Shown here: piece by piece, positions 1-64,000 of the stretch
Numbering within the stretch: the stretch's first letter is position 1
Layout of the letters: each line of letters starts with the position of its first letter
Virus record (IMG/VR): IMGVR_UViG_3300023179_000013
Location: 64,001 to 128,000 of that record
DNA length: 64,000 nucleotides
From: a virus
Direction: 5' to 3' (one strand)
Made by a program: the position numbers and the translations under genes
Notes under the pieces: generated by a model
What the model saw: the letters and a program-made list of their open reading frames with translations, nothing else
Told to the model about the DNA's origin: nothing
Database searches by the model: none

Positions 1-1
1 A

Positions 2-433
2 CTTGGTACCAAATTACAAAAAGTATCAAATAAAATCCATCAGTTAACCTTACGTGGAGGTGCAAACTTCCTTGTATGTTCTCCAACTGTTGCTACAATC
101 ATCGAATCCATTCCTGGATTTGCTAGTGATGGCACTGGAGAAAAGATGGAATTTAACTTTGGTATTCAAAAAGTAGGTAGCTTAAATAGCCGCTACAAAG
201 TTTATAAGAACCCGTATATGACCGAAAACGTAATCCTCATGGGTTACAAAGGCAATCAGTTCTTAGAATGTGGTGCTGTGTTTGCTCCTTATGTACCTTT
301 AATCATGACTCCATTGTTGTACGATCCAACTACCTTTACTCCACGTAAGGGCTTGATGACTCGCTACGCCAAGAAAATGATCCGTCCTGATTATTATGGT
401 AAAATTTATGTAGCTGGTTTAGATACTATCTAA
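2..433 (+). CDS. Major capsid protein, C-terminal part (T4 gp23-like); 5' end lies outside the window
   Basis: Frame is open from base 2 (LGTKLQKVSNKIHQLTLRGGANFLVCSPTVATIIES...). It continues into GAVFAPYVPL...FTPRKGLMTRY, typical of the gp23 C-terminus. Confidence 0.92.
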   Translation, partial: LGTKLQKVSNKIHQLTLRGGANFLVCSPTVATIIESIPGFASDGTGEKMEFNFGIQKVGSLNSRYKVYKNPYMTENVILMGYKGNQFLECGAVFAPYVPLIMTPLLYDPTTFTPRKGLMTRYAKKMIRPDYYGKIYVAGLDTI

Positions 434-472
434 TCTAGAACAACATAATTAACCCCGTAAGGTTAAACATTT

Positions 473-504
473 AGAACCCGACCCCGTAAGGTCGGGTTCT
501 TTTG
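473..504 (+). terminator. Rho-independent terminator after the capsid gene
   Basis: Stem-loop AGAACCCGACC-CCGTAA-GGTCGGGTTCT followed by a T run. Confidence 0.85.
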
Positions 505-506
505 TT

Positions 507-515
507 ATATTTATA
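507..515 (+). promoter_or_regulatory. Putative phage late-promoter motif ATATTTATA (first of at least 11 intergenic copies)
   Basis: The same nonamer starts at 507, 1208, 6056, 16499, 20091, 23281, 24335, 26654, 39990, 50085 and 61716. ATATTTAT occurs at 20901 and 22702. Each lies just upstream of a start codon. Confidence 0.75.
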
Positions 516-529
516 TCAAATATAGCTGC

Positions 530-1198
530 ATGAGGGAACCAAATCGTGAGCGTAAAACAGAAATTAAGTTAATTAATGCTGTCCAATTAAATGAAGAACA
601 AAAAGAAGCAAAACGATTAATAATTGAAAACCAGGTAGTAATTATAACAGGTAGAGCAGGTTCAGGTAAATCATTAGTATGCGCACAAGCCGCATTAGAC
701 TTCCTTAAGAAAAAACAAATTGAGTGTATTTACAATACACGCGCTGCTGTAGAAGTTGGTAAATCATTGGGATTTTTACCTGGTGATATCAATGGTAAAT
801 TTGATCCATATATGGAGGCACTTATTGAAAACCTTAACAAATGCTGTTCAGATAAAAAAGAGGTAGCCAAACTAATTGAAGAAAATAAAGTCAAAGCACT
901 ACCAGTTCAATTCATCAGGGGTAAAACTATCGACGATATATTAATAGTAGAAGAAGCACAAAACCTTACTAAAGGTGAAATGTTAGCCATATTGACTCGC
1001 CTCGGTAAAACTGGTAAGATCGTTATTAACGGTGACAATGAACAAACCGATATAAAATCAAATACAGGCGAAATAAACGGCTTAAGTTACGTAATCGAAT
1101 TATCCAAAAAAATAGAAGAAATCAAGTGGATTAAATTAAAAGAAAACCACCGTTCTGATCTAGTGGGTAAGATACTCGAATATGAATATGGAAAGTAA
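530..1198 (+). CDS. phoH: PhoH-family ATPase
   Basis: Walker A GRAGSGKS, plus LGFLPGD, FIRGKT, EEAQN, LTRLG, GDNEQTD and HRS motifs. Confidence 0.93.
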   Translation: MREPNRERKTEIKLINAVQLNEEQKEAKRLIIENQVVIITGRAGSGKSLVCAQAALDFLKKKQIECIYNTRAAVEVGKSLGFLPGDINGKFDPYMEALIENLNKCCSDKKEVAKLIEENKVKALPVQFIRGKTIDDILIVEEAQNLTKGEMLAILTRLGKTGKIVINGDNEQTDIKSNTGEINGLSYVIELSKKIEEIKWIKLKENHRSDLVGKILEYEYGK

Positions 1199-1238
1199 TA
1201 GCCATTAATATTTATACGTGTTAAATACTAGTTAAATA

Positions 1239-3266
1239 ATGGCAATTAATCTAAGAGACCTATACGATCAGTATAATGGTAACCCAAATAAATTAACACC
1301 AGTAAAGGGTAATACACCATTTGAATATTACACAAATGACCCGGAATTTACCACGGATGCATTAGGTGTTGCTCGTTTCGTAGCACAACGTTTAGGTGTT
1401 ACTGGTCCTCAATATAATTTTGCAACTCAAAAATTTAACTCAAGCGCAGCTACATTAAATATTACTGATTTAACAGTATATGCAGCATTTGAAGAAGCCG
1501 TTACTACTTATGGTAATTTAGTTTACCAATACAAAATTAGAGACCAATATATTAATATGGAAGGATCGGATACATTGCCATTCTTTCATAATATTATTTC
1601 ATATGTTAACAGTAATGATGTACAATCTCCTGTAACTTGGTCTGCAGCTAGATTAGCAACATGGGCTGAAGTAGATTACGATCCTGCCTATTCACAATCA
1701 ATAGTAGATGGTGAAATTTGGGCTATATCTTCATCAATAAAAGATTACATTGCTCCTAACTTTGATTTAATTAAATCATTTAACTTAGCTGATAACTATA
1801 GAAGTTATAATGGTGGAACTACATATACAACATACAATTTAAGTTCATTTGTATATAATCAGTTTAATAATGTAGGTGGAGCTACTGTATTTACTCCTTA
1901 TTACAATCCAAACAGTGGATCATATTCATTTGGTACACAAACAGATGGTTATACTTATGGTGTAACAGGTAGTAATGGGGTACAAGTTCAACTTATTTTA
2001 ACTTCATCTACTACTCAAACAGACACAGCAACTAAACTTTATGTTGTAACAGGTAGTACAACAAGCATAACAGCTTATAATATTGGAAATAAAATAGCAG
2101 GAGCTTCTTTAGGTACATTTGGAACAGCTCTTACAGCTAATACAGGTTCAGGTGCTACAGTAGCTTTTACTTCTTCTATATCTAGCTATGATATTACTAA
2201 TTTTAAAATAAATAACTCATCTTTATTTTCTAATGTAACATCAGGTTCAACTGCTTCAAGACCAACAGGAAAATCTCACGTATATTTTTATACTACAACT
2301 AATACAATAGCAGGAGGATCTCAATTCTTTGTTTCTGCTTCTATAACACAACCTATACCAACAGTATACATTCAATCTAACATTAATCCATCATTAAATA
2401 ATAAACTATTAAGTAATAACTTAACAACTATTACTTCTCGTATTGCTGAAGATTATGCTGCTGAAGCTAATGTTGGTGGATATTATGATGTGAAAACAGG
2501 TTCTCTTGATATGGTGGCAGGTCAACAAAATTATAATTTAAATGAATGGGCTGCTGCTTCTGCTTCATTAAGTGAAGGTGATTCAATAGAAATTAGAAGA
2601 ATATTCTATCAGTCCCCACCAGCCATTGTTCGTTATTTTGACCCATATGCTGGTACAGGTACAGGTATCCAATCATTGCTTGAAACATTTGGATTTGGTC
2701 AGTTTTCTCCTGGTATTAATTTCTTATTAATGCCAATTTACTTTGACGTTCAAAAAGTACAAGCAATTGAATTAAACGACCAGATAAGAAAAGCGGATTA
2801 TTCATTTGATTTAAGAAATAATCAATTGAAAATATTCCCTATCCCTAATGAAGATAAAAAATTATATTTTGAGTACATTACTATGAGTGATAAAAACCAA
2901 CTAGTAAGAGATACTAGAAAAAATGTGGTTACTGATATAATGAACGTACCTTATAGAAACCCAATTTATTCTAATATTAATACAGTTGGTAGAACTTGGA
3001 TTTATAAATATACTTTAGCATTGTGCCGTGAAATTGAAGCTCACATTCGTATTCAATATGCAAACTTGAGTATTCAAGGTATTGGACCACTTCAAGGATC
3101 AGAATTAATTACAGATGCTAGAACTGAGAAAGAAAATTTATTAACCGAATTAAAGGAAATGTTAAATGAAGTATCACGTAAAGGTCAATTGGAACGTAAG
3201 CAACAAGAGGCTCAATTTACTCGCGATACATTATCGAATGTTCCTTTAAACATATATATAATGTAA
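1239..3266 (+). CDS. Neck/head-completion protein (gp13-like) with a large Ser/Thr/Gly-rich internal segment
   Basis: Position after the capsid gene; C-terminal WIYKYTLALCRE...GSELITDARTEKENL resembles gp13-type neck proteins. Confidence 0.6.
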   Translation: MAINLRDLYDQYNGNPNKLTPVKGNTPFEYYTNDPEFTTDALGVARFVAQRLGVTGPQYNFATQKFNSSAATLNITDLTVYAAFEEAVTTYGNLVYQYKIRDQYINMEGSDTLPFFHNIISYVNSNDVQSPVTWSAARLATWAEVDYDPAYSQSIVDGEIWAISSSIKDYIAPNFDLIKSFNLADNYRSYNGGTTYTTYNLSSFVYNQFNNVGGATVFTPYYNPNSGSYSFGTQTDGYTYGVTGSNGVQVQLILTSSTTQTDTATKLYVVTGSTTSITAYNIGNKIAGASLGTFGTALTANTGSGATVAFTSSISSYDITNFKINNSSLFSNVTSGSTASRPTGKSHVYFYTTTNTIAGGSQFFVSASITQPIPTVYIQSNINPSLNNKLLSNNLTTITSRIAEDYAAEANVGGYYDVKTGSLDMVAGQQNYNLNEWAAASASLSEGDSIEIRRIFYQSPPAIVRYFDPYAGTGTGIQSLLETFGFGQFSPGINFLLMPIYFDVQKVQAIELNDQIRKADYSFDLRNNQLKIFPIPNEDKKLYFEYITMSDKNQLVRDTRKNVVTDIMNVPYRNPIYSNINTVGRTWIYKYTLALCREIEAHIRIQYANLSIQGIGPLQGSELITDARTEKENLLTELKEMLNEVSRKGQLERKQQEAQFTRDTLSNVPLNIYIM

Positions 3267-3267
3267 T

Positions 3268-3849
3268 ATGCCTTGGCCAGCAACAGGAATAGGAGGAGGA
3301 CCAGGAGTTGATGATGGACCTCCAATATTTGACCCCCCAGTATTAATAGATCCTCCACCAGGTGGTGGTGGTGTTGGTGTAGGTGGTGGTGGTGGAGGTA
3401 TTGGAGATGTTATAGGAGGTATGATTAATTATTCCAACATGAGTGTTGGATATTTTAAGATTAATCTTGAAAGTACTGTAACAAACATGTATGGAGAATC
3501 ATTAGAAAAATGGTATTATCCTCCAATGGAACTAAAATGTTTACTTGAAAGAGGTGACTATACTAACCCTGATGATGAATTTGGAGTTGGAATATCTCAA
3601 ACATTAACAGTTAAGATAACAAGAGATAATTTTGAAGCTATTAATATATTACCTGAAGTTGGTGATATAGTAACAGACCAAGAAAGATATTACGAAGTGA
3701 AAGACTTAAATACAAGCATCATTACAATACCAGGAACAACAGCACAAAATGCTGGTTCTGGTGGAACAGCAGGTCAAATTTTATTATATGGCTTAACATG
3801 CTACTTAACAAGAATAACTAAACTTAATATAATACCTTATTATCAATAA
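3268..3849 (+). CDS. Head-tail connector/neck protein (gp14-like) with a Pro/Gly-rich N-terminus
   Basis: TNMYGES and PEVGDIV...YYEV motifs; synteny. Confidence 0.55.
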   Translation: MPWPATGIGGGPGVDDGPPIFDPPVLIDPPPGGGGVGVGGGGGGIGDVIGGMINYSNMSVGYFKINLESTVTNMYGESLEKWYYPPMELKCLLERGDYTNPDDEFGVGISQTLTVKITRDNFEAINILPEVGDIVTDQERYYEVKDLNTSIITIPGTTAQNAGSGGTAGQILLYGLTCYLTRITKLNIIPYYQ

Positions 3850-4184
3850 TGAAATTGTCAAATTTAATACTAGAAGGAACTACTTTATTTTTAGTAGATA
3901 TCTTAATTAAAACTAAGAAAGATGCTAATAAAGTAGAAATTTATAATCAAATTAGAGCATTAACTAATGTTGTAGTTGTTACTGTTGAACAAAATGATTT
4001 TTTAGATAGTAAAGCAACAGATCAATTTGATTATGAAATGCTTCATTTAAAATTTCTAGCAACTGAGGAACCAAGAGTAGCTATTGATGCTATTAAAAAA
4101 GATGCAATGATAACAAGCCGTATTCCTGGTTTATTACAATTTATAGTAAGATATAAAACAATTCAATCAAAAGGTAAATATTAA
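3849..4184 (+). CDS. Hypothetical protein, possible internal head protein
   Basis: N-terminus MKLSNLILE; translationally coupled to the upstream gene. Confidence 0.5.
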   Translation: MKLSNLILEGTTLFLVDILIKTKKDANKVEIYNQIRALTNVVVVTVEQNDFLDSKATDQFDYEMLHLKFLATEEPRVAIDAIKKDAMITSRIPGLLQFIVRYKTIQSKGKY

Positions 4185-4188
4185 TACA

Positions 4189-4521
4189 ATGATTAAATTA
4201 TCTGATTTATTAAAAGAAGCTACTTATGTTCAATTACCTGGTGGGGAAAAGCCTGAAGAACTAATTTCTAAAGGATTTACCATGAGTAAACCAGAAGTAG
4301 ATCCTGAAACAGGTAAAATAACTACTTCTGTAAAATATTTACCTAAGTTTAAACAAATGCGCTTTGAACTTATGCAACAAAGAAAACAAATAAGCCCATT
4401 TAAACATTCATCCAACCCAGATATTGCTAAAATAGCAACAGAGGCTAATAAAATGATAGGTAAATTATCTCAATTAATTTTAGCTTTAGATGAAATGATT
4501 GAATTACAACAAAAAGGATAA
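4189..4521 (+). CDS. Hypothetical protein, possible internal head protein
   Basis: N-terminus MIKLSDLLKE. Confidence 0.5.
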   Translation: MIKLSDLLKEATYVQLPGGEKPEELISKGFTMSKPEVDPETGKITTSVKYLPKFKQMRFELMQQRKQISPFKHSSNPDIAKIATEANKMIGKLSQLILALDEMIELQQKG

Positions 4522-4523
4522 TA

Positions 4524-5840
4524 ATGAGGGAAAGGAAACCAACACCAAAAAATGCTATTGATATAGATAAGGAATTTATAAATCCTTATTTGTCTAATCT
4601 GGGTAAACCAGTAGTGGAAGGTCATCCTTTAGAAAATAATCGTGGTATAAATTATTCATTTAAAAATGATACTGTAAAAGACATTAGTATTGGTTTACAA
4701 GATATTGATGAAGCTATAATGTATTATTTTAATGAAGTTATTAAACCTACAGTTGTTCAAGACGGAAATAGAATGGCTGTAAGAACAATGTATGGTAACC
4801 CTGAACGTTGGAAATCAGTTCAAGCTGATGGGTTTTTAAGGGACGGTAACAACCAAATTATTGTTCCTGTTATAATGATTAAACGTGAAAATATTGAAAA
4901 AGTTAGAACTTTAGGTAATAAAATAGATGGTAATACTATTGCTTTATATCAAGTAGTAGGATCAAAATATAATCCTAGAAACCAATATGATAATTTTGGT
5001 GTATTAAACAATAGAATTCCTTCTGAACAATATTATGTAACTACAGTACCAGATTATCTTACATTAACATATAGTTGTATTATATTTACAAACTTTGTAG
5101 AACAAAATAATAAAATAGTAGAGGCAATTGAATTTGCTTCTGATTCATATTGGGGTGATCCAAATCGTTTTAAATTTAGAACAAGCATTGATTCATTTGC
5201 TACTACAGTTACAATTGAAAATGGAGCTGATAGAGCAGCTAAATCAACATTTAACTTTAAAGTACAAGGATATATAATCCCAGACACAGTAAGTAAAGAC
5301 TTAGCAACAGTACGTAGTAAATTCTATACAAAATCACAAGTGATATTTGATATGGAAGTAATAACTTCTACACAACAATTAGTTAATACAGCTGCTAATA
5401 AAAGTGTTGCTTCTTCTAATGAAGCACAAATAGATCAAGTTACATTTGCTAATGAACCTGAAGCATTAAATTCAGGTGGTGCTTCATCTTTTATTGGAGG
5501 AGGAATAAATGTATTAAGATCAAGTTTTAATATATCTGCAGCAGATGCTGGTGATTTAGATTATCTAAATACCAATATAAGCAAAACAGCAAACACAGTA
5601 ACAGGACCAAATGTAGCCATACTTACAGGTGCTGCTTTACTTCAACCTCCAGTTGGCTCATCATTACCTGCAACATCAAATGATAACTTTACATTTACTG
5701 TTAACGGAATAGATGTACCATCATCTTATATAACAATTGTAGAAGCTGGTGGAAATGTAACATTAATATTTGATACTACTAGTATGGGTTATACATTAAT
5801 TTCAACAGACGAAGTTATAGCTGTTGGTAAATTCCAATAA
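4524..5840 (+). CDS. Tail completion/sheath terminator-like protein (gp15-like) with a C-terminal extension
   Basis: Motifs YGNPERWKSVQ, VPDYLTLTY and F-x-F-KVQGYIIP; synteny. Confidence 0.5.
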   Translation: MRERKPTPKNAIDIDKEFINPYLSNLGKPVVEGHPLENNRGINYSFKNDTVKDISIGLQDIDEAIMYYFNEVIKPTVVQDGNRMAVRTMYGNPERWKSVQADGFLRDGNNQIIVPVIMIKRENIEKVRTLGNKIDGNTIALYQVVGSKYNPRNQYDNFGVLNNRIPSEQYYVTTVPDYLTLTYSCIIFTNFVEQNNKIVEAIEFASDSYWGDPNRFKFRTSIDSFATTVTIENGADRAAKSTFNFKVQGYIIPDTVSKDLATVRSKFYTKSQVIFDMEVITSTQQLVNTAANKSVASSNEAQIDQVTFANEPEALNSGGASSFIGGGINVLRSSFNISAADAGDLDYLNTNISKTANTVTGPNVAILTGAALLQPPVGSSLPATSNDNFTFTVNGIDVPSSYITIVEAGGNVTLIFDTTSMGYTLISTDEVIAVGKFQ

Positions 5841-5842
5841 AG

Positions 5843-6052
5843 ATGGCGCGAATTAGGTTAGAACAATTAAGGGCAAATCTATACTATGATACAGGATCAA
5901 ATGTGTTGTCTGTATCTGGTTCACTTAATATTACCCAAACATCTCCTTCTTATCCTGCCTTAACCAATTCTGGTTCATTTTACGTAGTAGACTCCCCTAA
6001 TGTAGCAAGTGGTTCATATAATGGAAATGCAATTGACGGAGGAACATACTAA
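5843..6052 (+). CDS. Small virion/fibre-associated protein
   Basis: SGS-rich, ends IDGGTY, directly precedes the fibre gene. Confidence 0.5.
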   Translation: MARIRLEQLRANLYYDTGSNVLSVSGSLNITQTSPSYPALTNSGSFYVVDSPNVASGSYNGNAIDGGTY

Positions 6053-6067
6053 TTGATATTTATACAC

Positions 6068-6126
6068 GGCTTACATAAGCCAAAGCATCAGAGGTATATA
6101 CCGTTTAAATTGATCCATACATATGG
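6068..6126 (+). promoter_or_regulatory. Three mini-hairpins with TA(C/T)ATA cores at a 23-nt period; the last covers the ATG
   Basis: GGCTTACATAAGCC (6068-6081), GGTATATACC (6093-6102), CCATACATATGG (6115-6126). Confidence 0.6.
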
Positions 6127-9100
6127 CTGTTAATATTGAATTGAAACGTAGTGCGGTCCCTGGTAAGGTGCCTACCACTAGTTCCCTAAATTTAGGTGAA
6201 ATTGCCATCAACACTTATGATGGTAAAGTATATTTCAAAAAAGACAATGGAACTGCATCCATTGTAGAATTAGCAGCACTTGCCTCTGGTTCTTTACCTC
6301 CAACATCATCATACTCTATTAGCTCATCGTATGCTGTAACAGCATCATACGCTGTTACTTCAACATCGGCTAGCTATGCATTATCATCAAGCTATTCTTT
6401 TAATGCTACTAGTGCATCTTACTCATTAACAGCTACAAGTGCATCATATGCTACTAGTGCATCATACTCTAACACATCATCATATGCCGCTACAGCTACT
6501 AGTGCATCATATTCATTAACAGCTACAAGTGCATCATATGCGGCTACAGCATCATCAGCAGATGATTTTACTGTTAGAGGTACTTTAACGGCTCAAACAA
6601 TTATAGCTCAGTATATTACATCATCTACTGAATATATAACTGGATCAACAAAATTCGGTTCTCAATTATCAAATACACACCAGTTTACTGGATCAGTATC
6701 AATAACTGGTAGTTTAGCTATAAACGGTGTTGATTATGCATCAACATCTGCATCATTTAATACTAGAATTACAAACAATAGTGCTAGTATTGCTGCATTA
6801 TCTGCTTCATTCAATGGATTTAGTGGATCATTTAATACTGGTTCATTTACAGGATCGTTTAATGGTCAATTTATAGGATCATTTAGTGGTTCATTAAACA
6901 ACTTACAAGGCGCACCAACATACATTCCATTCTTTAGCTCATCTCAAGTATTAGCTAATAGTTCAATGTATCAAGTTGGTACATCTAGTATTGCTATTAA
7001 CCAAACAAACATTACAACAGCCAATCCAGAGGCATTGTATGTTTCTCAAACACATCCAACTTCAATAAATGTAATTAGTGGTAAAGGTAACTTAAACAAC
7101 TACTTACAATTAAATATATTTAACACCAATCAAGGAGCTTCAGCTTCATCAGATATAGTTGCTACAGCCAATAATGGTAATGAAACTACCAACTATATTG
7201 ATATGGGTATCAATAGTGAATTGTACAATCAAAACTTTATTGGTGCTGCAAATGATGCTTACCTATATTCTACAGGTAATGATTTGCATATTGGTAATGC
7301 CACATCAAATAAAGCGCTACAATTCTTTGTAGGAGGAACTGATGTTGATGTATATAATAAGCTTCAACTTAATTCTGATAACAGACATAATATGTCTGGT
7401 TCATTAGATGTGAGTGGAAGTATTAAAGCACAAAGCTTTACAGGCTCATTACTTGGAACAGCATCATATGCTGCTAACGCTAATACCGCTTCTTATGCAT
7501 TGAATGCTTCGAATGCTGTTAGCTCATCATTTGCTAGTACAGCATCTTATGTACTACAAGCAGTATCTGCTTCGTTTGCAACACAAGCAGCAAATGCAAC
7601 AAGTGCTTCATTTGCTACTACTGCTTCATATGTACTTCAAGCAGTATCTGCTTCTTATTGGAGTGGTAGCATATTAAATGCAACTAGTGCTTCATTTGCT
7701 TCTACAGCATCGTTTGTAGCAAATGCTCAAACAGCTTCGTTTGTTCAAAATGCTGTTAGTGCATCGTTTGCTTTAACAGCATCCTATGCTAGCAATGTTC
7801 CTGCAACCGCATCTTATGCTTTACAAGCATTAAGTTCATCTTATGCCTTAACAGCATCATATGCTATGAATGGTGGTAGTGGTACTTCATTCCCTTATAC
7901 AGGTAGTGCTATTATAACCGGAAGTTTAGTTGTAACAGGATCTACTACATCAACAGGTGGATTTACAGGATCATTATTAGGAACATCTTCGTTTGCTAAT
8001 AATGCTACTTCAGCATCATATGCTACTACTGCATCTTATGTTTTAAATGCAGTAAGTAGTTCATTTGCCTCAACAGCATCGTTTGTAGCTAATGCTCAAA
8101 CGGCATCATATGTACTTCAAGCAGTATCTGCTTCATTTGCTACTAGTGCTTCACTAGCTCAAACAGCAAGTTACGTATTAAATGCTGTAAGTTCATCATT
8201 TGCAGCTACTGCCTCTAGAGTTAATCAACTTAACCAAGCAGTAGTAATATCTGGGTCTTTAACAGTAACAGGTTCAACTAACTTTGTAGGAGATACAGGC
8301 ACAACACTATTTTCAGCTAATGCTGATACTTTAACATTTACAGGTTCAATCTATACAAGTGGCTCTATTGTTTCAACTGGTAGTTTAAATATTACTAGTA
8401 TAACTAGCTCCTTACTTGGAACTGCATCTTATGCTACTCAAGCATTAACAGCATCAAATGCTAATACTGCTTCTTATATTTTAAATGCAGTAAGTAGTTC
8501 GTTTGCCTCTACTGCTTCGTTTGTAGCTAATGCACAAACTGCTTCTTATGTTTTACAAGCAGTAAGTTCATCATTTGCAACAAGTGCTTCATATGCATTA
8601 AGCTCATCTCAAGCTCAAAATGCTACAAGTGCTTCATTTGCAATAACATCTGTAACAGCATCATACGCTAATAATCTTACAGTAGCAGGTACTTTAACTG
8701 CTCAAACAATTGTAGCACAATATATAACTTCATCTACAGAATACATTACAGGATCTACTCAATTTGGAAGTATTATAACTAATACTCACCAATTTACCGG
8801 TTCAGTAAGTGTAAGTGGATCTTTAGCTGTAAACGGATCAAATGTAATCTTAACAAATCAGACATCGTCAATGTCTGTTGCTACTGCTTCATTTGTTCAA
8901 AATGCAGTTAGCTCATCTTTTGCATCAACAGCATCGTTTGTAGCTAATGCTCAAACAGCATCATATGTCTTACAAGCAGTATCTGCCTCATTTGCTACAT
9001 CTGCTTCTCAAGCTCAAAATGCTACTACAGCATCTTATATACTAAATGCTGTAAGTTCATCATTTGCTAGCACAGCATCATTTGTTCAAAATGCACAAAC

Positions 9101-12100
9101 AGCATCTTATGTTTTAAATGCTGTATCTGCCTCTTATGCATCAAACGCTGACTTATTAGATGGTAAAGACAGTACTATATTTGCTACTACAGGTTCAAAT
9201 ACCTTTATTGGTAATCAAACAGTAACAGGATCACTTATACAAACTGGAAGTTACTATCATGTTGGTGATAGTATTCATACAGGTAGTGTTTATCATAGTG
9301 GTAGTAAGTTTTTAAATGGAGTATTTTCACAAACAGGATCTTTAAGTATAACTGGTTCTACTACTCAAATAGGAAATAATACTTTAGTAGGTAATACTAT
9401 ATTATCAGGTAGTATTATAATTTCAGGTTCAAATACCACTCCTCCAACTCCTACAGTTAAAGTGTATGGAGATATGGAAACAAATGGTGTAATTAAATTT
9501 TTACCAGTTGTTAAAAGTATAGATACTTCAATATCTGCCTCTTACATTTATGTAAGTGGATCTACAAGTGATTTGTATTTTTCTCAAAATGGTAGTGGTT
9601 ATACTAACAATGTTCGCCTTCGCTGGATAGAAGGTAACTTGTATACTGGTTTATTAGGAGGTGGTGTACTAAGCTCCACTCCTGGATCAACAACATTTAA
9701 TTTATCTTCTGGTTCAGGTATTGTAGTAACTTTAAATGCATCTACTGGATCAGCAGATCCATATCCAACAGTCCAATATCTTAACTGGCCAACTTATACA
9801 AGCCAACCAATTATTAACTCTGGTTCGGCTAAAATTACTTATGTTAGTGTAAAATCAGATGGTACTATCAATCAACAAGTAGTACCAATTGGTTCAACAG
9901 ATATTACTCAATATGATACTCAAATTGAAATAGGTGTTGTATTACACTTATCTGATAGTGTATCTACTGGTGTTTATAATGCACCTCAAGTAGCATATGG
10001 ACAAGCTCAACGTACAGATGATTTTATTAGAGCGTTTGGACCAATAAAAATATCAGGACATACTTTACAACCTAGTGGATCAACATTAGGATTGATTAAA
10101 ACAGCAGGTACATCTTACAATAACGGATCTAATTATGTTGTAAATCCAAATCACCCATCTACAGTATCTGATCCGGCGATTACTACAAGTAAAATTTATC
10201 GCTACTATGTTTCAGGATCAACTCCAATAATTGATACTGGAGTTGCAGCTGCTGGTTACACAGTAATTGATCCTTCAAAATATAATAATAACGGTGTTTT
10301 ATCATCTGTAGCAGGTGGTCAGTATACAATCCAAAGAGTATTCTGGATTCCAAATTCACCAACAAACGCATTCTTAGTTTATTATGGTAATGCTGTTTAT
10401 AATAGTGCTGCAAACGCTCAAGCTGCAATTGATACAGAACCATTTACAGAAGCACCTAATACAGCAGCAAATGCTATTTTAGTAGCTTATATTATTGTGT
10501 TAGGTAACGAAACCAACCTAACAAATGCTACCTTTGTACAAGGTGGATTATTTAGATCAATAGCGGGTATAGGAAACAGCAATACATCTCCTGTATCCAA
10601 CACATTAGCAGGTTTATCAGATGTATCTATCGCTAGTAGAACATCAGGCGACTTATTATACTATAACGGTAGCCAATGGGTTAATAGTAAATCATTAACC
10701 GGCAACTATAGTATTACTGGTTCGTTTGCTACAAACGATGGCATTACAGCAGTAACTGTAACAGCAACATCATTTACAGGTTCATTAAGCGGTAGTGCTA
10801 CAAGTGCTTCATTTGCATCAACAGCATCATATGTTCTACAAGCAGTATCTGCTTCATTTGCCTCTACTGCATCATATGTAGCAAATGCTCAAACATCCTC
10901 TTATGTACTAAATGCTGTTAGTTCATCATACGCAGCAACAGCATCTGTTGCTCCATTATATGTACTAACTAGTGCTACATCATCGATGTTAGCTCCATAT
11001 GTTTTAACATCACAGACATCTTCAATGTCTGTATTAAGTTCATCATTTGCTGCAACATCATCATACGCAAACAACTTTACAGTAGCAGGTATTTTAACTG
11101 CTCAAACAATTGTTGTTCAAACAATAACATCCAGTACAGATTATGTAACTGGTTCTAGTCGCTTCGGAAGCACATTAAGTAATACACACCAGTTTACTGG
11201 CTCAGTAAGCATAACTGGAAGTTTAACTTCACCAAACATAACAGGTAGTTTATTTGGAACGGCTAGTTGGGCTAACAATGCTATAACAGCATCATACGTT
11301 TTAAATGCAGTAAGTAGCTCGTTTGCTTCTACAGCATCGTTTGTAGCAAATGCTCAAACAGCATCATACGTTTTAAATGCAGTAAGTAGCTCGTTTGCTT
11401 CTACAGCATCGTTTGTAGCAAATGCTCAAACAGCATCATATGTTTTACAAGCAATAAGTGCTTCATTTGCTTCTACAGCTTCATATGTTAATCCACTTAA
11501 CCAAACAGTACAGATAACTGGATCAATACAAGTAACAGGATCTAAGAGTACATTTATCAATACAGCTGCTAATGATACTGTAGCTGAATTTGTAGCTGGT
11601 GGTTCTACTGGTATAAGATTTAGTAGTGCAACCGTTGGATCTTCTGCTGCAGTGTTTATTCGTCCACAAGATGGATTAATACAAGGACAAAACTACAGCT
11701 ATTTCACAATAACAGGAGCAAGTGCTAAACTTAAATTAAGTACAGACAATTCAGCCAACCCAATAGAAATGCAGGGTGGCAATGTTCTTTTAAATACAAC
11801 CACAGACGCTGGCTTTAGATTAGATGTAAATGGTACCTCTCGCTTCCAAAACAACATGCTTGTAACAGGTTCTGTTACTGCAACTTCATTCACAGGCTCC
11901 TTAAGTGGCAGTGCTACAAGTGCAACAAGTGCTTCGTATGCAGCAACTGCATCATTTGTAACAACAGCTCAAACAGCATCATATGTCTTAAATGCAGTAA
12001 GCTCTTCATTCGCATCAACTGCATCGTTTGTTCAAAATGCAGTATCTGCTTCGTTTGCAACATCTGCAACTAGTGCTCAAACAGCTTCTTATGTTCTAAA

Positions 12101-13988
12101 TGCAGTAAGTGCTTCATTTGCTAGTACTGCCTCATATGTTAATCCGCTTGTACAAAACGTATTAGTAACAGGCTCTCTTACAGTTACAGGAAGTGCATTA
12201 GCTAGCAATCTATATTCCGGTTATACTTTATATATTTCAAGAACAGACCAAGGAGGAATTCCCAACTCAAATTCAGGCTATATAAGATATGGAACTAATA
12301 ATGATTTTCGATTTTATACTCATACAAACGCATTTGCTCCATTAGTAGTTGCAGATGTTGGAGGAGGTTATGATGGATTCTCTAGAGTATTTTTTCCAAG
12401 TTATGGTAATATAGTTATAGGAACTAGTGCAAATAAACCAAATACAACAATATATGGTAATGTAAGTATAGACTCAAATACATTTCCCGGCTATAAACTT
12501 TATGTTTCTGGATCAGGTACTTCTGGCTCACTTAACATAGATGATACACTATATATTAATTCAAGTAGAAATGTATTAATAGGTACTACTACAGACGCTG
12601 GTTATAAGTTAGATGTAAATGGTACTTCTCGTTTTACAAATAACATGCTCGTAACAGGCTCTGTTACAGCAACTTCATTTACCGGTTCTTTAAGCGGTAG
12701 TGCAACTAGCGCTACTAGTGCATCATTTGCATCTACTGCATCATTTGTAACAACAGCACAAACAGCATCATATGTTTTAAATGCAGTATCTGCTTCATTT
12801 GCAACATCTGCAACTACTGCTCAAACAGCATCATATGTTTTAAATGCTATATCTGCTTCATTCGCATCAACAGCATCTAGTGTTAATACATTAAACCAAA
12901 ATGTAATAATAACAGGTAGCTTAACAGTAGGAGCTACTTCAGTTGGAGCAAATGAAAATACATTAATATTAGGACCAGCTCCAGCAGGTGGCGCAGGTGA
13001 AGGTGGACAGTTATTATTACAAGCTAAAGGAGATAGTGGATATACCTCAGCTTCAATGCTTGATAACTGGCAAAACTATACTAGATTATTAAGAGGTAGT
13101 AATCAAAGTAGTGATGCAGTGGTAACTCAATGGAATATGCATACCAAACAGGTATCATTTCCAGCATATAATAGTGTATCAGCATTTGCAGGAACGGCAG
13201 TAGCTAACTTAGCAGTTGATTCGGGTGGTAATATTCTTACAGTATCAACATCAGGAGGAAGTGTTTTTCCTTATACTGGAGTTGCATCTATAAATGGTGG
13301 ATTAATAGTAACCGGTTCTATAACTGCATCTAGTGCTATTCACGCTCAAGCAAATGGTGCAATGTATTTTAGAGGTGGTGATGATGCTGAGTTATGGGAT
13401 ATAAACGTTGCAAATACAGTTGGTGTTTACGGACAACAAGATCAAACAGTAGGCTCTATCAAATTAGGTAGTGGTGGTGGAACAATTTCAGGTAAAAGTG
13501 GAAATATTGGTATTGGTACTATAAATCCAACCTCAGCTTCATTACAAGTAAATGGTAATGTATTTGCTACTTCATTTACTGGTTCATTACTTGGAACAGC
13601 ATCGTTTGCTACTACATCTACAAGTGCTTCATTTGCAGCAACAGCATCGTTTGCGTCTAGTGGATTTACAGTTGGTATATCTCAATTCCAAACAGCAACA
13701 GTAGCATCATCGATTGCCGGTGCAAATAACTTATTTACTACACCAACAGGTTCCTTCACAGGCGCTAAATACTTATATACCGTAACAAGCGGTTCAAACG
13801 CTAGAATGGGTGAAATATTTGCAGTATGGAGTGGTGGTAGTGTTCAATATACTGATATTTCAACATTAGATATTGGAACTACAACAACTGTTACAGCATC
13901 AGTTTCAATAGTAACAGCACAAGCACAATTGAACTTCCAAACCAATACTAGTGGATGGACAATTAAATCACAAGCAACATTTATTTAA
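6123..13988 (+). CDS. Giant modular tail fibre protein (2621 aa)
   Basis: N-terminal LKRSAVPGKVP...GEIAINTYDGK fibre-attachment motif; dozens of ASFASTASYV-type repeats; repeated THQFTGS and TTTDAGYKLDVNG modules. Confidence 0.85.
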   Translation: MAVNIELKRSAVPGKVPTTSSLNLGEIAINTYDGKVYFKKDNGTASIVELAALASGSLPPTSSYSISSSYAVTASYAVTSTSASYALSSSYSFNATSASYSLTATSASYATSASYSNTSSYAATATSASYSLTATSASYAATASSADDFTVRGTLTAQTIIAQYITSSTEYITGSTKFGSQLSNTHQFTGSVSITGSLAINGVDYASTSASFNTRITNNSASIAALSASFNGFSGSFNTGSFTGSFNGQFIGSFSGSLNNLQGAPTYIPFFSSSQVLANSSMYQVGTSSIAINQTNITTANPEALYVSQTHPTSINVISGKGNLNNYLQLNIFNTNQGASASSDIVATANNGNETTNYIDMGINSELYNQNFIGAANDAYLYSTGNDLHIGNATSNKALQFFVGGTDVDVYNKLQLNSDNRHNMSGSLDVSGSIKAQSFTGSLLGTASYAANANTASYALNASNAVSSSFASTASYVLQAVSASFATQAANATSASFATTASYVLQAVSASYWSGSILNATSASFASTASFVANAQTASFVQNAVSASFALTASYASNVPATASYALQALSSSYALTASYAMNGGSGTSFPYTGSAIITGSLVVTGSTTSTGGFTGSLLGTSSFANNATSASYATTASYVLNAVSSSFASTASFVANAQTASYVLQAVSASFATSASLAQTASYVLNAVSSSFAATASRVNQLNQAVVISGSLTVTGSTNFVGDTGTTLFSANADTLTFTGSIYTSGSIVSTGSLNITSITSSLLGTASYATQALTASNANTASYILNAVSSSFASTASFVANAQTASYVLQAVSSSFATSASYALSSSQAQNATSASFAITSVTASYANNLTVAGTLTAQTIVAQYITSSTEYITGSTQFGSIITNTHQFTGSVSVSGSLAVNGSNVILTNQTSSMSVATASFVQNAVSSSFASTASFVANAQTASYVLQAVSASFATSASQAQNATTASYILNAVSSSFASTASFVQNAQTASYVLNAVSASYASNADLLDGKDSTIFATTGSNTFIGNQTVTGSLIQTGSYYHVGDSIHTGSVYHSGSKFLNGVFSQTGSLSITGSTTQIGNNTLVGNTILSGSIIISGSNTTPPTPTVKVYGDMETNGVIKFLPVVKSIDTSISASYIYVSGSTSDLYFSQNGSGYTNNVRLRWIEGNLYTGLLGGGVLSSTPGSTTFNLSSGSGIVVTLNASTGSADPYPTVQYLNWPTYTSQPIINSGSAKITYVSVKSDGTINQQVVPIGSTDITQYDTQIEIGVVLHLSDSVSTGVYNAPQVAYGQAQRTDDFIRAFGPIKISGHTLQPSGSTLGLIKTAGTSYNNGSNYVVNPNHPSTVSDPAITTSKIYRYYVSGSTPIIDTGVAAAGYTVIDPSKYNNNGVLSSVAGGQYTIQRVFWIPNSPTNAFLVYYGNAVYNSAANAQAAIDTEPFTEAPNTAANAILVAYIIVLGNETNLTNATFVQGGLFRSIAGIGNSNTSPVSNTLAGLSDVSIASRTSGDLLYYNGSQWVNSKSLTGNYSITGSFATNDGITAVTVTATSFTGSLSGSATSASFASTASYVLQAVSASFASTASYVANAQTSSYVLNAVSSSYAATASVAPLYVLTSATSSMLAPYVLTSQTSSMSVLSSSFAATSSYANNFTVAGILTAQTIVVQTITSSTDYVTGSSRFGSTLSNTHQFTGSVSITGSLTSPNITGSLFGTASWANNAITASYVLNAVSSSFASTASFVANAQTASYVLNAVSSSFASTASFVANAQTASYVLQAISASFASTASYVNPLNQTVQITGSIQVTGSKSTFINTAANDTVAEFVAGGSTGIRFSSATVGSSAAVFIRPQDGLIQGQNYSYFTITGASAKLKLSTDNSANPIEMQGGNVLLNTTTDAGFRLDVNGTSRFQNNMLVTGSVTATSFTGSLSGSATSATSASYAATASFVTTAQTASYVLNAVSSSFASTASFVQNAVSASFATSATSAQTASYVLNAVSASFASTASYVNPLVQNVLVTGSLTVTGSALASNLYSGYTLYISRTDQGGIPNSNSGYIRYGTNNDFRFYTHTNAFAPLVVADVGGGYDGFSRVFFPSYGNIVIGTSANKPNTTIYGNVSIDSNTFPGYKLYVSGSGTSGSLNIDDTLYINSSRNVLIGTTTDAGYKLDVNGTSRFTNNMLVTGSVTATSFTGSLSGSATSATSASFASTASFVTTAQTASYVLNAVSASFATSATTAQTASYVLNAISASFASTASSVNTLNQNVIITGSLTVGATSVGANENTLILGPAPAGGAGEGGQLLLQAKGDSGYTSASMLDNWQNYTRLLRGSNQSSDAVVTQWNMHTKQVSFPAYNSVSAFAGTAVANLAVDSGGNILTVSTSGGSVFPYTGVASINGGLIVTGSITASSAIHAQANGAMYFRGGDDAELWDINVANTVGVYGQQDQTVGSIKLGSGGGTISGKSGNIGIGTINPTSASLQVNGNVFATSFTGSLLGTASFATTSTSASFAATASFASSGFTVGISQFQTATVASSIAGANNLFTTPTGSFTGAKYLYTVTSGSNARMGEIFAVWSGGSVQYTDISTLDIGTTTTVTASVSIVTAQAQLNFQTNTSGWTIKSQATFI
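11285..11440 (+). repeat. Exact 72-bp tandem repeat (about 2.2 copies) within the fibre gene
   Basis: The unit starting CAGCATCATACGTTTTAAATGCAGTAAGTAGCTCG occurs at 11287 and 11359, with a partial copy at 11431. Confidence 0.9.
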
Positions 13989-14000
13989 AAATAAAATAAC

Positions 14001-14186
14001 ATGATTTACGAAGTACAAATGCAATTCATTCCAGGTAACGATCAAATTTGGGTAGCAAGATTAAATCCAAATGATCCAATTTACCAATATGATAATTTTG
14101 CTGATGCACAAGCAAAAGCAACTGAATTGCAAGATGCTGACCCAACAGGAAGACAGTATCGTGTAACACAATTAGCAGCTGAATAA
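14001..14186 (+). CDS. Small hypothetical protein (possible fibre accessory)
   Basis: 61-aa ORF between the fibre and lectin genes, with an A-rich upstream region. Confidence 0.6.
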   Translation: MIYEVQMQFIPGNDQIWVARLNPNDPIYQYDNFADAQAKATELQDADPTGRQYRVTQLAAE

Positions 14187-14187
14187 T

Positions 14188-14844
14188 ATGGCTTTTGCAA
14201 ATGGTGGTTCTATAGTAACAAATGGTTTAGTGTTATCACTAGATGCTGCTGATAGGAATAGCTATGTGTCTGGGTCTACTACGTGGAGTGATTTAACTGG
14301 AAATGGAAATAATGGAACATTAACGAATGGACCAACATTTAATACTGGGAGTGGAGGTGCTATTGTGTTTGATGGAAGTAATGATTATTGTATAACAAAT
14401 TATACAAATAATCCTACCTACTTTACTTTTGAGTGTACTTTAAAAGTTAATGATCCTAGCTCAACAAAAGTATTTGTAGGGAAATACAACGGAGCAGGAG
14501 ATGCATATTGGATGGGAGTCTATACCGGTGGGCAGCAATTTATATTTAGCGTAAATAGTGGAGTTTTAAACAGTGGAGTTACTGTTTCAACTTCTCAAAT
14601 ATATACAGTAAGTTGTATAGTAGGTTCTGTAAATCAAGAAATATATGTAAATGGAGCAATAAAAAATTCTACAGGTACAACTACAACTAGCCCTGGAGGA
14701 GGATTAGTTTTAGCAGCCTTTGGAAGTAATTTAGGATTTTACTCCAATATAAACATATACAATTTTAGATTCTATAATCGCGCTCTTAGCGCAACAGAAA
14801 TTGCCCAAAACTACAACGCAACCAAAACCCGATTCGGACTATAA
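14188..14844 (+). CDS. LamG/concanavalin A-like lectin-domain protein 1
   Basis: LVLSLDAADRNSY..GSTTWSDL, FDGSNDY, YVNG, YNRALSATEIAQNYNA. Confidence 0.85.
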   Translation: MAFANGGSIVTNGLVLSLDAADRNSYVSGSTTWSDLTGNGNNGTLTNGPTFNTGSGGAIVFDGSNDYCITNYTNNPTYFTFECTLKVNDPSSTKVFVGKYNGAGDAYWMGVYTGGQQFIFSVNSGVLNSGVTVSTSQIYTVSCIVGSVNQEIYVNGAIKNSTGTTTTSPGGGLVLAAFGSNLGFYSNINIYNFRFYNRALSATEIAQNYNATKTRFGL

Positions 14845-15515
14845 TGGGAATATCAGGTGGACCAGATATAATCAACGATTCTAGCTTAGTACTAGCATTA
14901 GATGCTAGTGATAGAAATAGCTATGTTAGTGGATCTACTACTTGGTTTGATGTTAGTGGAAATAATAATAGTGGATCCTTAACTAATGGACCTACATTTA
15001 GTAGTGCTGAAGGCGGAAGTATTGTATTTGATGGAACAAATGATTATGCTACAACAAATTATACTGGTCAGCTTCTTGATTTTACTGCTTGTGTTTGGTT
15101 TAAATCAACATCTCCAACAAAGCCATACGAAAGGCTTGTTGATAAAAGTTATCAGAATGGATTTTGGATTGGTAGAAATTCAAGCAATCCCAATAGTTGG
15201 GGAGGTGGAGTAAGGGAATCAGCTTCTCCTTATGGTAGATATATAACTCTCAATGATAATCAATGGCATTTAATAGTTTCTATTAGAAGTGGCACTACTC
15301 ACACTATATATGGAGATGGAATAACAAATAGTGTTTCGGGAACCGTATCAGGAACAGCATTAGATTCAACAGCATTTTATATAGGAGTTGAAAATCCACT
15401 TTTTAATACATATTTGAGAGGTAATATAGCATCGGTTCAGATTTACAACCGCGCCCTCAGCGCCAGCGAAATCCTCCAAAACTACAACGCCCTAAAATCA
15501 CGTTTTAATTTATAA
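14844..15515 (+). CDS. LamG/concanavalin A-like lectin-domain protein 2
   Basis: Same scaffold: LDASDRNSY, FDGTNDY, NQWHLIV, YNRALSASEILQNYNA. Confidence 0.85.
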   Translation: MGISGGPDIINDSSLVLALDASDRNSYVSGSTTWFDVSGNNNSGSLTNGPTFSSAEGGSIVFDGTNDYATTNYTGQLLDFTACVWFKSTSPTKPYERLVDKSYQNGFWIGRNSSNPNSWGGGVRESASPYGRYITLNDNQWHLIVSIRSGTTHTIYGDGITNSVSGTVSGTALDSTAFYIGVENPLFNTYLRGNIASVQIYNRALSASEILQNYNALKSRFNL

Positions 15516-15519
15516 AGTT

Positions 15520-16221
15520 ATGGCAACACAATATGCAAATGGAAGAATAGTAACAGATAGTTTACTAGTAGTACTAGATGCTAGTGATAAATTATCTTAC
15601 CCAGGTTCTGGAGCAACGTGGACAGATGTGTCGGGAAATGGCAGAAATGCCACTATAGCAGGGACTGTAACAACAGGAAATAATTTTGGAGGTTATATAG
15701 AAACACCAGCAAACCAAACATCAACGTGTGTTATACTTCCAGAATCAGCTCCACAAGCTTTAACTAATGGACTCATATTTTCAATAGAGTGGTGGTGTAC
15801 AATGAAAGATACTGGAGGTGGAAGATATCAAATGTCAATGGTAAATTCAGGAGGAGGTAATTTATTTATTATAGGAAAAGATGCAAGTACATTTAGTATA
15901 TATGCTGTATCTTTACTAGCAGGAAATGCACCAACTTATACAGTAAATGTTCCTCAACAATTAGTAGTAACATCAGATGGATCAAATCAGCGTTTTTATA
16001 AAAATGGTGTAATAACCGGAACTTGGGGTGCACCATTATCAGAAATAAAAACTACGTGCGGTTGGATTATAGACCAAGAACAAGATGCTTGTAAAGGAGC
16101 ATTTGATCCTAATCAAAATACTTATGGGTGGTGGCATAGTGTTAAAATGTACAATAAAATGCTATCAGCAGCAGAAGTAGCACAAAACTACAACGCCCTA
16201 AAATCACGCTTCGGCTTATAA
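15520..16221 (+). CDS. LamG/concanavalin A-like lectin-domain protein 3
   Basis: LDASDKLSYPGSGATWTD...YNKMLSAAEVAQNYNA; divergent core. Confidence 0.8.
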   Translation: MATQYANGRIVTDSLLVVLDASDKLSYPGSGATWTDVSGNGRNATIAGTVTTGNNFGGYIETPANQTSTCVILPESAPQALTNGLIFSIEWWCTMKDTGGGRYQMSMVNSGGGNLFIIGKDASTFSIYAVSLLAGNAPTYTVNVPQQLVVTSDGSNQRFYKNGVITGTWGAPLSEIKTTCGWIIDQEQDACKGAFDPNQNTYGWWHSVKMYNKMLSAAEVAQNYNALKSRFGL

Positions 16222-16232
16222 ACAACAAAAAT

Positions 16233-16499
16233 ATGGAAACACAATTACAAGACTACGAAAATAGAAAATTCATAATCTTTAATGTATCAGAATTACCAAA
16301 CATTGATTTCACACAAGTGTGTGAAACATCAGCTGACACTGTTCGTAAATCAATAGATGGCACCAAAACATTCGTTAAGTGGGATGGTGATATGCCTCAA
16401 TGTGTAGCAGATTTAACCACTAAGGAAGGTCCATACACCTATGATGAAATTCTTACCATTCTTACTACAGAAGAATGGACGTCACCTATGCTTATTTAA
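16233..16499 (+). CDS. Hypothetical protein (possible fibre/lectin assembly factor)
   Basis: 88-aa acidic ORF directly after the lectin array. Confidence 0.65.
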   Translation: METQLQDYENRKFIIFNVSELPNIDFTQVCETSADTVRKSIDGTKTFVKWDGDMPQCVADLTTKEGPYTYDEILTILTTEEWTSPMLI

Positions 16500-16522
16500 T
16501 ATTTATATCAAATAAATAACAA

Positions 16523-16810
16523 ATGAAAGCAATCCAACCAGTAAACATTTGGGCAGGTGGCCAAAACGTACAAGCTAACAATTTAGACATGTATATTATC
16601 AATGATAATTTATCATCATCTGCTACATTCTACTATCAGTTATTAAATGTAACAACTGATGGTGAAGGTAATGTAACATCATCTCAACAATTAGCACAAG
16701 GCAATTTAACAATCAGTGGAACTGATTATGAAAATTGGGGTGATGCTGGTAATATTAATGATGCTGCTTATGTATGGGCTGCTGGTCAATTGAATTTAAC
16801 TTTAGTTTAA
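16523..16810 (+). CDS. Hypothetical fibre-associated protein
   Basis: 95-aa ORF preceded by ATATTTATA at 16499. Confidence 0.65.
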   Translation: MKAIQPVNIWAGGQNVQANNLDMYIINDNLSSSATFYYQLLNVTTDGEGNVTSSQQLAQGNLTISGTDYENWGDAGNINDAAYVWAAGQLNLTLV

Positions 16811-16821
16811 TATAAACCCCC

Positions 16822-16845
16822 GTCTCAGGGACAGTGAACTGAGGC
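16822..16845 (+). promoter_or_regulatory. Stem-loop with a GGACAGTGAA loop in the 5' leader of the second fibre gene
   Basis: GTCTCAG-GGACAGTGAA-CTGAGGC; no T-tract; ends 9 nt before the ATG. Confidence 0.45.
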
Positions 16846-16854
16846 AGTACATAA

Positions 16855-19626
16855 ATGCCAAATGAATTCGTTGCCAGGAATGGCATAATTGCGCTTAATA
16901 ATTCATCAATAACAGGTTCTTTAGGTGTATCCGGTGGTATCACTGGATCTCTACTTGGTACTGCCTCATGGGCATCAAATGCCGTTACATCATCTTATGT
17001 ACTAAATGCAGTAAGTGCTTCATTTGCTAGTACAGCATCATTTGTTAATCCGCTTTTACAAAATGTATTAATAGGAACAACAACAGATGCTGGTTATAAA
17101 TTAGATGTAAATGGTACAACTAGAATACAAGGAGCAATAACATTAAATAATGGACAAGGAAATGCTCTTATACAACAGGTTGGAACTCAGGTTTATTTTC
17201 CTAATGCAAATGGAATTGCCGGTTATGGATTTTCTTCTCCAAGTAATGGAGTACAAACGTTTAAAGATAACTATGTTTTAGGAACAGCATTAACATCATC
17301 TGCAGCAAATGATGGTGTTCAAACAGGATATAGTTTTGATACACTTTATTCCTTAATATCAGGAAATAAAATAGCTAAATTTACTACGACAGGTTCGTTA
17401 AAAGCATATATAGATTATGATGGAAGTATTTGGTCTAGTGGTTCTGGTACTTTTATAAAGGGATTATCAGTAACTGGATCTTTAAATGCTCCTTCAATAA
17501 CTGGTTCACTTCAAGGAACAGCTTCATGGGCAAACAATGTAATAAGTGCTTCATTTGCTACAACAGCATCAAATGCTTTAACAGCATCTTATATATTAAG
17601 TGCTGTATCTGCTTCATTTGCCTCTACAGCATCATCCGTTAATACATTAAACCAAGCTGTAGCAATATCTGGTTCCTTCACAATAGTAACAGGCAGCGGA
17701 GTAGAATTCCAAGTAACAAACACAGGAACTAAGATCGGTAACATAGCAACCGACACTCACACCATCACAGGCTCAATGTACCAATCAGGCTCTACAGTAG
17801 CCCTCTCACTCCGCGGCTCAGGCTCAGGTGTGTTTACAGTTGATGGAACATCAGGTCGTCTCTTCTCAGTAGACGATTCACTTTCAGGTTCACTCTTCAG
17901 TGTAAACACAGCAGCAGGTTTACCTATTATAGAAGCATTCTCTGATAATACTGTTCGTATTGGACAATACGGACAAAGAGTATTATATGTTTCCCAATCT
18001 AGAGTTGGTGTTGGTAAAGAAACAGGATTAAATGGTGTATTGGATGTTAGTGGAAGTGTTACTGTAACAGGTTCACTTAATGTAAGCGGTTCAATTACAG
18101 GTTCGCTTTTAGGAACAGCATCCTTAGCAACAACAGCATCAAATGCTTTAACAGCATCTTATGTGTTGAATGCCGTAAGTGCTTCATTTGCCTCAACTGC
18201 TAGCTTCTGGAGTGGCAGCGTAACAAACGCTACTAGTGCCTCATTTGCAACCACATCATCATACGCTAATAATTTTACAGTAGCAGGTACTATAACAGCA
18301 CAAACGCTTGTAGTACAAGAAATAACATCATCAAGAGACTTTGTAACTGGTTCTACACGCTTCGGAAGTTTATTATCAAACACTCATCAGTTTACTGGTA
18401 GTGTAAGTATGACTGGTAGTTTAACAACAAACGGAAATACTATAGTATCGGGTTCTTTAACAGTAGCAACATCATCTAATCAGGGAGGTGTTCAACTTTA
18501 TAGTAATTCATCAGTGGGAGGAGGAATTAGATTTTCTCATACAAACGGTAGTGTTATAGGTAGAATAGAATTAAATGCTGGTGGTGGAACAACTGGTTTA
18601 GATTTATATGCTTATGATTATTTTAATTTTAAAACACTTAATACAGCTATAAACTTCATAACAACAACCGCAACTAACTGGTACACATATAGTGGAAATA
18701 AATTTAACTTTGTAGGATATACAGGGTTTGGTGGTGAGGTTATAATGAAAAACAACCTAGATGGTACTGAAGTTTTTCATGCATATTTAGCTGATACATA
18801 TAAAGTAGCTTTCCCAACAGGAAGTGTTAGTATAGGTAAACCAGCAGCAACTACTCCAAATGCAACATTAGATGTTAGTGGATCAGTTACCATAACAGGC
18901 TCTCTCACAGTTATCACAGGCAGTGCAATTGAACTCCAAGTTACTAATACTGGTGTTAAAATCGGTAATGCTATTACAGATACTCACACAGTAACAGGTT
19001 CTATTAATATTAGTGGTAGTGTAACTGCAACTAACTTTACAGGTTCCTTATTCGGAACTGCAAGTTGGGCAACAACAGCAACAAGAGTTATAGGTGGTAC
19101 TAAAGATTATGTTGCTGTATGGGATACTGGTGGTGTGTTAACAACAGGATCCGTTTTTAATCCTAGTGCTACTGGTAATGTTGGTATAAACAACTTATCA
19201 CCATCATATAAAGTACATATTAGTGGTAGTACTGCTATATATGGGGGTGGATTAATAGTATCAGGTACCTTAGCAACATCAGGTAGTGGTTCTCAAGGTT
19301 TAGTAGCACCACTTAAATTTACTACACCTACATTAGGATCTAGTTATACTTTAGTGTATACAGACGAAGGAAAAATAGTTGAAATGAATAATAATGCGGA
19401 TGCTCCATTAACATTAACAATCCCATTAAACTCAAGCGTTGGTTTTCCTATTGGTACAGAAATTTCTATTATACAAATAGGTTCGGGTACAACTATAATT
19501 ACAGGAAGTGCTGGCGTAACAATAAATAGTTCAGGGGGATTAAAAACTCTTCAAAATCAATATGATGTTGCCTCTATTGTAAAACGTGGTACTGATAGCT
19601 GGTATTTATTTGGTAACTTAGGTTAA
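16855..19626 (+). CDS. Second modular tail fibre protein (923 aa)
   Basis: Shares repeat and THQFTGS/TTTDAGY modules with the 2621-aa fibre; C-terminal YTLVYTDEGK...FPIGTEI...KRGTDSWYLFGNL domain of a type common in phage fibres. Confidence 0.8.
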   Translation: MPNEFVARNGIIALNNSSITGSLGVSGGITGSLLGTASWASNAVTSSYVLNAVSASFASTASFVNPLLQNVLIGTTTDAGYKLDVNGTTRIQGAITLNNGQGNALIQQVGTQVYFPNANGIAGYGFSSPSNGVQTFKDNYVLGTALTSSAANDGVQTGYSFDTLYSLISGNKIAKFTTTGSLKAYIDYDGSIWSSGSGTFIKGLSVTGSLNAPSITGSLQGTASWANNVISASFATTASNALTASYILSAVSASFASTASSVNTLNQAVAISGSFTIVTGSGVEFQVTNTGTKIGNIATDTHTITGSMYQSGSTVALSLRGSGSGVFTVDGTSGRLFSVDDSLSGSLFSVNTAAGLPIIEAFSDNTVRIGQYGQRVLYVSQSRVGVGKETGLNGVLDVSGSVTVTGSLNVSGSITGSLLGTASLATTASNALTASYVLNAVSASFASTASFWSGSVTNATSASFATTSSYANNFTVAGTITAQTLVVQEITSSRDFVTGSTRFGSLLSNTHQFTGSVSMTGSLTTNGNTIVSGSLTVATSSNQGGVQLYSNSSVGGGIRFSHTNGSVIGRIELNAGGGTTGLDLYAYDYFNFKTLNTAINFITTTATNWYTYSGNKFNFVGYTGFGGEVIMKNNLDGTEVFHAYLADTYKVAFPTGSVSIGKPAATTPNATLDVSGSVTITGSLTVITGSAIELQVTNTGVKIGNAITDTHTVTGSINISGSVTATNFTGSLFGTASWATTATRVIGGTKDYVAVWDTGGVLTTGSVFNPSATGNVGINNLSPSYKVHISGSTAIYGGGLIVSGTLATSGSGSQGLVAPLKFTTPTLGSSYTLVYTDEGKIVEMNNNADAPLTLTIPLNSSVGFPIGTEISIIQIGSGTTIITGSAGVTINSSGGLKTLQNQYDVASIVKRGTDSWYLFGNLG

Positions 19627-19635
19627 TAAAATATT

Positions 19636-20061
19636 ATGATTTTAACTAGAATGGGAGTTGTAGCTGCTTCAAAATCATCAGGAAGTGCCCCTCCAGTATA
19701 TTATACTATAGCAATTAGTGGTTCATATGATTTTGATGGAAGACCAAACAATGTTGATCTGTATTGGGATAGTGGAAGTGGATATAACTATGTAGCTACT
19801 GTTACTTCTATTAAGCAAACATGTAACGGTATTGCTACATTAACAGTATTATCTGGTAGTGCTGCTGGACTTATTAAATTTGTAGACCCAGGAAATTGTG
19901 ATGTTGCTATTAAGTATATTTTAAACGACCCAGTATGTGCTAATTATGATAGTGAGGGTTGTGAAATTGATTTAGGTACACCATCAAGTGATACTACTCA
20001 TGCTGTTGTAATAAAATTACAAAACAACGATCCATTTCCTGCAACTTTTATTTGTTGTTAA
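19636..20061 (+). CDS. Cys-containing putative fibre-tip/receptor-binding partner
   Basis: Follows the fibre; N-terminus MILTRMGVVAAS; 6 Cys; ends ICC. Confidence 0.45.
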   Translation: MILTRMGVVAASKSSGSAPPVYYTIAISGSYDFDGRPNNVDLYWDSGSGYNYVATVTSIKQTCNGIATLTVLSGSAAGLIKFVDPGNCDVAIKYILNDPVCANYDSEGCEIDLGTPSSDTTHAVVIKLQNNDPFPATFICC

Positions 20062-20113
20062 AAAACTTGGTTGTCTCCTAAATTTGGTATATATTTATAT
20101 CAAATATAAAAAC

Positions 20114-20353
20114 ATGTTAACGATTATCATTTTAGCCGCTCTTAGTGTTATTGTTGGTGTTTGGATCCTCAACAAAAACAGCAAATCCACCACAACAGAA
20201 ACCAAACCAGAAGTTCCAACTGTAGAAGAAGAACCAATTGGTTATGAAACAGGTTCATTTAGTCCAATAGTTGAAACTAAACCAAAAGTTAAAAAAACAA
20301 CCGCTGCTAAACCTAAAGCACCTAAAGCTCCTAAGAAGCCAAAAAATGCTTAA
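20114..20353 (+). CDS. Small membrane-anchored protein with a Lys/Pro-rich tail
   Basis: N-terminal hydrophobic helix; start moved to the ATG at 20114, downstream of the promoter motif. Confidence 0.65.
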   Translation: MLTIIILAALSVIVGVWILNKNSKSTTTETKPEVPTVEEEPIGYETGSFSPIVETKPKVKKTTAAKPKAPKAPKKPKNA

Positions 20354-20579
20354 GATTGTTGAAATAGCTAAAGCATGGATTGCTGCAGCTAACCCAACTC
20401 CTGAACAACAAGCTATAGCTGAATATCGTGCTGCTGTGTGTGATGAATGTCCACATAAAAATCACGTAAATGCTATTAATACTTTTGTTTGTGGAAAATG
20501 TGGTTGCCCATTAAACAAAAAAATATTTAGTCCATTACCTGGCGAACAGGCATGTCCTGATCAACGTTGGAAAAAATAA
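20346..20579 (+). CDS. Small Cys-rich, probably Zn-binding protein
   Basis: CDECPH...CGKCGC...CPDQRW; start moved to the ATG at 20346. Confidence 0.7.
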   Translation: MLKIVEIAKAWIAAANPTPEQQAIAEYRAAVCDECPHKNHVNAINTFVCGKCGCPLNKKIFSPLPGEQACPDQRWKK

Positions 20580-20593
20580 AATAAACAAATAAT

Positions 20594-20866
20594 ATGTCAG
20601 AAGTAAAACAATTAACTCCTGAAGAGTTACAACAAATTAAAGATATGCAACAACAATACAACAAGTTTGTATTTGAACTTGGTAGCGTTGAAGCACAATT
20701 GCAAAATGTTATTGCCACTAAAGAATTAATTGAAACCGAAAAATCTAATGTTTTAGAAGACATTAAAAAATTAGGTGAGCGCGAAAAAGAAATTATTAAT
20801 ACACTTCAAGCAAAATACGGCGCTGGATCAATTAACCCAGAAACGGGCGAAATTACTCCGCTTTAA
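20594..20866 (+). CDS. Coiled-coil hypothetical protein
   Basis: Heptad-rich; ends KYGAGSINPETGEI. Confidence 0.7.
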   Translation: MSEVKQLTPEELQQIKDMQQQYNKFVFELGSVEAQLQNVIATKELIETEKSNVLEDIKKLGEREKEIINTLQAKYGAGSINPETGEITPL

Positions 20867-20951
20867 TCGAGAGACTTCTGCGTTTTGTGTGTTTTTGTAA
20901 ATATTTATCGTTAGGTAATCCCTAATTATAAATTAAACAATTACAAATAAA

Positions 20952-22685
20952 ATGGCAGAAGTAATTCTTTCCCCTGGTGTATTTCAGATTGAGTCTGATC
21001 AAAGTTTATACACCCAAGCCCCACCAGCACTTGGCGCAGCTATTGTAGGACCTACAGTAAAAGGTCGCCCATTCGTACCAACGTACGTTACTACTTATAC
21101 ACAATATTTGTCACTTTTTGGTGATGTGTTTAAAAGTGGTAGCTACTATTACGAATATTTCACGTCACAAGCTGCTCGTGAATATTTCCAAAATGGTGGT
21201 CAATCATTATTAGTAACCAGAATTATTAGTGGTTCAGCTAACATTAGTACTTATGCTCAAGCTAACGTTACTTCTGGTAGTGTAACTCAACTTGTTTTAG
21301 AAACATTAGCTTGGGGTGATCAAATGAATAATACCTCTAGTTTAAGTAAAGGCGCTTTAGCTAGTGGTTCTCAATACAATGTTCGTTGGGAAGTAACTAA
21401 TGTAAACACCGGATCTAATGGTGGTACATTTACACTTATAATTCGTCGTGGTGATGATAATGATGCTCAAAAGAATATTTTAGAAACATGGGCTAACATG
21501 AGTTTAGACCCACAATTACCAAACTATGTTTCTCGTGTAATTGGTGATTTAAAACCAGTAGCTGATTTAACTAATGGATATGTAAATTTTACAGGTAGCT
21601 TTGCAAATGCTTCTCAGTATGTTCGTGTTGCTTCTGTAACTACTCCAAACGTAGACTCTATTGATAATAATGGTAATTTTAAAACCGGCTCTTTTGCTTC
21701 TACATTACCTTCAGTAGGTAGTGGTTCATTTGGTGGTTCATTTGCTGGTGGTGTAGCTGATACTACTTTTGCAAAGCAAATGAATGAAAATATAGGAAAC
21801 GGTTCCTCTCCAAGTAATACAAATAATATTCAAGGTTTTTCACCTGCTGATTACAACAATGCCTTTACTTTATTAGCAAATAAAGATGAATATCGCTATA
21901 ACATTTTAATGGCTCCTGGAATTGGATTAGATTGTTCAGCTGCTTCAACTATGATTTCAACAGTTGAAGGTCGTGGTGATGCAATTGCTATTTTAGGTGC
22001 TGGTGTTTATGGTACTTCAATAACAGCTGCTGTAACAAATGCTTCTGGCCAATCCAGCAACTACGGTGCTGCTTATTATCCTTGGGTTCAAGTATACAGC
22101 TCAGGTTTAGGAAAAGCTGTTTGGGTTCCACCTTCTACAGTAATTGGTGGTGTATTAGCATTCAACGACCAAGTAGGTGCTGAATGGTTTGCCCCAGCAG
22201 GTTTAAATCGTGGTGGTATTCCATCAGTAATTAGAGCTGAGCGTCGTTTACAACAAACAGATCGCGATACATTATATACAGGTAATGTTAACCCATTAGC
22301 TACCTTCCCTGGAACAGGTGTTGTAGTATGGGGTCAGAAAACATTACAACGCAAACCAACATCTCTCGACCGCGTAAACGTTCGTCGTTTGTTGATTGCA
22401 TTGAAAGATTATATTGGTGGTGTTGCTCGCAACTTAGTATTCGAACAAAATACAACCGTTACTCGTAACCGCTTCTTAAGCCAAGTAAACCCATATCTTG
22501 AATCAGTAGTTCAACGTCAAGGTTTATATGCTTATAAAGTAATAATGGATGATACTAATAATACTCCTGATGTAATCGACAGAAATCAGTTAGTAGGTCA
22601 GATTTATATCCAACCAACTAAGACTGCTGAGTTTATTATCTTGAACTTTAACTTAACTCCAACCGGTGCTACATTCCCTGCATAA
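20952..22685 (+). CDS. Tail sheath protein (gp18-like)
   Basis: SPGVF..E.D, YYPWV, WFAPAGLNRG, WGQKTLQ, DRVNVRRL, FEQN, IQPTKTAEFI. Confidence 0.97.
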   Translation: MAEVILSPGVFQIESDQSLYTQAPPALGAAIVGPTVKGRPFVPTYVTTYTQYLSLFGDVFKSGSYYYEYFTSQAAREYFQNGGQSLLVTRIISGSANISTYAQANVTSGSVTQLVLETLAWGDQMNNTSSLSKGALASGSQYNVRWEVTNVNTGSNGGTFTLIIRRGDDNDAQKNILETWANMSLDPQLPNYVSRVIGDLKPVADLTNGYVNFTGSFANASQYVRVASVTTPNVDSIDNNGNFKTGSFASTLPSVGSGSFGGSFAGGVADTTFAKQMNENIGNGSSPSNTNNIQGFSPADYNNAFTLLANKDEYRYNILMAPGIGLDCSAASTMISTVEGRGDAIAILGAGVYGTSITAAVTNASGQSSNYGAAYYPWVQVYSSGLGKAVWVPPSTVIGGVLAFNDQVGAEWFAPAGLNRGGIPSVIRAERRLQQTDRDTLYTGNVNPLATFPGTGVVVWGQKTLQRKPTSLDRVNVRRLLIALKDYIGGVARNLVFEQNTTVTRNRFLSQVNPYLESVVQRQGLYAYKVIMDDTNNTPDVIDRNQLVGQIYIQPTKTAEFIILNFNLTPTGATFPA

Positions 22686-22735
22686 GGGATTGTAGCTCTT
22701 AATATTTATTAACAGCAATTAAACAATAATAGAAA

Positions 22736-23221
22736 ATGCCAGTATTAAATCCTAACGAAATCATGTTTACAGCGTTTGAACCTAAAGTTTCAAATCGCTT
22801 TATCATGTATATTGATGGTATTCCAGCTTATTTGATCAAGAAAGCCGCCGCTCCAGGTTTTGAAGCTGGTGAGATTATATTAGACCACATCAACGTTTAC
22901 CGTAAAGTTAAAGGTAAAGTTAAGTGGAACGATATGACTTTAGAATTATACGATCCTGTAACCCCAAGTGGTGCTCAATCTGTAATGGAATGGGCTCGTT
23001 TGGCCCATGAATCAGTAACCGGCCGCGATGGTTATTCTGATTTTTATAAAAAAGACATCACATTAGACATTTTAGGTCCTGTAGGTGATATCGTAGGTGA
23101 GTGGATTATCAAGGGTGCTTATGTTAAAACAGCTACCTTTGGTGAGTATGATTGGTCAAATGAAGCAGCTATCAGTTTATCTGTAACAGTTGCTATGGAT
23201 TATTGCGTATTGAACTTCTAA
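22736..23221 (+). CDS. Tail tube protein (gp19-like)
   Basis: Follows the sheath gene; NRF, KWNDMTLELYD, YKKDITL, W.IKGAY. Confidence 0.9.
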   Translation: MPVLNPNEIMFTAFEPKVSNRFIMYIDGIPAYLIKKAAAPGFEAGEIILDHINVYRKVKGKVKWNDMTLELYDPVTPSGAQSVMEWARLAHESVTGRDGYSDFYKKDITLDILGPVGDIVGEWIIKGAYVKTATFGEYDWSNEAAISLSVTVAMDYCVLNF

Positions 23222-23245
23222 TTCCCCTTCATATTTCTCAACTTC

Positions 23246-23276
23246 AGGCGTCTGCTTTGGCAGACGCCTTTCTTTT
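23246..23276 (+). terminator. Rho-independent terminator
   Basis: AGGCGTCTGC-TTTG-GCAGACGCCT followed by TTCTTTT. Confidence 0.85.
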
Positions 23277-23313
23277 GCATATATTTATATACACAACAAA
23301 ATAAAATTAGTTT

Positions 23314-24072
23314 ATGGCTGAATTAAAGTTACCAACAGAAAAAGTTTCATTACCTTCTAAAGGTTTACTGTATCCTAAAGAATCACCACTTTCAAAAGGT
23401 GAAATTGAAATGAAGTATATGACGGCTAAGGAAGAAGATATTCTTACCAATAGTAACTTTATTAAAAATGGTACAGTAGTTGATAAATTGCTACAGTCGT
23501 TGATTGTTACTCCTATTAATTACGATGAATTATTGATTGGTGATAAAAATGCAATTTTAGTTGCTGCTCGTATTTTAGGATATGGTGCTGAATATTCATT
23601 TAAATATAATAATGAACGTAGACAAGAAATAGAAGCAACAGTAGATTTATCTACATTAAAAGAAAAAGAATTAGACGCTTCTTTAATTAAAAACGGTGTA
23701 AATGAATTTAGTTTTAGTTTACCTAAATCTGGTAATGTTGTTACATTTAAATTATTGACACACGGTGATGAGAAAAAAATTGAAGCCGAAATTAAAGGTT
23801 TAACTAAAGTAAATCCAAATGGTTCATTTGACGTTACAACTCGTTTAAAACACATGGTTACTTCTGTTAATGGAGATCGTGATCAAAAATCAATTCGCGA
23901 CTTTATTGATAATTTTTTATTAGCTAGTGATGCTAGAGCATTACGTGAATATTATTCTAATGTCCAACCTGATATTGAATTAAAGTTCATTCCTGAAGAT
24001 GAAAACTATACAGGGGAGGGTATAGACATTCCTATTTCTTTAAACTTTTTTTGGCCTGACGCCAGAGTATAG
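23314..24072 (+). CDS. Baseplate hub/tail assembly chaperone (gp26-like)
   Basis: LPSKG..Y, MTAKEEDIL, L..GD..AIL..ARI..YG; ends NFFWP. Confidence 0.8.
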   Translation: MAELKLPTEKVSLPSKGLLYPKESPLSKGEIEMKYMTAKEEDILTNSNFIKNGTVVDKLLQSLIVTPINYDELLIGDKNAILVAARILGYGAEYSFKYNNERRQEIEATVDLSTLKEKELDASLIKNGVNEFSFSLPKSGNVVTFKLLTHGDEKKIEAEIKGLTKVNPNGSFDVTTRLKHMVTSVNGDRDQKSIRDFIDNFLLASDARALREYYSNVQPDIELKFIPEDENYTGEGIDIPISLNFFWPDARV

Positions 24073-24325
24073 ACCTATACTATTCAAACAAATCCATGAA
24101 ATAGTATTTCATGGAAATGGTGGATATGATTGGGATACTGTATATAATATGCCATTATGGTTGCGCCGAACTACGTTTAATCTAATGAAAGAACATTATG
24201 ATAAACAAAATGAAGAGGCAGAAAAGCAACAAAACATGTTAAAAAACAAAACAGGTAGTAAAGATATAGCACGACCAAACATAGCTCCCAAACCAAACTA
24301 TATTGCAAAAGCGCCTAAAAAATAG
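24053..24325 (+). CDS. Frameshift-accessed extension (gp51-like/gpGT-like), absent from the ORF track
   Basis: Open frame GLTPEYRPILFKQIHEIVFHGNGGYDWDTVYNMPLWLRR...; it begins immediately after the T7 tract at 24046-24052. Confidence 0.7.
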   Translation, partial: GLTPEYRPILFKQIHEIVFHGNGGYDWDTVYNMPLWLRRTTFNLMKEHYDKQNEEAEKQQNMLKNKTGSKDIARPNIAPKPNYIAKAPKK

Positions 24326-24332
24326 GCGCTTT
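24308..24332 (+). terminator. Terminator-like hairpin
   Basis: AAAGCGCCTA-AAAAA-TAGGCGCTTT. Confidence 0.65.
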
Positions 24333-24360
24333 CAATATTTATATGACGTAATATCTGATT

Positions 24361-26646
24361 ATGCCATCACCTACACCAGAAGAAATACAAAGAGAACAGG
24401 AACGACTGGAACTCATACAAAAGCAAAATGCCGCTGCTAAAGAACTAGCTAGTACATACGAGAAAATGGCTAAGACTGCTGGGGGATTAAATAATGAAGA
24501 AAAAGAAATACTTGATATATCTAAAAAAATATCAAAAGCCGCTTCTGAAACTGAAAAAAGCACTAATAAACGTTTAGATAAAACTTCTAGTGTAAAAGAT
24601 CTAAATAAATCTATACAAGCATTACAATTTTCTCAACTTAAGAATGCTGATATTGCTAATAAATTAGAAAAAGCAAAAATAGATGCTATAAATGAATCTT
24701 TATCTGCTCGTGTAAGAGAAATAGATCTTAATAAAAAATTAGCAGCAGAATTAGATAAACAACAAGAAATTCAAGACCGAATTGAAGAAATAAAAAGAGC
24801 ACAAGGTCCGCTAGATAAAGCAGCATTAGCCCTCGCTAGAGAAGAAGAAAAAAGTAGTAAAGCAGTTTTAGATATCCATGAAAAGAATCTTAAAAAAACG
24901 ATTGAAACAAAAGATCAACAAAGAAATTTAGCTATACAATTAGACGATGCCGCTAAAGCCCATCAAACTATAATAAAGGAACAACAAGAAGAACTTGAAT
25001 TAACTAAAAAAGAAATAGCATTAAGACAACAGAAAAGTATACTTGATGCATTAGAAGAAAAATTTAATGTTAAGAAGATTAAAGACATGATGACTTTAGG
25101 AGGTTTATTTAAAGTCATGCTAGAATCTGCTCTTAAATTCAATGAAATATCAGTACAGATAAGTAAAAATTTAGGTTATGGTGCTAGTGAGGCAAATAGA
25201 GTAACGGATAATTTAGTAAGTGTAGCCCAAAATTCAAGCAACATAAATGTTACTTTAAAAAATGCCGGTGAGGCAATGAATGAATTGAATACTTCTACTG
25301 GATTAGTAGCAGAATATTCAGCAGATACTCTTGAAACCCAAATAATGTTAACTAAACAATTTGGGTTACAAGCAGATGAAGCAGCAGGAATATATAGACT
25401 TTCTGTTTTAAATAATAAATCTGCTTCTGACACTAACAAAGCAATGGTTGGTGCTTTTGTTGCTGCTAGAAATTCATTTAAAGTAGGAGCTAATTTTAAA
25501 CAAGTAATGGCTGAGGCAGCTAAAGTTTCTGGCCAATTAGCCGCAACTTTAGGATACAACCCAGAACGTATTACTAAAGCAGTAGTAGCAATGAAAGCAT
25601 TTGGTACTACGCTTGAACAAACTAAAGCACAGGGTGATGCACTCTTAAATTTTGAATCCTCAATTGAAAATGAACTTAAAGCTGAGTTGTTAACAGGAGA
25701 ACAAATGAACTTAGAAAGAGCTAGAGCAGCTGCTTTAGCTGGTGACCAAGTAGCATTAGCAGAAGAACTTGCTAATCAAGGAATGACACTTGAGAAATTC
25801 TCAAGTATGAATGTACTTGCCCAAAAAGCGTATGCAGAGGCTTTAGGTTTAAATGCAGATCAATTATCTGATCAATTACAAAAGCAAAAACAAGCTGAAG
25901 AAAGTGGAAAAACATTAGCACAAATAACAGAAGAAGAAGCATTAGAAGCACAAAAAAGACAAACAATACAAGAAAAATTTAATGGTGCTATTGAAAAATT
26001 ACAAGATTTCTTTGGTAATTTAGTAGCAGGTCCTCTTGGTAAGTTTTTAGACATATTAAGTACAGCTATGGGGTATATAACTTCAATAGGTGCTGGATTA
26101 GCTGTTTGGTATACTACTTCTAAATTAATAGCCGGTTCTCAAGCCTTGATTGCTTGGTATTCTCAACAAAAATTAATTGCTGATCGATTAGGAGTTGGAG
26201 TAGGTAATGTAGTAATTGCCCAATTAGGTAGAATGTTAGGTATATCAACAGCAAAAGCAGTTGCTGAAACTACAGCGGCAACCGCTTTATCTTTTGGTAC
26301 TTTACTTCCAATCATATTAGGAGCAGGTGCTGCTATATATGGTTTAATATCATCCTTTAAAGGAGATGACATAATGTCTGAGGGTGGCTATGGTAAACGC
26401 ACATTACTTGCACCAGAAGGAGCTATCAAATTAAATGATAAAGACACAGTAGTAGCAGGTACTAATTTAGGTGGAGGTGGTGGCGGTGAAGCTATTTCTC
26501 CTTCAATTGATTTAACACCAATGATCGCTGCTATTAATTCTGTTAAAGCCTCTATTGATAGGTTATATGAAAAAGACACATCAGTTAACATGGATGGTAA
26601 AAAAGTTGGTTCAACACTAACACAAGGTTCATATAAAGTAGCATAA
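24361..26646 (+). CDS. Tape measure protein
   Basis: Long helical Ala/Glu/Lys-rich protein after tube and chaperone; LLNFESSIENELKAELLTG; C-terminal VNMDGKKVG. Confidence 0.85.
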   Translation: MPSPTPEEIQREQERLELIQKQNAAAKELASTYEKMAKTAGGLNNEEKEILDISKKISKAASETEKSTNKRLDKTSSVKDLNKSIQALQFSQLKNADIANKLEKAKIDAINESLSARVREIDLNKKLAAELDKQQEIQDRIEEIKRAQGPLDKAALALAREEEKSSKAVLDIHEKNLKKTIETKDQQRNLAIQLDDAAKAHQTIIKEQQEELELTKKEIALRQQKSILDALEEKFNVKKIKDMMTLGGLFKVMLESALKFNEISVQISKNLGYGASEANRVTDNLVSVAQNSSNINVTLKNAGEAMNELNTSTGLVAEYSADTLETQIMLTKQFGLQADEAAGIYRLSVLNNKSASDTNKAMVGAFVAARNSFKVGANFKQVMAEAAKVSGQLAATLGYNPERITKAVVAMKAFGTTLEQTKAQGDALLNFESSIENELKAELLTGEQMNLERARAAALAGDQVALAEELANQGMTLEKFSSMNVLAQKAYAEALGLNADQLSDQLQKQKQAEESGKTLAQITEEEALEAQKRQTIQEKFNGAIEKLQDFFGNLVAGPLGKFLDILSTAMGYITSIGAGLAVWYTTSKLIAGSQALIAWYSQQKLIADRLGVGVGNVVIAQLGRMLGISTAKAVAETTAATALSFGTLLPIILGAGAAIYGLISSFKGDDIMSEGGYGKRTLLAPEGAIKLNDKDTVVAGTNLGGGGGGEAISPSIDLTPMIAAINSVKASIDRLYEKDTSVNMDGKKVGSTLTQGSYKVA

Positions 26647-26686
26647 CTTTTTAATATTTATATCAAACCACTAAAATAATATAATC

Positions 26687-27028
26687 ATGCCAATTATTGA
26701 TCAATTATCAAACAGCACTTTAAGCTTACAAGGCAATGGATTTAATCCACAACAACAGCAAGCTGGTTGGGGTTATATTGACGCTTCAGCTAATCTAGAT
26801 CCAGATGCTAGTAAATTACAAAACACATATTCTGTTAATTCTATCCCACAAGTTAGATTAAAAGACTTTAACAGAAATGGTAATACTACAGTTAAACCTG
26901 AATCCCAATTAGATGAATTAGATAATAGGGCTCCAAATATGCAACCTATTGGAGTAGTATCTCAAATCTATAAATCTAAACAAGGTCGTCAATATAAGCA
27001 ATTAGGCCCAAGAGACGGACGCTATTAA
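26687..27028 (+). CDS. Hypothetical virion protein
   Basis: Preceded by ATATTTATA; lies in the tail module. Confidence 0.6.
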   Translation: MPIIDQLSNSTLSLQGNGFNPQQQQAGWGYIDASANLDPDASKLQNTYSVNSIPQVRLKDFNRNGNTTVKPESQLDELDNRAPNMQPIGVVSQIYKSKQGRQYKQLGPRDGRY

Positions 27029-27036
27029 TTATATAA

Positions 27037-29298
27037 ATGCCTTTAATAGACTTACAAACAAACTTAAAGTCACTTAAGTATGGTTCTGACCGCCAAGGCG
27101 GAGGCGATAGTGGTCTGCCTTATATAAAAACAGATATTAATACTGTTGATAGACCATTTAATAGATTACGTTTAACTAAATTTGATGATGGATTAGTTAG
27201 AGGTGGATTCATTGGAGCGCTTAATGCCTCTGTAGTAGATACTTTACGTATAGGTAAATTTCTAACTGATTTTCCAAAAGGTCCCTTATTCATAACTAAA
27301 CAAGTTGGTCTACAATTATCAAATCCTAAATTAGAATCTAAAAAAGGTGCAACTAATTTCTTTGCTAAAGAACCAACTCGTATCTATAATTTAGGGATTA
27401 ATACAATAGCTCAAATACCAGTTAATGCTTTTGGTGGCCACTTTAATAGACATGGCATATTACCTGTACAGACAGATGACACCAAATATCTTAGTGTTGT
27501 TCAATTTAATAATGAAAATAACGACAATAGATTATTAAAGTTAACTGATAAATTCAAATTAGGAGACCCAAAAGGAACTGTTAATATAAACAGTGGTGTA
27601 AATAAAGTCAGAAACTTTTTTGGTAATTTAGCTACTACTTTTGGAGTAAATATTCGTGGACTAAAACCAGAACAATTAGTTATAGATGAATATAAAGGAG
27701 GACCTAGCTCTGTTTATGGTATTTTAGGAAGTACTACTATTAATAGAACACTCCAAATTACCAATGACTCAAAGAAAATATCTGATTCTAAAACATGGAG
27801 TTCAAATTATGCTGGCAAAACCAGAAGTGATGAAGGAAATGGAGAATCAGTTAAGATTAAGGAAACAACAGATTATGGTTTATCTAATTTAACGGGTTCT
27901 ATTTTTAGTTCTAAGCCTTTTGAATTATTTAATAAAATACCTAACCCTAATACTTCTTTTTTAACATATGTTGCTAAAACTGCTGATACTGGATCTGAAA
28001 ATAAATCTCGCTTAAAAGCAGAACAAAACATATTTTATTATGGAGCTCTAGGAGTATCTAAACAATACTTTAAATCAGGAAGTGAAGCTAATCAAAATAT
28101 TGGTATTTATCCTAATACCCAAAACATAACTATTCCAAATGGTTTTGATTCAACTAGAGATGCTTTAATTGGTAGTGAAGTAGAAACAAATGTTCCTCCT
28201 ACTACTGAAATCAAATTAGGAAACATCAATAAAAGCTATCAGGCGTATAAAAAAATTATTGATTCTAGACAATTAAGAGGAGCGGGTGATATAGATAAAG
28301 TAGGAGGACAGATAGCTAATGAATTTGGATTATATGACCAAAGATCAGGAGAAAAATATGTAGGAGACGCAAATCCTATAAATGGTATTTTACCTTCCGC
28401 TACTTCATACCCATTATATGAAAATGGATATGGAGAAGTAGTAAGAATAAACATACCGTGGAATAAAGTTGCTCGTGAATTAAGAGTAGGAAGTGGCAGA
28501 CAAGATTTAATTAATTTAACTCCAATGTTTGATGAAAACAAATATTTTGGAGCAGATATATCTCCTCTTGGGGGAAGAATAAGAGATTTAGTACGTTTTA
28601 GAATACAAGCCGTAAATACTGACAGTCCAGATAATGGAACTTGGATGGTATTTAGAGCATATATAACGGATCTATCTGATGATACAAATGCAGAATGGAA
28701 TGATGTAAAATATGCTGGTAGAGGAGATAAATTTTTCATATATAATGGATTTACCCGTAAAATAAGTGTTAGTTTTAAAATAGCAGCATTGTCAGAAGAG
28801 GAAATGAAATATATATATCAAAAACTAAACTTCTTAATGGGCCAAGCAATGCCTGATTATAGCGGAGTATTAATGAGAGGACCACTTGTAAGAATGTCTA
28901 TAGGAAGCTGGATAGATAGCCAATTAGGAATTATCAATTCAGTAGCATTTAAGGTTCCTCAAGATTCACCTTGGGAAATATCAGTAGATGAAACAGAAGG
29001 AGGAGTAGGTCGATTAATATTGCCTCATATAGTAGAAGTAACATTATCCTTTACTCCTATTGGTTCTGAAACTAGAGGTGAAAATCTTATTACTAAAAAA
29101 TCTACTACTACATCTCATATTGCTCAAAATAATACTGGAGCTGATGTATCAACATTACAATATATAACAGCTCAGGATGAAGAAGATGTTACTGATGCTG
29201 GTGATGAATTAATAACAAATGAGGATTTAAGTAATAGACTTACAGCTAGAAGATTACGAGCTAAAAATTTACGTAACGCCAATAACAAGAAAAAGTAA
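27037..29298 (+). CDS. Baseplate/tube-initiator-like protein
   Basis: C-terminal FRAYITDLSD...W....YAGRG...Y.GFTRKISVSF region resembles tube-initiator domains. Confidence 0.6.
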   Translation: MPLIDLQTNLKSLKYGSDRQGGGDSGLPYIKTDINTVDRPFNRLRLTKFDDGLVRGGFIGALNASVVDTLRIGKFLTDFPKGPLFITKQVGLQLSNPKLESKKGATNFFAKEPTRIYNLGINTIAQIPVNAFGGHFNRHGILPVQTDDTKYLSVVQFNNENNDNRLLKLTDKFKLGDPKGTVNINSGVNKVRNFFGNLATTFGVNIRGLKPEQLVIDEYKGGPSSVYGILGSTTINRTLQITNDSKKISDSKTWSSNYAGKTRSDEGNGESVKIKETTDYGLSNLTGSIFSSKPFELFNKIPNPNTSFLTYVAKTADTGSENKSRLKAEQNIFYYGALGVSKQYFKSGSEANQNIGIYPNTQNITIPNGFDSTRDALIGSEVETNVPPTTEIKLGNINKSYQAYKKIIDSRQLRGAGDIDKVGGQIANEFGLYDQRSGEKYVGDANPINGILPSATSYPLYENGYGEVVRINIPWNKVARELRVGSGRQDLINLTPMFDENKYFGADISPLGGRIRDLVRFRIQAVNTDSPDNGTWMVFRAYITDLSDDTNAEWNDVKYAGRGDKFFIYNGFTRKISVSFKIAALSEEEMKYIYQKLNFLMGQAMPDYSGVLMRGPLVRMSIGSWIDSQLGIINSVAFKVPQDSPWEISVDETEGGVGRLILPHIVEVTLSFTPIGSETRGENLITKKSTTTSHIAQNNTGADVSTLQYITAQDEEDVTDAGDELITNEDLSNRLTARRLRAKNLRNANNKKK

Positions 29299-29300
29299 AC

Positions 29301-29609
29301 ATGGCTACTAGATACGATAGTAAAACTACATTAGTTACCCCACAAGGTAAGCCTTACTATAAAAGTAAACAATATCCTAATATTCCTTTATCTGAGGATG
29401 ATGTTTATGTAATAACTAATATAGGAGATAGACTTGATCTTTTAGCTTATTCTTATTATGGTGATGTAGAAATGTGGTGGGTAATATCAGCCGCTAATAA
29501 CAATGTAACTAAAGGTTCTATGTTTCCTATCCCAGGTACTCAATTAAGGATACCAACAAATTTAGGTAATGTTTTAAATCTATTTGATCAATTTAATAAA
29601 GCTAGATAA
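29301..29609 (+). CDS. Baseplate wedge LysM-like protein (gp53/tail X-like)
   Basis: GDRLDLLAYSYYGD..MWWVI..AN...GTQLRIP. Confidence 0.85.
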   Translation: MATRYDSKTTLVTPQGKPYYKSKQYPNIPLSEDDVYVITNIGDRLDLLAYSYYGDVEMWWVISAANNNVTKGSMFPIPGTQLRIPTNLGNVLNLFDQFNKAR

Positions 29610-29613
29610 TGTT

Positions 29614-32600
29614 ATGTCAATATTTAAAGATTCATTCAATCTATCCATTCAAGACCAGATTAGTCTTCGTCAAAAGGCGTTAACTAATCGTACCTCTAAA
29701 AATCTTACTTATTACAATTCACGCAATGCTTGGATAAGGTTATCTTCTAGTGTGAATATATATAAAGGAAGTGGTGATATTGAAGATGAAAATAATTATA
29801 CAAACGATTTAGCAAAAAAATATATTCTACAAGGAGGAATATTAAATGAATCTATAAGTGGTGAAGGACAACTGCGTGAAGGAATAGGTGATTTTTCTAA
29901 AGCATATAGTACAAATACTTCTGATGGAAGATTTTATCGTTTAGGTATTCGCCCAATGCCTGGTATTATTGATGTTGACATTAAATCAAAAGGAGCATAT
30001 GGCTCCTTAAGAGAAGCAACAATTAAATTCCAGTGTTGGGATATTAAACAATTAGAAGATTTAGAGTTACTCTATATGCGCCCTGGATATAGTTTATTAT
30101 TAGAATGGGGATGGTCTCCATATCTAGATAATAAAGAGGGATTAAACACCACAGTACAGTACGGCGATATTATAAATAGTAAACCAACAAAAGAATTATT
30201 ATTTAAACAACAATACGCTAAAGCTACAGACGGAAAGTATAAAGAAGATGGAAAAGTTGTTGAAATAAAAGGATATGAAGGTAATTATGATTCAATGTAT
30301 GGTTTTATTAAAAACTACAGTTGGAAAGCTAGACCAGATGGAGGATATGATTGCCAAACTAATATTATATCAATGGGGGAAATTATTGAATCTTTAAAAG
30401 TAAACTACTCTCCTTTTGATAATATAAGTAAAATTACATCAGTAGGATTATTATCTCCCAATTTACAATTACCTGGTGAAGTTGTACCTGATATATCAAA
30501 AATGAACCTATCCAGCTCTTATGCTCAAAATATATTAGCTGGTCTTTTTGAAGAAATGTATAAGGTTACAAGACAAATTGGAAGTGAAACTAGTGATGTT
30601 GGTGAGCATTTTCTTTTGTATGACAAACAATATAAAAATTATTATGATGTTTTTCATAAAACAATTAATATAAGATCATCAGCAGAAGACCAAACTGGAG
30701 GGGAAGACATAGGTAAAAACGATGAACAAATATATGTAACTTTAGAAGGATTAACAAGATTAATTAATAACTATGTTTTATTAAAAGATCAAAAAGCTGA
30801 TTTACCTTTTGCTGGTTTATCCGTATTTGAAGGTGATGCTGCTGATTCTAATGCAATCACTGGAAAAGGGTATTTGTTAGGTTTAGCTCATCCTCTTCAA
30901 TTATCTATAGATCCTACTGTTTGTTTAATAAAAAACAAATTATGGTCAGGAGGAATAAAATTTAATGCCCAACCTAATGTCCCTCCTGATACAGGAAGTG
31001 TTGTATTAAAATATGGAAACGGAAACTACGACCCTTCAACTCCAGATGGAGAAAAATTTTGGACTGATTTAGTAACAAAACTTATAGCAGCTGATGGTTC
31101 AGATGATGAAAAAATAAATAATGATCTTATACAATATGTTCAAAAACATGTTGGAAGAGAACCCAATGCTGCTATTGAAGAACTTAAAGAAATCCAAAGA
31201 AATTTTTTACTTATTCAAAATGGTACTGCTGTAGATAGCAAAAAACAACTATTTAATCCAATAGCAGATAAAAAGGGTCATAAGATATCGGAATATTATA
31301 GTTTTTATGATTTGTTAGATGAAGGACTAAATGAAGAACAAATAAACAAAGCTCTTACTTTTAACAATGGAAATGAAAGTGTAAATTACAGTAATTTACA
31401 AGAGCGTGCTAAGGCTGCTGTACAGGCACAAAAAATAGTCGATGCTGCTACTCAAAATCCAGAAGACATTGCTAATCAACAAATAGCAGAGGTTAAAAAA
31501 GATCTTGATGAAAAACAAGAAAGTCTTGAAAATCTTGCTTTTTTAGATAATTTAAAACGTCCATATTTTATTGATGATGGAGATTATAAAAAAGAATTAG
31601 GCATTATAGGTAACATATATGTTAATTTAGGTATGCTATATAACATGTGTGCTAGTTCTGATTTAGCTGCTCAAGACACAAAGGAAAAGAATGATATTGC
31701 TTTGTATGATTTTATGAAAAATGTTTTGAAAAAAATATCAACAGCTATTGGAGAAGTAAATAATTTTGAATTGTTTATAGACCCTAATACTAATCTTGCC
31801 AAGATTATAGATATCAACTATGTTGATAGAAATAATCCAAACACAGCATATAAAAATGCTTTTGAAATACAAGTTCAAAATACTAATTCTATTGTAAGAT
31901 CATATAATCTTGAATCCCAAATATTCCAGGACCAATCTACTATGATAGCAATTGGTGCCCAAGCTGGGGGAGGAGCATTAGCTGCTGATACTACAACATT
32001 AACCGCATATAATAAAAGAATTATAGATAGAATTATACCTAAAAAAACAGCCCCTTCTTCATCTAATAATAATGCACAAACCAAATTTAAAGAACTTTTT
32101 TCAGCATTAGATATTTTATTTACTTTTATAAATAGATTAAAATGGAATGATGATAAAGACTCTAATTTTGATTTAGATGAGAATAACAAATATAAAAATG
32201 CGTTAAAGGATATTATTAATTATTTTAAAACTATAGGTAAATCCAAAACTAAAAGTAAAGCAATTATTCCTACTAAATTAAGTTTAACAATGGATGGTAT
32301 AGGAGGAATAATAATTGGAAATATATTTAAAATACCAGATGAGGTATTACCTAGAGGGTATAAGGGAGGGGATGTTGGTGCCAGACTAGGGTATATAGTT
32401 ACAGAAATAGGTCATTCTATAAGCAATAATGATTGGACAACAAATCTAACTGCCCAAACTATTATATTAGAAGAAGATAATACTGGAATTAAAATTGACT
32501 ATGAAAATATAACTATTGCTCTACCAGTATATAAAGAAGTTACTTCTCCTGCTGAATCTAGCGGAACTGGAGGGACAGCTGAGACCAAATCTACCACTCC

Positions 32601-33219
32601 AACTCCAAGTGGTGTAGGAAACGGCTGCAAAGCTGTAGCACCAGATGTTTCTTCAATTAAAGATAGTGAATTAGATATTATTAAAGGATCATTTACCACC
32701 AACACAGGAACAGTAAATGAATTAGCAGTAGTAGATGGAAAACCAGTAGGAAAAGATGTAGCTAAAGCTATTATATTAATGAAAAGAGCGGCTGCTAAGG
32801 ATGGAGTTGATTTAAGAGTAAATAGTGGGTTCAGATCACCTTACACTACTATTGGTCCTAATGGTCCAATACAATCAACAAAAGGAACTTCAGTTTCTTC
32901 TACTTCTCAAGATACTTTATATAGTGCTTACCTTAAAAACGGTAAACCATTAACAGCTAAACCTGGAACATCTAATCATGGTAATGCTTTTGCATTTGAT
33001 CTAAATACAGGCTCAGTAACAGGAACTATTAAGTCTCCACTTAATAAAAAAGTATATCAGTGGTTAATAGATAATGCTCACAAGTACGGATTTGTAAGAT
33101 GGGTAGCAAAAGAAGAATGGCATTGGGAATATAGACCAGGCGAATACCAATATAATCAAAGAGTTCCAAGAGATAATAAATTATATGCTGGTATGAAAAC
33201 AGATAGCCCTTGTGGGTAA
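29614..33219 (+). CDS. Baseplate hub protein with a C-terminal M15 (VanY-like) peptidase domain
   Basis: N-terminal RPMPGI...YMRPGYSLLLEWGW; C-terminal SGFRS...PGTSNHG..AFDL...WL..NAHKYGF...EEWHWEY; start moved to the ATG at 29614. Confidence 0.75.
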   Translation: MSIFKDSFNLSIQDQISLRQKALTNRTSKNLTYYNSRNAWIRLSSSVNIYKGSGDIEDENNYTNDLAKKYILQGGILNESISGEGQLREGIGDFSKAYSTNTSDGRFYRLGIRPMPGIIDVDIKSKGAYGSLREATIKFQCWDIKQLEDLELLYMRPGYSLLLEWGWSPYLDNKEGLNTTVQYGDIINSKPTKELLFKQQYAKATDGKYKEDGKVVEIKGYEGNYDSMYGFIKNYSWKARPDGGYDCQTNIISMGEIIESLKVNYSPFDNISKITSVGLLSPNLQLPGEVVPDISKMNLSSSYAQNILAGLFEEMYKVTRQIGSETSDVGEHFLLYDKQYKNYYDVFHKTINIRSSAEDQTGGEDIGKNDEQIYVTLEGLTRLINNYVLLKDQKADLPFAGLSVFEGDAADSNAITGKGYLLGLAHPLQLSIDPTVCLIKNKLWSGGIKFNAQPNVPPDTGSVVLKYGNGNYDPSTPDGEKFWTDLVTKLIAADGSDDEKINNDLIQYVQKHVGREPNAAIEELKEIQRNFLLIQNGTAVDSKKQLFNPIADKKGHKISEYYSFYDLLDEGLNEEQINKALTFNNGNESVNYSNLQERAKAAVQAQKIVDAATQNPEDIANQQIAEVKKDLDEKQESLENLAFLDNLKRPYFIDDGDYKKELGIIGNIYVNLGMLYNMCASSDLAAQDTKEKNDIALYDFMKNVLKKISTAIGEVNNFELFIDPNTNLAKIIDINYVDRNNPNTAYKNAFEIQVQNTNSIVRSYNLESQIFQDQSTMIAIGAQAGGGALAADTTTLTAYNKRIIDRIIPKKTAPSSSNNNAQTKFKELFSALDILFTFINRLKWNDDKDSNFDLDENNKYKNALKDIINYFKTIGKSKTKSKAIIPTKLSLTMDGIGGIIIGNIFKIPDEVLPRGYKGGDVGARLGYIVTEIGHSISNNDWTTNLTAQTIILEEDNTGIKIDYENITIALPVYKEVTSPAESSGTGGTAETKSTTPTPSGVGNGCKAVAPDVSSIKDSELDIIKGSFTTNTGTVNELAVVDGKPVGKDVAKAIILMKRAAAKDGVDLRVNSGFRSPYTTIGPNGPIQSTKGTSVSSTSQDTLYSAYLKNGKPLTAKPGTSNHGNAFAFDLNTGSVTGTIKSPLNKKVYQWLIDNAHKYGFVRWVAKEEWHWEYRPGEYQYNQRVPRDNKLYAGMKTDSPCG

Positions 33220-33233
33220 TAAAATAAAACATT

Positions 33234-33773
33234 ATGGGATTTAGAGTACCAAAAAATCAAATCATTAAAAGCAAATATACCTCTGGTAAAGAGTATATGT
33301 TTGTTAGTACATATAGAGAATATCAAGGGTATTATTATGAAAGTAGTGGCAAATTATACGCCGGGGAAACATATGATTCAGCAGCGCCTGAATTAATAAG
33401 AATAAATTCAAATAATGTTAATCGTTTATTAACTAATCCTTTTACTTATGTTTATGGAAAAGTAGCTAAGAATAATACAATTAAATTTACCTCTCCAACA
33501 TTAGTCCCTTCAGTTGTTTTTAATCCAAACAACCAAACAACTCCATTTACTAATAGATATTTTACTAATAAAGTAAATGTTTCTCCTATTATTATTAAAG
33601 AAATAAGTAAAAGTACTTATGATAAGATTGTAACCGACCCTATATACAACACTGTAATGATAAAATGGAATAATGAAGGAAATAATGATATTGCTATAGC
33701 GGAAGCAGAAAAGAAAATGCCTGGAATAACTGCCTTTTTAAAAGAAGAAACAGGCGATTCTTTTGAAGGCTAA
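33234..33773 (+). CDS. Hypothetical protein (end of the tail module)
   Basis: 179-aa ORF; YTSGKEY...YQGYY. Confidence 0.65.
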   Translation: MGFRVPKNQIIKSKYTSGKEYMFVSTYREYQGYYYESSGKLYAGETYDSAAPELIRINSNNVNRLLTNPFTYVYGKVAKNNTIKFTSPTLVPSVVFNPNNQTTPFTNRYFTNKVNVSPIIIKEISKSTYDKIVTDPIYNTVMIKWNNEGNNDIAIAEAEKKMPGITAFLKEETGDSFEG

Positions 33774-33792
33774 ATTTTCTAACTTATATTTA
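33762..33792 (+). promoter_or_regulatory. Bacteroidota sigma70-type promoter candidate (TTTG-N19-TATATTTA)
   Basis: Same architecture at 35547, 38556, 39964, 47393, 50832, 53675, 55278 and 58069 (spacer 19-21); resembles the Bacteroidota -33 TTTG / -7 TAnnTTTG consensus. Confidence 0.65.
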
Positions 33793-33811
33793 AAGATAAA
33801 GGTTATGAAAT

Positions 33812-35116
33812 ATGTTTTATATAATAGAAAAACAAGATCAATTATCTAAACTAGGCCCGTTTGAAGATTGCTTCGTTAAATTCATCCCACACAACGACAA
33901 TTTCCATCCTAAACTTAGTCCGCTTAGCTTAATATACATTAGATCATTAAATGATCATAAGGGTTATATTTTGTGCTTAGACCACAATGAGTCATTTTCA
34001 TTAGATAAACAATCAGTTATTGATTGGCTTAATACTAACACAAACAAATTATGGGTGTTAGATAAGAAGGAAGCAATGTGTTGGTTTCCCAATGCTGATA
34101 AATTATATGATATTAATTTTATCGAACAACCCAACCTAACAGAAGCACTAAATATACCAGCTATTACGTTTTACTATAGCAAACACACTAATTATCCAAC
34201 TGTAAATCGACTGATTCCTATTAGTAAACACTACGAAGAATGCGAGAACGTGTTTGATGTAGTACTACCTATAATCCAAAAATACCGAGCAAATAACGTT
34301 GCTTATGCGTTTAATAACGGCCCACTTACGCGCGTGTTTCACGAGATTGAATCGCAAGGTATTAAAGTAGATAAGCAATGTTTTATCGATTGCTACGGCA
34401 ATGATTTAAAATACCCTGAATTTAATTTGGCTAAAGGTAAAATATATAGCCAATACAACTTATATACTACTACAGGTCGTCCGTCCAACACCTATAACAG
34501 CATTAATTTTGCTGCACTGAATAAAAACAATGGTGAGCGAATGTGCTATAGACCACAAAATACCAAATTTATTGAATTTGATATTCAGGGATATCACCCA
34601 CGATTAATTGGTGAAATGATTGACTTTAATTTCCCAAGTGATAGAAATTCATATGAATATTTAGGTGAATTATTAGGTGTAAGCCAACAAGAGGCCAAAG
34701 AATTGACATTCAAACAGTTGTATGGTGGTGTGTGGGCTGAATATAAAGACCAACCATTCTTTAGAGATGTAGCAAAATACGTTGATGAATTGTGGGATGA
34801 ATTTCAATACCAGGGGTATGTTAAAACACAAAATCGTTGCTTTAATCGCTCTGAATTACCAGATATGACGCCGGCTAAGTTGCTGAATTACGTCATCCAA
34901 AGCTGTGAGACATCAACAAACGTTATGTTAATTAATGCAATATTGAACATATTAAAAAATAAACAAACCAAATTAGTGTTGTACACTTATGATGCATTTC
35001 TATTTGATTGTGCTAAAGAAGATGGCAACGAATTATTAACCGAAATCCAAAACATTATATACTATCCCGTTAATATTAAACAGGGTAATACATATCATGG
35101 CTTGAAAAAAATCTAA
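33812..35116 (+). CDS. Small family-A DNA polymerase-like protein (divergent)
   Basis: TTGRPSN; motif A EFDIQGYHPR; motif B AKELTFKQLYG; LLNYVIQS; motif C YTYDAFLFD. Confidence 0.8.
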   Translation: MFYIIEKQDQLSKLGPFEDCFVKFIPHNDNFHPKLSPLSLIYIRSLNDHKGYILCLDHNESFSLDKQSVIDWLNTNTNKLWVLDKKEAMCWFPNADKLYDINFIEQPNLTEALNIPAITFYYSKHTNYPTVNRLIPISKHYEECENVFDVVLPIIQKYRANNVAYAFNNGPLTRVFHEIESQGIKVDKQCFIDCYGNDLKYPEFNLAKGKIYSQYNLYTTTGRPSNTYNSINFAALNKNNGERMCYRPQNTKFIEFDIQGYHPRLIGEMIDFNFPSDRNSYEYLGELLGVSQQEAKELTFKQLYGGVWAEYKDQPFFRDVAKYVDELWDEFQYQGYVKTQNRCFNRSELPDMTPAKLLNYVIQSCETSTNVMLINAILNILKNKQTKLVLYTYDAFLFDCAKEDGNELLTEIQNIIYYPVNIKQGNTYHGLKKI

Positions 35117-35121
35117 TATTT

Positions 35122-35544
35122 ATGGCGGCACAACTAAATGACTTTTTGGACTTGAACAAACTATTCTGCACCTTTACTTCTCCTGCGGACCTAGATGAAA
35201 CTGTAGCAACGATTAATCGCAAGTATGCAGTGTTATTTAACAAAATATTCATCCTTGAATCACCCCAAAGCGATGAATTAATGTGTACTTATAACATTGA
35301 TACAGGAAATATGGCTTCATCTCCAATGTCTAATACAATATTACTCCACCGCAAAAAGGAAAGTAACACATTATACACCATTAATGCACTTAACACATTA
35401 ATTATGTCATTGAATGGTGGTATATTAGATAAAAATTTCATTATTAATTGGCAGGACTATAAAAATAGCATATTATTAACCAATGGTCCGGATTTACGTA
35501 AATTAGATACGTCTATCCACAAGATTATTGATTTTAATAAGTAA
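35122..35544 (+). CDS. Hypothetical protein in the replication cluster
   Basis: 140-aa ORF between the PolA-like gene and SSB. Confidence 0.7.
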   Translation: MAAQLNDFLDLNKLFCTFTSPADLDETVATINRKYAVLFNKIFILESPQSDELMCTYNIDTGNMASSPMSNTILLHRKKESNTLYTINALNTLIMSLNGGILDKNFIINWQDYKNSILLTNGPDLRKLDTSIHKIIDFNK

Positions 35545-35622
35545 GTTTTGAAACCATAAAGAAGAATCATAGATTCAATTAATATTGTGTTCATAGAACA
35601 CCTCATTTAAAAACAACATAAC

Positions 35623-36447
35623 ATGGACTTAAGTCTCATCAAGCAGAAGTTGTCCGCTTCTCAAAACAAAGGACAAAAACGTGAAAAAGTCGATTACAGT
35701 AAGATCTTCTGGAAACCAAAACCAGGTAAGTATCAGATCCGAATTCTCCCCTCAAAGTTCGACAAATCAAATCCATTCCGCGAAGTTTATTTTCACTATG
35801 GTTTTTCTAAAGGACCAATCTTAGCATTGACTAATTGGAACGAGAAAGACCCTATTGCTGAATTCGCAAAAAATCTCCGCAAATCTGCTGACAAAGAAGA
35901 TTGGCAATTAGCTAAAAAAATTGAACCAAAACTTCGTTACTTCGTTCCAGTATTGGTACGTGGTGAAGAAGCTCAAGGCGCTCGCCTATGGGAATTTGGT
36001 AAATTAATTTATGAGCAATTGTTAGGTATCGCTGCAGACGAAGATTATGGTGATTTCACAGACATCACTGATGGACGTGACTTTACAATCGACGCTGTTG
36101 AAGATGTAGTTGCTGGTAGAAAAGGTATCAAATGTAACATTCGTGTTAAGCCTAAAACATCTCCTATCTCTGAAGATGCAACAGTAGTAACTAAAGCATT
36201 GGAAGAGCAACCAGACATTCTTACTATCAACAAACACTATTCATTTGATGAATTGAAAGATTTATTAGATAAATGGTTAAATCCTGATAGCGAAGAAGAT
36301 ACTGATGCTCCAATCGCATCTAAAGATGAAGAAGAGGAAGATGAATTTCTTGCTGAACTAAACAAGCCAGTAGAACAAACCTATAAGCTTGATACTAGTG
36401 CAACTAAGACATCTAACGCAGACAAATTCGACGATTTATTTAATTAA
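35623..36447 (+). CDS. Single-stranded DNA-binding protein (gp32-like)
   Basis: FWKP...IRILP, DPIAE, LWEFG, DITDGRDF; acidic tail ending FDDLFN. Confidence 0.85.
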   Translation: MDLSLIKQKLSASQNKGQKREKVDYSKIFWKPKPGKYQIRILPSKFDKSNPFREVYFHYGFSKGPILALTNWNEKDPIAEFAKNLRKSADKEDWQLAKKIEPKLRYFVPVLVRGEEAQGARLWEFGKLIYEQLLGIAADEDYGDFTDITDGRDFTIDAVEDVVAGRKGIKCNIRVKPKTSPISEDATVVTKALEEQPDILTINKHYSFDELKDLLDKWLNPDSEEDTDAPIASKDEEEEDEFLAELNKPVEQTYKLDTSATKTSNADKFDDLFN

Positions 36448-36460
36448 TTAAAACTGATTT

Positions 36461-37567
36461 ATGGCGAAAGCAAAAAGCTCACTTAGTGAGGTTGTATCTG
36501 CCTCCTTGAAAGGTGGTTTCGATTTGGATAAGTTTAAGAAATCCAAATTCTTAGATCAATCCTCAAAATTTAAAAAACAGCGCTGGTTAACATTCTCACC
36601 AGCACTACGTGATGCGCTTTCAATTCCTGGTATTCCTCTGGGCCACGTGTTCGTGGCTCGAGGAGGATCAGATACAGGTAAAACTACTATGCTGATTGAA
36701 GCAGCAGTTGAAGCTCAAAAGCAAGGTATATTGCCTGTATTTATCATTACTGAAATGAAATGGGACTTCTCACATGCTCAGAAAATGGGATTCCAGTGTG
36801 AAGCAGTTCCTGATGATGCAACTGGAGAAGTAGTAGATTACAAAGGATTCTTCCTCTATGTAGATAGATCCTCTCTAAACACTATTGAAGATGTATCTCA
36901 TTTCATTGCTGATATTTTAAGCGAACAGAAAGATGGTAAATTACCTCATGATCTATTGTTCCTATGGGACTCAGTAGGTTCTATTCCATGCGAAATGAGC
37001 GTTAAACAAGGTAATAATAACCCTATGTGGAACGCAGGCGCTATGGCAACTCAATTTGGTAATTTCATTAACCAACAATTCCCACTATCACGTAAAGAAA
37101 GTTATCCATACACTAATACATTATTCATTATTAACAAAACAGGTGTACAACCAGCATTAACGCCTATGAGTCAACCTCGTATGACTAATAAAGGTGGTAA
37201 CTCAATGTACTGGGATGCTACAATTGTAGCTACATTTGGTAACGTTACTAATAGTGGTACTTCAAAAATTAGTGTACAACATAAGGGTAAGAAAGTAGAA
37301 TTTGCAAAACGTACTAAAATCGCTATCGATAAGATTCATGCTGATTATGGTATTGCTACTGCATCAACTGTACTTGTTACTCCTCACGGATTCATTCCTG
37401 ATACGCCTGAGGCAATTAAAGAGTACAAGAAAACCTATGCTCATGAATGGTTTAATGAAGCCATTGATGTATCTGACCTAGTACAGGTTGAAGATAATAG
37501 CGAATGGGAAGAAAGTAGTAAAATATCACCAACAATCGAAATCGATAACGAAGGAAATGAAGAATAA
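36461..37567 (+). CDS. uvsX: RecA/UvsX-like recombinase
   Basis: GIPLG, Walker A GGSDTGKT, ITEMKW, WDSVGS, KGG. Confidence 0.85.
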   Translation: MAKAKSSLSEVVSASLKGGFDLDKFKKSKFLDQSSKFKKQRWLTFSPALRDALSIPGIPLGHVFVARGGSDTGKTTMLIEAAVEAQKQGILPVFIITEMKWDFSHAQKMGFQCEAVPDDATGEVVDYKGFFLYVDRSSLNTIEDVSHFIADILSEQKDGKLPHDLLFLWDSVGSIPCEMSVKQGNNNPMWNAGAMATQFGNFINQQFPLSRKESYPYTNTLFIINKTGVQPALTPMSQPRMTNKGGNSMYWDATIVATFGNVTNSGTSKISVQHKGKKVEFAKRTKIAIDKIHADYGIATASTVLVTPHGFIPDTPEAIKEYKKTYAHEWFNEAIDVSDLVQVEDNSEWEESSKISPTIEIDNEGNEE

Positions 37568-38582
37568 ATATGCGGACATGTTGTCCAAAGTCAATAATGA
37601 TCAGCGTGGAGTTTCTGACTCCATTCTGATTATTGATGGTTTAAATACCTTTCTTAGATCATTTACTATGATCAACCATATAAATCCAGACGGCCACCAC
37701 ATAGGTGGCCTAACTGGATTTTTAAAATCAGTTGGGTATGCTATCAAAATGATAGAACCAACCAAAGTAATTATAGTATTTGATGGAGCTGGAGGATCTA
37801 ACGCCAAACGAAATTTATATCCTGAATATAAAGCAAACAGAAATAAATCTCGAATGACTAATTACTCTATCTTTAGCTCTAAAGATGAAGAGAACGAGTC
37901 TATCAATAACCAGATGGCAAGATTGATTCAGTACCTTCAATGCCTACCAGTTACAATGATTGTAGTAGATGGAATTGAAGCAGATGATACAATTGGCTAT
38001 TTAGTAGGTAAATTTGAAAAATACCCTTCAACTAAAGAAGTAACAATATTATCAGCCGATAAAGATTTCCTTCAATTAGTAAGTAATAAGGTTCAAGTAT
38101 ATTCTCCAACCAAAAAGAAAATATACAAACCAAAAGACGTATTAGATGAATTTAATGTTAGTAGCTACAATTTCGTTAACTATAAAATATTAATGGGAGA
38201 CAATTCAGATAACCTACCTGGTATTGATGGTTTAGGACCTAAAAAGGTAATTAAAATGTTTCCTGAATTAGCTAGCGACACACCAACAACATTAAATGAA
38301 ATGTTAGAAAAAGCAAACAATAAAATAGGTGAACATGATTTGTATGCTCGTATAGTTGAAAGAAAACATCAATTAGAAATTAATAGTAAACTGATGAATT
38401 TGCAGACTATGCCTATATCACCTGAGAATATAGAAATAATACAACGTAGTTTTAATTTGCCTTATGAATTGAATGCTCATGCATTTATGACTATGTATGT
38501 AGCTGATCGCCTTGGAGAAAGTATACCAAATACTCCTAATTGGCTTAATCAAGTATTTGGTCCTTTAAATTCCTTTAAGTAA
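37557..38582 (+). CDS. 5'-3' exonuclease/RNase H (FEN-like)
   Basis: IIDGLN, VFDG, YPEYKANR, EADD, SADKDFLQL, GDNSDNLPG..GLGPK; start moved to the ATG at 37557. Confidence 0.92.
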   Translation: MKNKYADMLSKVNNDQRGVSDSILIIDGLNTFLRSFTMINHINPDGHHIGGLTGFLKSVGYAIKMIEPTKVIIVFDGAGGSNAKRNLYPEYKANRNKSRMTNYSIFSSKDEENESINNQMARLIQYLQCLPVTMIVVDGIEADDTIGYLVGKFEKYPSTKEVTILSADKDFLQLVSNKVQVYSPTKKKIYKPKDVLDEFNVSSYNFVNYKILMGDNSDNLPGIDGLGPKKVIKMFPELASDTPTTLNEMLEKANNKIGEHDLYARIVERKHQLEINSKLMNLQTMPISPENIEIIQRSFNLPYELNAHAFMTMYVADRLGESIPNTPNWLNQVFGPLNSFK

Positions 38583-38598
38583 ATTTATAAAATAAGTT

Positions 38599-39981
38599 AT
38601 GACAACATTAAGTAAATTAAATCAATACGGAAACGCGTTTCAAGTTAAAGTACTAGGAGCACTATTAACACAACGTGAGTTCCTTCTCAACATAGCAGAT
38701 TCATTAGACCCAGAATACTTTGAATCCAGTGCTCATAAATGGACAGTAGAATACGTTCAAAAATACTTCCAACAATATCACACTTATCCCACTATTGAAA
38801 CATTATCAATCGAAATTAAAAAAATTGAAAATGAGGTATTACGAATTTCTCTCACTGACTCACTTCGTGAAGCTTATAAAATGGCTGACGTTAGTGATTT
38901 GGAATGGGTTGAAAAAGAATTTAGCGATTTCTGTAAGAACCAGCAAATGAAAAAAGCCATTATGACCTCTGTTGATCTACTCAACATGGGAGATTATGAT
39001 GGTATCAGAGCATTGATTAACGATGCTATGAAAGCAGGTGAAGATAAAAACGTTGGTTTGGATTATGCAGTAGATATTGAAACACGATATCGCGATGATG
39101 ATAGAGGCGCTATTCCATTCCCTTGGAAAACATTCAACGACCTTACACAAGGTGGTTATGGTAAAGGCGATTTAGTACTACTATTCGGTAACCCAGGCGG
39201 TGGTAAATCATGGGGTGTTATGGCTATGGGTGCTTACGCAGCAGCATTAGGATATAATGTTATCCACTACACACTAGAACTATCTGAAGGGTACGTTGGT
39301 AAACGTTATGATGCAATATTTTCAGGTATTGATGTTGATAAACTAAATGAGCATCGTACAGATGTGGAAGAATCAATTGCTAAGGTTAAGGGTAAAATAA
39401 TGATTAAAGAATACGCACCTAAACGCGCGTCTTTAGATACGATAGAGGCCCATCTTCAGCAACTTGAACATCAGAATGAGTTTAAACCCGATTTGATTAT
39501 AATTGATTATTTGGACTTGCTACGCACTAAAGGTAGAAAGGAACGTAAGGATGAAATTGATGACGTTTACACTGATGCTAAAGGTTTAGCAAAACAGCTC
39601 ATGATTCCAATTGTATCACCATCACAAGCAAATAGAACAGGCGCTGATGAAGATATCTTACAAGCTAAAAACGCAGCAGGATCATACGATAAGATCATGA
39701 TTGGAGATATCATTGTATCATTAGCACGTGGACGTAAAGATAAAGTAAACGGAACAGGTAACTGGCACTTCATCAAAAACAGATATGGTGCTGATGGATT
39801 AACATTCAGCTCCAAAATTAATACCGCAAACGGATTTATAGATATATACGATCAACCTCTAGATGATGAAGAATTTGAAACTAAGAAGAACAATAAGAAA
39901 ACAAATGACTTCTCTGATGTAGGAGTAGAAGATAGATTTGTTCTTCGAAGTAAGTTTGCTAAATTTGAAGAGGAACAATAG
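38599..39981 (+). CDS. Replicative DnaB-like helicase (gp41-like)
   Basis: GNPGGGKS, TLELSE, IIIDYLDLL, SQANR, KNRYG. Confidence 0.92.
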   Translation: MTTLSKLNQYGNAFQVKVLGALLTQREFLLNIADSLDPEYFESSAHKWTVEYVQKYFQQYHTYPTIETLSIEIKKIENEVLRISLTDSLREAYKMADVSDLEWVEKEFSDFCKNQQMKKAIMTSVDLLNMGDYDGIRALINDAMKAGEDKNVGLDYAVDIETRYRDDDRGAIPFPWKTFNDLTQGGYGKGDLVLLFGNPGGGKSWGVMAMGAYAAALGYNVIHYTLELSEGYVGKRYDAIFSGIDVDKLNEHRTDVEESIAKVKGKIMIKEYAPKRASLDTIEAHLQQLEHQNEFKPDLIIIDYLDLLRTKGRKERKDEIDDVYTDAKGLAKQLMIPIVSPSQANRTGADEDILQAKNAAGSYDKIMIGDIIVSLARGRKDKVNGTGNWHFIKNRYGADGLTFSSKINTANGFIDIYDQPLDDEEFETKKNNKKTNDFSDVGVEDRFVLRSKFAKFEEEQ

Positions 39982-40016
39982 TATATACTATATTTATAAC
40001 TACACAAATAAAAGAT

Positions 40017-40283
40017 ATGTTAACAGTAAAAAGATACACTGCAACGTGGTGCCAACCATGTAAGCAACTTGCCCCTATATTTGAAGAATTGCAAAGAGAG
40101 ATAACAAATACTCATTTTGAAACAATTGACGTTGACATGGACAGAGAAGCAGCCATAGAAAAAGGAATATCTTCTGTTCCAACAGTTATATTAGAAAAAG
40201 ATGGAACACAAGTATACCGCTTTAGTGGTGTGTTACCTAAATCGGTTATAGCTGGTATCATTAAACAACATCTAAACAACTAA
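40017..40283 (+). CDS. trxA: Thioredoxin
   Basis: ATWCQPCK, SVPT. Confidence 0.93.
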   Translation: MLTVKRYTATWCQPCKQLAPIFEELQREITNTHFETIDVDMDREAAIEKGISSVPTVILEKDGTQVYRFSGVLPKSVIAGIIKQHLNN

Positions 40284-40298
40284 AAAATAGAACAAAAA

Positions 40299-42712
<2,414 letters not shown>

Positions 42713-42715
42713 TAT

Positions 42716-43396
42716 ATGAAAAAAGGTTATGTTTTACTGGTTATTTTACTCCTAGCATTTACTAGTTGTAAGAAAGTTCTTGGTATTAGAGATGATCCAT
42801 ACCCATTTGAAAATGGTAAACGATCAAAATTAGCTATGCGCTATCCTCAAGACGCTAGAGGTTATTATCTAGTTCCAATTGATACAACAACTAATTCAAA
42901 TCGATTTGACATTTATGTTGAAGCAACTAAACTAATTCCATTCTACTGGTACAATGGAACATCAGTAATGAGTGTTAAATTTGATTGTAATTCATATTGG
43001 GTATTAGGAGCAGGACAAAATGACCTGGTAGTTAACATTCCATTATATAGCCCATTTACTAGCTTATATAGTAGCCCATACTTTAATACTCCACTTCCAG
43101 TAAAAGATACTACTGTAGTATTAAACCAATATAGAAACAGTATTGTGTCTGTTGTGCAGGAGTCAAGCATATATTTAAAAGAATATTTCCCTGGCAGCAT
43201 GTATCAACCAGCAGATGAATATCAGCCTGAAAGTGGGATGATGTGGGGTAAGCGTATTGTAGGTCCTATTCCTAGATATTTTAAGGGAGATACTATAACA
43301 GTATATTCTAAAATCTTTTGGGATGCCGGAAATTATACTTATACTCACCCTCAAGAGACAACTAAAATTGATAGCGTAAAAGTAATCTTTAAATAA
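42716..43396 (+). CDS. Putative lipoprotein
   Basis: Signal peptide II MKKGYVLLVILLLAFTS-C. Confidence 0.7.
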   Translation: MKKGYVLLVILLLAFTSCKKVLGIRDDPYPFENGKRSKLAMRYPQDARGYYLVPIDTTTNSNRFDIYVEATKLIPFYWYNGTSVMSVKFDCNSYWVLGAGQNDLVVNIPLYSPFTSLYSSPYFNTPLPVKDTTVVLNQYRNSIVSVVQESSIYLKEYFPGSMYQPADEYQPESGMMWGKRIVGPIPRYFKGDTITVYSKIFWDAGNYTYTHPQETTKIDSVKVIFK

Positions 43397-43992
43397 TGAA
43401 AAAACAATACATCACTAGAAAAGGTTCATTTGACTCTGGTCATAGAGTAATGAATGAACGAATGAAATGCTTTAACATTCATGGACATACTTACCTGTAT
43501 GAGCTTGAATTTGAATTTAATGAAATGGAAGAAATCGGTTATGCAATCGATTTTAAAGAAATTAAACGTGTAGGATGTCAGTGGATTGATGATATTCTAG
43601 ATCACGGTATGATTTTAAATCCACAAGACACTAAATTAATTGAAACTACTAAAGATTATGGTACTAAAATATGGTTAATGTCTTTAAGTGGTGAAGGACA
43701 ATATTGCAATCCATCAGTAGAAAATATTGCTAAAGAGGTATTCCTAGCAATGATGGTATTATTTCAACCATATAAGAATCTTAGAATTCATAAAGTAACT
43801 ATTTATGAAACACCAAATTGCTCCACAATATGTCTTAGAGAATCAATCTCAGATATTGAAGCAAATAACTGGATGAAAGTTAGATTCAATGAAGTAAATC
43901 AATATGCAACAGATAAAGGAGTAATTGAATATGACGACAGAAAAATATCAGATTCATCAACTGAGCAGATTAATTATCTCGAAAACAAATAA
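43396..43992 (+). CDS. queD: 6-carboxytetrahydropterin synthase
   Basis: FDSGHR..CFNIHGHTY, IDFKEIK, LDH, PSVENIA, YETP. Confidence 0.9.
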   Translation: MKKQYITRKGSFDSGHRVMNERMKCFNIHGHTYLYELEFEFNEMEEIGYAIDFKEIKRVGCQWIDDILDHGMILNPQDTKLIETTKDYGTKIWLMSLSGEGQYCNPSVENIAKEVFLAMMVLFQPYKNLRIHKVTIYETPNCSTICLRESISDIEANNWMKVRFNEVNQYATDKGVIEYDDRKISDSSTEQINYLENK

Positions 43993-44005
43993 TCTAAATT
44001 AATAT

Positions 44006-44791
44006 ATGAAAGTCAGTCACGAACTGCCAATTGAATTATTACATTATAGTTATGCATGGAATGATTATGATTATTGTCTTCCCCATCTAATAGACAAATC
44101 AGATAGATATAGATTATTCTTTCAAAAAGCTCGTTTAAATAAACGTTTTATTATCATGGATAATGGTCTGTTTGAAGGAGTAAAACATACAACAGAGGAT
44201 CTATTTAATAAAATGTTTATTGTTAATCCTAATATCTTTATTGTACCTGATGAATGGAATGATTCAGCTGCTACTATTAGAAATGCTAAGCATTGGATGA
44301 TTAACTATAAAAAAGATTTACCTGATCAAACTAATTTAATGGCAGTATGTCAAGGTAAAACCATAGCTGATTTAATTACTACATATCAAACATTAGTTGA
44401 TTTAGGTTATAAACACATTGCATTTAATCATTCAAGTGAAGCATACTCAAACAAATACCCCGAACATACTCCGGTATATGCTAAGATGTATGGTAGAATT
44501 GAATTGATTAGAGTGTTAATGGAAAGAGATATTATTAGAAAAGACATTTACCATCATTTGCTTGGTGTCTCATTACCTCAAGAGATAATTGCTTATAGTG
44601 GATTTGACTGGATTAAATCAGTAGACACTTCTAATCCAATTATTGTTGGTTATAAAGGAGAACGCTATACAGATAGTGGTATTAATTTCAAACCAACTGA
44701 AAAGATAGAAGATCTCTTTGATAAAGACTTGGAAGACAAGATGGAAGATATTATCTTTAATGTAAACAAATTTAAACAATATGCCAAATAA
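44006..44791 (+). CDS. TGT-fold transglycosylase, probable divergent DpdA (7-deazaguanine DNA insertion)
   Basis: IMDNGLFE, IVPD, MAVCQG, HHLLG and SVDTS echo TGT/DpdA barrel motifs; lies between queD and queC. Confidence 0.65.
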   Translation: MKVSHELPIELLHYSYAWNDYDYCLPHLIDKSDRYRLFFQKARLNKRFIIMDNGLFEGVKHTTEDLFNKMFIVNPNIFIVPDEWNDSAATIRNAKHWMINYKKDLPDQTNLMAVCQGKTIADLITTYQTLVDLGYKHIAFNHSSEAYSNKYPEHTPVYAKMYGRIELIRVLMERDIIRKDIYHHLLGVSLPQEIIAYSGFDWIKSVDTSNPIIVGYKGERYTDSGINFKPTEKIEDLFDKDLEDKMEDIIFNVNKFKQYAK

Positions 44792-45059
44792 AATGTTATC
44801 GTTGTTTGATTATTTAGGCCAACCAGCCGGAAAAGAATTAGGAGCACAAGTTGCTGCCTATGCTAAAATTAGAAAAGCAAGTTATAGTTCACGTTACGTA
44901 ACTAATCCTAAATACAGTGGACCAGTATTGTTGTATACTAAAGAATTTCTTGATGAATGTTTTTTAATTAAAAAAATATTCACAGACAATACAGACTATA
45001 CTGAAATCAACACTCAGTTAGCAGAAGAAGCATTTAATAAAACAGAAAATATATTTTAA
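44781..45059 (+). CDS. Hypothetical protein
   Basis: 92-aa ORF overlapping both neighbours. Confidence 0.6.
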   Translation: MPNKMLSLFDYLGQPAGKELGAQVAAYAKIRKASYSSRYVTNPKYSGPVLLYTKEFLDECFLIKKIFTDNTDYTEINTQLAEEAFNKTENIF

Positions 45060-45907
45060 TGAAAAAAGCAGTATTATCCTTAAGTGGAGGAATGGATAGC
45101 TCTACTTTGCTGCTTCATCTACTTGCCCATGGCTATGAAGTAACAGCATTGTCCTTTGATTATGGACAAAAACATCGCGTTGAACTTGAGCGTGCTAAAG
45201 CATTAATAGAATATATTAATGATAGAATGTTCTATAACAAAACAGATAATTATGTAAAACATCAAATTATCAAACTAGATGGATTACAACAATTACTCAA
45301 CTCAGCACTTGTAACAGGTGGTAAAGACGTTCCTGAAGGTCACTACGAGCAAGATAATATGAAAGAAACAGTAGTACCTAACCGCAATAAAATCTTTGCT
45401 TCATTAATTCAAGCAGTAGCATTATCAGTTGCTACTAAAGGTGAAAAACAAGAGTGTGTTATTGCGATGGGTATTCATGCTGGTGACCACGCTATTTATC
45501 CTGATTGTAGACAAGAGTTTCGCGATGCTGATTTTGAAGCATTTAAGATTGGTAATTGGGATTCTGAATTAGTATCACATTATACTCCTTACCTTCATAC
45601 TGACAAGTTAGGCATTTTAAGAGATGGAGAAGTATGTTGTCAAAAATTAGATTTAGATTTTGATGAAGTATATAAACGTACTAATACATCTTACAAACCT
45701 ATTCCTATTATTGGAACATACGATGAAAAAATAGTATGGTACTCTGATTATAAATCAGCAGCATCAGTAGAACGTATTGAATCTTTTATTAAACTAGGTC
45801 GTAAAGATCCTGTAGCTTATGCTGATGAAACTGGTCCTGTAAAATGGGAAGTAGCTAAAGCACACGTAGAAAAAGTATTAGAACAACATAGAACAACAAA
45901 TTTGTAA
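45059..45907 (+). CDS. queC: 7-cyano-7-deazaguanine synthase-like protein (Zn-site cysteines absent)
   Basis: LSLSGGMDS, FDYGQKH..EL, VPNRN, YPDCR. Confidence 0.9.
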   Translation: MKKAVLSLSGGMDSSTLLLHLLAHGYEVTALSFDYGQKHRVELERAKALIEYINDRMFYNKTDNYVKHQIIKLDGLQQLLNSALVTGGKDVPEGHYEQDNMKETVVPNRNKIFASLIQAVALSVATKGEKQECVIAMGIHAGDHAIYPDCRQEFRDADFEAFKIGNWDSELVSHYTPYLHTDKLGILRDGEVCCQKLDLDFDEVYKRTNTSYKPIPIIGTYDEKIVWYSDYKSAASVERIESFIKLGRKDPVAYADETGPVKWEVAKAHVEKVLEQHRTTNL

Positions 45908-45926
45908 ACAAATATCCCTTATAGTT

Positions 45927-46169
45927 ATGAGTTATCAGACAAAGGTACGTGCGAATTACCTTAATCGCACAGCAAAATTGAGCTTCTTTAAGAACCGTCA
46001 ACGTAATGGCGATGTAGCTCGTCTTGCAGACGAAACAGGCTACACAGAGCGTATGATTTATTACACCCTCACTGGTGAGCGTCGTGTAAACCAAACCATC
46101 GCTAACGCAATGTATAATCTTACTCGTCGCCGCATGCGCAACGAAGATTATATCGTAGCTACGGCTTAA
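45927..46169 (+). CDS. Small basic HTH-like DNA-binding protein
   Basis: GDVARLADETGYTERMIYYTL helix-turn-helix pattern; Arg-rich. Confidence 0.6.
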   Translation: MSYQTKVRANYLNRTAKLSFFKNRQRNGDVARLADETGYTERMIYYTLTGERRVNQTIANAMYNLTRRRMRNEDYIVATA

Positions 46170-46184
46170 TAAGCCAACAAACTC

Positions 46185-46223
46185 AACATCCCCATTTCCT
46201 AGAGAGTGGGGATGTTTTATTTT
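46185..46223 (+). terminator. Rho-independent terminator
   Basis: AACATCCCCA...TGGGGATGTT followed by TTATTTT. Confidence 0.8.
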
Positions 46224-46236
46224 AAATTACAAATTT

Positions 46237-47082
46237 ATGAAAATATTAGTAACAGGAGGAGCAGGATTTATTGGAACTAATCTTATTAAAAGATTACTTA
46301 ATAAAGGTCATACTGTTCAATCGTTAGATAATTACGATAGTGGTTTAAGAGAAAATGAAATTGAGGGATGTACTTATTATTTTGGTGATGTTAGATCAAT
46401 TGGAACAATGGATAAAGACATTGATTTAATTTATCATTTAGCTGGTCTAAGTAGAATCCAACCATCATTTCAAAACCCAAATAATACATTTGAAGTTAAT
46501 ACAATCGGAACTCAAGAAGTATGTGATTTTGCAAAACACATTAAAGCAAAATTAATATATGCTGGTTCATCTTCTCGTTGGCACAATCCATATCAATCAC
46601 CTTATGCTTGTTATAAACATCTAGGAGAGGAAATATGTAAAATGTATCGAACTACTTTTAATACTAATATTGAAATTGCTAGATTTTATAACGTTTATGG
46701 TCCTCATGAAATAGTAGATGGAGATTGGGCTGCGGTAACTGGTATTTGGAGACGTCAAGTAAGAGATGGTCAACCACTTACAATAGTAGGTGATGGAGAA
46801 CAACGCCGTGATTTTACTCATGTAGATGATATTGTAGATGGATTATATAAAATAGGAACAAGTAAAGAAAAACATGAAGATGCCTGGGAATTAGGAACAG
46901 GTAAAAATTATTCTATAAATGAAGTAGCAGACATGTTTGTTGAAAAATTTGGATGTAAAAAACAATATATTCCGAATCAAAAAGGCAACTATAGAGAAAC
47001 ATTAAGAGAAAATAATGACGCTATGGAGCGTTTAGGATGGCAACCATCAGATAAATTAAAGCAATATATTCAATCACTATAA
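46237..47082 (+). CDS. NAD-dependent epimerase/dehydratase (extended SDR)
   Basis: GGAGFIG, YAGSSS, YACYK, RFYNVYGP, GDGEQRRDFTHVDD. Confidence 0.93.
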   Translation: MKILVTGGAGFIGTNLIKRLLNKGHTVQSLDNYDSGLRENEIEGCTYYFGDVRSIGTMDKDIDLIYHLAGLSRIQPSFQNPNNTFEVNTIGTQEVCDFAKHIKAKLIYAGSSSRWHNPYQSPYACYKHLGEEICKMYRTTFNTNIEIARFYNVYGPHEIVDGDWAAVTGIWRRQVRDGQPLTIVGDGEQRRDFTHVDDIVDGLYKIGTSKEKHEDAWELGTGKNYSINEVADMFVEKFGCKKQYIPNQKGNYRETLRENNDAMERLGWQPSDKLKQYIQSL

Positions 47083-47090
47083 AATAAAAC

Positions 47091-47327
47091 ATGGACAATA
47101 TGAAGTGTTTAAAAAATACAAAAACAGGAAACATCATCAGAGTAGATAATAAACAAGCTAACCAAATGGTTGGCTCTCAATGGTCTTATATAGCGAAATC
47201 AGAATGGAAATTAGCTACACGTGTACCAGTGTCAGAAAAACAAACTGAAGAGGCTGAAAAGAAAGAAGTAACAATCAGTGAAAAAGCTCTTAAGCGTAAT
47301 AAACTTAAAGAAAAACAAAGACAATGA
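47091..47327 (+). CDS. Hypothetical basic protein
   Basis: 78-aa ORF. Confidence 0.65.
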   Translation: MDNMKCLKNTKTGNIIRVDNKQANQMVGSQWSYIAKSEWKLATRVPVSEKQTEEAEKKEVTISEKALKRNKLKEKQRQ

Positions 47328-47449
47328 TACATGAGATAACCCACATATTAGGACTATGTGGTGAAAAACATCTTAATGCTATGGTTATAATGTTTGATTG
47401 GCAAAATCTTAGTCCTATATTTAATTATATAAAAACATTATTCAAATGA
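47324..47449 (+). CDS. Small ORF (41 aa, MIHEITHILGLCGEKHLN...), absent from the ORF track
   Basis: ATGA overlaps at both ends with the neighbouring genes. Confidence 0.55.
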   Translation: MIHEITHILGLCGEKHLNAMVIMFDWQNLSPIFNYIKTLFK

Positions 47450-48339
47450 GTAAAATAGATCCAAATAAACTACTAATCAGTAGTGATTTCTATTCCATCC
47501 AAGGTGAAGGAATAAGCAGTGGAGTACCATCATATTTCGTTAGATTAGGTATCTGTAACCTAACTTGCGGTATGAGCCGTAAGTTTGCCAATCAATTAGA
47601 GAAAGATAAGAATCTAGAAGACGGTGAAATATTCGTAGGTGATTTACATGCTGAAGGTAAAGCAACTTGGACTTGTGATAGTACATCTCAATGGTTATGG
47701 AGAGGTGAAGATAAAGAATTCCAATATTTAATTGATAGATGGAAGGAACAAGGTATCTATGAAGATATTAAGAATAGTACTATCCATATCATTTGGACTG
47801 GTGGTGAACCTACAATTAAAGGGCATCAAGAAGCAATTGTTAACTTTCATAAGTATTGGAATGATATAGTATACTATGAAACATTGAATAAATTAAAAAA
47901 TACAACTGTATTAGATGAAGATGTATACGATCACATGGATTTAAATCCATTTAATGAAATAGAAACTAATGGTACAGTTGTAATTGAAGATAATTTGTTT
48001 GAATTAATTGATCAAATTAACTGCTCACCCAAGTTAGCAAACTCAGGTATGACTAAGAAGCAACGCTTCAACGAAGAAGCTCTTAAACGCATCATGGAAC
48101 ATCCGAATTATCAATTTAAATTTGTAATATCCAATGAAGAAGACGTACAAGAAATTTTTAGCGAATTTGTGTTACCACTTAGCATACCTCTTAAGAATGT
48201 AGTCTGCATGCCAGGATTAGATGACGTAGCTAACTTTGAAGAGCGTACTCAGTTTTGTTTGGAGATGGCTAAGAAGTATAAGTTCCGTGGATTGACTCGT
48301 TTGCATATTGCAGCTTGGAATAAAACGTTGAATGTATAA
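47446..48339 (+). CDS. queE: 7-carboxy-7-deazaguanine synthase (radical SAM)
   Basis: FYSIQGEG, FVRL..CNLTC...WTCDS, TGGEP, IETNG, CSPKL, FKFVI, RLHI. Confidence 0.9.
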   Translation: MSKIDPNKLLISSDFYSIQGEGISSGVPSYFVRLGICNLTCGMSRKFANQLEKDKNLEDGEIFVGDLHAEGKATWTCDSTSQWLWRGEDKEFQYLIDRWKEQGIYEDIKNSTIHIIWTGGEPTIKGHQEAIVNFHKYWNDIVYYETLNKLKNTTVLDEDVYDHMDLNPFNEIETNGTVVIEDNLFELIDQINCSPKLANSGMTKKQRFNEEALKRIMEHPNYQFKFVISNEEDVQEIFSEFVLPLSIPLKNVVCMPGLDDVANFEERTQFCLEMAKKYKFRGLTRLHIAAWNKTLNV

Positions 48340-48545
48340 TGAAAGAGCTAGATCTTCATGGTTTAAAACACTATGATGTTAAGGACACAGTTGAGAACTT
48401 TATTCTAATGAATAGTACCCCATTCCGTATTATAACAGGCAGATCAGACAAAATGAGAGAACTAGTAGAAACAACATTGAAAAAACATCGTTTTGAATTT
48501 TATACTCCTGCTCACAACCCAGGAGAAATAATTGTAATAGATTAA
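48339..48545 (+). CDS. Small Smr-domain protein
   Basis: LDLHG...IITG...NPG. Confidence 0.75.
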   Translation: MKELDLHGLKHYDVKDTVENFILMNSTPFRIITGRSDKMRELVETTLKKHRFEFYTPAHNPGEIIVID

Positions 48546-48547
48546 TT

Positions 48548-48721
48548 ATGCTAGACGCAACTGAACAACGTATTGCTAATTTGCTTAGAAGCAACGGAGC
48601 AACTGACACACAAATTGAAATGTACTTAGATGATATTTTCTCCTTTAGTGATCCCAAGCTATATGAGAATTCTGATGATGAAGATATCTTAAGTGACTTT
48701 GAAGATTGGTTGGGAGAATAA
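48548..48721 (+). CDS. Small acidic ORF (57 aa, MLDATEQRIANLLR...), absent from the ORF track
   Basis: Fills the gap between the Smr gene and folE. Confidence 0.6.
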   Translation: MLDATEQRIANLLRSNGATDTQIEMYLDDIFSFSDPKLYENSDDEDILSDFEDWLGE

Positions 48722-48752
48722 ATTTAAAATCATATATTTAATAAAAATAAAG

Positions 48753-49388
48753 ATGGAACTATTAAAGAAATCAAACGGCAATTTAGCTCGTACACCAGAG
48801 CAGGTAGAACAGATGATTGAAAAAGCATCTGAAGCATATGCTCAATTCCTTACAGCAGTAGGATTTGATTATAAAGCAGATAGACAAACAGTAGATACTC
48901 CTCGTCGTGTAGCTAAAGCATGGCTTAAGGATCTTATTGTAGGTAGTATTACTGATGAACCTAACATTACAGTATTCCCTAATGATGATGGGTACAAAGG
49001 ATTAGTAATCCAATCAGGTATTCCTATTGTTAGTATGTGTGCTCACCACAACTTAGCATTTACAGGGTATGCTACCTTAGCATATGTTCCAGGTGAACAA
49101 GTAATTGGATTAAGTAAGTTGAATCGTATTGTAGAATGGTTCTCACGTCGTCCACAGATGCAAGAATCGCTTACACAGCAAATCCACGATTACTTAGCTA
49201 CCAAAATGGATTGTCCGTCTGTAGCAGTTAGTATTGCTTGTAAACACACATGCTGCTCACATCGTGGTATTAAACATCCATCTGTAATGACTACAAATAA
49301 ATTTAGTGGTGTGTTTATGGAAAAGGATAATTTGATCCGTGAAGAATTCCTTCACGCAATTGAAGTTAACGGAACTAAAATGAAATAA
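48753..49388 (+). CDS. folE: GTP cyclohydrolase I
   Basis: TPRRVAK, SMCAHH, GLSKLNR, RPQMQE, HTCCSHRG; start moved to the ATG at 48753. Confidence 0.93.
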   Translation: MELLKKSNGNLARTPEQVEQMIEKASEAYAQFLTAVGFDYKADRQTVDTPRRVAKAWLKDLIVGSITDEPNITVFPNDDGYKGLVIQSGIPIVSMCAHHNLAFTGYATLAYVPGEQVIGLSKLNRIVEWFSRRPQMQESLTQQIHDYLATKMDCPSVAVSIACKHTCCSHRGIKHPSVMTTNKFSGVFMEKDNLIREEFLHAIEVNGTKMK

Positions 49389-49389
49389 T

Positions 49390-49551
49390 ATGCAACCTAA
49401 AGAATCAAAATCAAATTGGCATTTCTGGATTAGTTTTGTTAAATCTTGTATTAGAATATTTGCGGGCTGTGCTATTATAGGTCAAAGCCTAGTAGCAGCA
49501 GGTGTTAGCTTAATTCTAGCTGAGTTTTTAGGTATTATTGAAGAATTATAA
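49390..49551 (+). CDS. Small membrane protein (53 aa, ...HFWISFVKSCIRI...AEFLGIIEEL), absent from the ORF track
   Basis: Hydrophobic ORF filling the gap between folE and the dUTPase-like gene. Confidence 0.7.
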   Translation: MQPKESKSNWHFWISFVKSCIRIFAGCAIIGQSLVAAGVSLILAEFLGIIEEL

Positions 49552-49560
49552 AATAAAAAT

Positions 49561-50079
49561 ATGTTAAACGCACAACAAATATTAGACGAAGGATTATTGC
49601 GCCTTGAACGCGCTCAAGGTAAACCAGCTCAAGTTGGTTATGATCTTACCTTAAAGCAAGTTAATGCAGTAGGCAATAAAAGAGATATGGCTAGTCATCG
49701 TATTGGTAAAGTATTAAAAGATAAAACACAACTTACTAACTATGAACCATATGGCTTGATTAATTTAGATGGAGTAACAGGTTGGTTATTATATGAAGGT
49801 GTATATGACATCACATTCAATGAAGGATGTAAAATCCCAGATAATCGTGTAGCATTTATTAAACAACGCTCATCCCTGTACCGCAACGGTGCAATTATTA
49901 ACAGCCCGGTATTTGATCCAGGGTTTGAAACTGAATTTATGGGCACATTAATGTATGTTCATTGTCCAATATTCATTGAGGAAAATGCCAGAGTAGCCCA
50001 AATCTACTTCCACGAATGTACACCAGCTGAAAAGTATGATGGTCAGTGGCAAAATGATAAGCAACGAGCTTCATTATAA
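49561..50079 (+). CDS. dCTP deaminase/dUTPase-family protein
   Basis: GYDLT, RSSL.R.G, FDPGF, RVAQI.F, YDGQWQ. Confidence 0.85.
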   Translation: MLNAQQILDEGLLRLERAQGKPAQVGYDLTLKQVNAVGNKRDMASHRIGKVLKDKTQLTNYEPYGLINLDGVTGWLLYEGVYDITFNEGCKIPDNRVAFIKQRSSLYRNGAIINSPVFDPGFETEFMGTLMYVHCPIFIEENARVAQIYFHECTPAEKYDGQWQNDKQRASL

Positions 50080-50096
50080 GAAGCATATTTATATGC

Positions 50097-50831
50097 ATGC
50101 CATTAACATTATCAAATACAAGCGGAGCAGGTAATTTTACATTAGTTAATAATAGCAATAGTGGTAGACTTAGTATGTCTATCACTAATGCTATAGTTAC
50201 TAACGGACTTACTTTACAATTAGATGCTAATAACTCTACATCATATCCTGGCTCAGGAACTACATGGTATGATTTAGCAGGCACACAACAAAACATTACA
50301 CTTGTTGGTACACCAACATATACGGCCGCAGCGCCATCATATTTTACTTTTAATGGCTCAACACAAAGAGGTTCAGGAACAGGTGCTGTATTATCATCAA
50401 CAAGCTATACTAAATGTGTATGGTTCTATTTAAACTCATATGTTGATAATAATATAGTAAGCAGTGATGTAGGTGGACATTATATGTTTTTCCAAGGAGG
50501 AAATAAAATGTATAATGGTCATTCTAACTGGACTGGATTTCCAAGTAACTATCCATCAACAGCTACATTTAGTTTAAATACATGGTACAATGCAGCACTT
50601 ACATTTAATACAACTGATGGAATGAAACTTTATATTAATGGTGCATTAGATAGTTCTTATACTACAATTAAAACAGCATTTACAGGAGATGGCTCAACAA
50701 ATATAGCAGCTTATGGAGCAGGTAATTTATTAAATGGTAGAATAGCTAAAGTTTACTGCTATAATGTATCTCTAACAGCCGCTGAAGTTTTACAAAACTA
50801 TAATGCTGATAAAGCAAAATTTGGATTGTAA
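50097..50831 (+). CDS. Orphan LamG-like lectin-domain protein 4
   Basis: LDANNSTSYPGSGTTWYDL...YNVSLTAAEVLQNYNA; has its own ATATTTATA motif. Confidence 0.82.
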   Translation: MPLTLSNTSGAGNFTLVNNSNSGRLSMSITNAIVTNGLTLQLDANNSTSYPGSGTTWYDLAGTQQNITLVGTPTYTAAAPSYFTFNGSTQRGSGTGAVLSSTSYTKCVWFYLNSYVDNNIVSSDVGGHYMFFQGGNKMYNGHSNWTGFPSNYPSTATFSLNTWYNAALTFNTTDGMKLYINGALDSSYTTIKTAFTGDGSTNIAAYGAGNLLNGRIAKVYCYNVSLTAAEVLQNYNADKAKFGL

Positions 50832-50869
50832 TTTGACTTCGTCAAAATAAATTCGTATATTTAAGGGTT

Positions 50870-53443
50870 ATGTATCAAGCAATTTACTACGATAGATCTA
50901 CTTACACTTATCATCTGCGTGATGATGAAAAAGGATGGCTTGACTTCAAGTACACTCCTGAATTATATCAGATTACACCTAATGGTCCTTTAAAGACATT
51001 AGATGATAAACGTGCTACTCCAACTGAAAAATATAATTGGAAAGATACCTCATTATACGAGCAAGACGTTGATAGATGTACTCGTGTACTGATTGATCTC
51101 TATAAGGACAGTGACGATACTGCCAAATATCAAAACATAGTATACTTCGATATTGAGTGTGAAATTGGTGGAACTCTAACTACTGAGTACATTAAAACAG
51201 CTCCTATGAAGATGACCTCAGTAGCTGTATACGATAATACAACTCAAAAGTATTACTGTTTAATCCTAGATGAAAAGAAACAGCTGAGCTATATAAATGA
51301 AAATAATAGGGAAATTAGACCATTCGATACTGAAGCTGAAATGCTAGCTGATTTCCTTAATCTATGGGAAGAGTTAGATCCAACTATCATCACAGGATGG
51401 AATAGTGGATTCTTCGATGTGCCTTACATGTACTATAGAATGTGTAATGTATTAGGCAAAGAACAAGCTGCTCGTCTATCACCACTTCGCAAACTAAACT
51501 TTACTGAATGGGATACTGCTCAACCAATTGAGCTAGCAGGTATTAATCATCTTGATTATATGTTGCTATTTAAAAAGTTCATTGTAAAGCAAGAACCATC
51601 CTATAAATTAGATGATATAGGAGAAAAATACGTTAAATTAAATAAGATAGAGTACGAGGGATCACTTGATAGATTATTTCAAACTGATATAAATAAATTC
51701 ATTCAATATAACTTACGAGACGTAGAAATTATACTTGAGTTAGAAAAGAAACTCAAATTCATTGATTTAACAGTTGCTATCTGTCATCTATGTCACGTAC
51801 CATATGAACAGATCTATTTATCAACTGTATTAAATGATGGAGCTATATTGACATATCTTAAACGTCAAGACATAGTATCACCAAATAAACCAACTACAAT
51901 CAACCCATCACTTAAAGAAGCTACTGGTGATGAATATGCTGGTGGGTACTTAAAAGAACCTACTCCTGGATTATATCAATGGGTTATTGACTTGGACTTT
52001 ACATCTCTATACCCTTCAATCATCCGTTCACTCAATATTGGTATTGAAACGTTAGTTGGTAGAATAGTTAATAGTGGTAAATACGATAACCAATGGACAT
52101 ATGCTGAACTAAAGCAAATGGATCCTGATGATGTAGCAGTTATTGAAAAATTAAATACTAATTTCACTACCTCCAGAACACAAGTATCAGTAGGTAAGTT
52201 AGTTCAAATGATTGAAAACAATAATTGGATTACCTCAGCATCAGGTGCAATATTCAGAACAGATAAATCATCAGTAGTATGTGATGTATTAACTGACTGG
52301 TTCAATAAGCGCGTTGAATATAAAAATAAAATGAAACAAGCTTATAAATCAGGTGATGCGGCTATGGGTGAATTTTACAACCGCAGACAACACGCTTATA
52401 AGATTAAACTAAACGACGTTTATGGCTGCTACGCAATCAACGGCTGGCGCTATACAGATGGACATAAGATCATTTCGTCTGCTATTACGCTTACTGGTCA
52501 ACGAGTTACTCAAGAATCAATTAAGTTTGTAAATAAATGGATGAATGATAAGCTAGGTACTGAAGATAAAGATTACGTTGTAACATCAGATACCGATTCA
52601 TTATTCATTCAAGTTAAGGATCTATTAACTGCTGATACAAATGATAAAGCAGCTGTAATTAAAAACATATTAGAGATTGCTACTGAAGTTCAAAAAGCAG
52701 CAAATGCATTTATTGGACAATTCGCTATTGAAGCATTTAATCTAAATGAGCGTGAGCATTACTTCGAATTAAAGCAAGAGGTAATTATTGAAAGGGGTTA
52801 TTTTGCTGGTAAACGTCGCTACGCAATGTTGATTGTAAATAAGGAAGGTGTTGACACTGAAGAGATGATTATGATGGGATTAGATCTAATGAAATCTAAT
52901 ATGCCTCCACTATATAAGAAATTCGGTCAAAATTTACTAACCGAAATCATGCGCGGTAAACCTAAAGCTGAAATCGATAAACAAATTATTGATTTTAAAG
53001 TATCGCTAGATCAATTACCTTGGGAAGACATTGCTAAACCAACTGGCGTTAAACAAATTAATTCATATATTGCTAAACGACCATCACCAGGTGAAATATT
53101 TAGTGAATTTAAATTAAAAGCCCCAATTAATACAAAATCAGCAGTATATTATAATGATTTACTTAAATTTAAAAAATTAGACAAGAAATATTCAAGATTC
53201 GTAGAAGGCGATAAGATGAAATATGTATCGTTGAAACCAAATCCCTATAACATAGATACACTTGGCTTTAGAGGTAATGGTGAAGATCCTGAATTTATAC
53301 TTGACTTTATAAACAAATATGTTGATAGAGAAGAAGCATTCAATTCAGTACTACTAAACAAACTAACAGGTGTATTTAATGACTTAGGATGGGATTTCCC
53401 AGTTTTAAACTCAAAAATTAACAAATTCTTTAAATTTATGTAG
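50870..53443 (+). CDS. Family B DNA polymerase (gp43-like)
   Basis: Exonuclease motifs DIE, GWN..FD, YN..D; polymerase motifs DFTSLYPSII, KIKLNDVYG, SDTDS, KRRY. Confidence 0.97.
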   Translation: MYQAIYYDRSTYTYHLRDDEKGWLDFKYTPELYQITPNGPLKTLDDKRATPTEKYNWKDTSLYEQDVDRCTRVLIDLYKDSDDTAKYQNIVYFDIECEIGGTLTTEYIKTAPMKMTSVAVYDNTTQKYYCLILDEKKQLSYINENNREIRPFDTEAEMLADFLNLWEELDPTIITGWNSGFFDVPYMYYRMCNVLGKEQAARLSPLRKLNFTEWDTAQPIELAGINHLDYMLLFKKFIVKQEPSYKLDDIGEKYVKLNKIEYEGSLDRLFQTDINKFIQYNLRDVEIILELEKKLKFIDLTVAICHLCHVPYEQIYLSTVLNDGAILTYLKRQDIVSPNKPTTINPSLKEATGDEYAGGYLKEPTPGLYQWVIDLDFTSLYPSIIRSLNIGIETLVGRIVNSGKYDNQWTYAELKQMDPDDVAVIEKLNTNFTTSRTQVSVGKLVQMIENNNWITSASGAIFRTDKSSVVCDVLTDWFNKRVEYKNKMKQAYKSGDAAMGEFYNRRQHAYKIKLNDVYGCYAINGWRYTDGHKIISSAITLTGQRVTQESIKFVNKWMNDKLGTEDKDYVVTSDTDSLFIQVKDLLTADTNDKAAVIKNILEIATEVQKAANAFIGQFAIEAFNLNEREHYFELKQEVIIERGYFAGKRRYAMLIVNKEGVDTEEMIMMGLDLMKSNMPPLYKKFGQNLLTEIMRGKPKAEIDKQIIDFKVSLDQLPWEDIAKPTGVKQINSYIAKRPSPGEIFSEFKLKAPINTKSAVYYNDLLKFKKLDKKYSRFVEGDKMKYVSLKPNPYNIDTLGFRGNGEDPEFILDFINKYVDREEAFNSVLLNKLTGVFNDLGWDFPVLNSKINKFFKFM

Positions 53444-53445
53444 CA

Positions 53446-53682
53446 ATGATACGCCTAAACCAAAGTCACCATCAAATTAGAATAGACACAACAATTAAAA
53501 TAATTGAAAAAGATGGTACTGAGGTTACAGCGCCTGTAGTAGTACTGATAGGACTAAATAAAATTGAAGAAAAAGATCAATATAATTTTTATAAAATAGC
53601 TAATAAGTTATTTAATAAAGATTTTACATTAGACAGACGATCAAAACCACAACCTACTAAACCCTGGTATAAATTTTGGTAA
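53446..53682 (+). CDS. Hypothetical protein
   Basis: 78 aa; ends KPWYKFW. Confidence 0.6.
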   Translation: MIRLNQSHHQIRIDTTIKIIEKDGTEVTAPVVVLIGLNKIEEKDQYNFYKIANKLFNKDFTLDRRSKPQPTKPWYKFW

Positions 53683-53710
53683 GTCAAAATAAAGGTTATA
53701 TATTCATTCA

Positions 53711-54049
53711 ATGCATTTATTAAAAGGTTTCATATTCGGATTATTAGCTCAAATTATTACATTTCTTCAATTACAAGGTCAACTTAAAATTGATTGGATA
53801 AAAAATAATATGTGGTTTGGTATATTAATGGGATTACCAATATCCTTTCTATTCATGATGTCTGTTAAGAATTTCGTAGAAGCATTTGATGGACAAATAT
53901 GGCCATCACGACTAATTGGATTTGGAATAGGTGTAGTGACATTCACTGTTATGTCTCATTATATGTTTAGAGAACCACTAACACCTAAAACACTTATTTG
54001 TTTGGGCTTAGGAACCTTAATAGTTTTAATTCAAATACTCTGGAAATGA
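53711..54049 (+). CDS. Small multi-pass membrane protein
   Basis: About four hydrophobic segments. Confidence 0.75.
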   Translation: MHLLKGFIFGLLAQIITFLQLQGQLKIDWIKNNMWFGILMGLPISFLFMMSVKNFVEAFDGQIWPSRLIGFGIGVVTFTVMSHYMFREPLTPKTLICLGLGTLIVLIQILWK

Positions 54050-54771
54050 AAAAATTATATTTAGAAGACGTTATTGAAAAATATTACCTGAATGGTTTAG
54101 TTGAACGTGTTAAAATCGATGTAGTCGATAAAACACTAACAACTAAATTTATCTCTAATCAAAAAAATCTAGTAGGAACACTATGTGCTCCTAACATTGA
54201 AATTGATGATTGTGAGTTTGGAGTATATGACACTACTCAATTATTAAAATTGATTGGCATTACTGACCACTTCCTAACATTAGAGGTTGAAAAACAAGGT
54301 AAAATAGCATCAAAGTTACTCATTGCTGACAATGAATATAATCTAGAATATGCACTAGCAGATACAATGCTAACACCATCAGTACCCAGTATTGATGAAC
54401 CAGTATACCAATTAGTAGCTGATCTCAGCATGGATTTCGTTATTAAATTCCTCAAAGCAGGTAAAGCACTAGGTACCGAAGTGTTTGCTATTGAACAATC
54501 AACTGATGTTGATAATAATCCAGCAATTAAATTCACATTAGGTGGCACAGAAGGACACACAAATAAAATCAACTTCACAATCCAAGCAGCAGTATCCAGT
54601 GTACCAGGTTCAATTATCAAATTCCCTATTGCTGAATTTAGTGCAATATTAGCCGCAAATAAAGAATTTGAAAAAGGTACATTGAGTGTAAATGAAGACG
54701 GATTATTGAAAATTGAATTCAACAACAAAGAAGGTGTAAATTCTTGCTACTTGCTTGTCGGGAAGGAATAA
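54046..54771 (+). CDS. Sliding clamp (gp45-like)
   Basis: About 240 aa; FGVYDT..LL; C-terminal GLLKIEF....YLLV; lies near PolB and the clamp loader. Confidence 0.65.
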   Translation: MKKLYLEDVIEKYYLNGLVERVKIDVVDKTLTTKFISNQKNLVGTLCAPNIEIDDCEFGVYDTTQLLKLIGITDHFLTLEVEKQGKIASKLLIADNEYNLEYALADTMLTPSVPSIDEPVYQLVADLSMDFVIKFLKAGKALGTEVFAIEQSTDVDNNPAIKFTLGGTEGHTNKINFTIQAAVSSVPGSIIKFPIAEFSAILAANKEFEKGTLSVNEDGLLKIEFNNKEGVNSCYLLVGKE

Positions 54772-54802
54772 TTTCACATACGTATATACGACATAACAAA
54801 AG

Positions 54803-55303
54803 GTACGACAGGCCTCAGTTATGTATTAAATAACCGCTCACCTTAGGGGGGCATAAAATAAAATAAAATGACACAAATTCAACGTTGGGCAATGGACCCA
54901 TTCGACATCGTTTGGAAAAATTTCTTCGATGCAAATTCACAATTCAACACAATTGACAACAAAATCAACTACCCAGTTGACATCTACGAAACAGAAGATG
55001 GTTTACGATTCGAGCTTGCCGTAGTTGGCCTCGATAAAGAAGATCTAGACATTCACACAGACGGAGATACGCTACGTGTATCACACGAAAGACAACAAGA
55101 ACAAGAACGCTCTTACATCCAAAGAGGAATTGCTAAACGCTCGTTTGATTTGGCTTGGAAAGTTGCTTTAAAATTTGATTTAAACAAACTTGAAGCTAAA
55201 TTAGATAAGGGTCTGCTTATTATTGATATCCCTTATGCGGATGAAAAAGCACCTAAAAAGGTAAAGATTAAATAAGTTTTGAAATTAAGAAGGCCTGTCG
55301 TAC
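54803..55303. repeat. 13-bp inverted repeat pair bracketing hsp20
   Basis: GTACGACAGGCCT (54803-54815) and AGGCCTGTCGTAC (55291-55303). Confidence 0.85.
54868..55275 (+). CDS. Small heat-shock protein (Hsp20)
   Basis: YPVDIYE, RGIAKRSF, AKLDKGLL.I.IP, C-terminal VKI. Confidence 0.93.
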   Translation: MTQIQRWAMDPFDIVWKNFFDANSQFNTIDNKINYPVDIYETEDGLRFELAVVGLDKEDLDIHTDGDTLRVSHERQQEQERSYIQRGIAKRSFDLAWKVALKFDLNKLEAKLDKGLLIIDIPYADEKAPKKVKIK

Positions 55304-55331
55304 ATTTTATTTAATTGAAAAAATACTGAAA

Positions 55332-55622
55332 ATGAAAATAAAACCATTACACAATCACGTTGTGATCAAACAACAAGATGAAACTGAAACAATGTATGGA
55401 AACATCATTGTACCTGATGCAGGTAAAGAAAAACCACTAATGGGTGAAGTAATTGCTACTGGACCTGGATTGGTTAACTTTCATGGAAATTTAATTCCAA
55501 ATGAGGTACCTGTAGGTGCTGTAGTAGTGTTTCCTGCGTTTGGTGGGCAGCGTATTACAGTTAAGGGCGATGAATATATCGTAATGAAGGAACAAGATTT
55601 ATTAGCAATAATTGAAGAATAA
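55332..55622 (+). CDS. groES: Co-chaperonin GroES
   Basis: IKPLHNHVVIK, GNIIVPD..KEKP..GEVIATGPG. Confidence 0.93.
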   Translation: MKIKPLHNHVVIKQQDETETMYGNIIVPDAGKEKPLMGEVIATGPGLVNFHGNLIPNEVPVGAVVVFPAFGGQRITVKGDEYIVMKEQDLLAIIEE

Positions 55623-55834
55623 TGGCGTTAGTATCTGTAGAATATCATCTTGAAACATGGGAGGAATTTGTTGAATTTTGGAAATCAGACAAAATAGTAT
55701 TCCGTGAAAAAAATATATTTGAGGATGAAAAAGGAAAGAAATGGTACAGATTATATAACGAACCTACATTAAAATATCTTAGAGAAAAAATGTTAAGAGA
55801 CATTGAATATTTAAACAATAAAGTAAATGAGTAA
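55622..55834 (+). CDS. Hypothetical protein inserted between groES and groEL
   Basis: 70-aa ORF overlapping both neighbours. Confidence 0.6.
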   Translation: MALVSVEYHLETWEEFVEFWKSDKIVFREKNIFEDEKGKKWYRLYNEPTLKYLREKMLRDIEYLNNKVNE

Positions 55835-57455
55835 AATAATTAAATTTGATAGAGAAGCTAAAGAAAAGCTTCAAGCCGGTATTGACAAGGTCAATAATGC
55901 CGTTTCTGTTACAATGGGTCCTTATGGCCGTAACGTATTAATTGAAAAAGAACACGGGCAAGTAGCATCAACTAAAGATGGTGTTACTGTTGCTAAAACA
56001 ATTGTGTTAGAAGATCCAATTGAAAACATGGCTGCTACTGTTATTAAGCAAGCAGCTCAAAAAACAGTAGATGCTGCTGGTGATGGTACTACAACATCAA
56101 CAGTATTAGCTCACGCTATTGCCTCTCAAGCATTGCTAGCAACGTCTTATGCTTCAACAAATGCCACTCAAATAAAGCGTGGTATTGAAGAGGCTGTTAA
56201 GCAAGTAGTAGCTGAGTTGAAAGAAATGTCTACACCTATTACTGATGAAAAGCAAATTAAACAAATTGCTACTCTATCAGCTAACGGAGATGAGGAGATT
56301 GGTAACTTGGTAGCTACCGCTATTGAAAAAGTGGGCAGGGATGGAGTTGTTACTGTTGAAGAGTCTCGTACAGGCGAAACATCACTTGAGATTGTGGAAG
56401 GTATGCAATTCGATCGTGGTTACAAATCCCCTTACATGGTGACAGACAATAATACAATGACAGCAGTATTAGATGAACCATTGTTATTGATTGTAGATAG
56501 CCGAATTACCCAAGTAAAAGATTTACTTCCAATCCTCGAATCAGTATCTCAGCAGAATAAATCACTCTTTATTGTAGCTGAAGATATCGATGGTGAAGCA
56601 CTTGCTACATTGATTGTAAATAAAATGAGAGGTGCTCTTAAAGTAGCTGCTGTTAAAGCACCTGACTTTGGAGATCGCCGAACATTGATTTTAGAAGATA
56701 TCGCTACATTAACAGGTGGTACTGTAGTATCATCTCAAAAAGGTATGCGTTTGGATAAATTCAATAAAGATTGGTTTGGACAAGCTCGTACTATTACTGT
56801 AGGTAAAGAAACAACTACTATTGTTGATGGTAGAGGTGATGCTGATAAGATTGAAGCTCGTATTGTAGAATTAAAAACACAAATTGATGCTTCAACATCA
56901 CCATATGAAATTGAGCGTTTGCAAGATCGCTTAGCTAAGATGGTTGGTGGTGTAGCTATCATTAACGTAGGTGGTGGTACTGAAATCGAAATGAAAGAAA
57001 AGAAAGATCGCCTTGATGATGCTTTACAAGCAACTAAAGCAGCACTTGATGAAGGTATTTTACCTGGTGCTGGTGTTGCTCTATTTAAAGCCAAAGACAT
57101 TATTACAGGTATAGATAATACAGATTTTGGTAAAGGACGTAAAATAGTATTCCAGGCGTGCTCCTCACCATTCACTCAAATCTTAACTAATGCTGGTGAA
57201 GATGCTAATGAATGGAGTGGTAAATGGAGTAAATTCTTCAAAACTGAAAACACTGTTCCTGATATTACTAACAACACCATAGTAAATGCATTTGATTCAG
57301 GTATTATAGACCCAACCAAAGTAGTACGCTCAGCACTTGAAAATGCCGCTGCCGCTGCAGTAACATTACTTATGACTGAGTGTGTTATCCATGAAAAAGT
57401 AGATAAGGATAAAAAACCTGCCGCTAATGATTTCGGAATGGATTTAGGAATGTAA
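55827..57455 (+). CDS. groEL: Chaperonin GroEL
   Basis: TKDGVTVA, AGDGTTT, GMQFDRGY, KAPDFGDRR, GIIDPTKV. Confidence 0.97.
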   Translation: MSKIIKFDREAKEKLQAGIDKVNNAVSVTMGPYGRNVLIEKEHGQVASTKDGVTVAKTIVLEDPIENMAATVIKQAAQKTVDAAGDGTTTSTVLAHAIASQALLATSYASTNATQIKRGIEEAVKQVVAELKEMSTPITDEKQIKQIATLSANGDEEIGNLVATAIEKVGRDGVVTVEESRTGETSLEIVEGMQFDRGYKSPYMVTDNNTMTAVLDEPLLLIVDSRITQVKDLLPILESVSQQNKSLFIVAEDIDGEALATLIVNKMRGALKVAAVKAPDFGDRRTLILEDIATLTGGTVVSSQKGMRLDKFNKDWFGQARTITVGKETTTIVDGRGDADKIEARIVELKTQIDASTSPYEIERLQDRLAKMVGGVAIINVGGGTEIEMKEKKDRLDDALQATKAALDEGILPGAGVALFKAKDIITGIDNTDFGKGRKIVFQACSSPFTQILTNAGEDANEWSGKWSKFFKTENTVPDITNNTIVNAFDSGIIDPTKVVRSALENAAAAAVTLLMTECVIHEKVDKDKKPAANDFGMDLGM

Positions 57456-57456
57456 T

Positions 57457-58068
57457 ATGGATGTACATTATATTTGGATAGGGGGGAGTGAAATACCTAA
57501 TAACTATTTAGTCAACTATCAAAAATGTGTTCAGTTAAATCCTTATTTTAATTTTAAAATATGGAGAAATGAAGAATGCTTACAATTAGTTGAAGAATAT
57601 GGTTTAATAGAAATTTTCACTCCCTTATCTTTTATATGTAAATATAATTTAATAAAATATCTTATATTACATAAATTCGGAGGAATATACACTGATTTTG
57701 ATATACTATGGAAACAACCATTTTCTTTAATAATTAAAGATTATGAATTCCACAACACAGATATTATATTAACTACTGTTCCCCCTATGAATTATTTAGA
57801 TGATCCGTTTATAATAAGTAAATCTAATATTTTTGGAGGATGTATATCATATTGCAAAAATAAAGACAAAAGTAAATGGCAGTATGATGGAGATTTATAT
57901 ATAAAAACAGGAAAACTAGAAATACATAAAGCAGAACCATTTGGGCCATTTAGCTTATCAGAATGGATTGATTTATATAAAATAAATTTTAAATGTTTTC
58001 CACAAAAATCATTTCTAGATAATAACGGATTATATGGTGACCATCAACAAGTAAATACTTGGAAATAA
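57457..58068 (+). CDS. Glycosyltransferase, GT32/DXD sugar-binding type
   Basis: VHYIWIG, GGIYTDFD, FGP; very AT-rich. Confidence 0.8.
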   Translation: MDVHYIWIGGSEIPNNYLVNYQKCVQLNPYFNFKIWRNEECLQLVEEYGLIEIFTPLSFICKYNLIKYLILHKFGGIYTDFDILWKQPFSLIIKDYEFHNTDIILTTVPPMNYLDDPFIISKSNIFGGCISYCKNKDKSKWQYDGDLYIKTGKLEIHKAEPFGPFSLSEWIDLYKINFKCFPQKSFLDNNGLYGDHQQVNTWK

Positions 58069-58103
58069 TTTGAAAGGCATAATAAAAGTCATATATTTAA
58101 GTT

Positions 58104-59024
58104 ATGAAAAAACATACACTCTGGATTGAAAAATATCGTAGCCAAACGCTAGAACAGTACATCGGAAATGATGCTGTTAAAGATCGCATCTCCAATTGTA
58201 TTGATAAAAACGATATTCCCCATTTTATCTTTAGCGGTACAGCAGGTACTGGTAAAACAACATTAGCTAAACTAATAGTTAATAACATTAAATGTGATTA
58301 CCTCTATCTTAACGCTAGTGATGAGAATGGTATTGACATGATTAGGGAAAAGGTAAAGGGATTCGCTTCATCAGCTACATTTAATCCAATTAAAGTAGTA
58401 ATATTGGACGAGGCTGATTTCTTGACTCAACCAGCACAAGCTGCACTTCGTAATATTATCGAAGAATATTCAATTAATACACGCTTTATCTTAACATGTA
58501 ATTATATTGAGCGTTTAATTGAACCGCTTACATCACGTTGTGAAATTCATATCTTAAAACCACCATCAATGCCTGATGTTGCAAGACATATTTGCACAAA
58601 TATTCTTGATGTTGAAGGTGTAGAATATGATTTGAAAAACGTAGCAATGTTAGTTAAAGAATATTATCCTGATATTCGCTCAGTAATCAAAAATCTACAA
58701 GCAGGAGTTAAAGATAATAAATATCAATGGATTGCTCTTAGCACTGATTGGCTATCTAAAGTAGTAGAAGTATTAAAATCTAGAGATAAAAAAGCATGGT
58801 ACACTATCAGACAAATTGTAGCTGATGCCCAAATAGATGATTTTCAAATAGCATATCGCTATATGTTTGATAATCTAGAAAAATATAGTCATGGACATGA
58901 TGCTGAAATATCAGTAGTATTGGATGATCATATCTGGAGAGCAGGTGTAGTACCTGATAAAGAAATTAATTTTGCAGCTGCAATAGCTAAAATATTAGAA
59001 CTAAATAAAAAACAAGTATTATGA
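58104..59024 (+). CDS. Clamp loader AAA+ subunit (RFC/gp44-like)
   Basis: WIEKYR, GTAGTGKT, NASDE, LDEADFL, FILTCNY, SRC. Confidence 0.95.
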   Translation: MKKHTLWIEKYRSQTLEQYIGNDAVKDRISNCIDKNDIPHFIFSGTAGTGKTTLAKLIVNNIKCDYLYLNASDENGIDMIREKVKGFASSATFNPIKVVILDEADFLTQPAQAALRNIIEEYSINTRFILTCNYIERLIEPLTSRCEIHILKPPSMPDVARHICTNILDVEGVEYDLKNVAMLVKEYYPDIRSVIKNLQAGVKDNKYQWIALSTDWLSKVVEVLKSRDKKAWYTIRQIVADAQIDDFQIAYRYMFDNLEKYSHGHDAEISVVLDDHIWRAGVVPDKEINFAAAIAKILELNKKQVL

Positions 59025-59257
59025 GTCAAGAACAAATGAACTTAAATATCAGTTTAGATAAAACAACTGAATTAGTATGTGATGAATGTGGTAATCCTGC
59101 TTTTCAAGAGGTAGTATTGCTTCGTAAAGCATCTCGCTTCATTACAGGAACAGCACAAGATGCTATGATTCCAATTCCAGTATTTGCTTGTAGCAAATGT
59201 GGACACGTAAATGAAGAATTTCTTCCAATGCAACTTAGAAAACAAACAGAACAATAA
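59021..59257 (+). CDS. Zinc-ribbon protein
   Basis: CDEC...CSKC. Confidence 0.75.
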   Translation: MSQEQMNLNISLDKTTELVCDECGNPAFQEVVLLRKASRFITGTAQDAMIPIPVFACSKCGHVNEEFLPMQLRKQTEQ

Positions 59258-59529
59258 TGTTCAATTTATTTAAAAAATTATTTAAAATGTCAACTAAACA
59301 AGAACTAGAACAGCAACTTGCTGGTGCTATTGATGTAGCTCAACGTTTAAATGAAGAAATTAAAACATTAAGAACAGCTAATGAAACACTAGCAATTGAA
59401 AATGAATCATTAAAAAATGATTTCAATGCAGCTGCTGATAGAGTGAGATATTTAGATGGTCAAGTAAGAATGCTAGAAGCACAGCGCCAAGCTAAAAACC
59501 AATATTCAGATAACGATAGAAACTATTAA
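59257..59529 (+). CDS. Coiled-coil hypothetical protein
   Basis: Heptad pattern. Confidence 0.65.
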   Translation: MFNLFKKLFKMSTKQELEQQLAGAIDVAQRLNEEIKTLRTANETLAIENESLKNDFNAAADRVRYLDGQVRMLEAQRQAKNQYSDNDRNY

Positions 59530-59912
59530 TGCCTAATATCTTCGACCATATTAAAAATATTACCACGTCTAAGGGTCCATATCTAGGTGACGAGGGATGG
59601 AACAATTGGATGATCAATCGTTACCTAAGTATGGATCCCGACTATTGTGAAGTAGTTAATATAGTACAGAAGAATACTTGGCAAATGAAAGGAGAGTACT
59701 TATATAACCTATATAAGGACCTGATTCCCCAACAGTATAAGTTTCTAAAGTATATTAAAGCATCTAAAAAATCAAACTATGAAAAGGATGATATTAATGC
59801 TGTTAAACAATACTTTGAAATATCCGAAAAACAAGCCAAGGAATATATTGATATGCTCCCTGAAGAAGAATTGGAAACAATAAAACAACAAATAAATGGC
59901 GTTTGCAGTTAA
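59529..59912 (+). CDS. Clamp loader small subunit (gp62-like)
   Basis: WMINRYLSM...FLKYIK...YFEIS...AKEY. Confidence 0.65.
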   Translation: MPNIFDHIKNITTSKGPYLGDEGWNNWMINRYLSMDPDYCEVVNIVQKNTWQMKGEYLYNLYKDLIPQQYKFLKYIKASKKSNYEKDDINAVKQYFEISEKQAKEYIDMLPEEELETIKQQINGVCS

Positions 59913-60153
59913 ATTTATATTGGTAATGTTAGCTATGATTGTAGCTGATATTTGCTGGACTATGTATTTTATTGAAGTAGATAAACGTAGACCAGTCCCG
60001 GCAGGTATATGGGGTTCTGCTATTATGATATTTGGAGCATTCACCACAGTTCATTATGTTGATGATCATAGATTATTAGTAGCTGCTATATTAGGTTCTT
60101 TTATAGGCACAGCAGGAACAGTATATTATAAAAATAAAAAAGAACAAAAATGA
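59896..60153 (+). CDS. Small membrane protein
   Basis: Three hydrophobic segments; ILGSFIGT. Confidence 0.7.
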   Translation: MAFAVKFILVMLAMIVADICWTMYFIEVDKRRPVPAGIWGSAIMIFGAFTTVHYVDDHRLLVAAILGSFIGTAGTVYYKNKKEQK

Positions 60154-60503
60154 CAATAAATAGCTACGAAGACTACCAACGTTTTATGCGTGATACTGAA
60201 CTGCATTGTATTGATAATAAAATGAAAAAATCAGAAGACTATTTCGTTAAGGATGAAATTACTAAATCTGTAATATTAGATTTATCATCCCGTGCTGCAC
60301 GTGGTGTTAAAAAATATAATACAACATTAGGTGAAAACAATCACCAAAATATGCTTCAACATGCTTATGAAGAAGCACTTGATTTAGCTCAGTACCTCAA
60401 AAAAGAAATTACTACACTTAATACCATCCAAGATATGGTTAAAAAGTATCCTAATGATGCTGATTTAGGCGAACAGATAAGACTAATATATGACCAAAAG
60501 TAA
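60150..60503 (+). CDS. Hypothetical protein, possible all-alpha NTP pyrophosphatase
   Basis: R...GVKKYNTTL...HAYEEALDLAQYL. Confidence 0.55.
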   Translation: MTINSYEDYQRFMRDTELHCIDNKMKKSEDYFVKDEITKSVILDLSSRAARGVKKYNTTLGENNHQNMLQHAYEEALDLAQYLKKEITTLNTIQDMVKKYPNDADLGEQIRLIYDQK

Positions 60504-61422
60504 ATTAACTGAAGTTGAACTGAAAGTTAAGAACTTTACCCCACCAGAAATCAATCACGCATTTCAGCGTACTGTATCTTACTCTCAATTTTCAATGTAC
60601 TCAACATGTCCACATCAGTGGTATTTAAGCTACGTTGAAAATAAACAACCATATCAAGCTAGCATCCACACTGTGTTTGGAACTTCATTCCATGAAACAC
60701 TCCAAGAATATATTAATACAATGTATAATGTGAGTGGAGTAGCCGCTGATAAAATGGATCTAGAAGCTTTATTCACTGAACGCTTTAGGGAAGTATACAG
60801 AAGAGAATATGAAAAAACAGGAGAGCATTTTAGCAATCCATTTGAAATGAGAGCATTTTTTGAAGATGGAATAGCAATTCTGAGTTGGATTAAAGCAAGA
60901 CGAAATAAATTATTTACAATACGTAAAGTAAAACTACTAGGTATAGAGTTACCTCTGCTAGTAGGAGTAAGTAAAAACATATTCCTAAAAGGATTTATTG
61001 ATTTTATCTTATACGACACCGAACTAAATAAAGTTTACATTTATGACATCAAAACCTCGACGCGTGGATGGGGCGAAAGAGAAAAGAAGGACGATACTAA
61101 ACTCTCTCAAATCCTCCTTTATAAAGAGTACTTTGCAAAACAATTCGGACTCGACGTTGATCGAATCGAAGTTGAATACTTTATTGTCAAACGAAAAATT
61201 TGGGAAGAGTCTGAATACCCAATTCCCAGGGTTCAATCCTTCAAGCCCGCTAGTGGAAAATCCAAAAGACGACAAGCAGTAGATAATTTTAATGCTTTTG
61301 TACAAGATTGCTTTGATGAAAGTGGTAAACCTAAAATTAAGTCGTACATTAAAAATGTAGGTGAAAGCAGCTGCAAATGGTGTCCCTATGCAGATAAACC
61401 AGAACTTTGTAATAAACAGTGA
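60490..61422 (+). CDS. PD-(D/E)XK RecB/Cas4-like nuclease
   Basis: SYSQ...CP, GTSFHE, GFID, YDIKT, Q..LY, CKWCP...C. Confidence 0.88.
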   Translation: MTKSKLTEVELKVKNFTPPEINHAFQRTVSYSQFSMYSTCPHQWYLSYVENKQPYQASIHTVFGTSFHETLQEYINTMYNVSGVAADKMDLEALFTERFREVYRREYEKTGEHFSNPFEMRAFFEDGIAILSWIKARRNKLFTIRKVKLLGIELPLLVGVSKNIFLKGFIDFILYDTELNKVYIYDIKTSTRGWGEREKKDDTKLSQILLYKEYFAKQFGLDVDRIEVEYFIVKRKIWEESEYPIPRVQSFKPASGKSKRRQAVDNFNAFVQDCFDESGKPKIKSYIKNVGESSCKWCPYADKPELCNKQ

Positions 61423-61694
61423 GAACAGCAATATACGTTTTAAAAAGAAATAATGAAATAGTTTATTTGGGTAAAAGTACAAACCCATATGAACGTTGGA
61501 AATTCCATCGCCGTAGCCGTAAATTTGGTAAAGAATTAGTAATGGAAATAGTAGATGAATTTAATGATATGGAGCTAGAATGGATATTAAAATTACAAGC
61601 AAATGGTACATTGCTGGAAAATAAAACACTAAACACCAATTCTAATAATGATTGGAAAATTGGTGATTCTTATTCAAAACTTAAAACAAAATAA
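61419..61694 (+). CDS. Small GIY-YIG nuclease-domain protein
   Basis: AIY-x9-YLG, then R..FH and E..WI. Confidence 0.7.
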   Translation: MRTAIYVLKRNNEIVYLGKSTNPYERWKFHRRSRKFGKELVMEIVDEFNDMELEWILKLQANGTLLENKTLNTNSNNDWKIGDSYSKLKTK

Positions 61695-61738
61695 CGCGTT
61701 TTCGTATCTTCGTATATATTTATATCAAAATATAATAT

Positions 61739-61936
61739 ATGGCAAAATCAAATATGCAATTAACAAGCGTAAAGATTCCTGAAGACTTATTTGAACAATT
61801 CAAAATTGCATGTGTAAAGTACAAATTCAGCGTACAAAAATTAACAGAACGTTGTATGTTTATGTATTTAACAGATGAAGAATTTAGAAAACAAGTTCAC
61901 AATCAATTAGACACTAATTTTACAGGAAGCATTTAA
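61739..61936 (+). CDS. Ribbon-helix-helix-like DNA-binding protein
   Basis: LTSVKIPEDLFEQFKIAC...SVQKL. Confidence 0.65.
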   Translation: MAKSNMQLTSVKIPEDLFEQFKIACVKYKFSVQKLTERCMFMYLTDEEFRKQVHNQLDTNFTGSI

Positions 61937-61945
61937 AAAACAATT

Positions 61946-63403
61946 ATGAAAGAAGGTTATATTGAACAATCAAAACGTAAGAAAATCTTACTGTTATGTG
62001 ATGATATCAGAATGACTTCTGGTATTTCTACAATGGCTCGTGAAATCGTAGTAGGTACATCACATCATTACAACTGGGTTAACGTTGGTGGAGCTATTAA
62101 CCATCCTGATCAGGGCAAACGCTTTGATTTAAATGAGGATACTAATAGACATGCTGGTATTAACGATGCTAGTGTTATATTATATCCGATTAATGGTTAT
62201 GGTGATCCAATGTTTTTAAAGCAAATGATTGCCCTGGAAAAACCAGATGCATTGATGATGTTTACCGATCCTCGCTATTGGGTTTGGTTATTTCAGATGG
62301 AACATGAAATCAGAAAAACTATTCCTATTATTTATCTTAATATTTGGGATGACTTACCTTATCCAATGTACAATAAGTCATTCTACGAATCATGTGATGC
62401 ATTACTTGCAATCAGTAAACAAACAGAAAATCTAAACAGAGCAGTATTAGGAGCAGAATTATCAACTGAAAAAGTAATCAAATATGTTCCTCATGGTATT
62501 AATGAGAATATATTCTTCCCTATTACTAAAGAACATCCCGAATACTTAGCATTACAAGATTTTAAGAAACAATTATTTAAAGAAAAAGAATACGATTTTG
62601 TATTACACTATAATGCTAGAAACATTCGTCGTAAGTCGGTTCCCGATTTGATGTTAGCTTGGAAAATATTCATGGATAAATTATCTGATGATGCTAAAAA
62701 GAAATGTGCCTTTGTACTCCACACTCAACCAGTAGATGAAAATGGAACAGATTTATATGCTGTAAAAGATATGTTATTTGGTAATTATGAATATAATATT
62801 ATATTTGAACAGGGTCGTTATTCATCAAATGTAATGAATTTACTTTATAATGCTACTGATATTACAGCATTAATTTCATCTAACGAAGGTTGGGGATTAT
62901 CACTTACAGAAGCAATGATGTGTGGTAAGCCAATTATTGGTACTGTAACAGGTGGTATGCAAGACCAAATGCGCTTTGAAGATGAAAATGGTGAATGGAT
63001 TAAATTCACTGAAGAATTTGGATCTAACCATAGAGGTAAATATAAAAAACACGGAAAATGGGCCTACCCAGTATTCCCATCTAACCTCTCCCTTGTAGGT
63101 TCTATTCCAACTCCTTATATCTTTGATGATAGAGCAGAACCATTTGATATTGCAGATCAAATTAGTCGCGCTTATATTGATAAAATGAGTGACCCTAAAG
63201 AATGGGAAGAAAAAGGAAAAGCAGCTCGTGAGTGGGTTACCTCAGATGAATCTATGCAATCTGCAAGATGGATGTGTAAAAATACCATCGATGGTATAGA
63301 TGCTACTTTTGAAAAGTGGACTCCTCGTCATAGATTTGAACTCATTCAAGTAGAAACTCGTAAACAACCTAAACATTTCGTTAAACACGTTATCGCAAAA
63401 TAA
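61946..63403 (+). CDS. GT-B (GT4-like) glycosyltransferase
   Basis: KILLL.DD, VPHGIN, RNIRRK, SNEGWGLSLTEAMMCGKPII. Confidence 0.9.
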   Translation: MKEGYIEQSKRKKILLLCDDIRMTSGISTMAREIVVGTSHHYNWVNVGGAINHPDQGKRFDLNEDTNRHAGINDASVILYPINGYGDPMFLKQMIALEKPDALMMFTDPRYWVWLFQMEHEIRKTIPIIYLNIWDDLPYPMYNKSFYESCDALLAISKQTENLNRAVLGAELSTEKVIKYVPHGINENIFFPITKEHPEYLALQDFKKQLFKEKEYDFVLHYNARNIRRKSVPDLMLAWKIFMDKLSDDAKKKCAFVLHTQPVDENGTDLYAVKDMLFGNYEYNIIFEQGRYSSNVMNLLYNATDITALISSNEGWGLSLTEAMMCGKPIIGTVTGGMQDQMRFEDENGEWIKFTEEFGSNHRGKYKKHGKWAYPVFPSNLSLVGSIPTPYIFDDRAEPFDIADQISRAYIDKMSDPKEWEEKGKAAREWVTSDESMQSARWMCKNTIDGIDATFEKWTPRHRFELIQVETRKQPKHFVKHVIAK

Positions 63404-63404
63404 T

Positions 63405-64000
63405 ATGAAACAATTAATAATAGTAAGTTGTCCTATTGACACATATTCTGGTTATGGTGCTCGCTCAAGAGATATTGTAAAAGCGCTTTTAAAAGCTAAT
63501 AAATACGATGTCAAAATCCTCCCACAGAGATGGGGTAATACACCTTTTGGATTTTTACAAGCAGATAATCCTGAGCATAAGCAAATTCTAGATTGTTTCC
63601 TTCAGCAACCACAACTACCACGCCAACCAGATTGCTGGATTCAAATCACAGTACCAAATGAATTCCAGCCAATAGGTAAATTTAACATTGGTATTACAGC
63701 AGGTATTGAAACAACGGTATGTGCTCCTGAATGGATTGATGGTGTTAATAGAATGAATTTAACATTAGTATCGTCTGAACATGCTAAGAAAGTATTTGAA
63801 CAATCAGCATTTGAACAACGTGACCAACAATCAGGTCAAGTTATAAGAAATATTAAACTTGAAAAACCAGTAGAGGTATTATTTGAAGGTGTTGATACTA
63901 GCATTTATGAAAAAATAGATGCTGTTAATGATAGTGAAGTATGGGATGTATTAGATTCAATCGATGAAGAATTTAATTTCCTATATGTTGGTCATTGGTT
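63405..64000 (+). CDS. Second glycosyltransferase, truncated by the window end
   Basis: MKQLIIVSCPIDTYSGYGARSRD...GITAGIET...EGVD...FLYVGHW. Confidence 0.8.
   Translation, partial: MKQLIIVSCPIDTYSGYGARSRDIVKALLKANKYDVKILPQRWGNTPFGFLQADNPEHKQILDCFLQQPQLPRQPDCWIQITVPNEFQPIGKFNIGITAGIETTVCAPEWIDGVNRMNLTLVSSEHAKKVFEQSAFEQRDQQSGQVIRNIKLEKPVEVLFEGVDTSIYEKIDAVNDSEVWDVLDSIDEEFNFLYVGHW

Follow-up and report, generated by a model that had tools for sequence, protein, structure and literature searches.

Covarying small hairpins with a common loop precede related tail-fibre genes in many phages and may form a translational operator

Results

The locus and its genes

We analysed a 64,000-nucleotide stretch of DNA (the window), bases 64001-128000 of a phage genome that is complete at 168,946 bp and carries direct terminal repeats. 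The genome is AT-rich (about 33% G+C), and among deposited phages only Flavobacterium myoviruses are detectably related to it at the DNA level. The window contains a gene for a giant fibre protein of 2621 amino acids (Table 1). The first ~50 residues of the protein, MAVNIELKRSAVPGKVPTTSSLNLGEIAINTYDGKVYFKK, make up a widely conserved N-terminal domain, and in the alignment of fibre N-termini (A1) the residues R9, S10, G14, P17, G25, E26, N30, D33 and G34 are invariant. When the phage genome was scanned for the N-terminal motif, it was found at the giant fibre alone.

In annotated T4-type phages this domain is positioned at the head of distal, or L-shaped, long tail fibre genes. In phages KP27 and dhaeg the distal fibre gene that carries it sits just downstream of a gp36-type hinge connector gene. 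The ORF upstream of our fibre gene encodes 69 amino acids and ends in AIDGGTY, and in 41 of the 91 leaders of related genes the fibre ATG is preceded, within 100 nt, by a C-terminus of the form DGG(T/S)(F/Y) and its stop codon. The hinge connectors of KP27 and dhaeg end in IDFGSY and EDFGYY, respectively. Given these C-termini, the locus is most likely a hinge-connector/distal-fibre junction, an assignment drawn from a short motif and gene order only. Searches of PHROGs and Pfam returned no family for the fibre N-terminus, the 69-aa ORF or a 438-aa ORF, and a PDB sequence search with the fibre N-terminal profile gave no meaningful match.

Table 1. Features at the start of the giant fibre gene (positions within the window)
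Feature	Position	Strand	Basis
69-aa upstream ORF, end AIDGGTY-stop	5843..6052	+	C-terminal motif and gene order
ATATTTATA, promoter-like (probably late) motif	6056..6064	+	repeated copies, conservation in alignment A2; promoter function inferred
Hairpin 1, GGCTTACATAAGCC (GGCUU-ACAU-AAGCC)	6068..6081	+	fold prediction, covariation
Candidate outer helix around hairpin 2, ATCA (6087-6090) / TGAT (6111-6114)	6087..6114	+	covariation
Hairpin 2, GGTATATACC (GGU-AUAU-ACC)	6093..6102	+	fold prediction, covariation
Hairpin 3, CCATACATATGG (CCAU-ACAU-AUGG), start codon 6123-6125 inside	6115..6126	+	fold prediction
2621-aa fibre gene	6123..13988	+	ORF; first ~50 residues form the conserved N-terminal domain

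The promoter-like motif and the long fibre leader

The motif ATATTTATA upstream of the fibre gene is repeated in the phage genome: the + strand has 24 copies, the - strand a single one. The copies usually stand 14-24 nt before an ATG and often directly behind a terminator hairpin. In A2, an unsupervised MAFFT alignment of 14 close-clade sequences, TATTTAT is invariant. Judged from its copies and their placement, ATATTTATA is probably the late-type promoter of this phage. The fibre leader, with its 58 nt, is the longest found behind the motif, which speaks for the operator proposed below; the other genes mostly have 14-24 nt (range 1-27). One further copy has its first ATG at 50 nt, and the probable true start there is a GTG about 20 nt in.

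The first-pass annotation had let the hairpin array begin right after this motif, and the gap to hairpin 1 is indeed 3 nt. The core stem of hairpin 1 begins at this same distance from the promoter motif in 25 of 38 leaders. In the geometry of T4 late promoters, transcription starts about 6 nt after the motif. Since a start at that distance would leave the outer covarying pairs of hairpin 1 out of the transcript, it is possible that the start lies nearer to the motif, which would turn hairpin 1 into a 5'-terminal stem-loop, that a read-through RNA is the relevant one, or that this element acts at the DNA level.

Three small hairpins before the giant fibre gene

Behind the promoter-like motif we observed three dyads, GGCTTA-CA-TAAGCC, GGTAT-ATACC and CCATA-CA-TATGG. 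In RNA form they have stems of 5, 3 and 4 bp and the tetraloops ACAU, AUAU and ACAU, each closed by a U-A pair. The exact 23-nt spacing first noticed here was confirmed, as the cores TACATA (6072-6077), TATATA (6095-6100) and TACATA (6118-6123) follow each other at 23 and 23 nt. The flanks GGCT/AGCC, GG/CC and CCA/TGG were also correctly read, with the pairing held while the arm sequence differs, and the ATG is in the 3' arm of hairpin 3. A further TACATA at 16848, which had been linked to a second fibre gene, did not hold up: it has no pairing flanks and forms no hairpin, and that gene starts with a different N-terminus.

Hairpin 1 has a predicted energy of -5.9 kcal/mol (z = -3.1) and pair probabilities of 0.76-0.99. 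Hairpins 2 and 3 taken alone are predicted at -1.6 and -1.7 kcal/mol, with pair probabilities of 0.77-0.88 and 0.76-0.92, respectively. The predicted pair probabilities of all three thus fall within 0.76-0.99 at 37 C, and they rise at 15 C. The fold of the whole leader did not differ significantly from shuffles (z = -0.49), which counts against an RNA operator; since the hairpins are so small, however, whole-leader folding energy is uninformative.

Chance does not account for the arrangement. An equally spaced TA[CT]ATA triple (spacing 12-30) occurs once on the + strand of the 168,946-bp genome, and this one is the fibre leader. Genomes simulated with a first-order Markov model (n = 200) contained 0.005 triples on average, and complementary flanks occurred in none of them. 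The core as such is not enriched, with 180 copies of TAYATA in the window and about 240 expected.

Some other readings of the array were rejected. An intrinsic terminator, a cruciform or recombination hot spot and an invertase crossover site were discarded on account of the short stems and of a window without a U-tract. No terminator-like site was found in 6053-6122, where AAAGCA stands directly 3' of hairpin 1. Some distant relatives have a T-run 3' of hairpin 1. A 21-nt direct repeat (6051-6071 and 6108-6128, 71% identity) is not conserved in the 93%-identical relative L081 and was treated as chance. The cores were also considered as late promoters and rejected, since the promoter-like motif of this phage is a different one, the last core is on the ATG, and the elements also occur in siphoviruses.

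A motif family in the leaders of related fibre genes

Two IMG/VR searches, one with the fibre N-terminus and one with a profile of its first 60 residues, yielded at least many hundreds of relatives. From these we extracted a first set of 91 distinct leaders, and a replicate set was built from 80 metagenome loci, which gave 58 new, non-redundant leaders. The elements are present in 132 of the 149 distinct leaders with the same N-terminal domain (80/91 in the first set and 52/58 in the replicate), as raw counts uncorrected for relatedness. In nearly all of the 91 leaders the element has the form of a stem, (C/T)TA-N-ATA(G/A) and the complementary stem, as in GACTTACATAAGTC, GGACTACATAGTCC, GCCTATATAGGC, GGCTAGATAGCC, CGCGTATATACGCG and CCTTATATAAGG. 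A hairpin covers the ATG in 70 of the 149 leaders (45/91 and 25/58).

Hairpins of at least 4 bp with an ANAU loop occur at 20 per kb in the first set; the background, measured on 535 kb of flanking sequence and on the genome of the phage itself, is 0.64-0.92 per kb. The replicate has its hairpins at 18 per kb, and the enrichment over the flanks is 20- to 30-fold in the two sets. With stems of at least 3 bp, we counted 209 hairpins in the 91 leaders and 19 +/- 4 in shuffled leaders. The loop was ATAT, ACAT, AAAT or AGAT in 156 hairpins found, and the U-A-N-A-U-A top is kept across AT-rich and GC-rich phages.

The commonest architecture consists of two upstream hairpins and one on the start codon (33 of 91 leaders, or 38 when those with more than two upstream are included), and 24 of the 91 have one upstream and one start hairpin. 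Many relatives have one or two sites only. Neighbouring loops in the first set show a sharp peak of spacing, with 54 of 120 intervals at 21-23 nt, plus harmonics at about 41-47 nt in leaders with a weak middle hairpin. The replicate is broader, with its mode at 23 nt and 26 of 72 intervals at 20-24 nt. The first-pass annotation had made conservation of spacing and loops among homologues part of the test of its proposal. The loops and a range of spacing are kept; the exact 23-nt period is not a family constant, relatives having mostly 20-24 nt with modes of 21-23.

The carriers include myoviruses and siphoviruses of very different base composition. Synechococcus siphovirus S-CBS2 has CCGTATATACGG and TGCTAGATAGCA 23 nt apart before gp052. 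In Prochlorococcus myovirus P-SSM2 the tail fibre gene at 214874 is preceded by GCAGTATATACTGC and GGTACATACC, which are 21 nt apart and directly follow a TAAATAA late-promoter-like motif. Before gp156 of Synechococcus myovirus S-PRM1 we found ACCGATAAATATCGGT together with GCC-AUAU-GGC on the start codon. The motif is absent from the fibre leader of P-HM1 and from those of Vibrio phage 1.208.B, KP27 and dhaeg, in which the fibre gene and its upstream neighbour overlap or directly adjoin each other. It is thus not obligatory for the N-terminal fibre domain. In the other direction, the motif accompanies only genes that encode this domain. Hairpin pairs 19-26 nt apart were found 15 times in the fibre leaders scanned and about 5 genuine ones elsewhere in 1.4 Mb. 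Much smaller homologues carry the same motif, and the argument that the array serves a very costly 2621-aa protein therefore does not generalise.

The counts bear on whether the palindromes are functionless, either by-products of AT-rich sequence or a duplicated promoter-like core carried along with the 5' end of the gene. TATATA is self-complementary by itself, some cores read CTAAATA, which is the late-promoter-like motif upstream in some leaders, and CTAAATA followed by G is itself a dyad. Against this stand the 20- to 30-fold enrichment, the near-absence of triples from simulated genomes and the compensatory changes described below, and the result replicates in the independent set. The comparative data effectively refute this explanation already, and we regard it as hardly credible.

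Covariation of the stems

In A2, helices 1 and 2 contain 10 pairs with double-sided changes. None of 500 shuffles reached this number, and the signal collapses when the registers are slid. Double-sided changes were observed at 7 of the 8 pairs of the extended helix of hairpin 1 and at 3 of the 4 pairs of hairpin 2 (GG..CC, AG..CU, GA..UC). The compensatory changes occur among sequences whose N-termini are just 40-70% identical.

Hairpin 3 is invariant in the close clade (A2), because of the coding constraint ATG-GCN. Across clades the start hairpin changes together with codon 2, being CCAU..AUGG with Met-Ala and AGAC-ACAU-GUCU with Met-Ser. GUCAU-ANAU-AUGGC and GCC-ANAU-GGC are further forms in other clades.

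A covariance model of the three hairpins, the check first suggested for this array, bore the array out: its sole match in the 64-kb window is this site (92 bits, against 25 bits antisense). The model also finds leaders from clades outside its training. RNAalifold on the close clade recovered hairpin 1 alone, which counts against the RNA reading.

An outer helix pairs with the Shine-Dalgarno region in some relatives

In clades with a purine-rich run resembling a Shine-Dalgarno (SD) sequence, the penultimate hairpin is enclosed by an outer helix, to which this run contributes the 3' arm. The pairs differ among leaders (CCC/GGG, CCUC/GAGG, GUCC/GGAC, AUUCC/GGAAU). In 21 of 22 leaders the outer helix is 3 bp or longer, and minimum-free-energy folds also show it. 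It averages 4.36 bp, compared with 3.26 +/- 0.18 bp for permuted flanks (maximum of 500 permutations, 3.9).

The window has a candidate of this kind, ATCA/TGAT around hairpin 2. It covaries, as the corresponding segments are ATCC/GGAT in the relatives L001, L013, L067 and L089 and ATTA/TGAT in L081, where a G.U pair is formed. Thermodynamically it is not favoured in the window, and we propose it tentatively.

RNA or DNA as the level of action

To distinguish between the two strands we counted the centre dinucleotide at sites with Watson-Crick pairs only, which makes the selection strand-neutral. CA, AA or GA outnumbered TG, TT or TC by 25:4 in the first set and by 14:1 in the replicate (39:5 in total), so that the elements are strand-specific. 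Single internal non-Watson-Crick pairs were G.U and never A.C, with 7:0 in the first set and 4:0 in the replicate (11:0 in total). The arms of the three sites of one phage are unrelated, which means that complementarity is conserved and not the arm sequence. Because of the loop asymmetry, the G.U pairs without A.C pairs, the differing arms and the outer helix that pairs with the SD, RNA is favoured over double-stranded DNA. We also counted for it that the last element is locked to the start codon. Together these points indicate a base-paired nucleic acid that is strand-specific, in the simplest case the mRNA.

The DNA-level alternative is that a regulator of late fibre transcription uses the dyads as operators or as structured sites close to the promoter. 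At two-turn spacing they would share one face of the helix, and the first would overlap the transcription start. The period of ~22 nt, equal to two turns of B-DNA, fits this and counts against RNA, the three dyads in the window being 23 bp apart and those of the family 20-24 bp. Hairpin 1, fixed at 3 nt from the promoter-like motif, overlaps the site where transcription is expected to start, and this, too, counts against RNA. In layout the array is similar to the tripartite operators of lambda, where OR1-3 are likewise three dyad-symmetric sites about 23-24 bp apart next to a promoter. Moreover, where a dimeric DNA-binding protein and its site evolve together, symmetric half-site changes can look like covariation. 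However, the sites of lambda have a common arm sequence and are strand-symmetric. With arms as unrelated as GGCTT, GG and CCA, one protein would read the 6-bp core only and the complementarity would be left unexplained, and a DNA site does not account for the asymmetric centre, the G.U bias or an outer helix that pairs specifically with the SD-like run. Nor does it explain why the last site is bound to the start codon and varies together with codon 2. Pfam and PHROGs gave the neighbouring ORFs scanned no family, DNA-binding or other. Taken together, we consider a DNA operator unlikely.

The first-pass annotation had proposed a three-site RNA operator in the 5' UTR, with a DNA array as the alternative. 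Its RNA part agrees with the conserved, covarying, fibre-gene-specific elements and with the preference for RNA over DNA; its three sites do not extend to the many relatives with only one or two, and its trimeric reader, the fibre or a chaperone of it, is speculative.

Discussion

A putative translational operator

The elements before these fibre genes are conserved and gene-specific, and what they do has to be deduced from their form and position. The motif most likely controls the amount of fibre protein made. In our proposal, to which we give about even chances, the fibre leader is a multi-hairpin translational operator read by a putative loop-specific factor. The mRNA leader would carry an array of hairpins with variable stems of 3-8 bp and A-N-A-U loops closed by U-A, about 22 nt apart and with the start codon in the last. 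In SD-using hosts, the outer helix around the penultimate hairpin would pair with the SD, and the SD would be held closed too. A loop-recognising, probably oligomeric factor would clamp two or three hairpins jointly and lock the start region shut, and in this way set the rate of fibre translation. We infer the action as RNA, the action on translation, repression as its direction and the identity of the reader from these features.

A loop-binding factor is invoked since the start-proximal hairpins are only marginally stable alone. The weakness of hairpins 2 and 3, the invariant U-A-N-A-U-A and the preferred spacing suggest binding sites and not a self-sufficient thermodynamic block. The candidate reader is a product of the fibre module, either the free, unassembled N-terminus of the fibre or its docking partner; a host factor could also serve. 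Since the motif is tied to genes for the N-terminal domain in otherwise unrelated phages, a fibre-module product would be the most economical choice. A more specific version is that the N-terminal docking domain of the distal fibre, or its partner, is an RNA-binding module that reads the hairpins of its own mRNA, which would couple translation to assembly. We hold this version to be unlikely.

The hairpins might instead work in cis, with no dedicated reader, hairpin 1 as a 5' stabiliser and hairpins 2 and 3 as a damper on ribosome loading for a low-copy virion protein. 5' stem-loops protect bacterial mRNAs, as in leaders of the ompA type, and hairpin 1, adjoining the promoter-like motif, is in the position of such a structure. 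The start codon and the SD are paired, and the predicted pair probabilities are 0.8-0.99 without any factor and higher at 15 C. However, a thermodynamic device needs neither a top that stays invariant from AT-rich to GC-rich phages nor a preferred spacing of 20-24 nt, and hairpins 2 and 3 (-1.6 and -1.7 kcal/mol) are too weak to hinder a ribosome much. A purely cis-acting leader is therefore quite unlikely in our view.

The AU-rich loops, presented on stems, could also be targets of an endoribonuclease such as RNase E/G, RNase Y or an enzyme of the phage, which would trim the fibre message out of read-through RNA from upstream or inactivate it. RNase E prefers R-N-A/U-U in single strands next to stems, which A-N-A-U resembles, and the leader lies between two genes without an intervening terminator. 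On the other hand, a cut in hairpin 3 would cost the message its start codon, tetraloops make poor single-stranded substrates, and the hosts span phyla with differing sets of RNases. We judge such a role very unlikely.

Comparison with known operators

The proposed translational operator would work most like the CsrA leaders, thrS and the MS2 operator, yet it lacks the defining sequence features of each. The CsrA/RsmA leaders of glgC and hcnA also have several short hairpins with one conserved loop motif, the last overlapping the ribosome-binding region, and there a multivalent protein blocks initiation by spanning sites that lie some tens of nucleotides from each other, as we propose for the fibre leader. 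Their loops are A(N)GGA, whereas ours are U-A-N-A-U-A with GGA in none, and our motif is tied to one phage gene family and not to a regulon. A search of the complete phage genome for CsrA (PF02599) gave no match, while the controls were positive.

In the thrS operator of E. coli, two hairpins with the same loop lie in a leader adjoining the start site, and a symmetric oligomer of the gene's own product binds them, which leads to autogenous repression. For the fibre, autoregulation is hypothetical, and the thrS loops mimic the anticodon arm of a tRNA, which the hairpins of the fibre leader do not. The coat protein-replicase operator of MS2/R17 is a small hairpin on a start codon whose stem may covary, and a structural protein of the virion recognises its loop bases. 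It is, however, a single hairpin of an ssRNA phage, in contrast to two or three hairpins in dsDNA phages, and it has an A-N-Y-A loop and a bulged A where ours have A-N-A-U and no bulge.

T4 controls translation through RNA elements on the start codon or shortly before it, among them RegA sites, the gp43 operator hairpin and the hairpins that sequester the ribosome-binding sites of genes e and I-TevI (PMC3014915). The operator of gp43 is, like our elements, a hairpin with a conserved loop. The loop sequences of the T4 elements are unrelated to those of the fibre leader. In e and I-TevI the hairpin that hides the ribosome-binding site is linked to a late promoter, which is placed within the structure, in its 5' part, with the result that the hairpin is missing from late transcripts (PMC3014915), unlike the fibre leader, where the motif is upstream of all hairpins. 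Tail fibres are not mentioned in this review of T4 post-transcriptional control (PMC3014915). PF01818 (RegA) gave no match in our phage genome, and the control genomes were themselves without RegA.

Significance

Rfam 15 gave no family on the leader when window positions 5800-6400 and 14 homologous leaders were searched with E up to 1-10; off the leader there were chance-level matches to snR79 (E = 9.4) and STnc430 (E = 0.81). Literature searches on the core sequences, on hairpins in tail-fibre leaders and on start-site maps of cyanophages gave no description of the motif. The leader motif is widespread, standing before related fibre genes in well over a hundred phages, and apparently undescribed.

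Tail fibres determine which hosts a phage can infect, and it is poorly known how fibre synthesis is kept in balance with the rest of the virion. A short and recognisable leader motif gives a concrete handle on the control of fibre synthesis, and three of its carriers, S-CBS2, P-SSM2 and S-PRM1, are cultured cyanophages. It can also be used as a marker for the starts of distal-fibre genes in metagenomic contigs. Even a minimal reading adds a structured-RNA family that is absent from Rfam. If a specific reader exists, the leader would offer a compact new RNA-protein system with three natural copies of the operator. Should the docking domain or its partner prove to be this reader, the motif would represent a new class of phage riboregulator, with hosts among cyanobacteria, Bacteroidota and others.

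Possible alternative pairings in the giant-fibre leader

The segment AUUGAU lies 5' of hairpin 3, the leader hairpin that holds the start codon of the giant tail fibre gene, and is able to pair in two directions. In the minimum-free-energy fold it pairs downstream with codons 3-4, which lengthens hairpin 3. Alternatively, it could pair upstream with AUCA to form an outer helix around hairpin 2. The two pairings are mutually exclusive and could act as a switch. The leader is also flanked on both sides by a 21-nt direct repeat (AATTGAT...GGCT, 71% identity). The repeat is not kept in the closest relative and its sequence similarity is probably due to chance.

Positions of the features discussed (window coordinates)
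Feature	Position	Remark
AUUGAU	6109-6114	
Downstream partner	6129-6134	codons 3-4
Upstream partner AUCA	6087-6090	
21-nt direct repeat	6051-6071 / 6108-6128	
ATATTTATA copies	507, 1208, 6056, 16499, 20091, 23281, 24335, 26654, 39990, 50085, 61716	13 further copies in genome
Palindrome ATAGTATATACTAT	39979-39992	3-nt overlap with ATATTTATA at 39990
Second fibre gene	16855-19626	
Second-fibre leader hairpin	16812-16846	loop 10 nt
Gene preceding giant fibre	5843-6052	

Probable promoter motif and other leaders

The motif ATATTTATA shows a strong strand bias in the genome (24 copies on the + strand vs 1 on the - strand). Start codons usually follow 14-24 nt downstream, and a terminator hairpin often stands directly 5' of it. 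Within ATATTTATA, the T4 late motif TATAAATA is present as its reverse complement and not in the forward orientation. ATATTTATA is probably the late promoter of the phage.

One copy adjoins the perfect palindrome ATAGTATATACTAT, and downstream of both lies a thioredoxin-like gene with WCxPC close to its start. TAGTATATACTA occurs both in the palindrome and in hairpin 2 of certain fibre leaders; the palindrome, unlike that hairpin, is placed upstream of the promoter motif. The second fibre gene has no ATATTTATA immediately upstream; its own leader hairpin (GTCTCAG ... CTGAGGC) is unlike those of the giant fibre, and its protein has a different type of N-terminus.

Two groups of relatives carry variant leaders. 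In an AT-rich clade (L109, L110, L116, L120, L121, L125-L128, L132, L141, L148) hairpin 1, still topped by UAUAUA, looks like a terminator of the upstream gene, because it is long (at most 11 bp) and has a T-run after it. A T4-like clade (L091, L095, L104, L107, L139, L153) has a CTAAATA late-promoter-like motif and a leader of about 70 nt with only one hairpin, GAGUAUAUACUC, which lies 3-4 nt upstream of the ATG and whose 5' arm forms part of a GGAG Shine-Dalgarno sequence.

C-terminal peptide of the upstream gene

Across loci L001-L160, the gene preceding the fibre gene ends in DGG(T/S)(F/Y)* in 41 of 91 relatives. The gp36-type hinge connectors of the T4-type phages KP27 and dhaeg end in IDFGSY* and EDFGYY*, respectively. 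Together, these ends suggest that the upstream gene product carries a conserved C-terminal peptide, which would dock onto the fibre N-terminal domain.

Follow-up and report, generated by a model that had tools for sequence, protein, structure and literature searches.

A divPolA1-type family-A DNA polymerase and its conserved 140-aa neighbour in the replication gene block of a 169-kb phage genome

Introduction

The divPolA1 family of phage family-A DNA polymerases was named by Yutin, Tolstoy, Mutz, Wolf, Krupovic and Koonin (Virol J 2024;21:200, PMC11348598; bioRxiv 10.1101/2024.04.26.591309). Its members have a truncated thumb and an inactivated exonuclease domain, are followed by conserved replication genes, and are encoded by phages that carry a regular polymerase as well; the published list holds 14 phages (PMC11348598). 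The regular polymerase is swapped from phage to phage (family A, B or C), and its gene has chaperonin and nucleotide-metabolism genes as neighbours (PMC11348598), surroundings that Yutin et al. describe as less replication-like than those of divPolA1. An RNA polymerase role was considered by the same authors for divPolA2, which is a different family (PMC11348598). Their text contains nothing on the steric gate or a gate histidine, on ribonucleotides, on the loss of Arg754 and Glu883, on a 140-aa partner, on primases or on 7-deazaguanine genes (PMC11348598).

A named member of the family is encoded by gene 1 of Flavobacterium phage immuto, where every G of the DNA is replaced by fdPreQ1 (10.1101/2023.04.13.536721). 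In the current model, 7-deazaguanines enter DNA after replication, by way of DpdA (10.1101/2023.04.13.536721).

In this work we compare with these systems a 434-aa protein from a virus record that is complete at 168,946 bp and has direct terminal repeats. The window, i.e. the whole stretch that was analysed, is 64,000 nucleotides long (G000:C1:64001-128000). The protein family itself has been known since 2024. What we add is the linkage and conservation of a neighbouring 140-aa protein (p140), the presence of the pair in a distant cyanophage without 7-deazaguanine genes, and a census of at least 587 IMG/VR loci.

Results

All of the long ORFs in the window lie on the + strand, and those of the replication machinery are collected in Table 1. 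The initial annotation of this DNA had placed ORFs of 434 and 140 aa at 33812-35116 and 35122-35544, and both are present as described. It had also read the following genes as a run of SSB (single-stranded DNA binding protein), UvsX, 5' exonuclease and helicase, and had placed a family-B polymerase (PolB) with clamp and loader at 50870-59912; the Pfam and PHROG matches in the table bear out both of these readings. Thioredoxin and ribonucleotide reductase genes lie past the DnaB-type helicase. With the TTG start listed, the 5'-3' exonuclease gene overlaps uvsX, and its true start may be further downstream. A promoter and terminator scan of positions 33000-40400 gave no convincing boundary inside the module.

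Table 1. Replication genes of the window (positions count from the first letter of the window)
Feature	Position	Strand	Remarks
divPolA1-type family-A DNA polymerase (P0001), 434 aa	33812..35116	+	probably vestigial 3'-5' exonuclease-like domain at about 1-130, thumb almost absent, palm and fingers
p140 (P0002), 140 aa, outside any known family	35122..35544	+	invariant HRKK-x2-NTLYTINALN core; presumed divPolA1 partner
gp32-type single-stranded DNA binding protein	35623..36447	+	Pfam gp32 E 3.6e-13, phrog_1192
UvsX/RecA-type recombinase	36461..37567	+	Pfam RecA, phrog_97
Pol I-type 5'-3' exonuclease / flap endonuclease	37488..38582	+	PF02739 E 4.5e-33, PF01367
DnaB-type replicative helicase	38599..39981	+	phrog_19 E 1.3e-76
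family-B DNA polymerase, regular; presumed processive replicase	50870..53443	+	phrog_262 E 1.6e-164
sliding clamp-like processivity factor	53998..54771	+	phrog_223 E 9.5e-7
clamp loader large subunit	58104-59024	+	phrog_168 E 1.2e-76
clamp loader small subunit	59529-59912	+	phrog_225 E 1.5e-18

Searched as a single sequence, the 434-aa protein is hard to place. Pfam reports DNA_pol_A below threshold (E 0.0075, 15.7 bits against a cut-off of 34.3; the gathering threshold of PF00476 is not reached), a PHROGs search gave no match, and a phmmer search of the PDB gave nothing meaningful. By tblastn the protein matches gene 1 of immuto at 35.5% identity over 98% of its length (E 9e-73). That gene is annotated as 'DNA polymerase family A', its product sums to 43.9 bits against Pfam DNA_pol_A, and the gene order downstream of it is the same as here. 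Relatives are numerous: an exhaustive search of 1.84 billion cluster representatives returned 1088 at E ≤1e-3, mostly 420-460 aa long, and 462 at E ≤1e-30. In IMG/VR, at least 587 loci encode a relative.

The residue counts that follow come from an alignment of 66 relatives, the profile of which reaches the Klenow fragment with E 5e-8. In the profile alignment the catalytic aspartates D705 and D882 of Klenow correspond to D257 and D394, and motif B is kept (K758, F762 and Y766 as K296, F300 and Y304), as are two DNA sensors, R668 of the TGR motif (R223) and Q849 (Q363). Four canonical residues are all replaced: E710 by H262, R754 by Q292, H881 by Y393 and E883 by A395. Invariant among the 66 relatives are R223, P224, N232, D257, K296, Q363, E366 and D394; H262, F300, Y304 (64 of 66), R243 (the counterpart of Klenow R682), Y393 and D399 are conserved in at least 90%. 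This agrees with the by-eye mapping of the initial annotation, which had noted that both catalytic aspartates and the K/F/YG of motif B are kept, that Glu710 becomes His, that Arg754 becomes Gln and that HDE becomes YDA. The substitutions are family signatures and not peculiarities of a single gene. Of the 66 relatives, 65 have His at the gate position equivalent to Glu710, 64 have Tyr at the H881 position and 65 have Ser or Ala at the E883 position; at the R754 position, where our protein has Gln, Tyr is found in 37 and Arg in only 4 of the 66. The His734 position is Tyr in the 434-aa protein.

An AlphaFold2 model built from the same alignment (pLDDT 96.7, pTM 0.93) has the Pol I large-fragment fold. 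Every one of the top 50 Foldseek matches is a Pol I large fragment (Bst, Taq, M. smegmatis) or apicoplast PolA, with E of about 1e-15, and VIA-align places residues 1-432 on residues 300-876 of Bst Pol I (Z 25.8, 407 aligned, rmsd 3.9). Because residues 1-432 superpose in this way, we read residues 1 to about 130 as the counterpart of the exonuclease-like domain, in Bst and Taq a vestigial one. No conserved D-x-E or Y-x3-D exonuclease pattern is found in this N-terminal domain across the 66 relatives, in line with the earlier remark that exonuclease motifs are not visible. Its only well conserved acidic columns are E6, E60, D84 and D100, and placed by eye these fall on non-catalytic sites. The thumb is truncated: 37 residues separate TGR from the IExxG motif, in place of a Klenow segment that is about 90 residues longer.

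The 434-aa protein is a member of the published divPolA1 family (Yutin et al. 2024). It is similar to a named member, keeps the catalytic palm residues, and shares the truncated thumb and the conserved downstream replication genes; its exonuclease-like domain may be inactivated. Its genome, which is not among the 14 listed phages, falls in the shared range of 155-190 kb and likewise carries a regular polymerase, here PolB. With the Pol I large fragments of Bst and Taq it shares a fold that matches along the whole chain (residues 1-432, Z about 25), the catalytic Asp pair, the K/F/Y of the O-helix and a Pol I-type 5'-3' nuclease nearby, encoded here by a separate gene. Its 3'-5' exonuclease-like domain, as in those enzymes, is probably without function. 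It differs from them in being about 150 residues shorter, in the near absence of the thumb, in its E710 to His, R754 to Gln/Tyr and HDE to YD[SA] changes, and in falling below the Pfam DNA_pol_A threshold. The initial description of a minimal PolA without clear exonuclease motifs, altered in motifs A, B and C and distinct from the PolB replicase, is upheld.

The p140 ORF begins 5 nt past the divPolA1 stop codon. We compared the best 80 of the at least 587 IMG/VR loci, and in 78 of these a p140 homologue lies directly 3' of divPolA1, the other two loci ending too early; the order divPolA1-p140-SSB-UvsX-FEN-DnaB is kept throughout the 80. With the earliest in-frame start taken as the start codon (the N-terminal extensions implied by this are themselves conserved), the median gap from divPolA1 to p140 is -20 nt. 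The two genes overlap in 45 of the 78 loci, are 0-30 nt apart in 29 and more than 100 nt apart in 4, i.e. they overlap or lie within 30 nt in 74. The gap from p140 to SSB, in comparison, has a median of 68 nt, with no overlap, 0-30 nt in 4 of 71 and more than 100 nt in 22 of 71. Furthermore, p140 is better conserved than divPolA1 in every one of the 78 loci (median identity 56% versus 40%).

The pair is old, since both proteins are found in the distant Microcystis phage Mel-JY01. Its divPolA1 has about 30% identity and its p140 homologue 40% (E 7e-29), and the locus keeps the order ...RecA-FEN-helicase. A second distant phage, LR756508 (484 kb), also encodes a divPolA1; of the two, only Mel-JY01 is confirmed to have p140 beside it.

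The model of p140 (pLDDT 88.4) has a ferredoxin-like N-terminal half. Neither Pfam nor PHROG gave a match, and a Foldseek search of the PDB with the model found nothing at E up to 0.001. A wide VIA search returned generic ferredoxin-like, RRM or ACT-like matches over residues 9 to 75 or so (best Z 6.0), feature and shape searches of the ESM Atlas gave unnamed viral clusters only, and BFVD gave only the protein's own family. A complex prediction for divPolA1 and p140, made with an alignment for each, scored 0.00 and offers no verdict either way. Seven longer proteins contain p140, two of them joining the C-terminal part of divPolA1 to p140 and one joining p140 to SSB. We rejected these fusions as evidence, as each is one single sequence and may for that reason result from errors of assembly or gene calling. 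At its N-terminus p140 has a disordered tail, which reads QLNDFLDL here and [NH]-[MI]-[YF]..DF in relatives. The reading of this tail as a clamp-binding motif is unsupported: immuto has such a tail but no clamp loader, and the clamp profile is too weak for a survey. The earlier suggestion that the 140-aa ORF is a partner of the polymerase holds up as likely, as the two genes adjoin in 78 of the best 80 loci and usually overlap. We conclude that p140 is probably a partner of divPolA1, and the two may bind each other physically.

No primase is encoded inside the window, as had been stated. A DnaG zinc-ribbon profile, however, led to one elsewhere in the genome, at about 32 kb upstream of where the window starts (P0154, G000:C1:31452-32393, 313 aa), with a CPFC...CWVC zinc ribbon and the EGxxD and DPD motifs of Toprim. 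It is the sole match to phrog_47 'DNA primase' in the genome (E 1.7e-42), and its DNAG_N score is 31.6 bits against a Pfam cut-off of 26. The Toprim Pfam profiles PF13155, PF01751 and PF13662 gave no match in the genome, and as they missed P0154 these are false negatives; AEP Prim-Pol gave no match either. Primases of the P0154 type are also found in immuto, Mel-JY01, LR756508 and the related records G001 and G002 (each estimated to be at least 90% complete) and G004, so that all six complete or nearly complete divPolA1 relatives checked have a DnaG/gp61-type primase. In divPolA1 itself, Pfam at E up to 0.1 shows DNA_pol_A alone, with no zinc ribbon, Toprim, AEP primase or RNA_pol domain.

FolE, QueD, QueE, QueC and a homologue of DpdA are also encoded in the window. 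Of 9 related records 8 have QueC, and the one that lacks it is a fragment estimated to be 46% complete. QueC is absent from Mel-JY01 and LR756508, both of which have a divPolA1 carrying the gate His. A search of a phage collection gave no divPolA1 match in phiST and CP220, two phages with fully modified DNA.

The main replicase varies among the relatives while the divPolA1 module and the primase stay constant. For example, immuto has a regular PolA of 778 aa and no clamp loader, whereas the present genome has PolB with a clamp and a loader. The main replicase is thus exchangeable and the divPolA1 module constant, in agreement with Yutin et al.

Discussion

We think it fairly probable that divPolA1 is an accessory DNA polymerase, primer-dependent, non-proofreading and of low processivity (distributive), and that it is neither the main replicase nor a primase, both of which are encoded by separate genes. 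The enzyme would be a Pol I large fragment reduced in size, in which the exonuclease-like N-domain is probably dead, hardly any thumb is left and the two-metal polymerase site is intact, and it would work within the conserved SSB/UvsX/flap-nuclease/helicase module. It may fill lagging-strand gaps once the neighbouring Pol I-type 5'-3' exonuclease has removed the primers, or extend recombination intermediates in UvsX-driven, recombination-dependent synthesis, or both. Synthesis would be DNA-dependent and error-prone. The presumably co-translated p140 is its probable partner, and may make up for the missing thumb. That said, the activity could be weak or chemically unusual, because Arg754, a triphosphate contact, and Glu883 are lost throughout the family and His734 is replaced by Tyr here. 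In addition, T4-type replisomes complete Okazaki maturation without a PolA, so the need for such an enzyme is not obvious.

In a bolder reading, divPolA1 and p140 are the two obligate subunits of one polymerase, and p140 would supply the missing thumb in trans. The pair would be the constant 'hand-off' enzyme of a modular replisome with a swappable family A, B or C replicase, and would extend primase products or finish Okazaki fragments with a His sugar gate and a triphosphate pocket that lacks Arg754. We regard this reading as rather unlikely.

Could a repurposed PolA with a changed steric gate prime or synthesise RNA instead, as the initial annotation had proposed? T7-type RNA polymerases share the PolA fold, including its right-hand palm and fingers, and the gate residue Glu710 and Arg754 are both lost here; an RNA polymerase role has also been considered by Yutin et al., for divPolA2. 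Yet His is bulky. It has been validated by experiment as the steric gate of family D polymerases (PolD H931; PMC7708050) and proposed for the same part in Pol III alpha (H760; PMC8485763), so RNA synthesis does not follow from the exchange of Glu710 for His. The priming idea is unsupported, since this genome has a canonical DnaG/gp61-type primase in another place, as does each of the six complete or nearly complete relatives checked. In Klenow, R668 and Q849 read the primer terminus and the minor groove. The invariance of their counterparts points to primer extension on a duplex, and divPolA1 differs in these sensors from the T7-type enzymes and divPolA2. It differs further in the lack of any Pfam RNA_pol signal, in that its 50 closest structures are DNA polymerases, and in the N-terminal promoter-binding domain, for which there is no space because the Pol I large-fragment superposition covers all of the 434 aa. 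We hold an RNA-synthesising role to be highly improbable. A polymerase specialised for 7-deazaguanine-modified DNA, either incorporating the modified base or copying a modified template, is distinctly unlikely as well. It would fit the FolE, QueD, QueE and QueC genes and the DpdA homologue of the window, the recurrence of QueC in 8 of 9 related records and the complete replacement of G in immuto. DpoZ is a precedent of a PolA dedicated to a modified base. However, the same gate His occurs in the two distant phages without QueC, which weakens the link to modified DNA and makes the co-occurrence look like shared ancestry within an immuto-like clade and not a functional requirement. The fully modified phiST and CP220 also gave no match, and insertion in the current model is post-replicative, through DpdA.

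Another possibility is that the core replicase is in fact divPolA1 together with p140, the latter raising processivity as thioredoxin does for T7 gp5, and that the regular polymerase serves another purpose. divPolA1 heads the conserved replication module while the regular polymerases lie elsewhere and are of family A, B or C according to the phage (PMC11348598), and the less replication-like surroundings of the latter suggest that divPolA1 may be more central than 'accessory' implies; p140, moreover, is tightly coupled to it and extremely conserved. The likeness to T7 extends to the PolA fold, to a candidate small accessory protein and to the encoding of SSB, 5'-3' exonuclease and hexameric helicase alongside. 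T7 gp5 differs in its proofreading, in its full thumb with the loop that binds thioredoxin, and in being the sole replicase, and p140, a candidate partner only, is unrelated to thioredoxin. Lack of proofreading would weigh heavily on a genome of 169 kb, little of the thumb is left, and a full T4-type PolB with clamp and clamp loader is encoded in the same genome, so we consider this arrangement unlikely. At the other extreme, the protein might be a catalytically weak or inert PolA remnant that serves as a DNA-binding scaffold of a replication or recombination complex, which would suit the loss of Arg754, Glu883 and Glu710, the truncated thumb and the presumably dead exonuclease. Against this, both metal-binding Asp residues and the counterparts of K758, R668 and Q849 are invariant, and that of Y766 is kept in 64 of 66 relatives. 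The preservation of catalytic residues down to about 30% identity fits selection for catalysis, and a pure scaffold is very improbable. The accessory polymerase is the reading that we prefer.

The primase idea that had made this protein exciting does not hold. What remains of interest is the activity of divPolA1, its unusual active-site substitutions and p140, the better conserved of the two proteins. The family is abundant in environmental phages, with at least 587 loci in IMG/VR and some 1100 sequence clusters against the 14 phages of the published list. Its members are among the smallest natural PolA enzymes, and depart from residues that were thought to be near-universal in family A (Glu710, Arg754 and His881-Glu883). 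They might yield a compact polymerase for biotechnology. Finally, the activity of divPolA1, once worked out, would show how replisomes tolerate the swapping of their main polymerase.

Replication genes and their surroundings

The genome encodes a DnaG/gp61-type primase of 313 aa, and the gene lies about 32.5 kb ahead of the window start, hence outside the window. It was not picked up by six-frame genome searches with Pfam Toprim profiles. Its neighbours in the primase locus (L003) are listed in the table.

The N-terminal tail of p140, the 140-aa protein encoded directly 3′ of divPolA1, is disordered (pLDDT <50; window 35122-35150). Short aromatic motifs are found in it: QLNDFLDL in this phage and, in the homologues (columns 1-40 of the p140 alignment, A2), either P-x-[IM]-[FY] or MY..DF. 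The tail resembles a short linear docking motif. The phage clamp is an unlikely target, because the divPolA1-carrying Flavobacterium phage immuto is without a clamp loader.

Yutin et al. (PMC11348598) remark that the regular polymerases in divPolA1 phages always have chaperonins next to them. The placement of Hsp20 and GroEL between the clamp and clamp loader genes (window 54868-57455) agrees with this remark. In two related virus records, G002 and G008, PolB is found as two separate open frames of ~590 aa and ~300-320 aa, which suggests a split or interrupted polymerase gene.

Upstream of divPolA1 are a giant ORF of 2621 aa (window 6123-13988) and a 1211-aa ORF (window 29584-33219) whose C-terminal end is a VanY D-Ala-D-Ala carboxypeptidase domain (Pfam E 3.2e-13). 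For the 1211-aa product, the presumed identity is a virion-associated enzyme that hydrolyses the cell wall, or a tail protein.

Coordinates of the annotated features
Feature	Location	Remark
HNH-type homing-endonuclease-like ORF	L003:976-1407	directly upstream of primase
DnaG/gp61-type primase	G000:C1:31452-32393 = L003:1435-2376	313 aa
Exonuclease	L003:2373-3152	directly downstream of primase
Thioredoxin	window 40017-40283	
Class II-like ribonucleotide reductase	window 40299-42149	B12-dependent RNR insertion domain
DUF5522 protein	window 42121-42519	
QueD	window 43396-43992	
DpdA homologue	window 44006-44791	33% identical with DpdA of immuto (E 6e-43)
QueC	window 45059-45907	
QueE	window 47446-48339	
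FolE	window 48693-49388	
Hsp20	window 54868-55275	phage-encoded
GroEL	window 55827-57455	phage-encoded
Two-frame PolB	G002:C1:93355-95419	
Two-frame PolB	G008:C1:58577-60848	

Nucleotide metabolism and DNA modification

Thioredoxin, a class II-like ribonucleotide reductase and a DUF5522 protein are encoded in that order (window 40017-42519), whereas immuto has class I NrdA/NrdF at the position of the reductase. A 7-deazaguanine DNA-modification cluster occupies window 43396-49388. Homologues of immuto QueF and the DpdN formyltransferase were not found by BLAST among the nine ORFs at window 42716-50831, and therefore, judging from this gene content, the final modified base here may be other than the fdPreQ1 of immuto.
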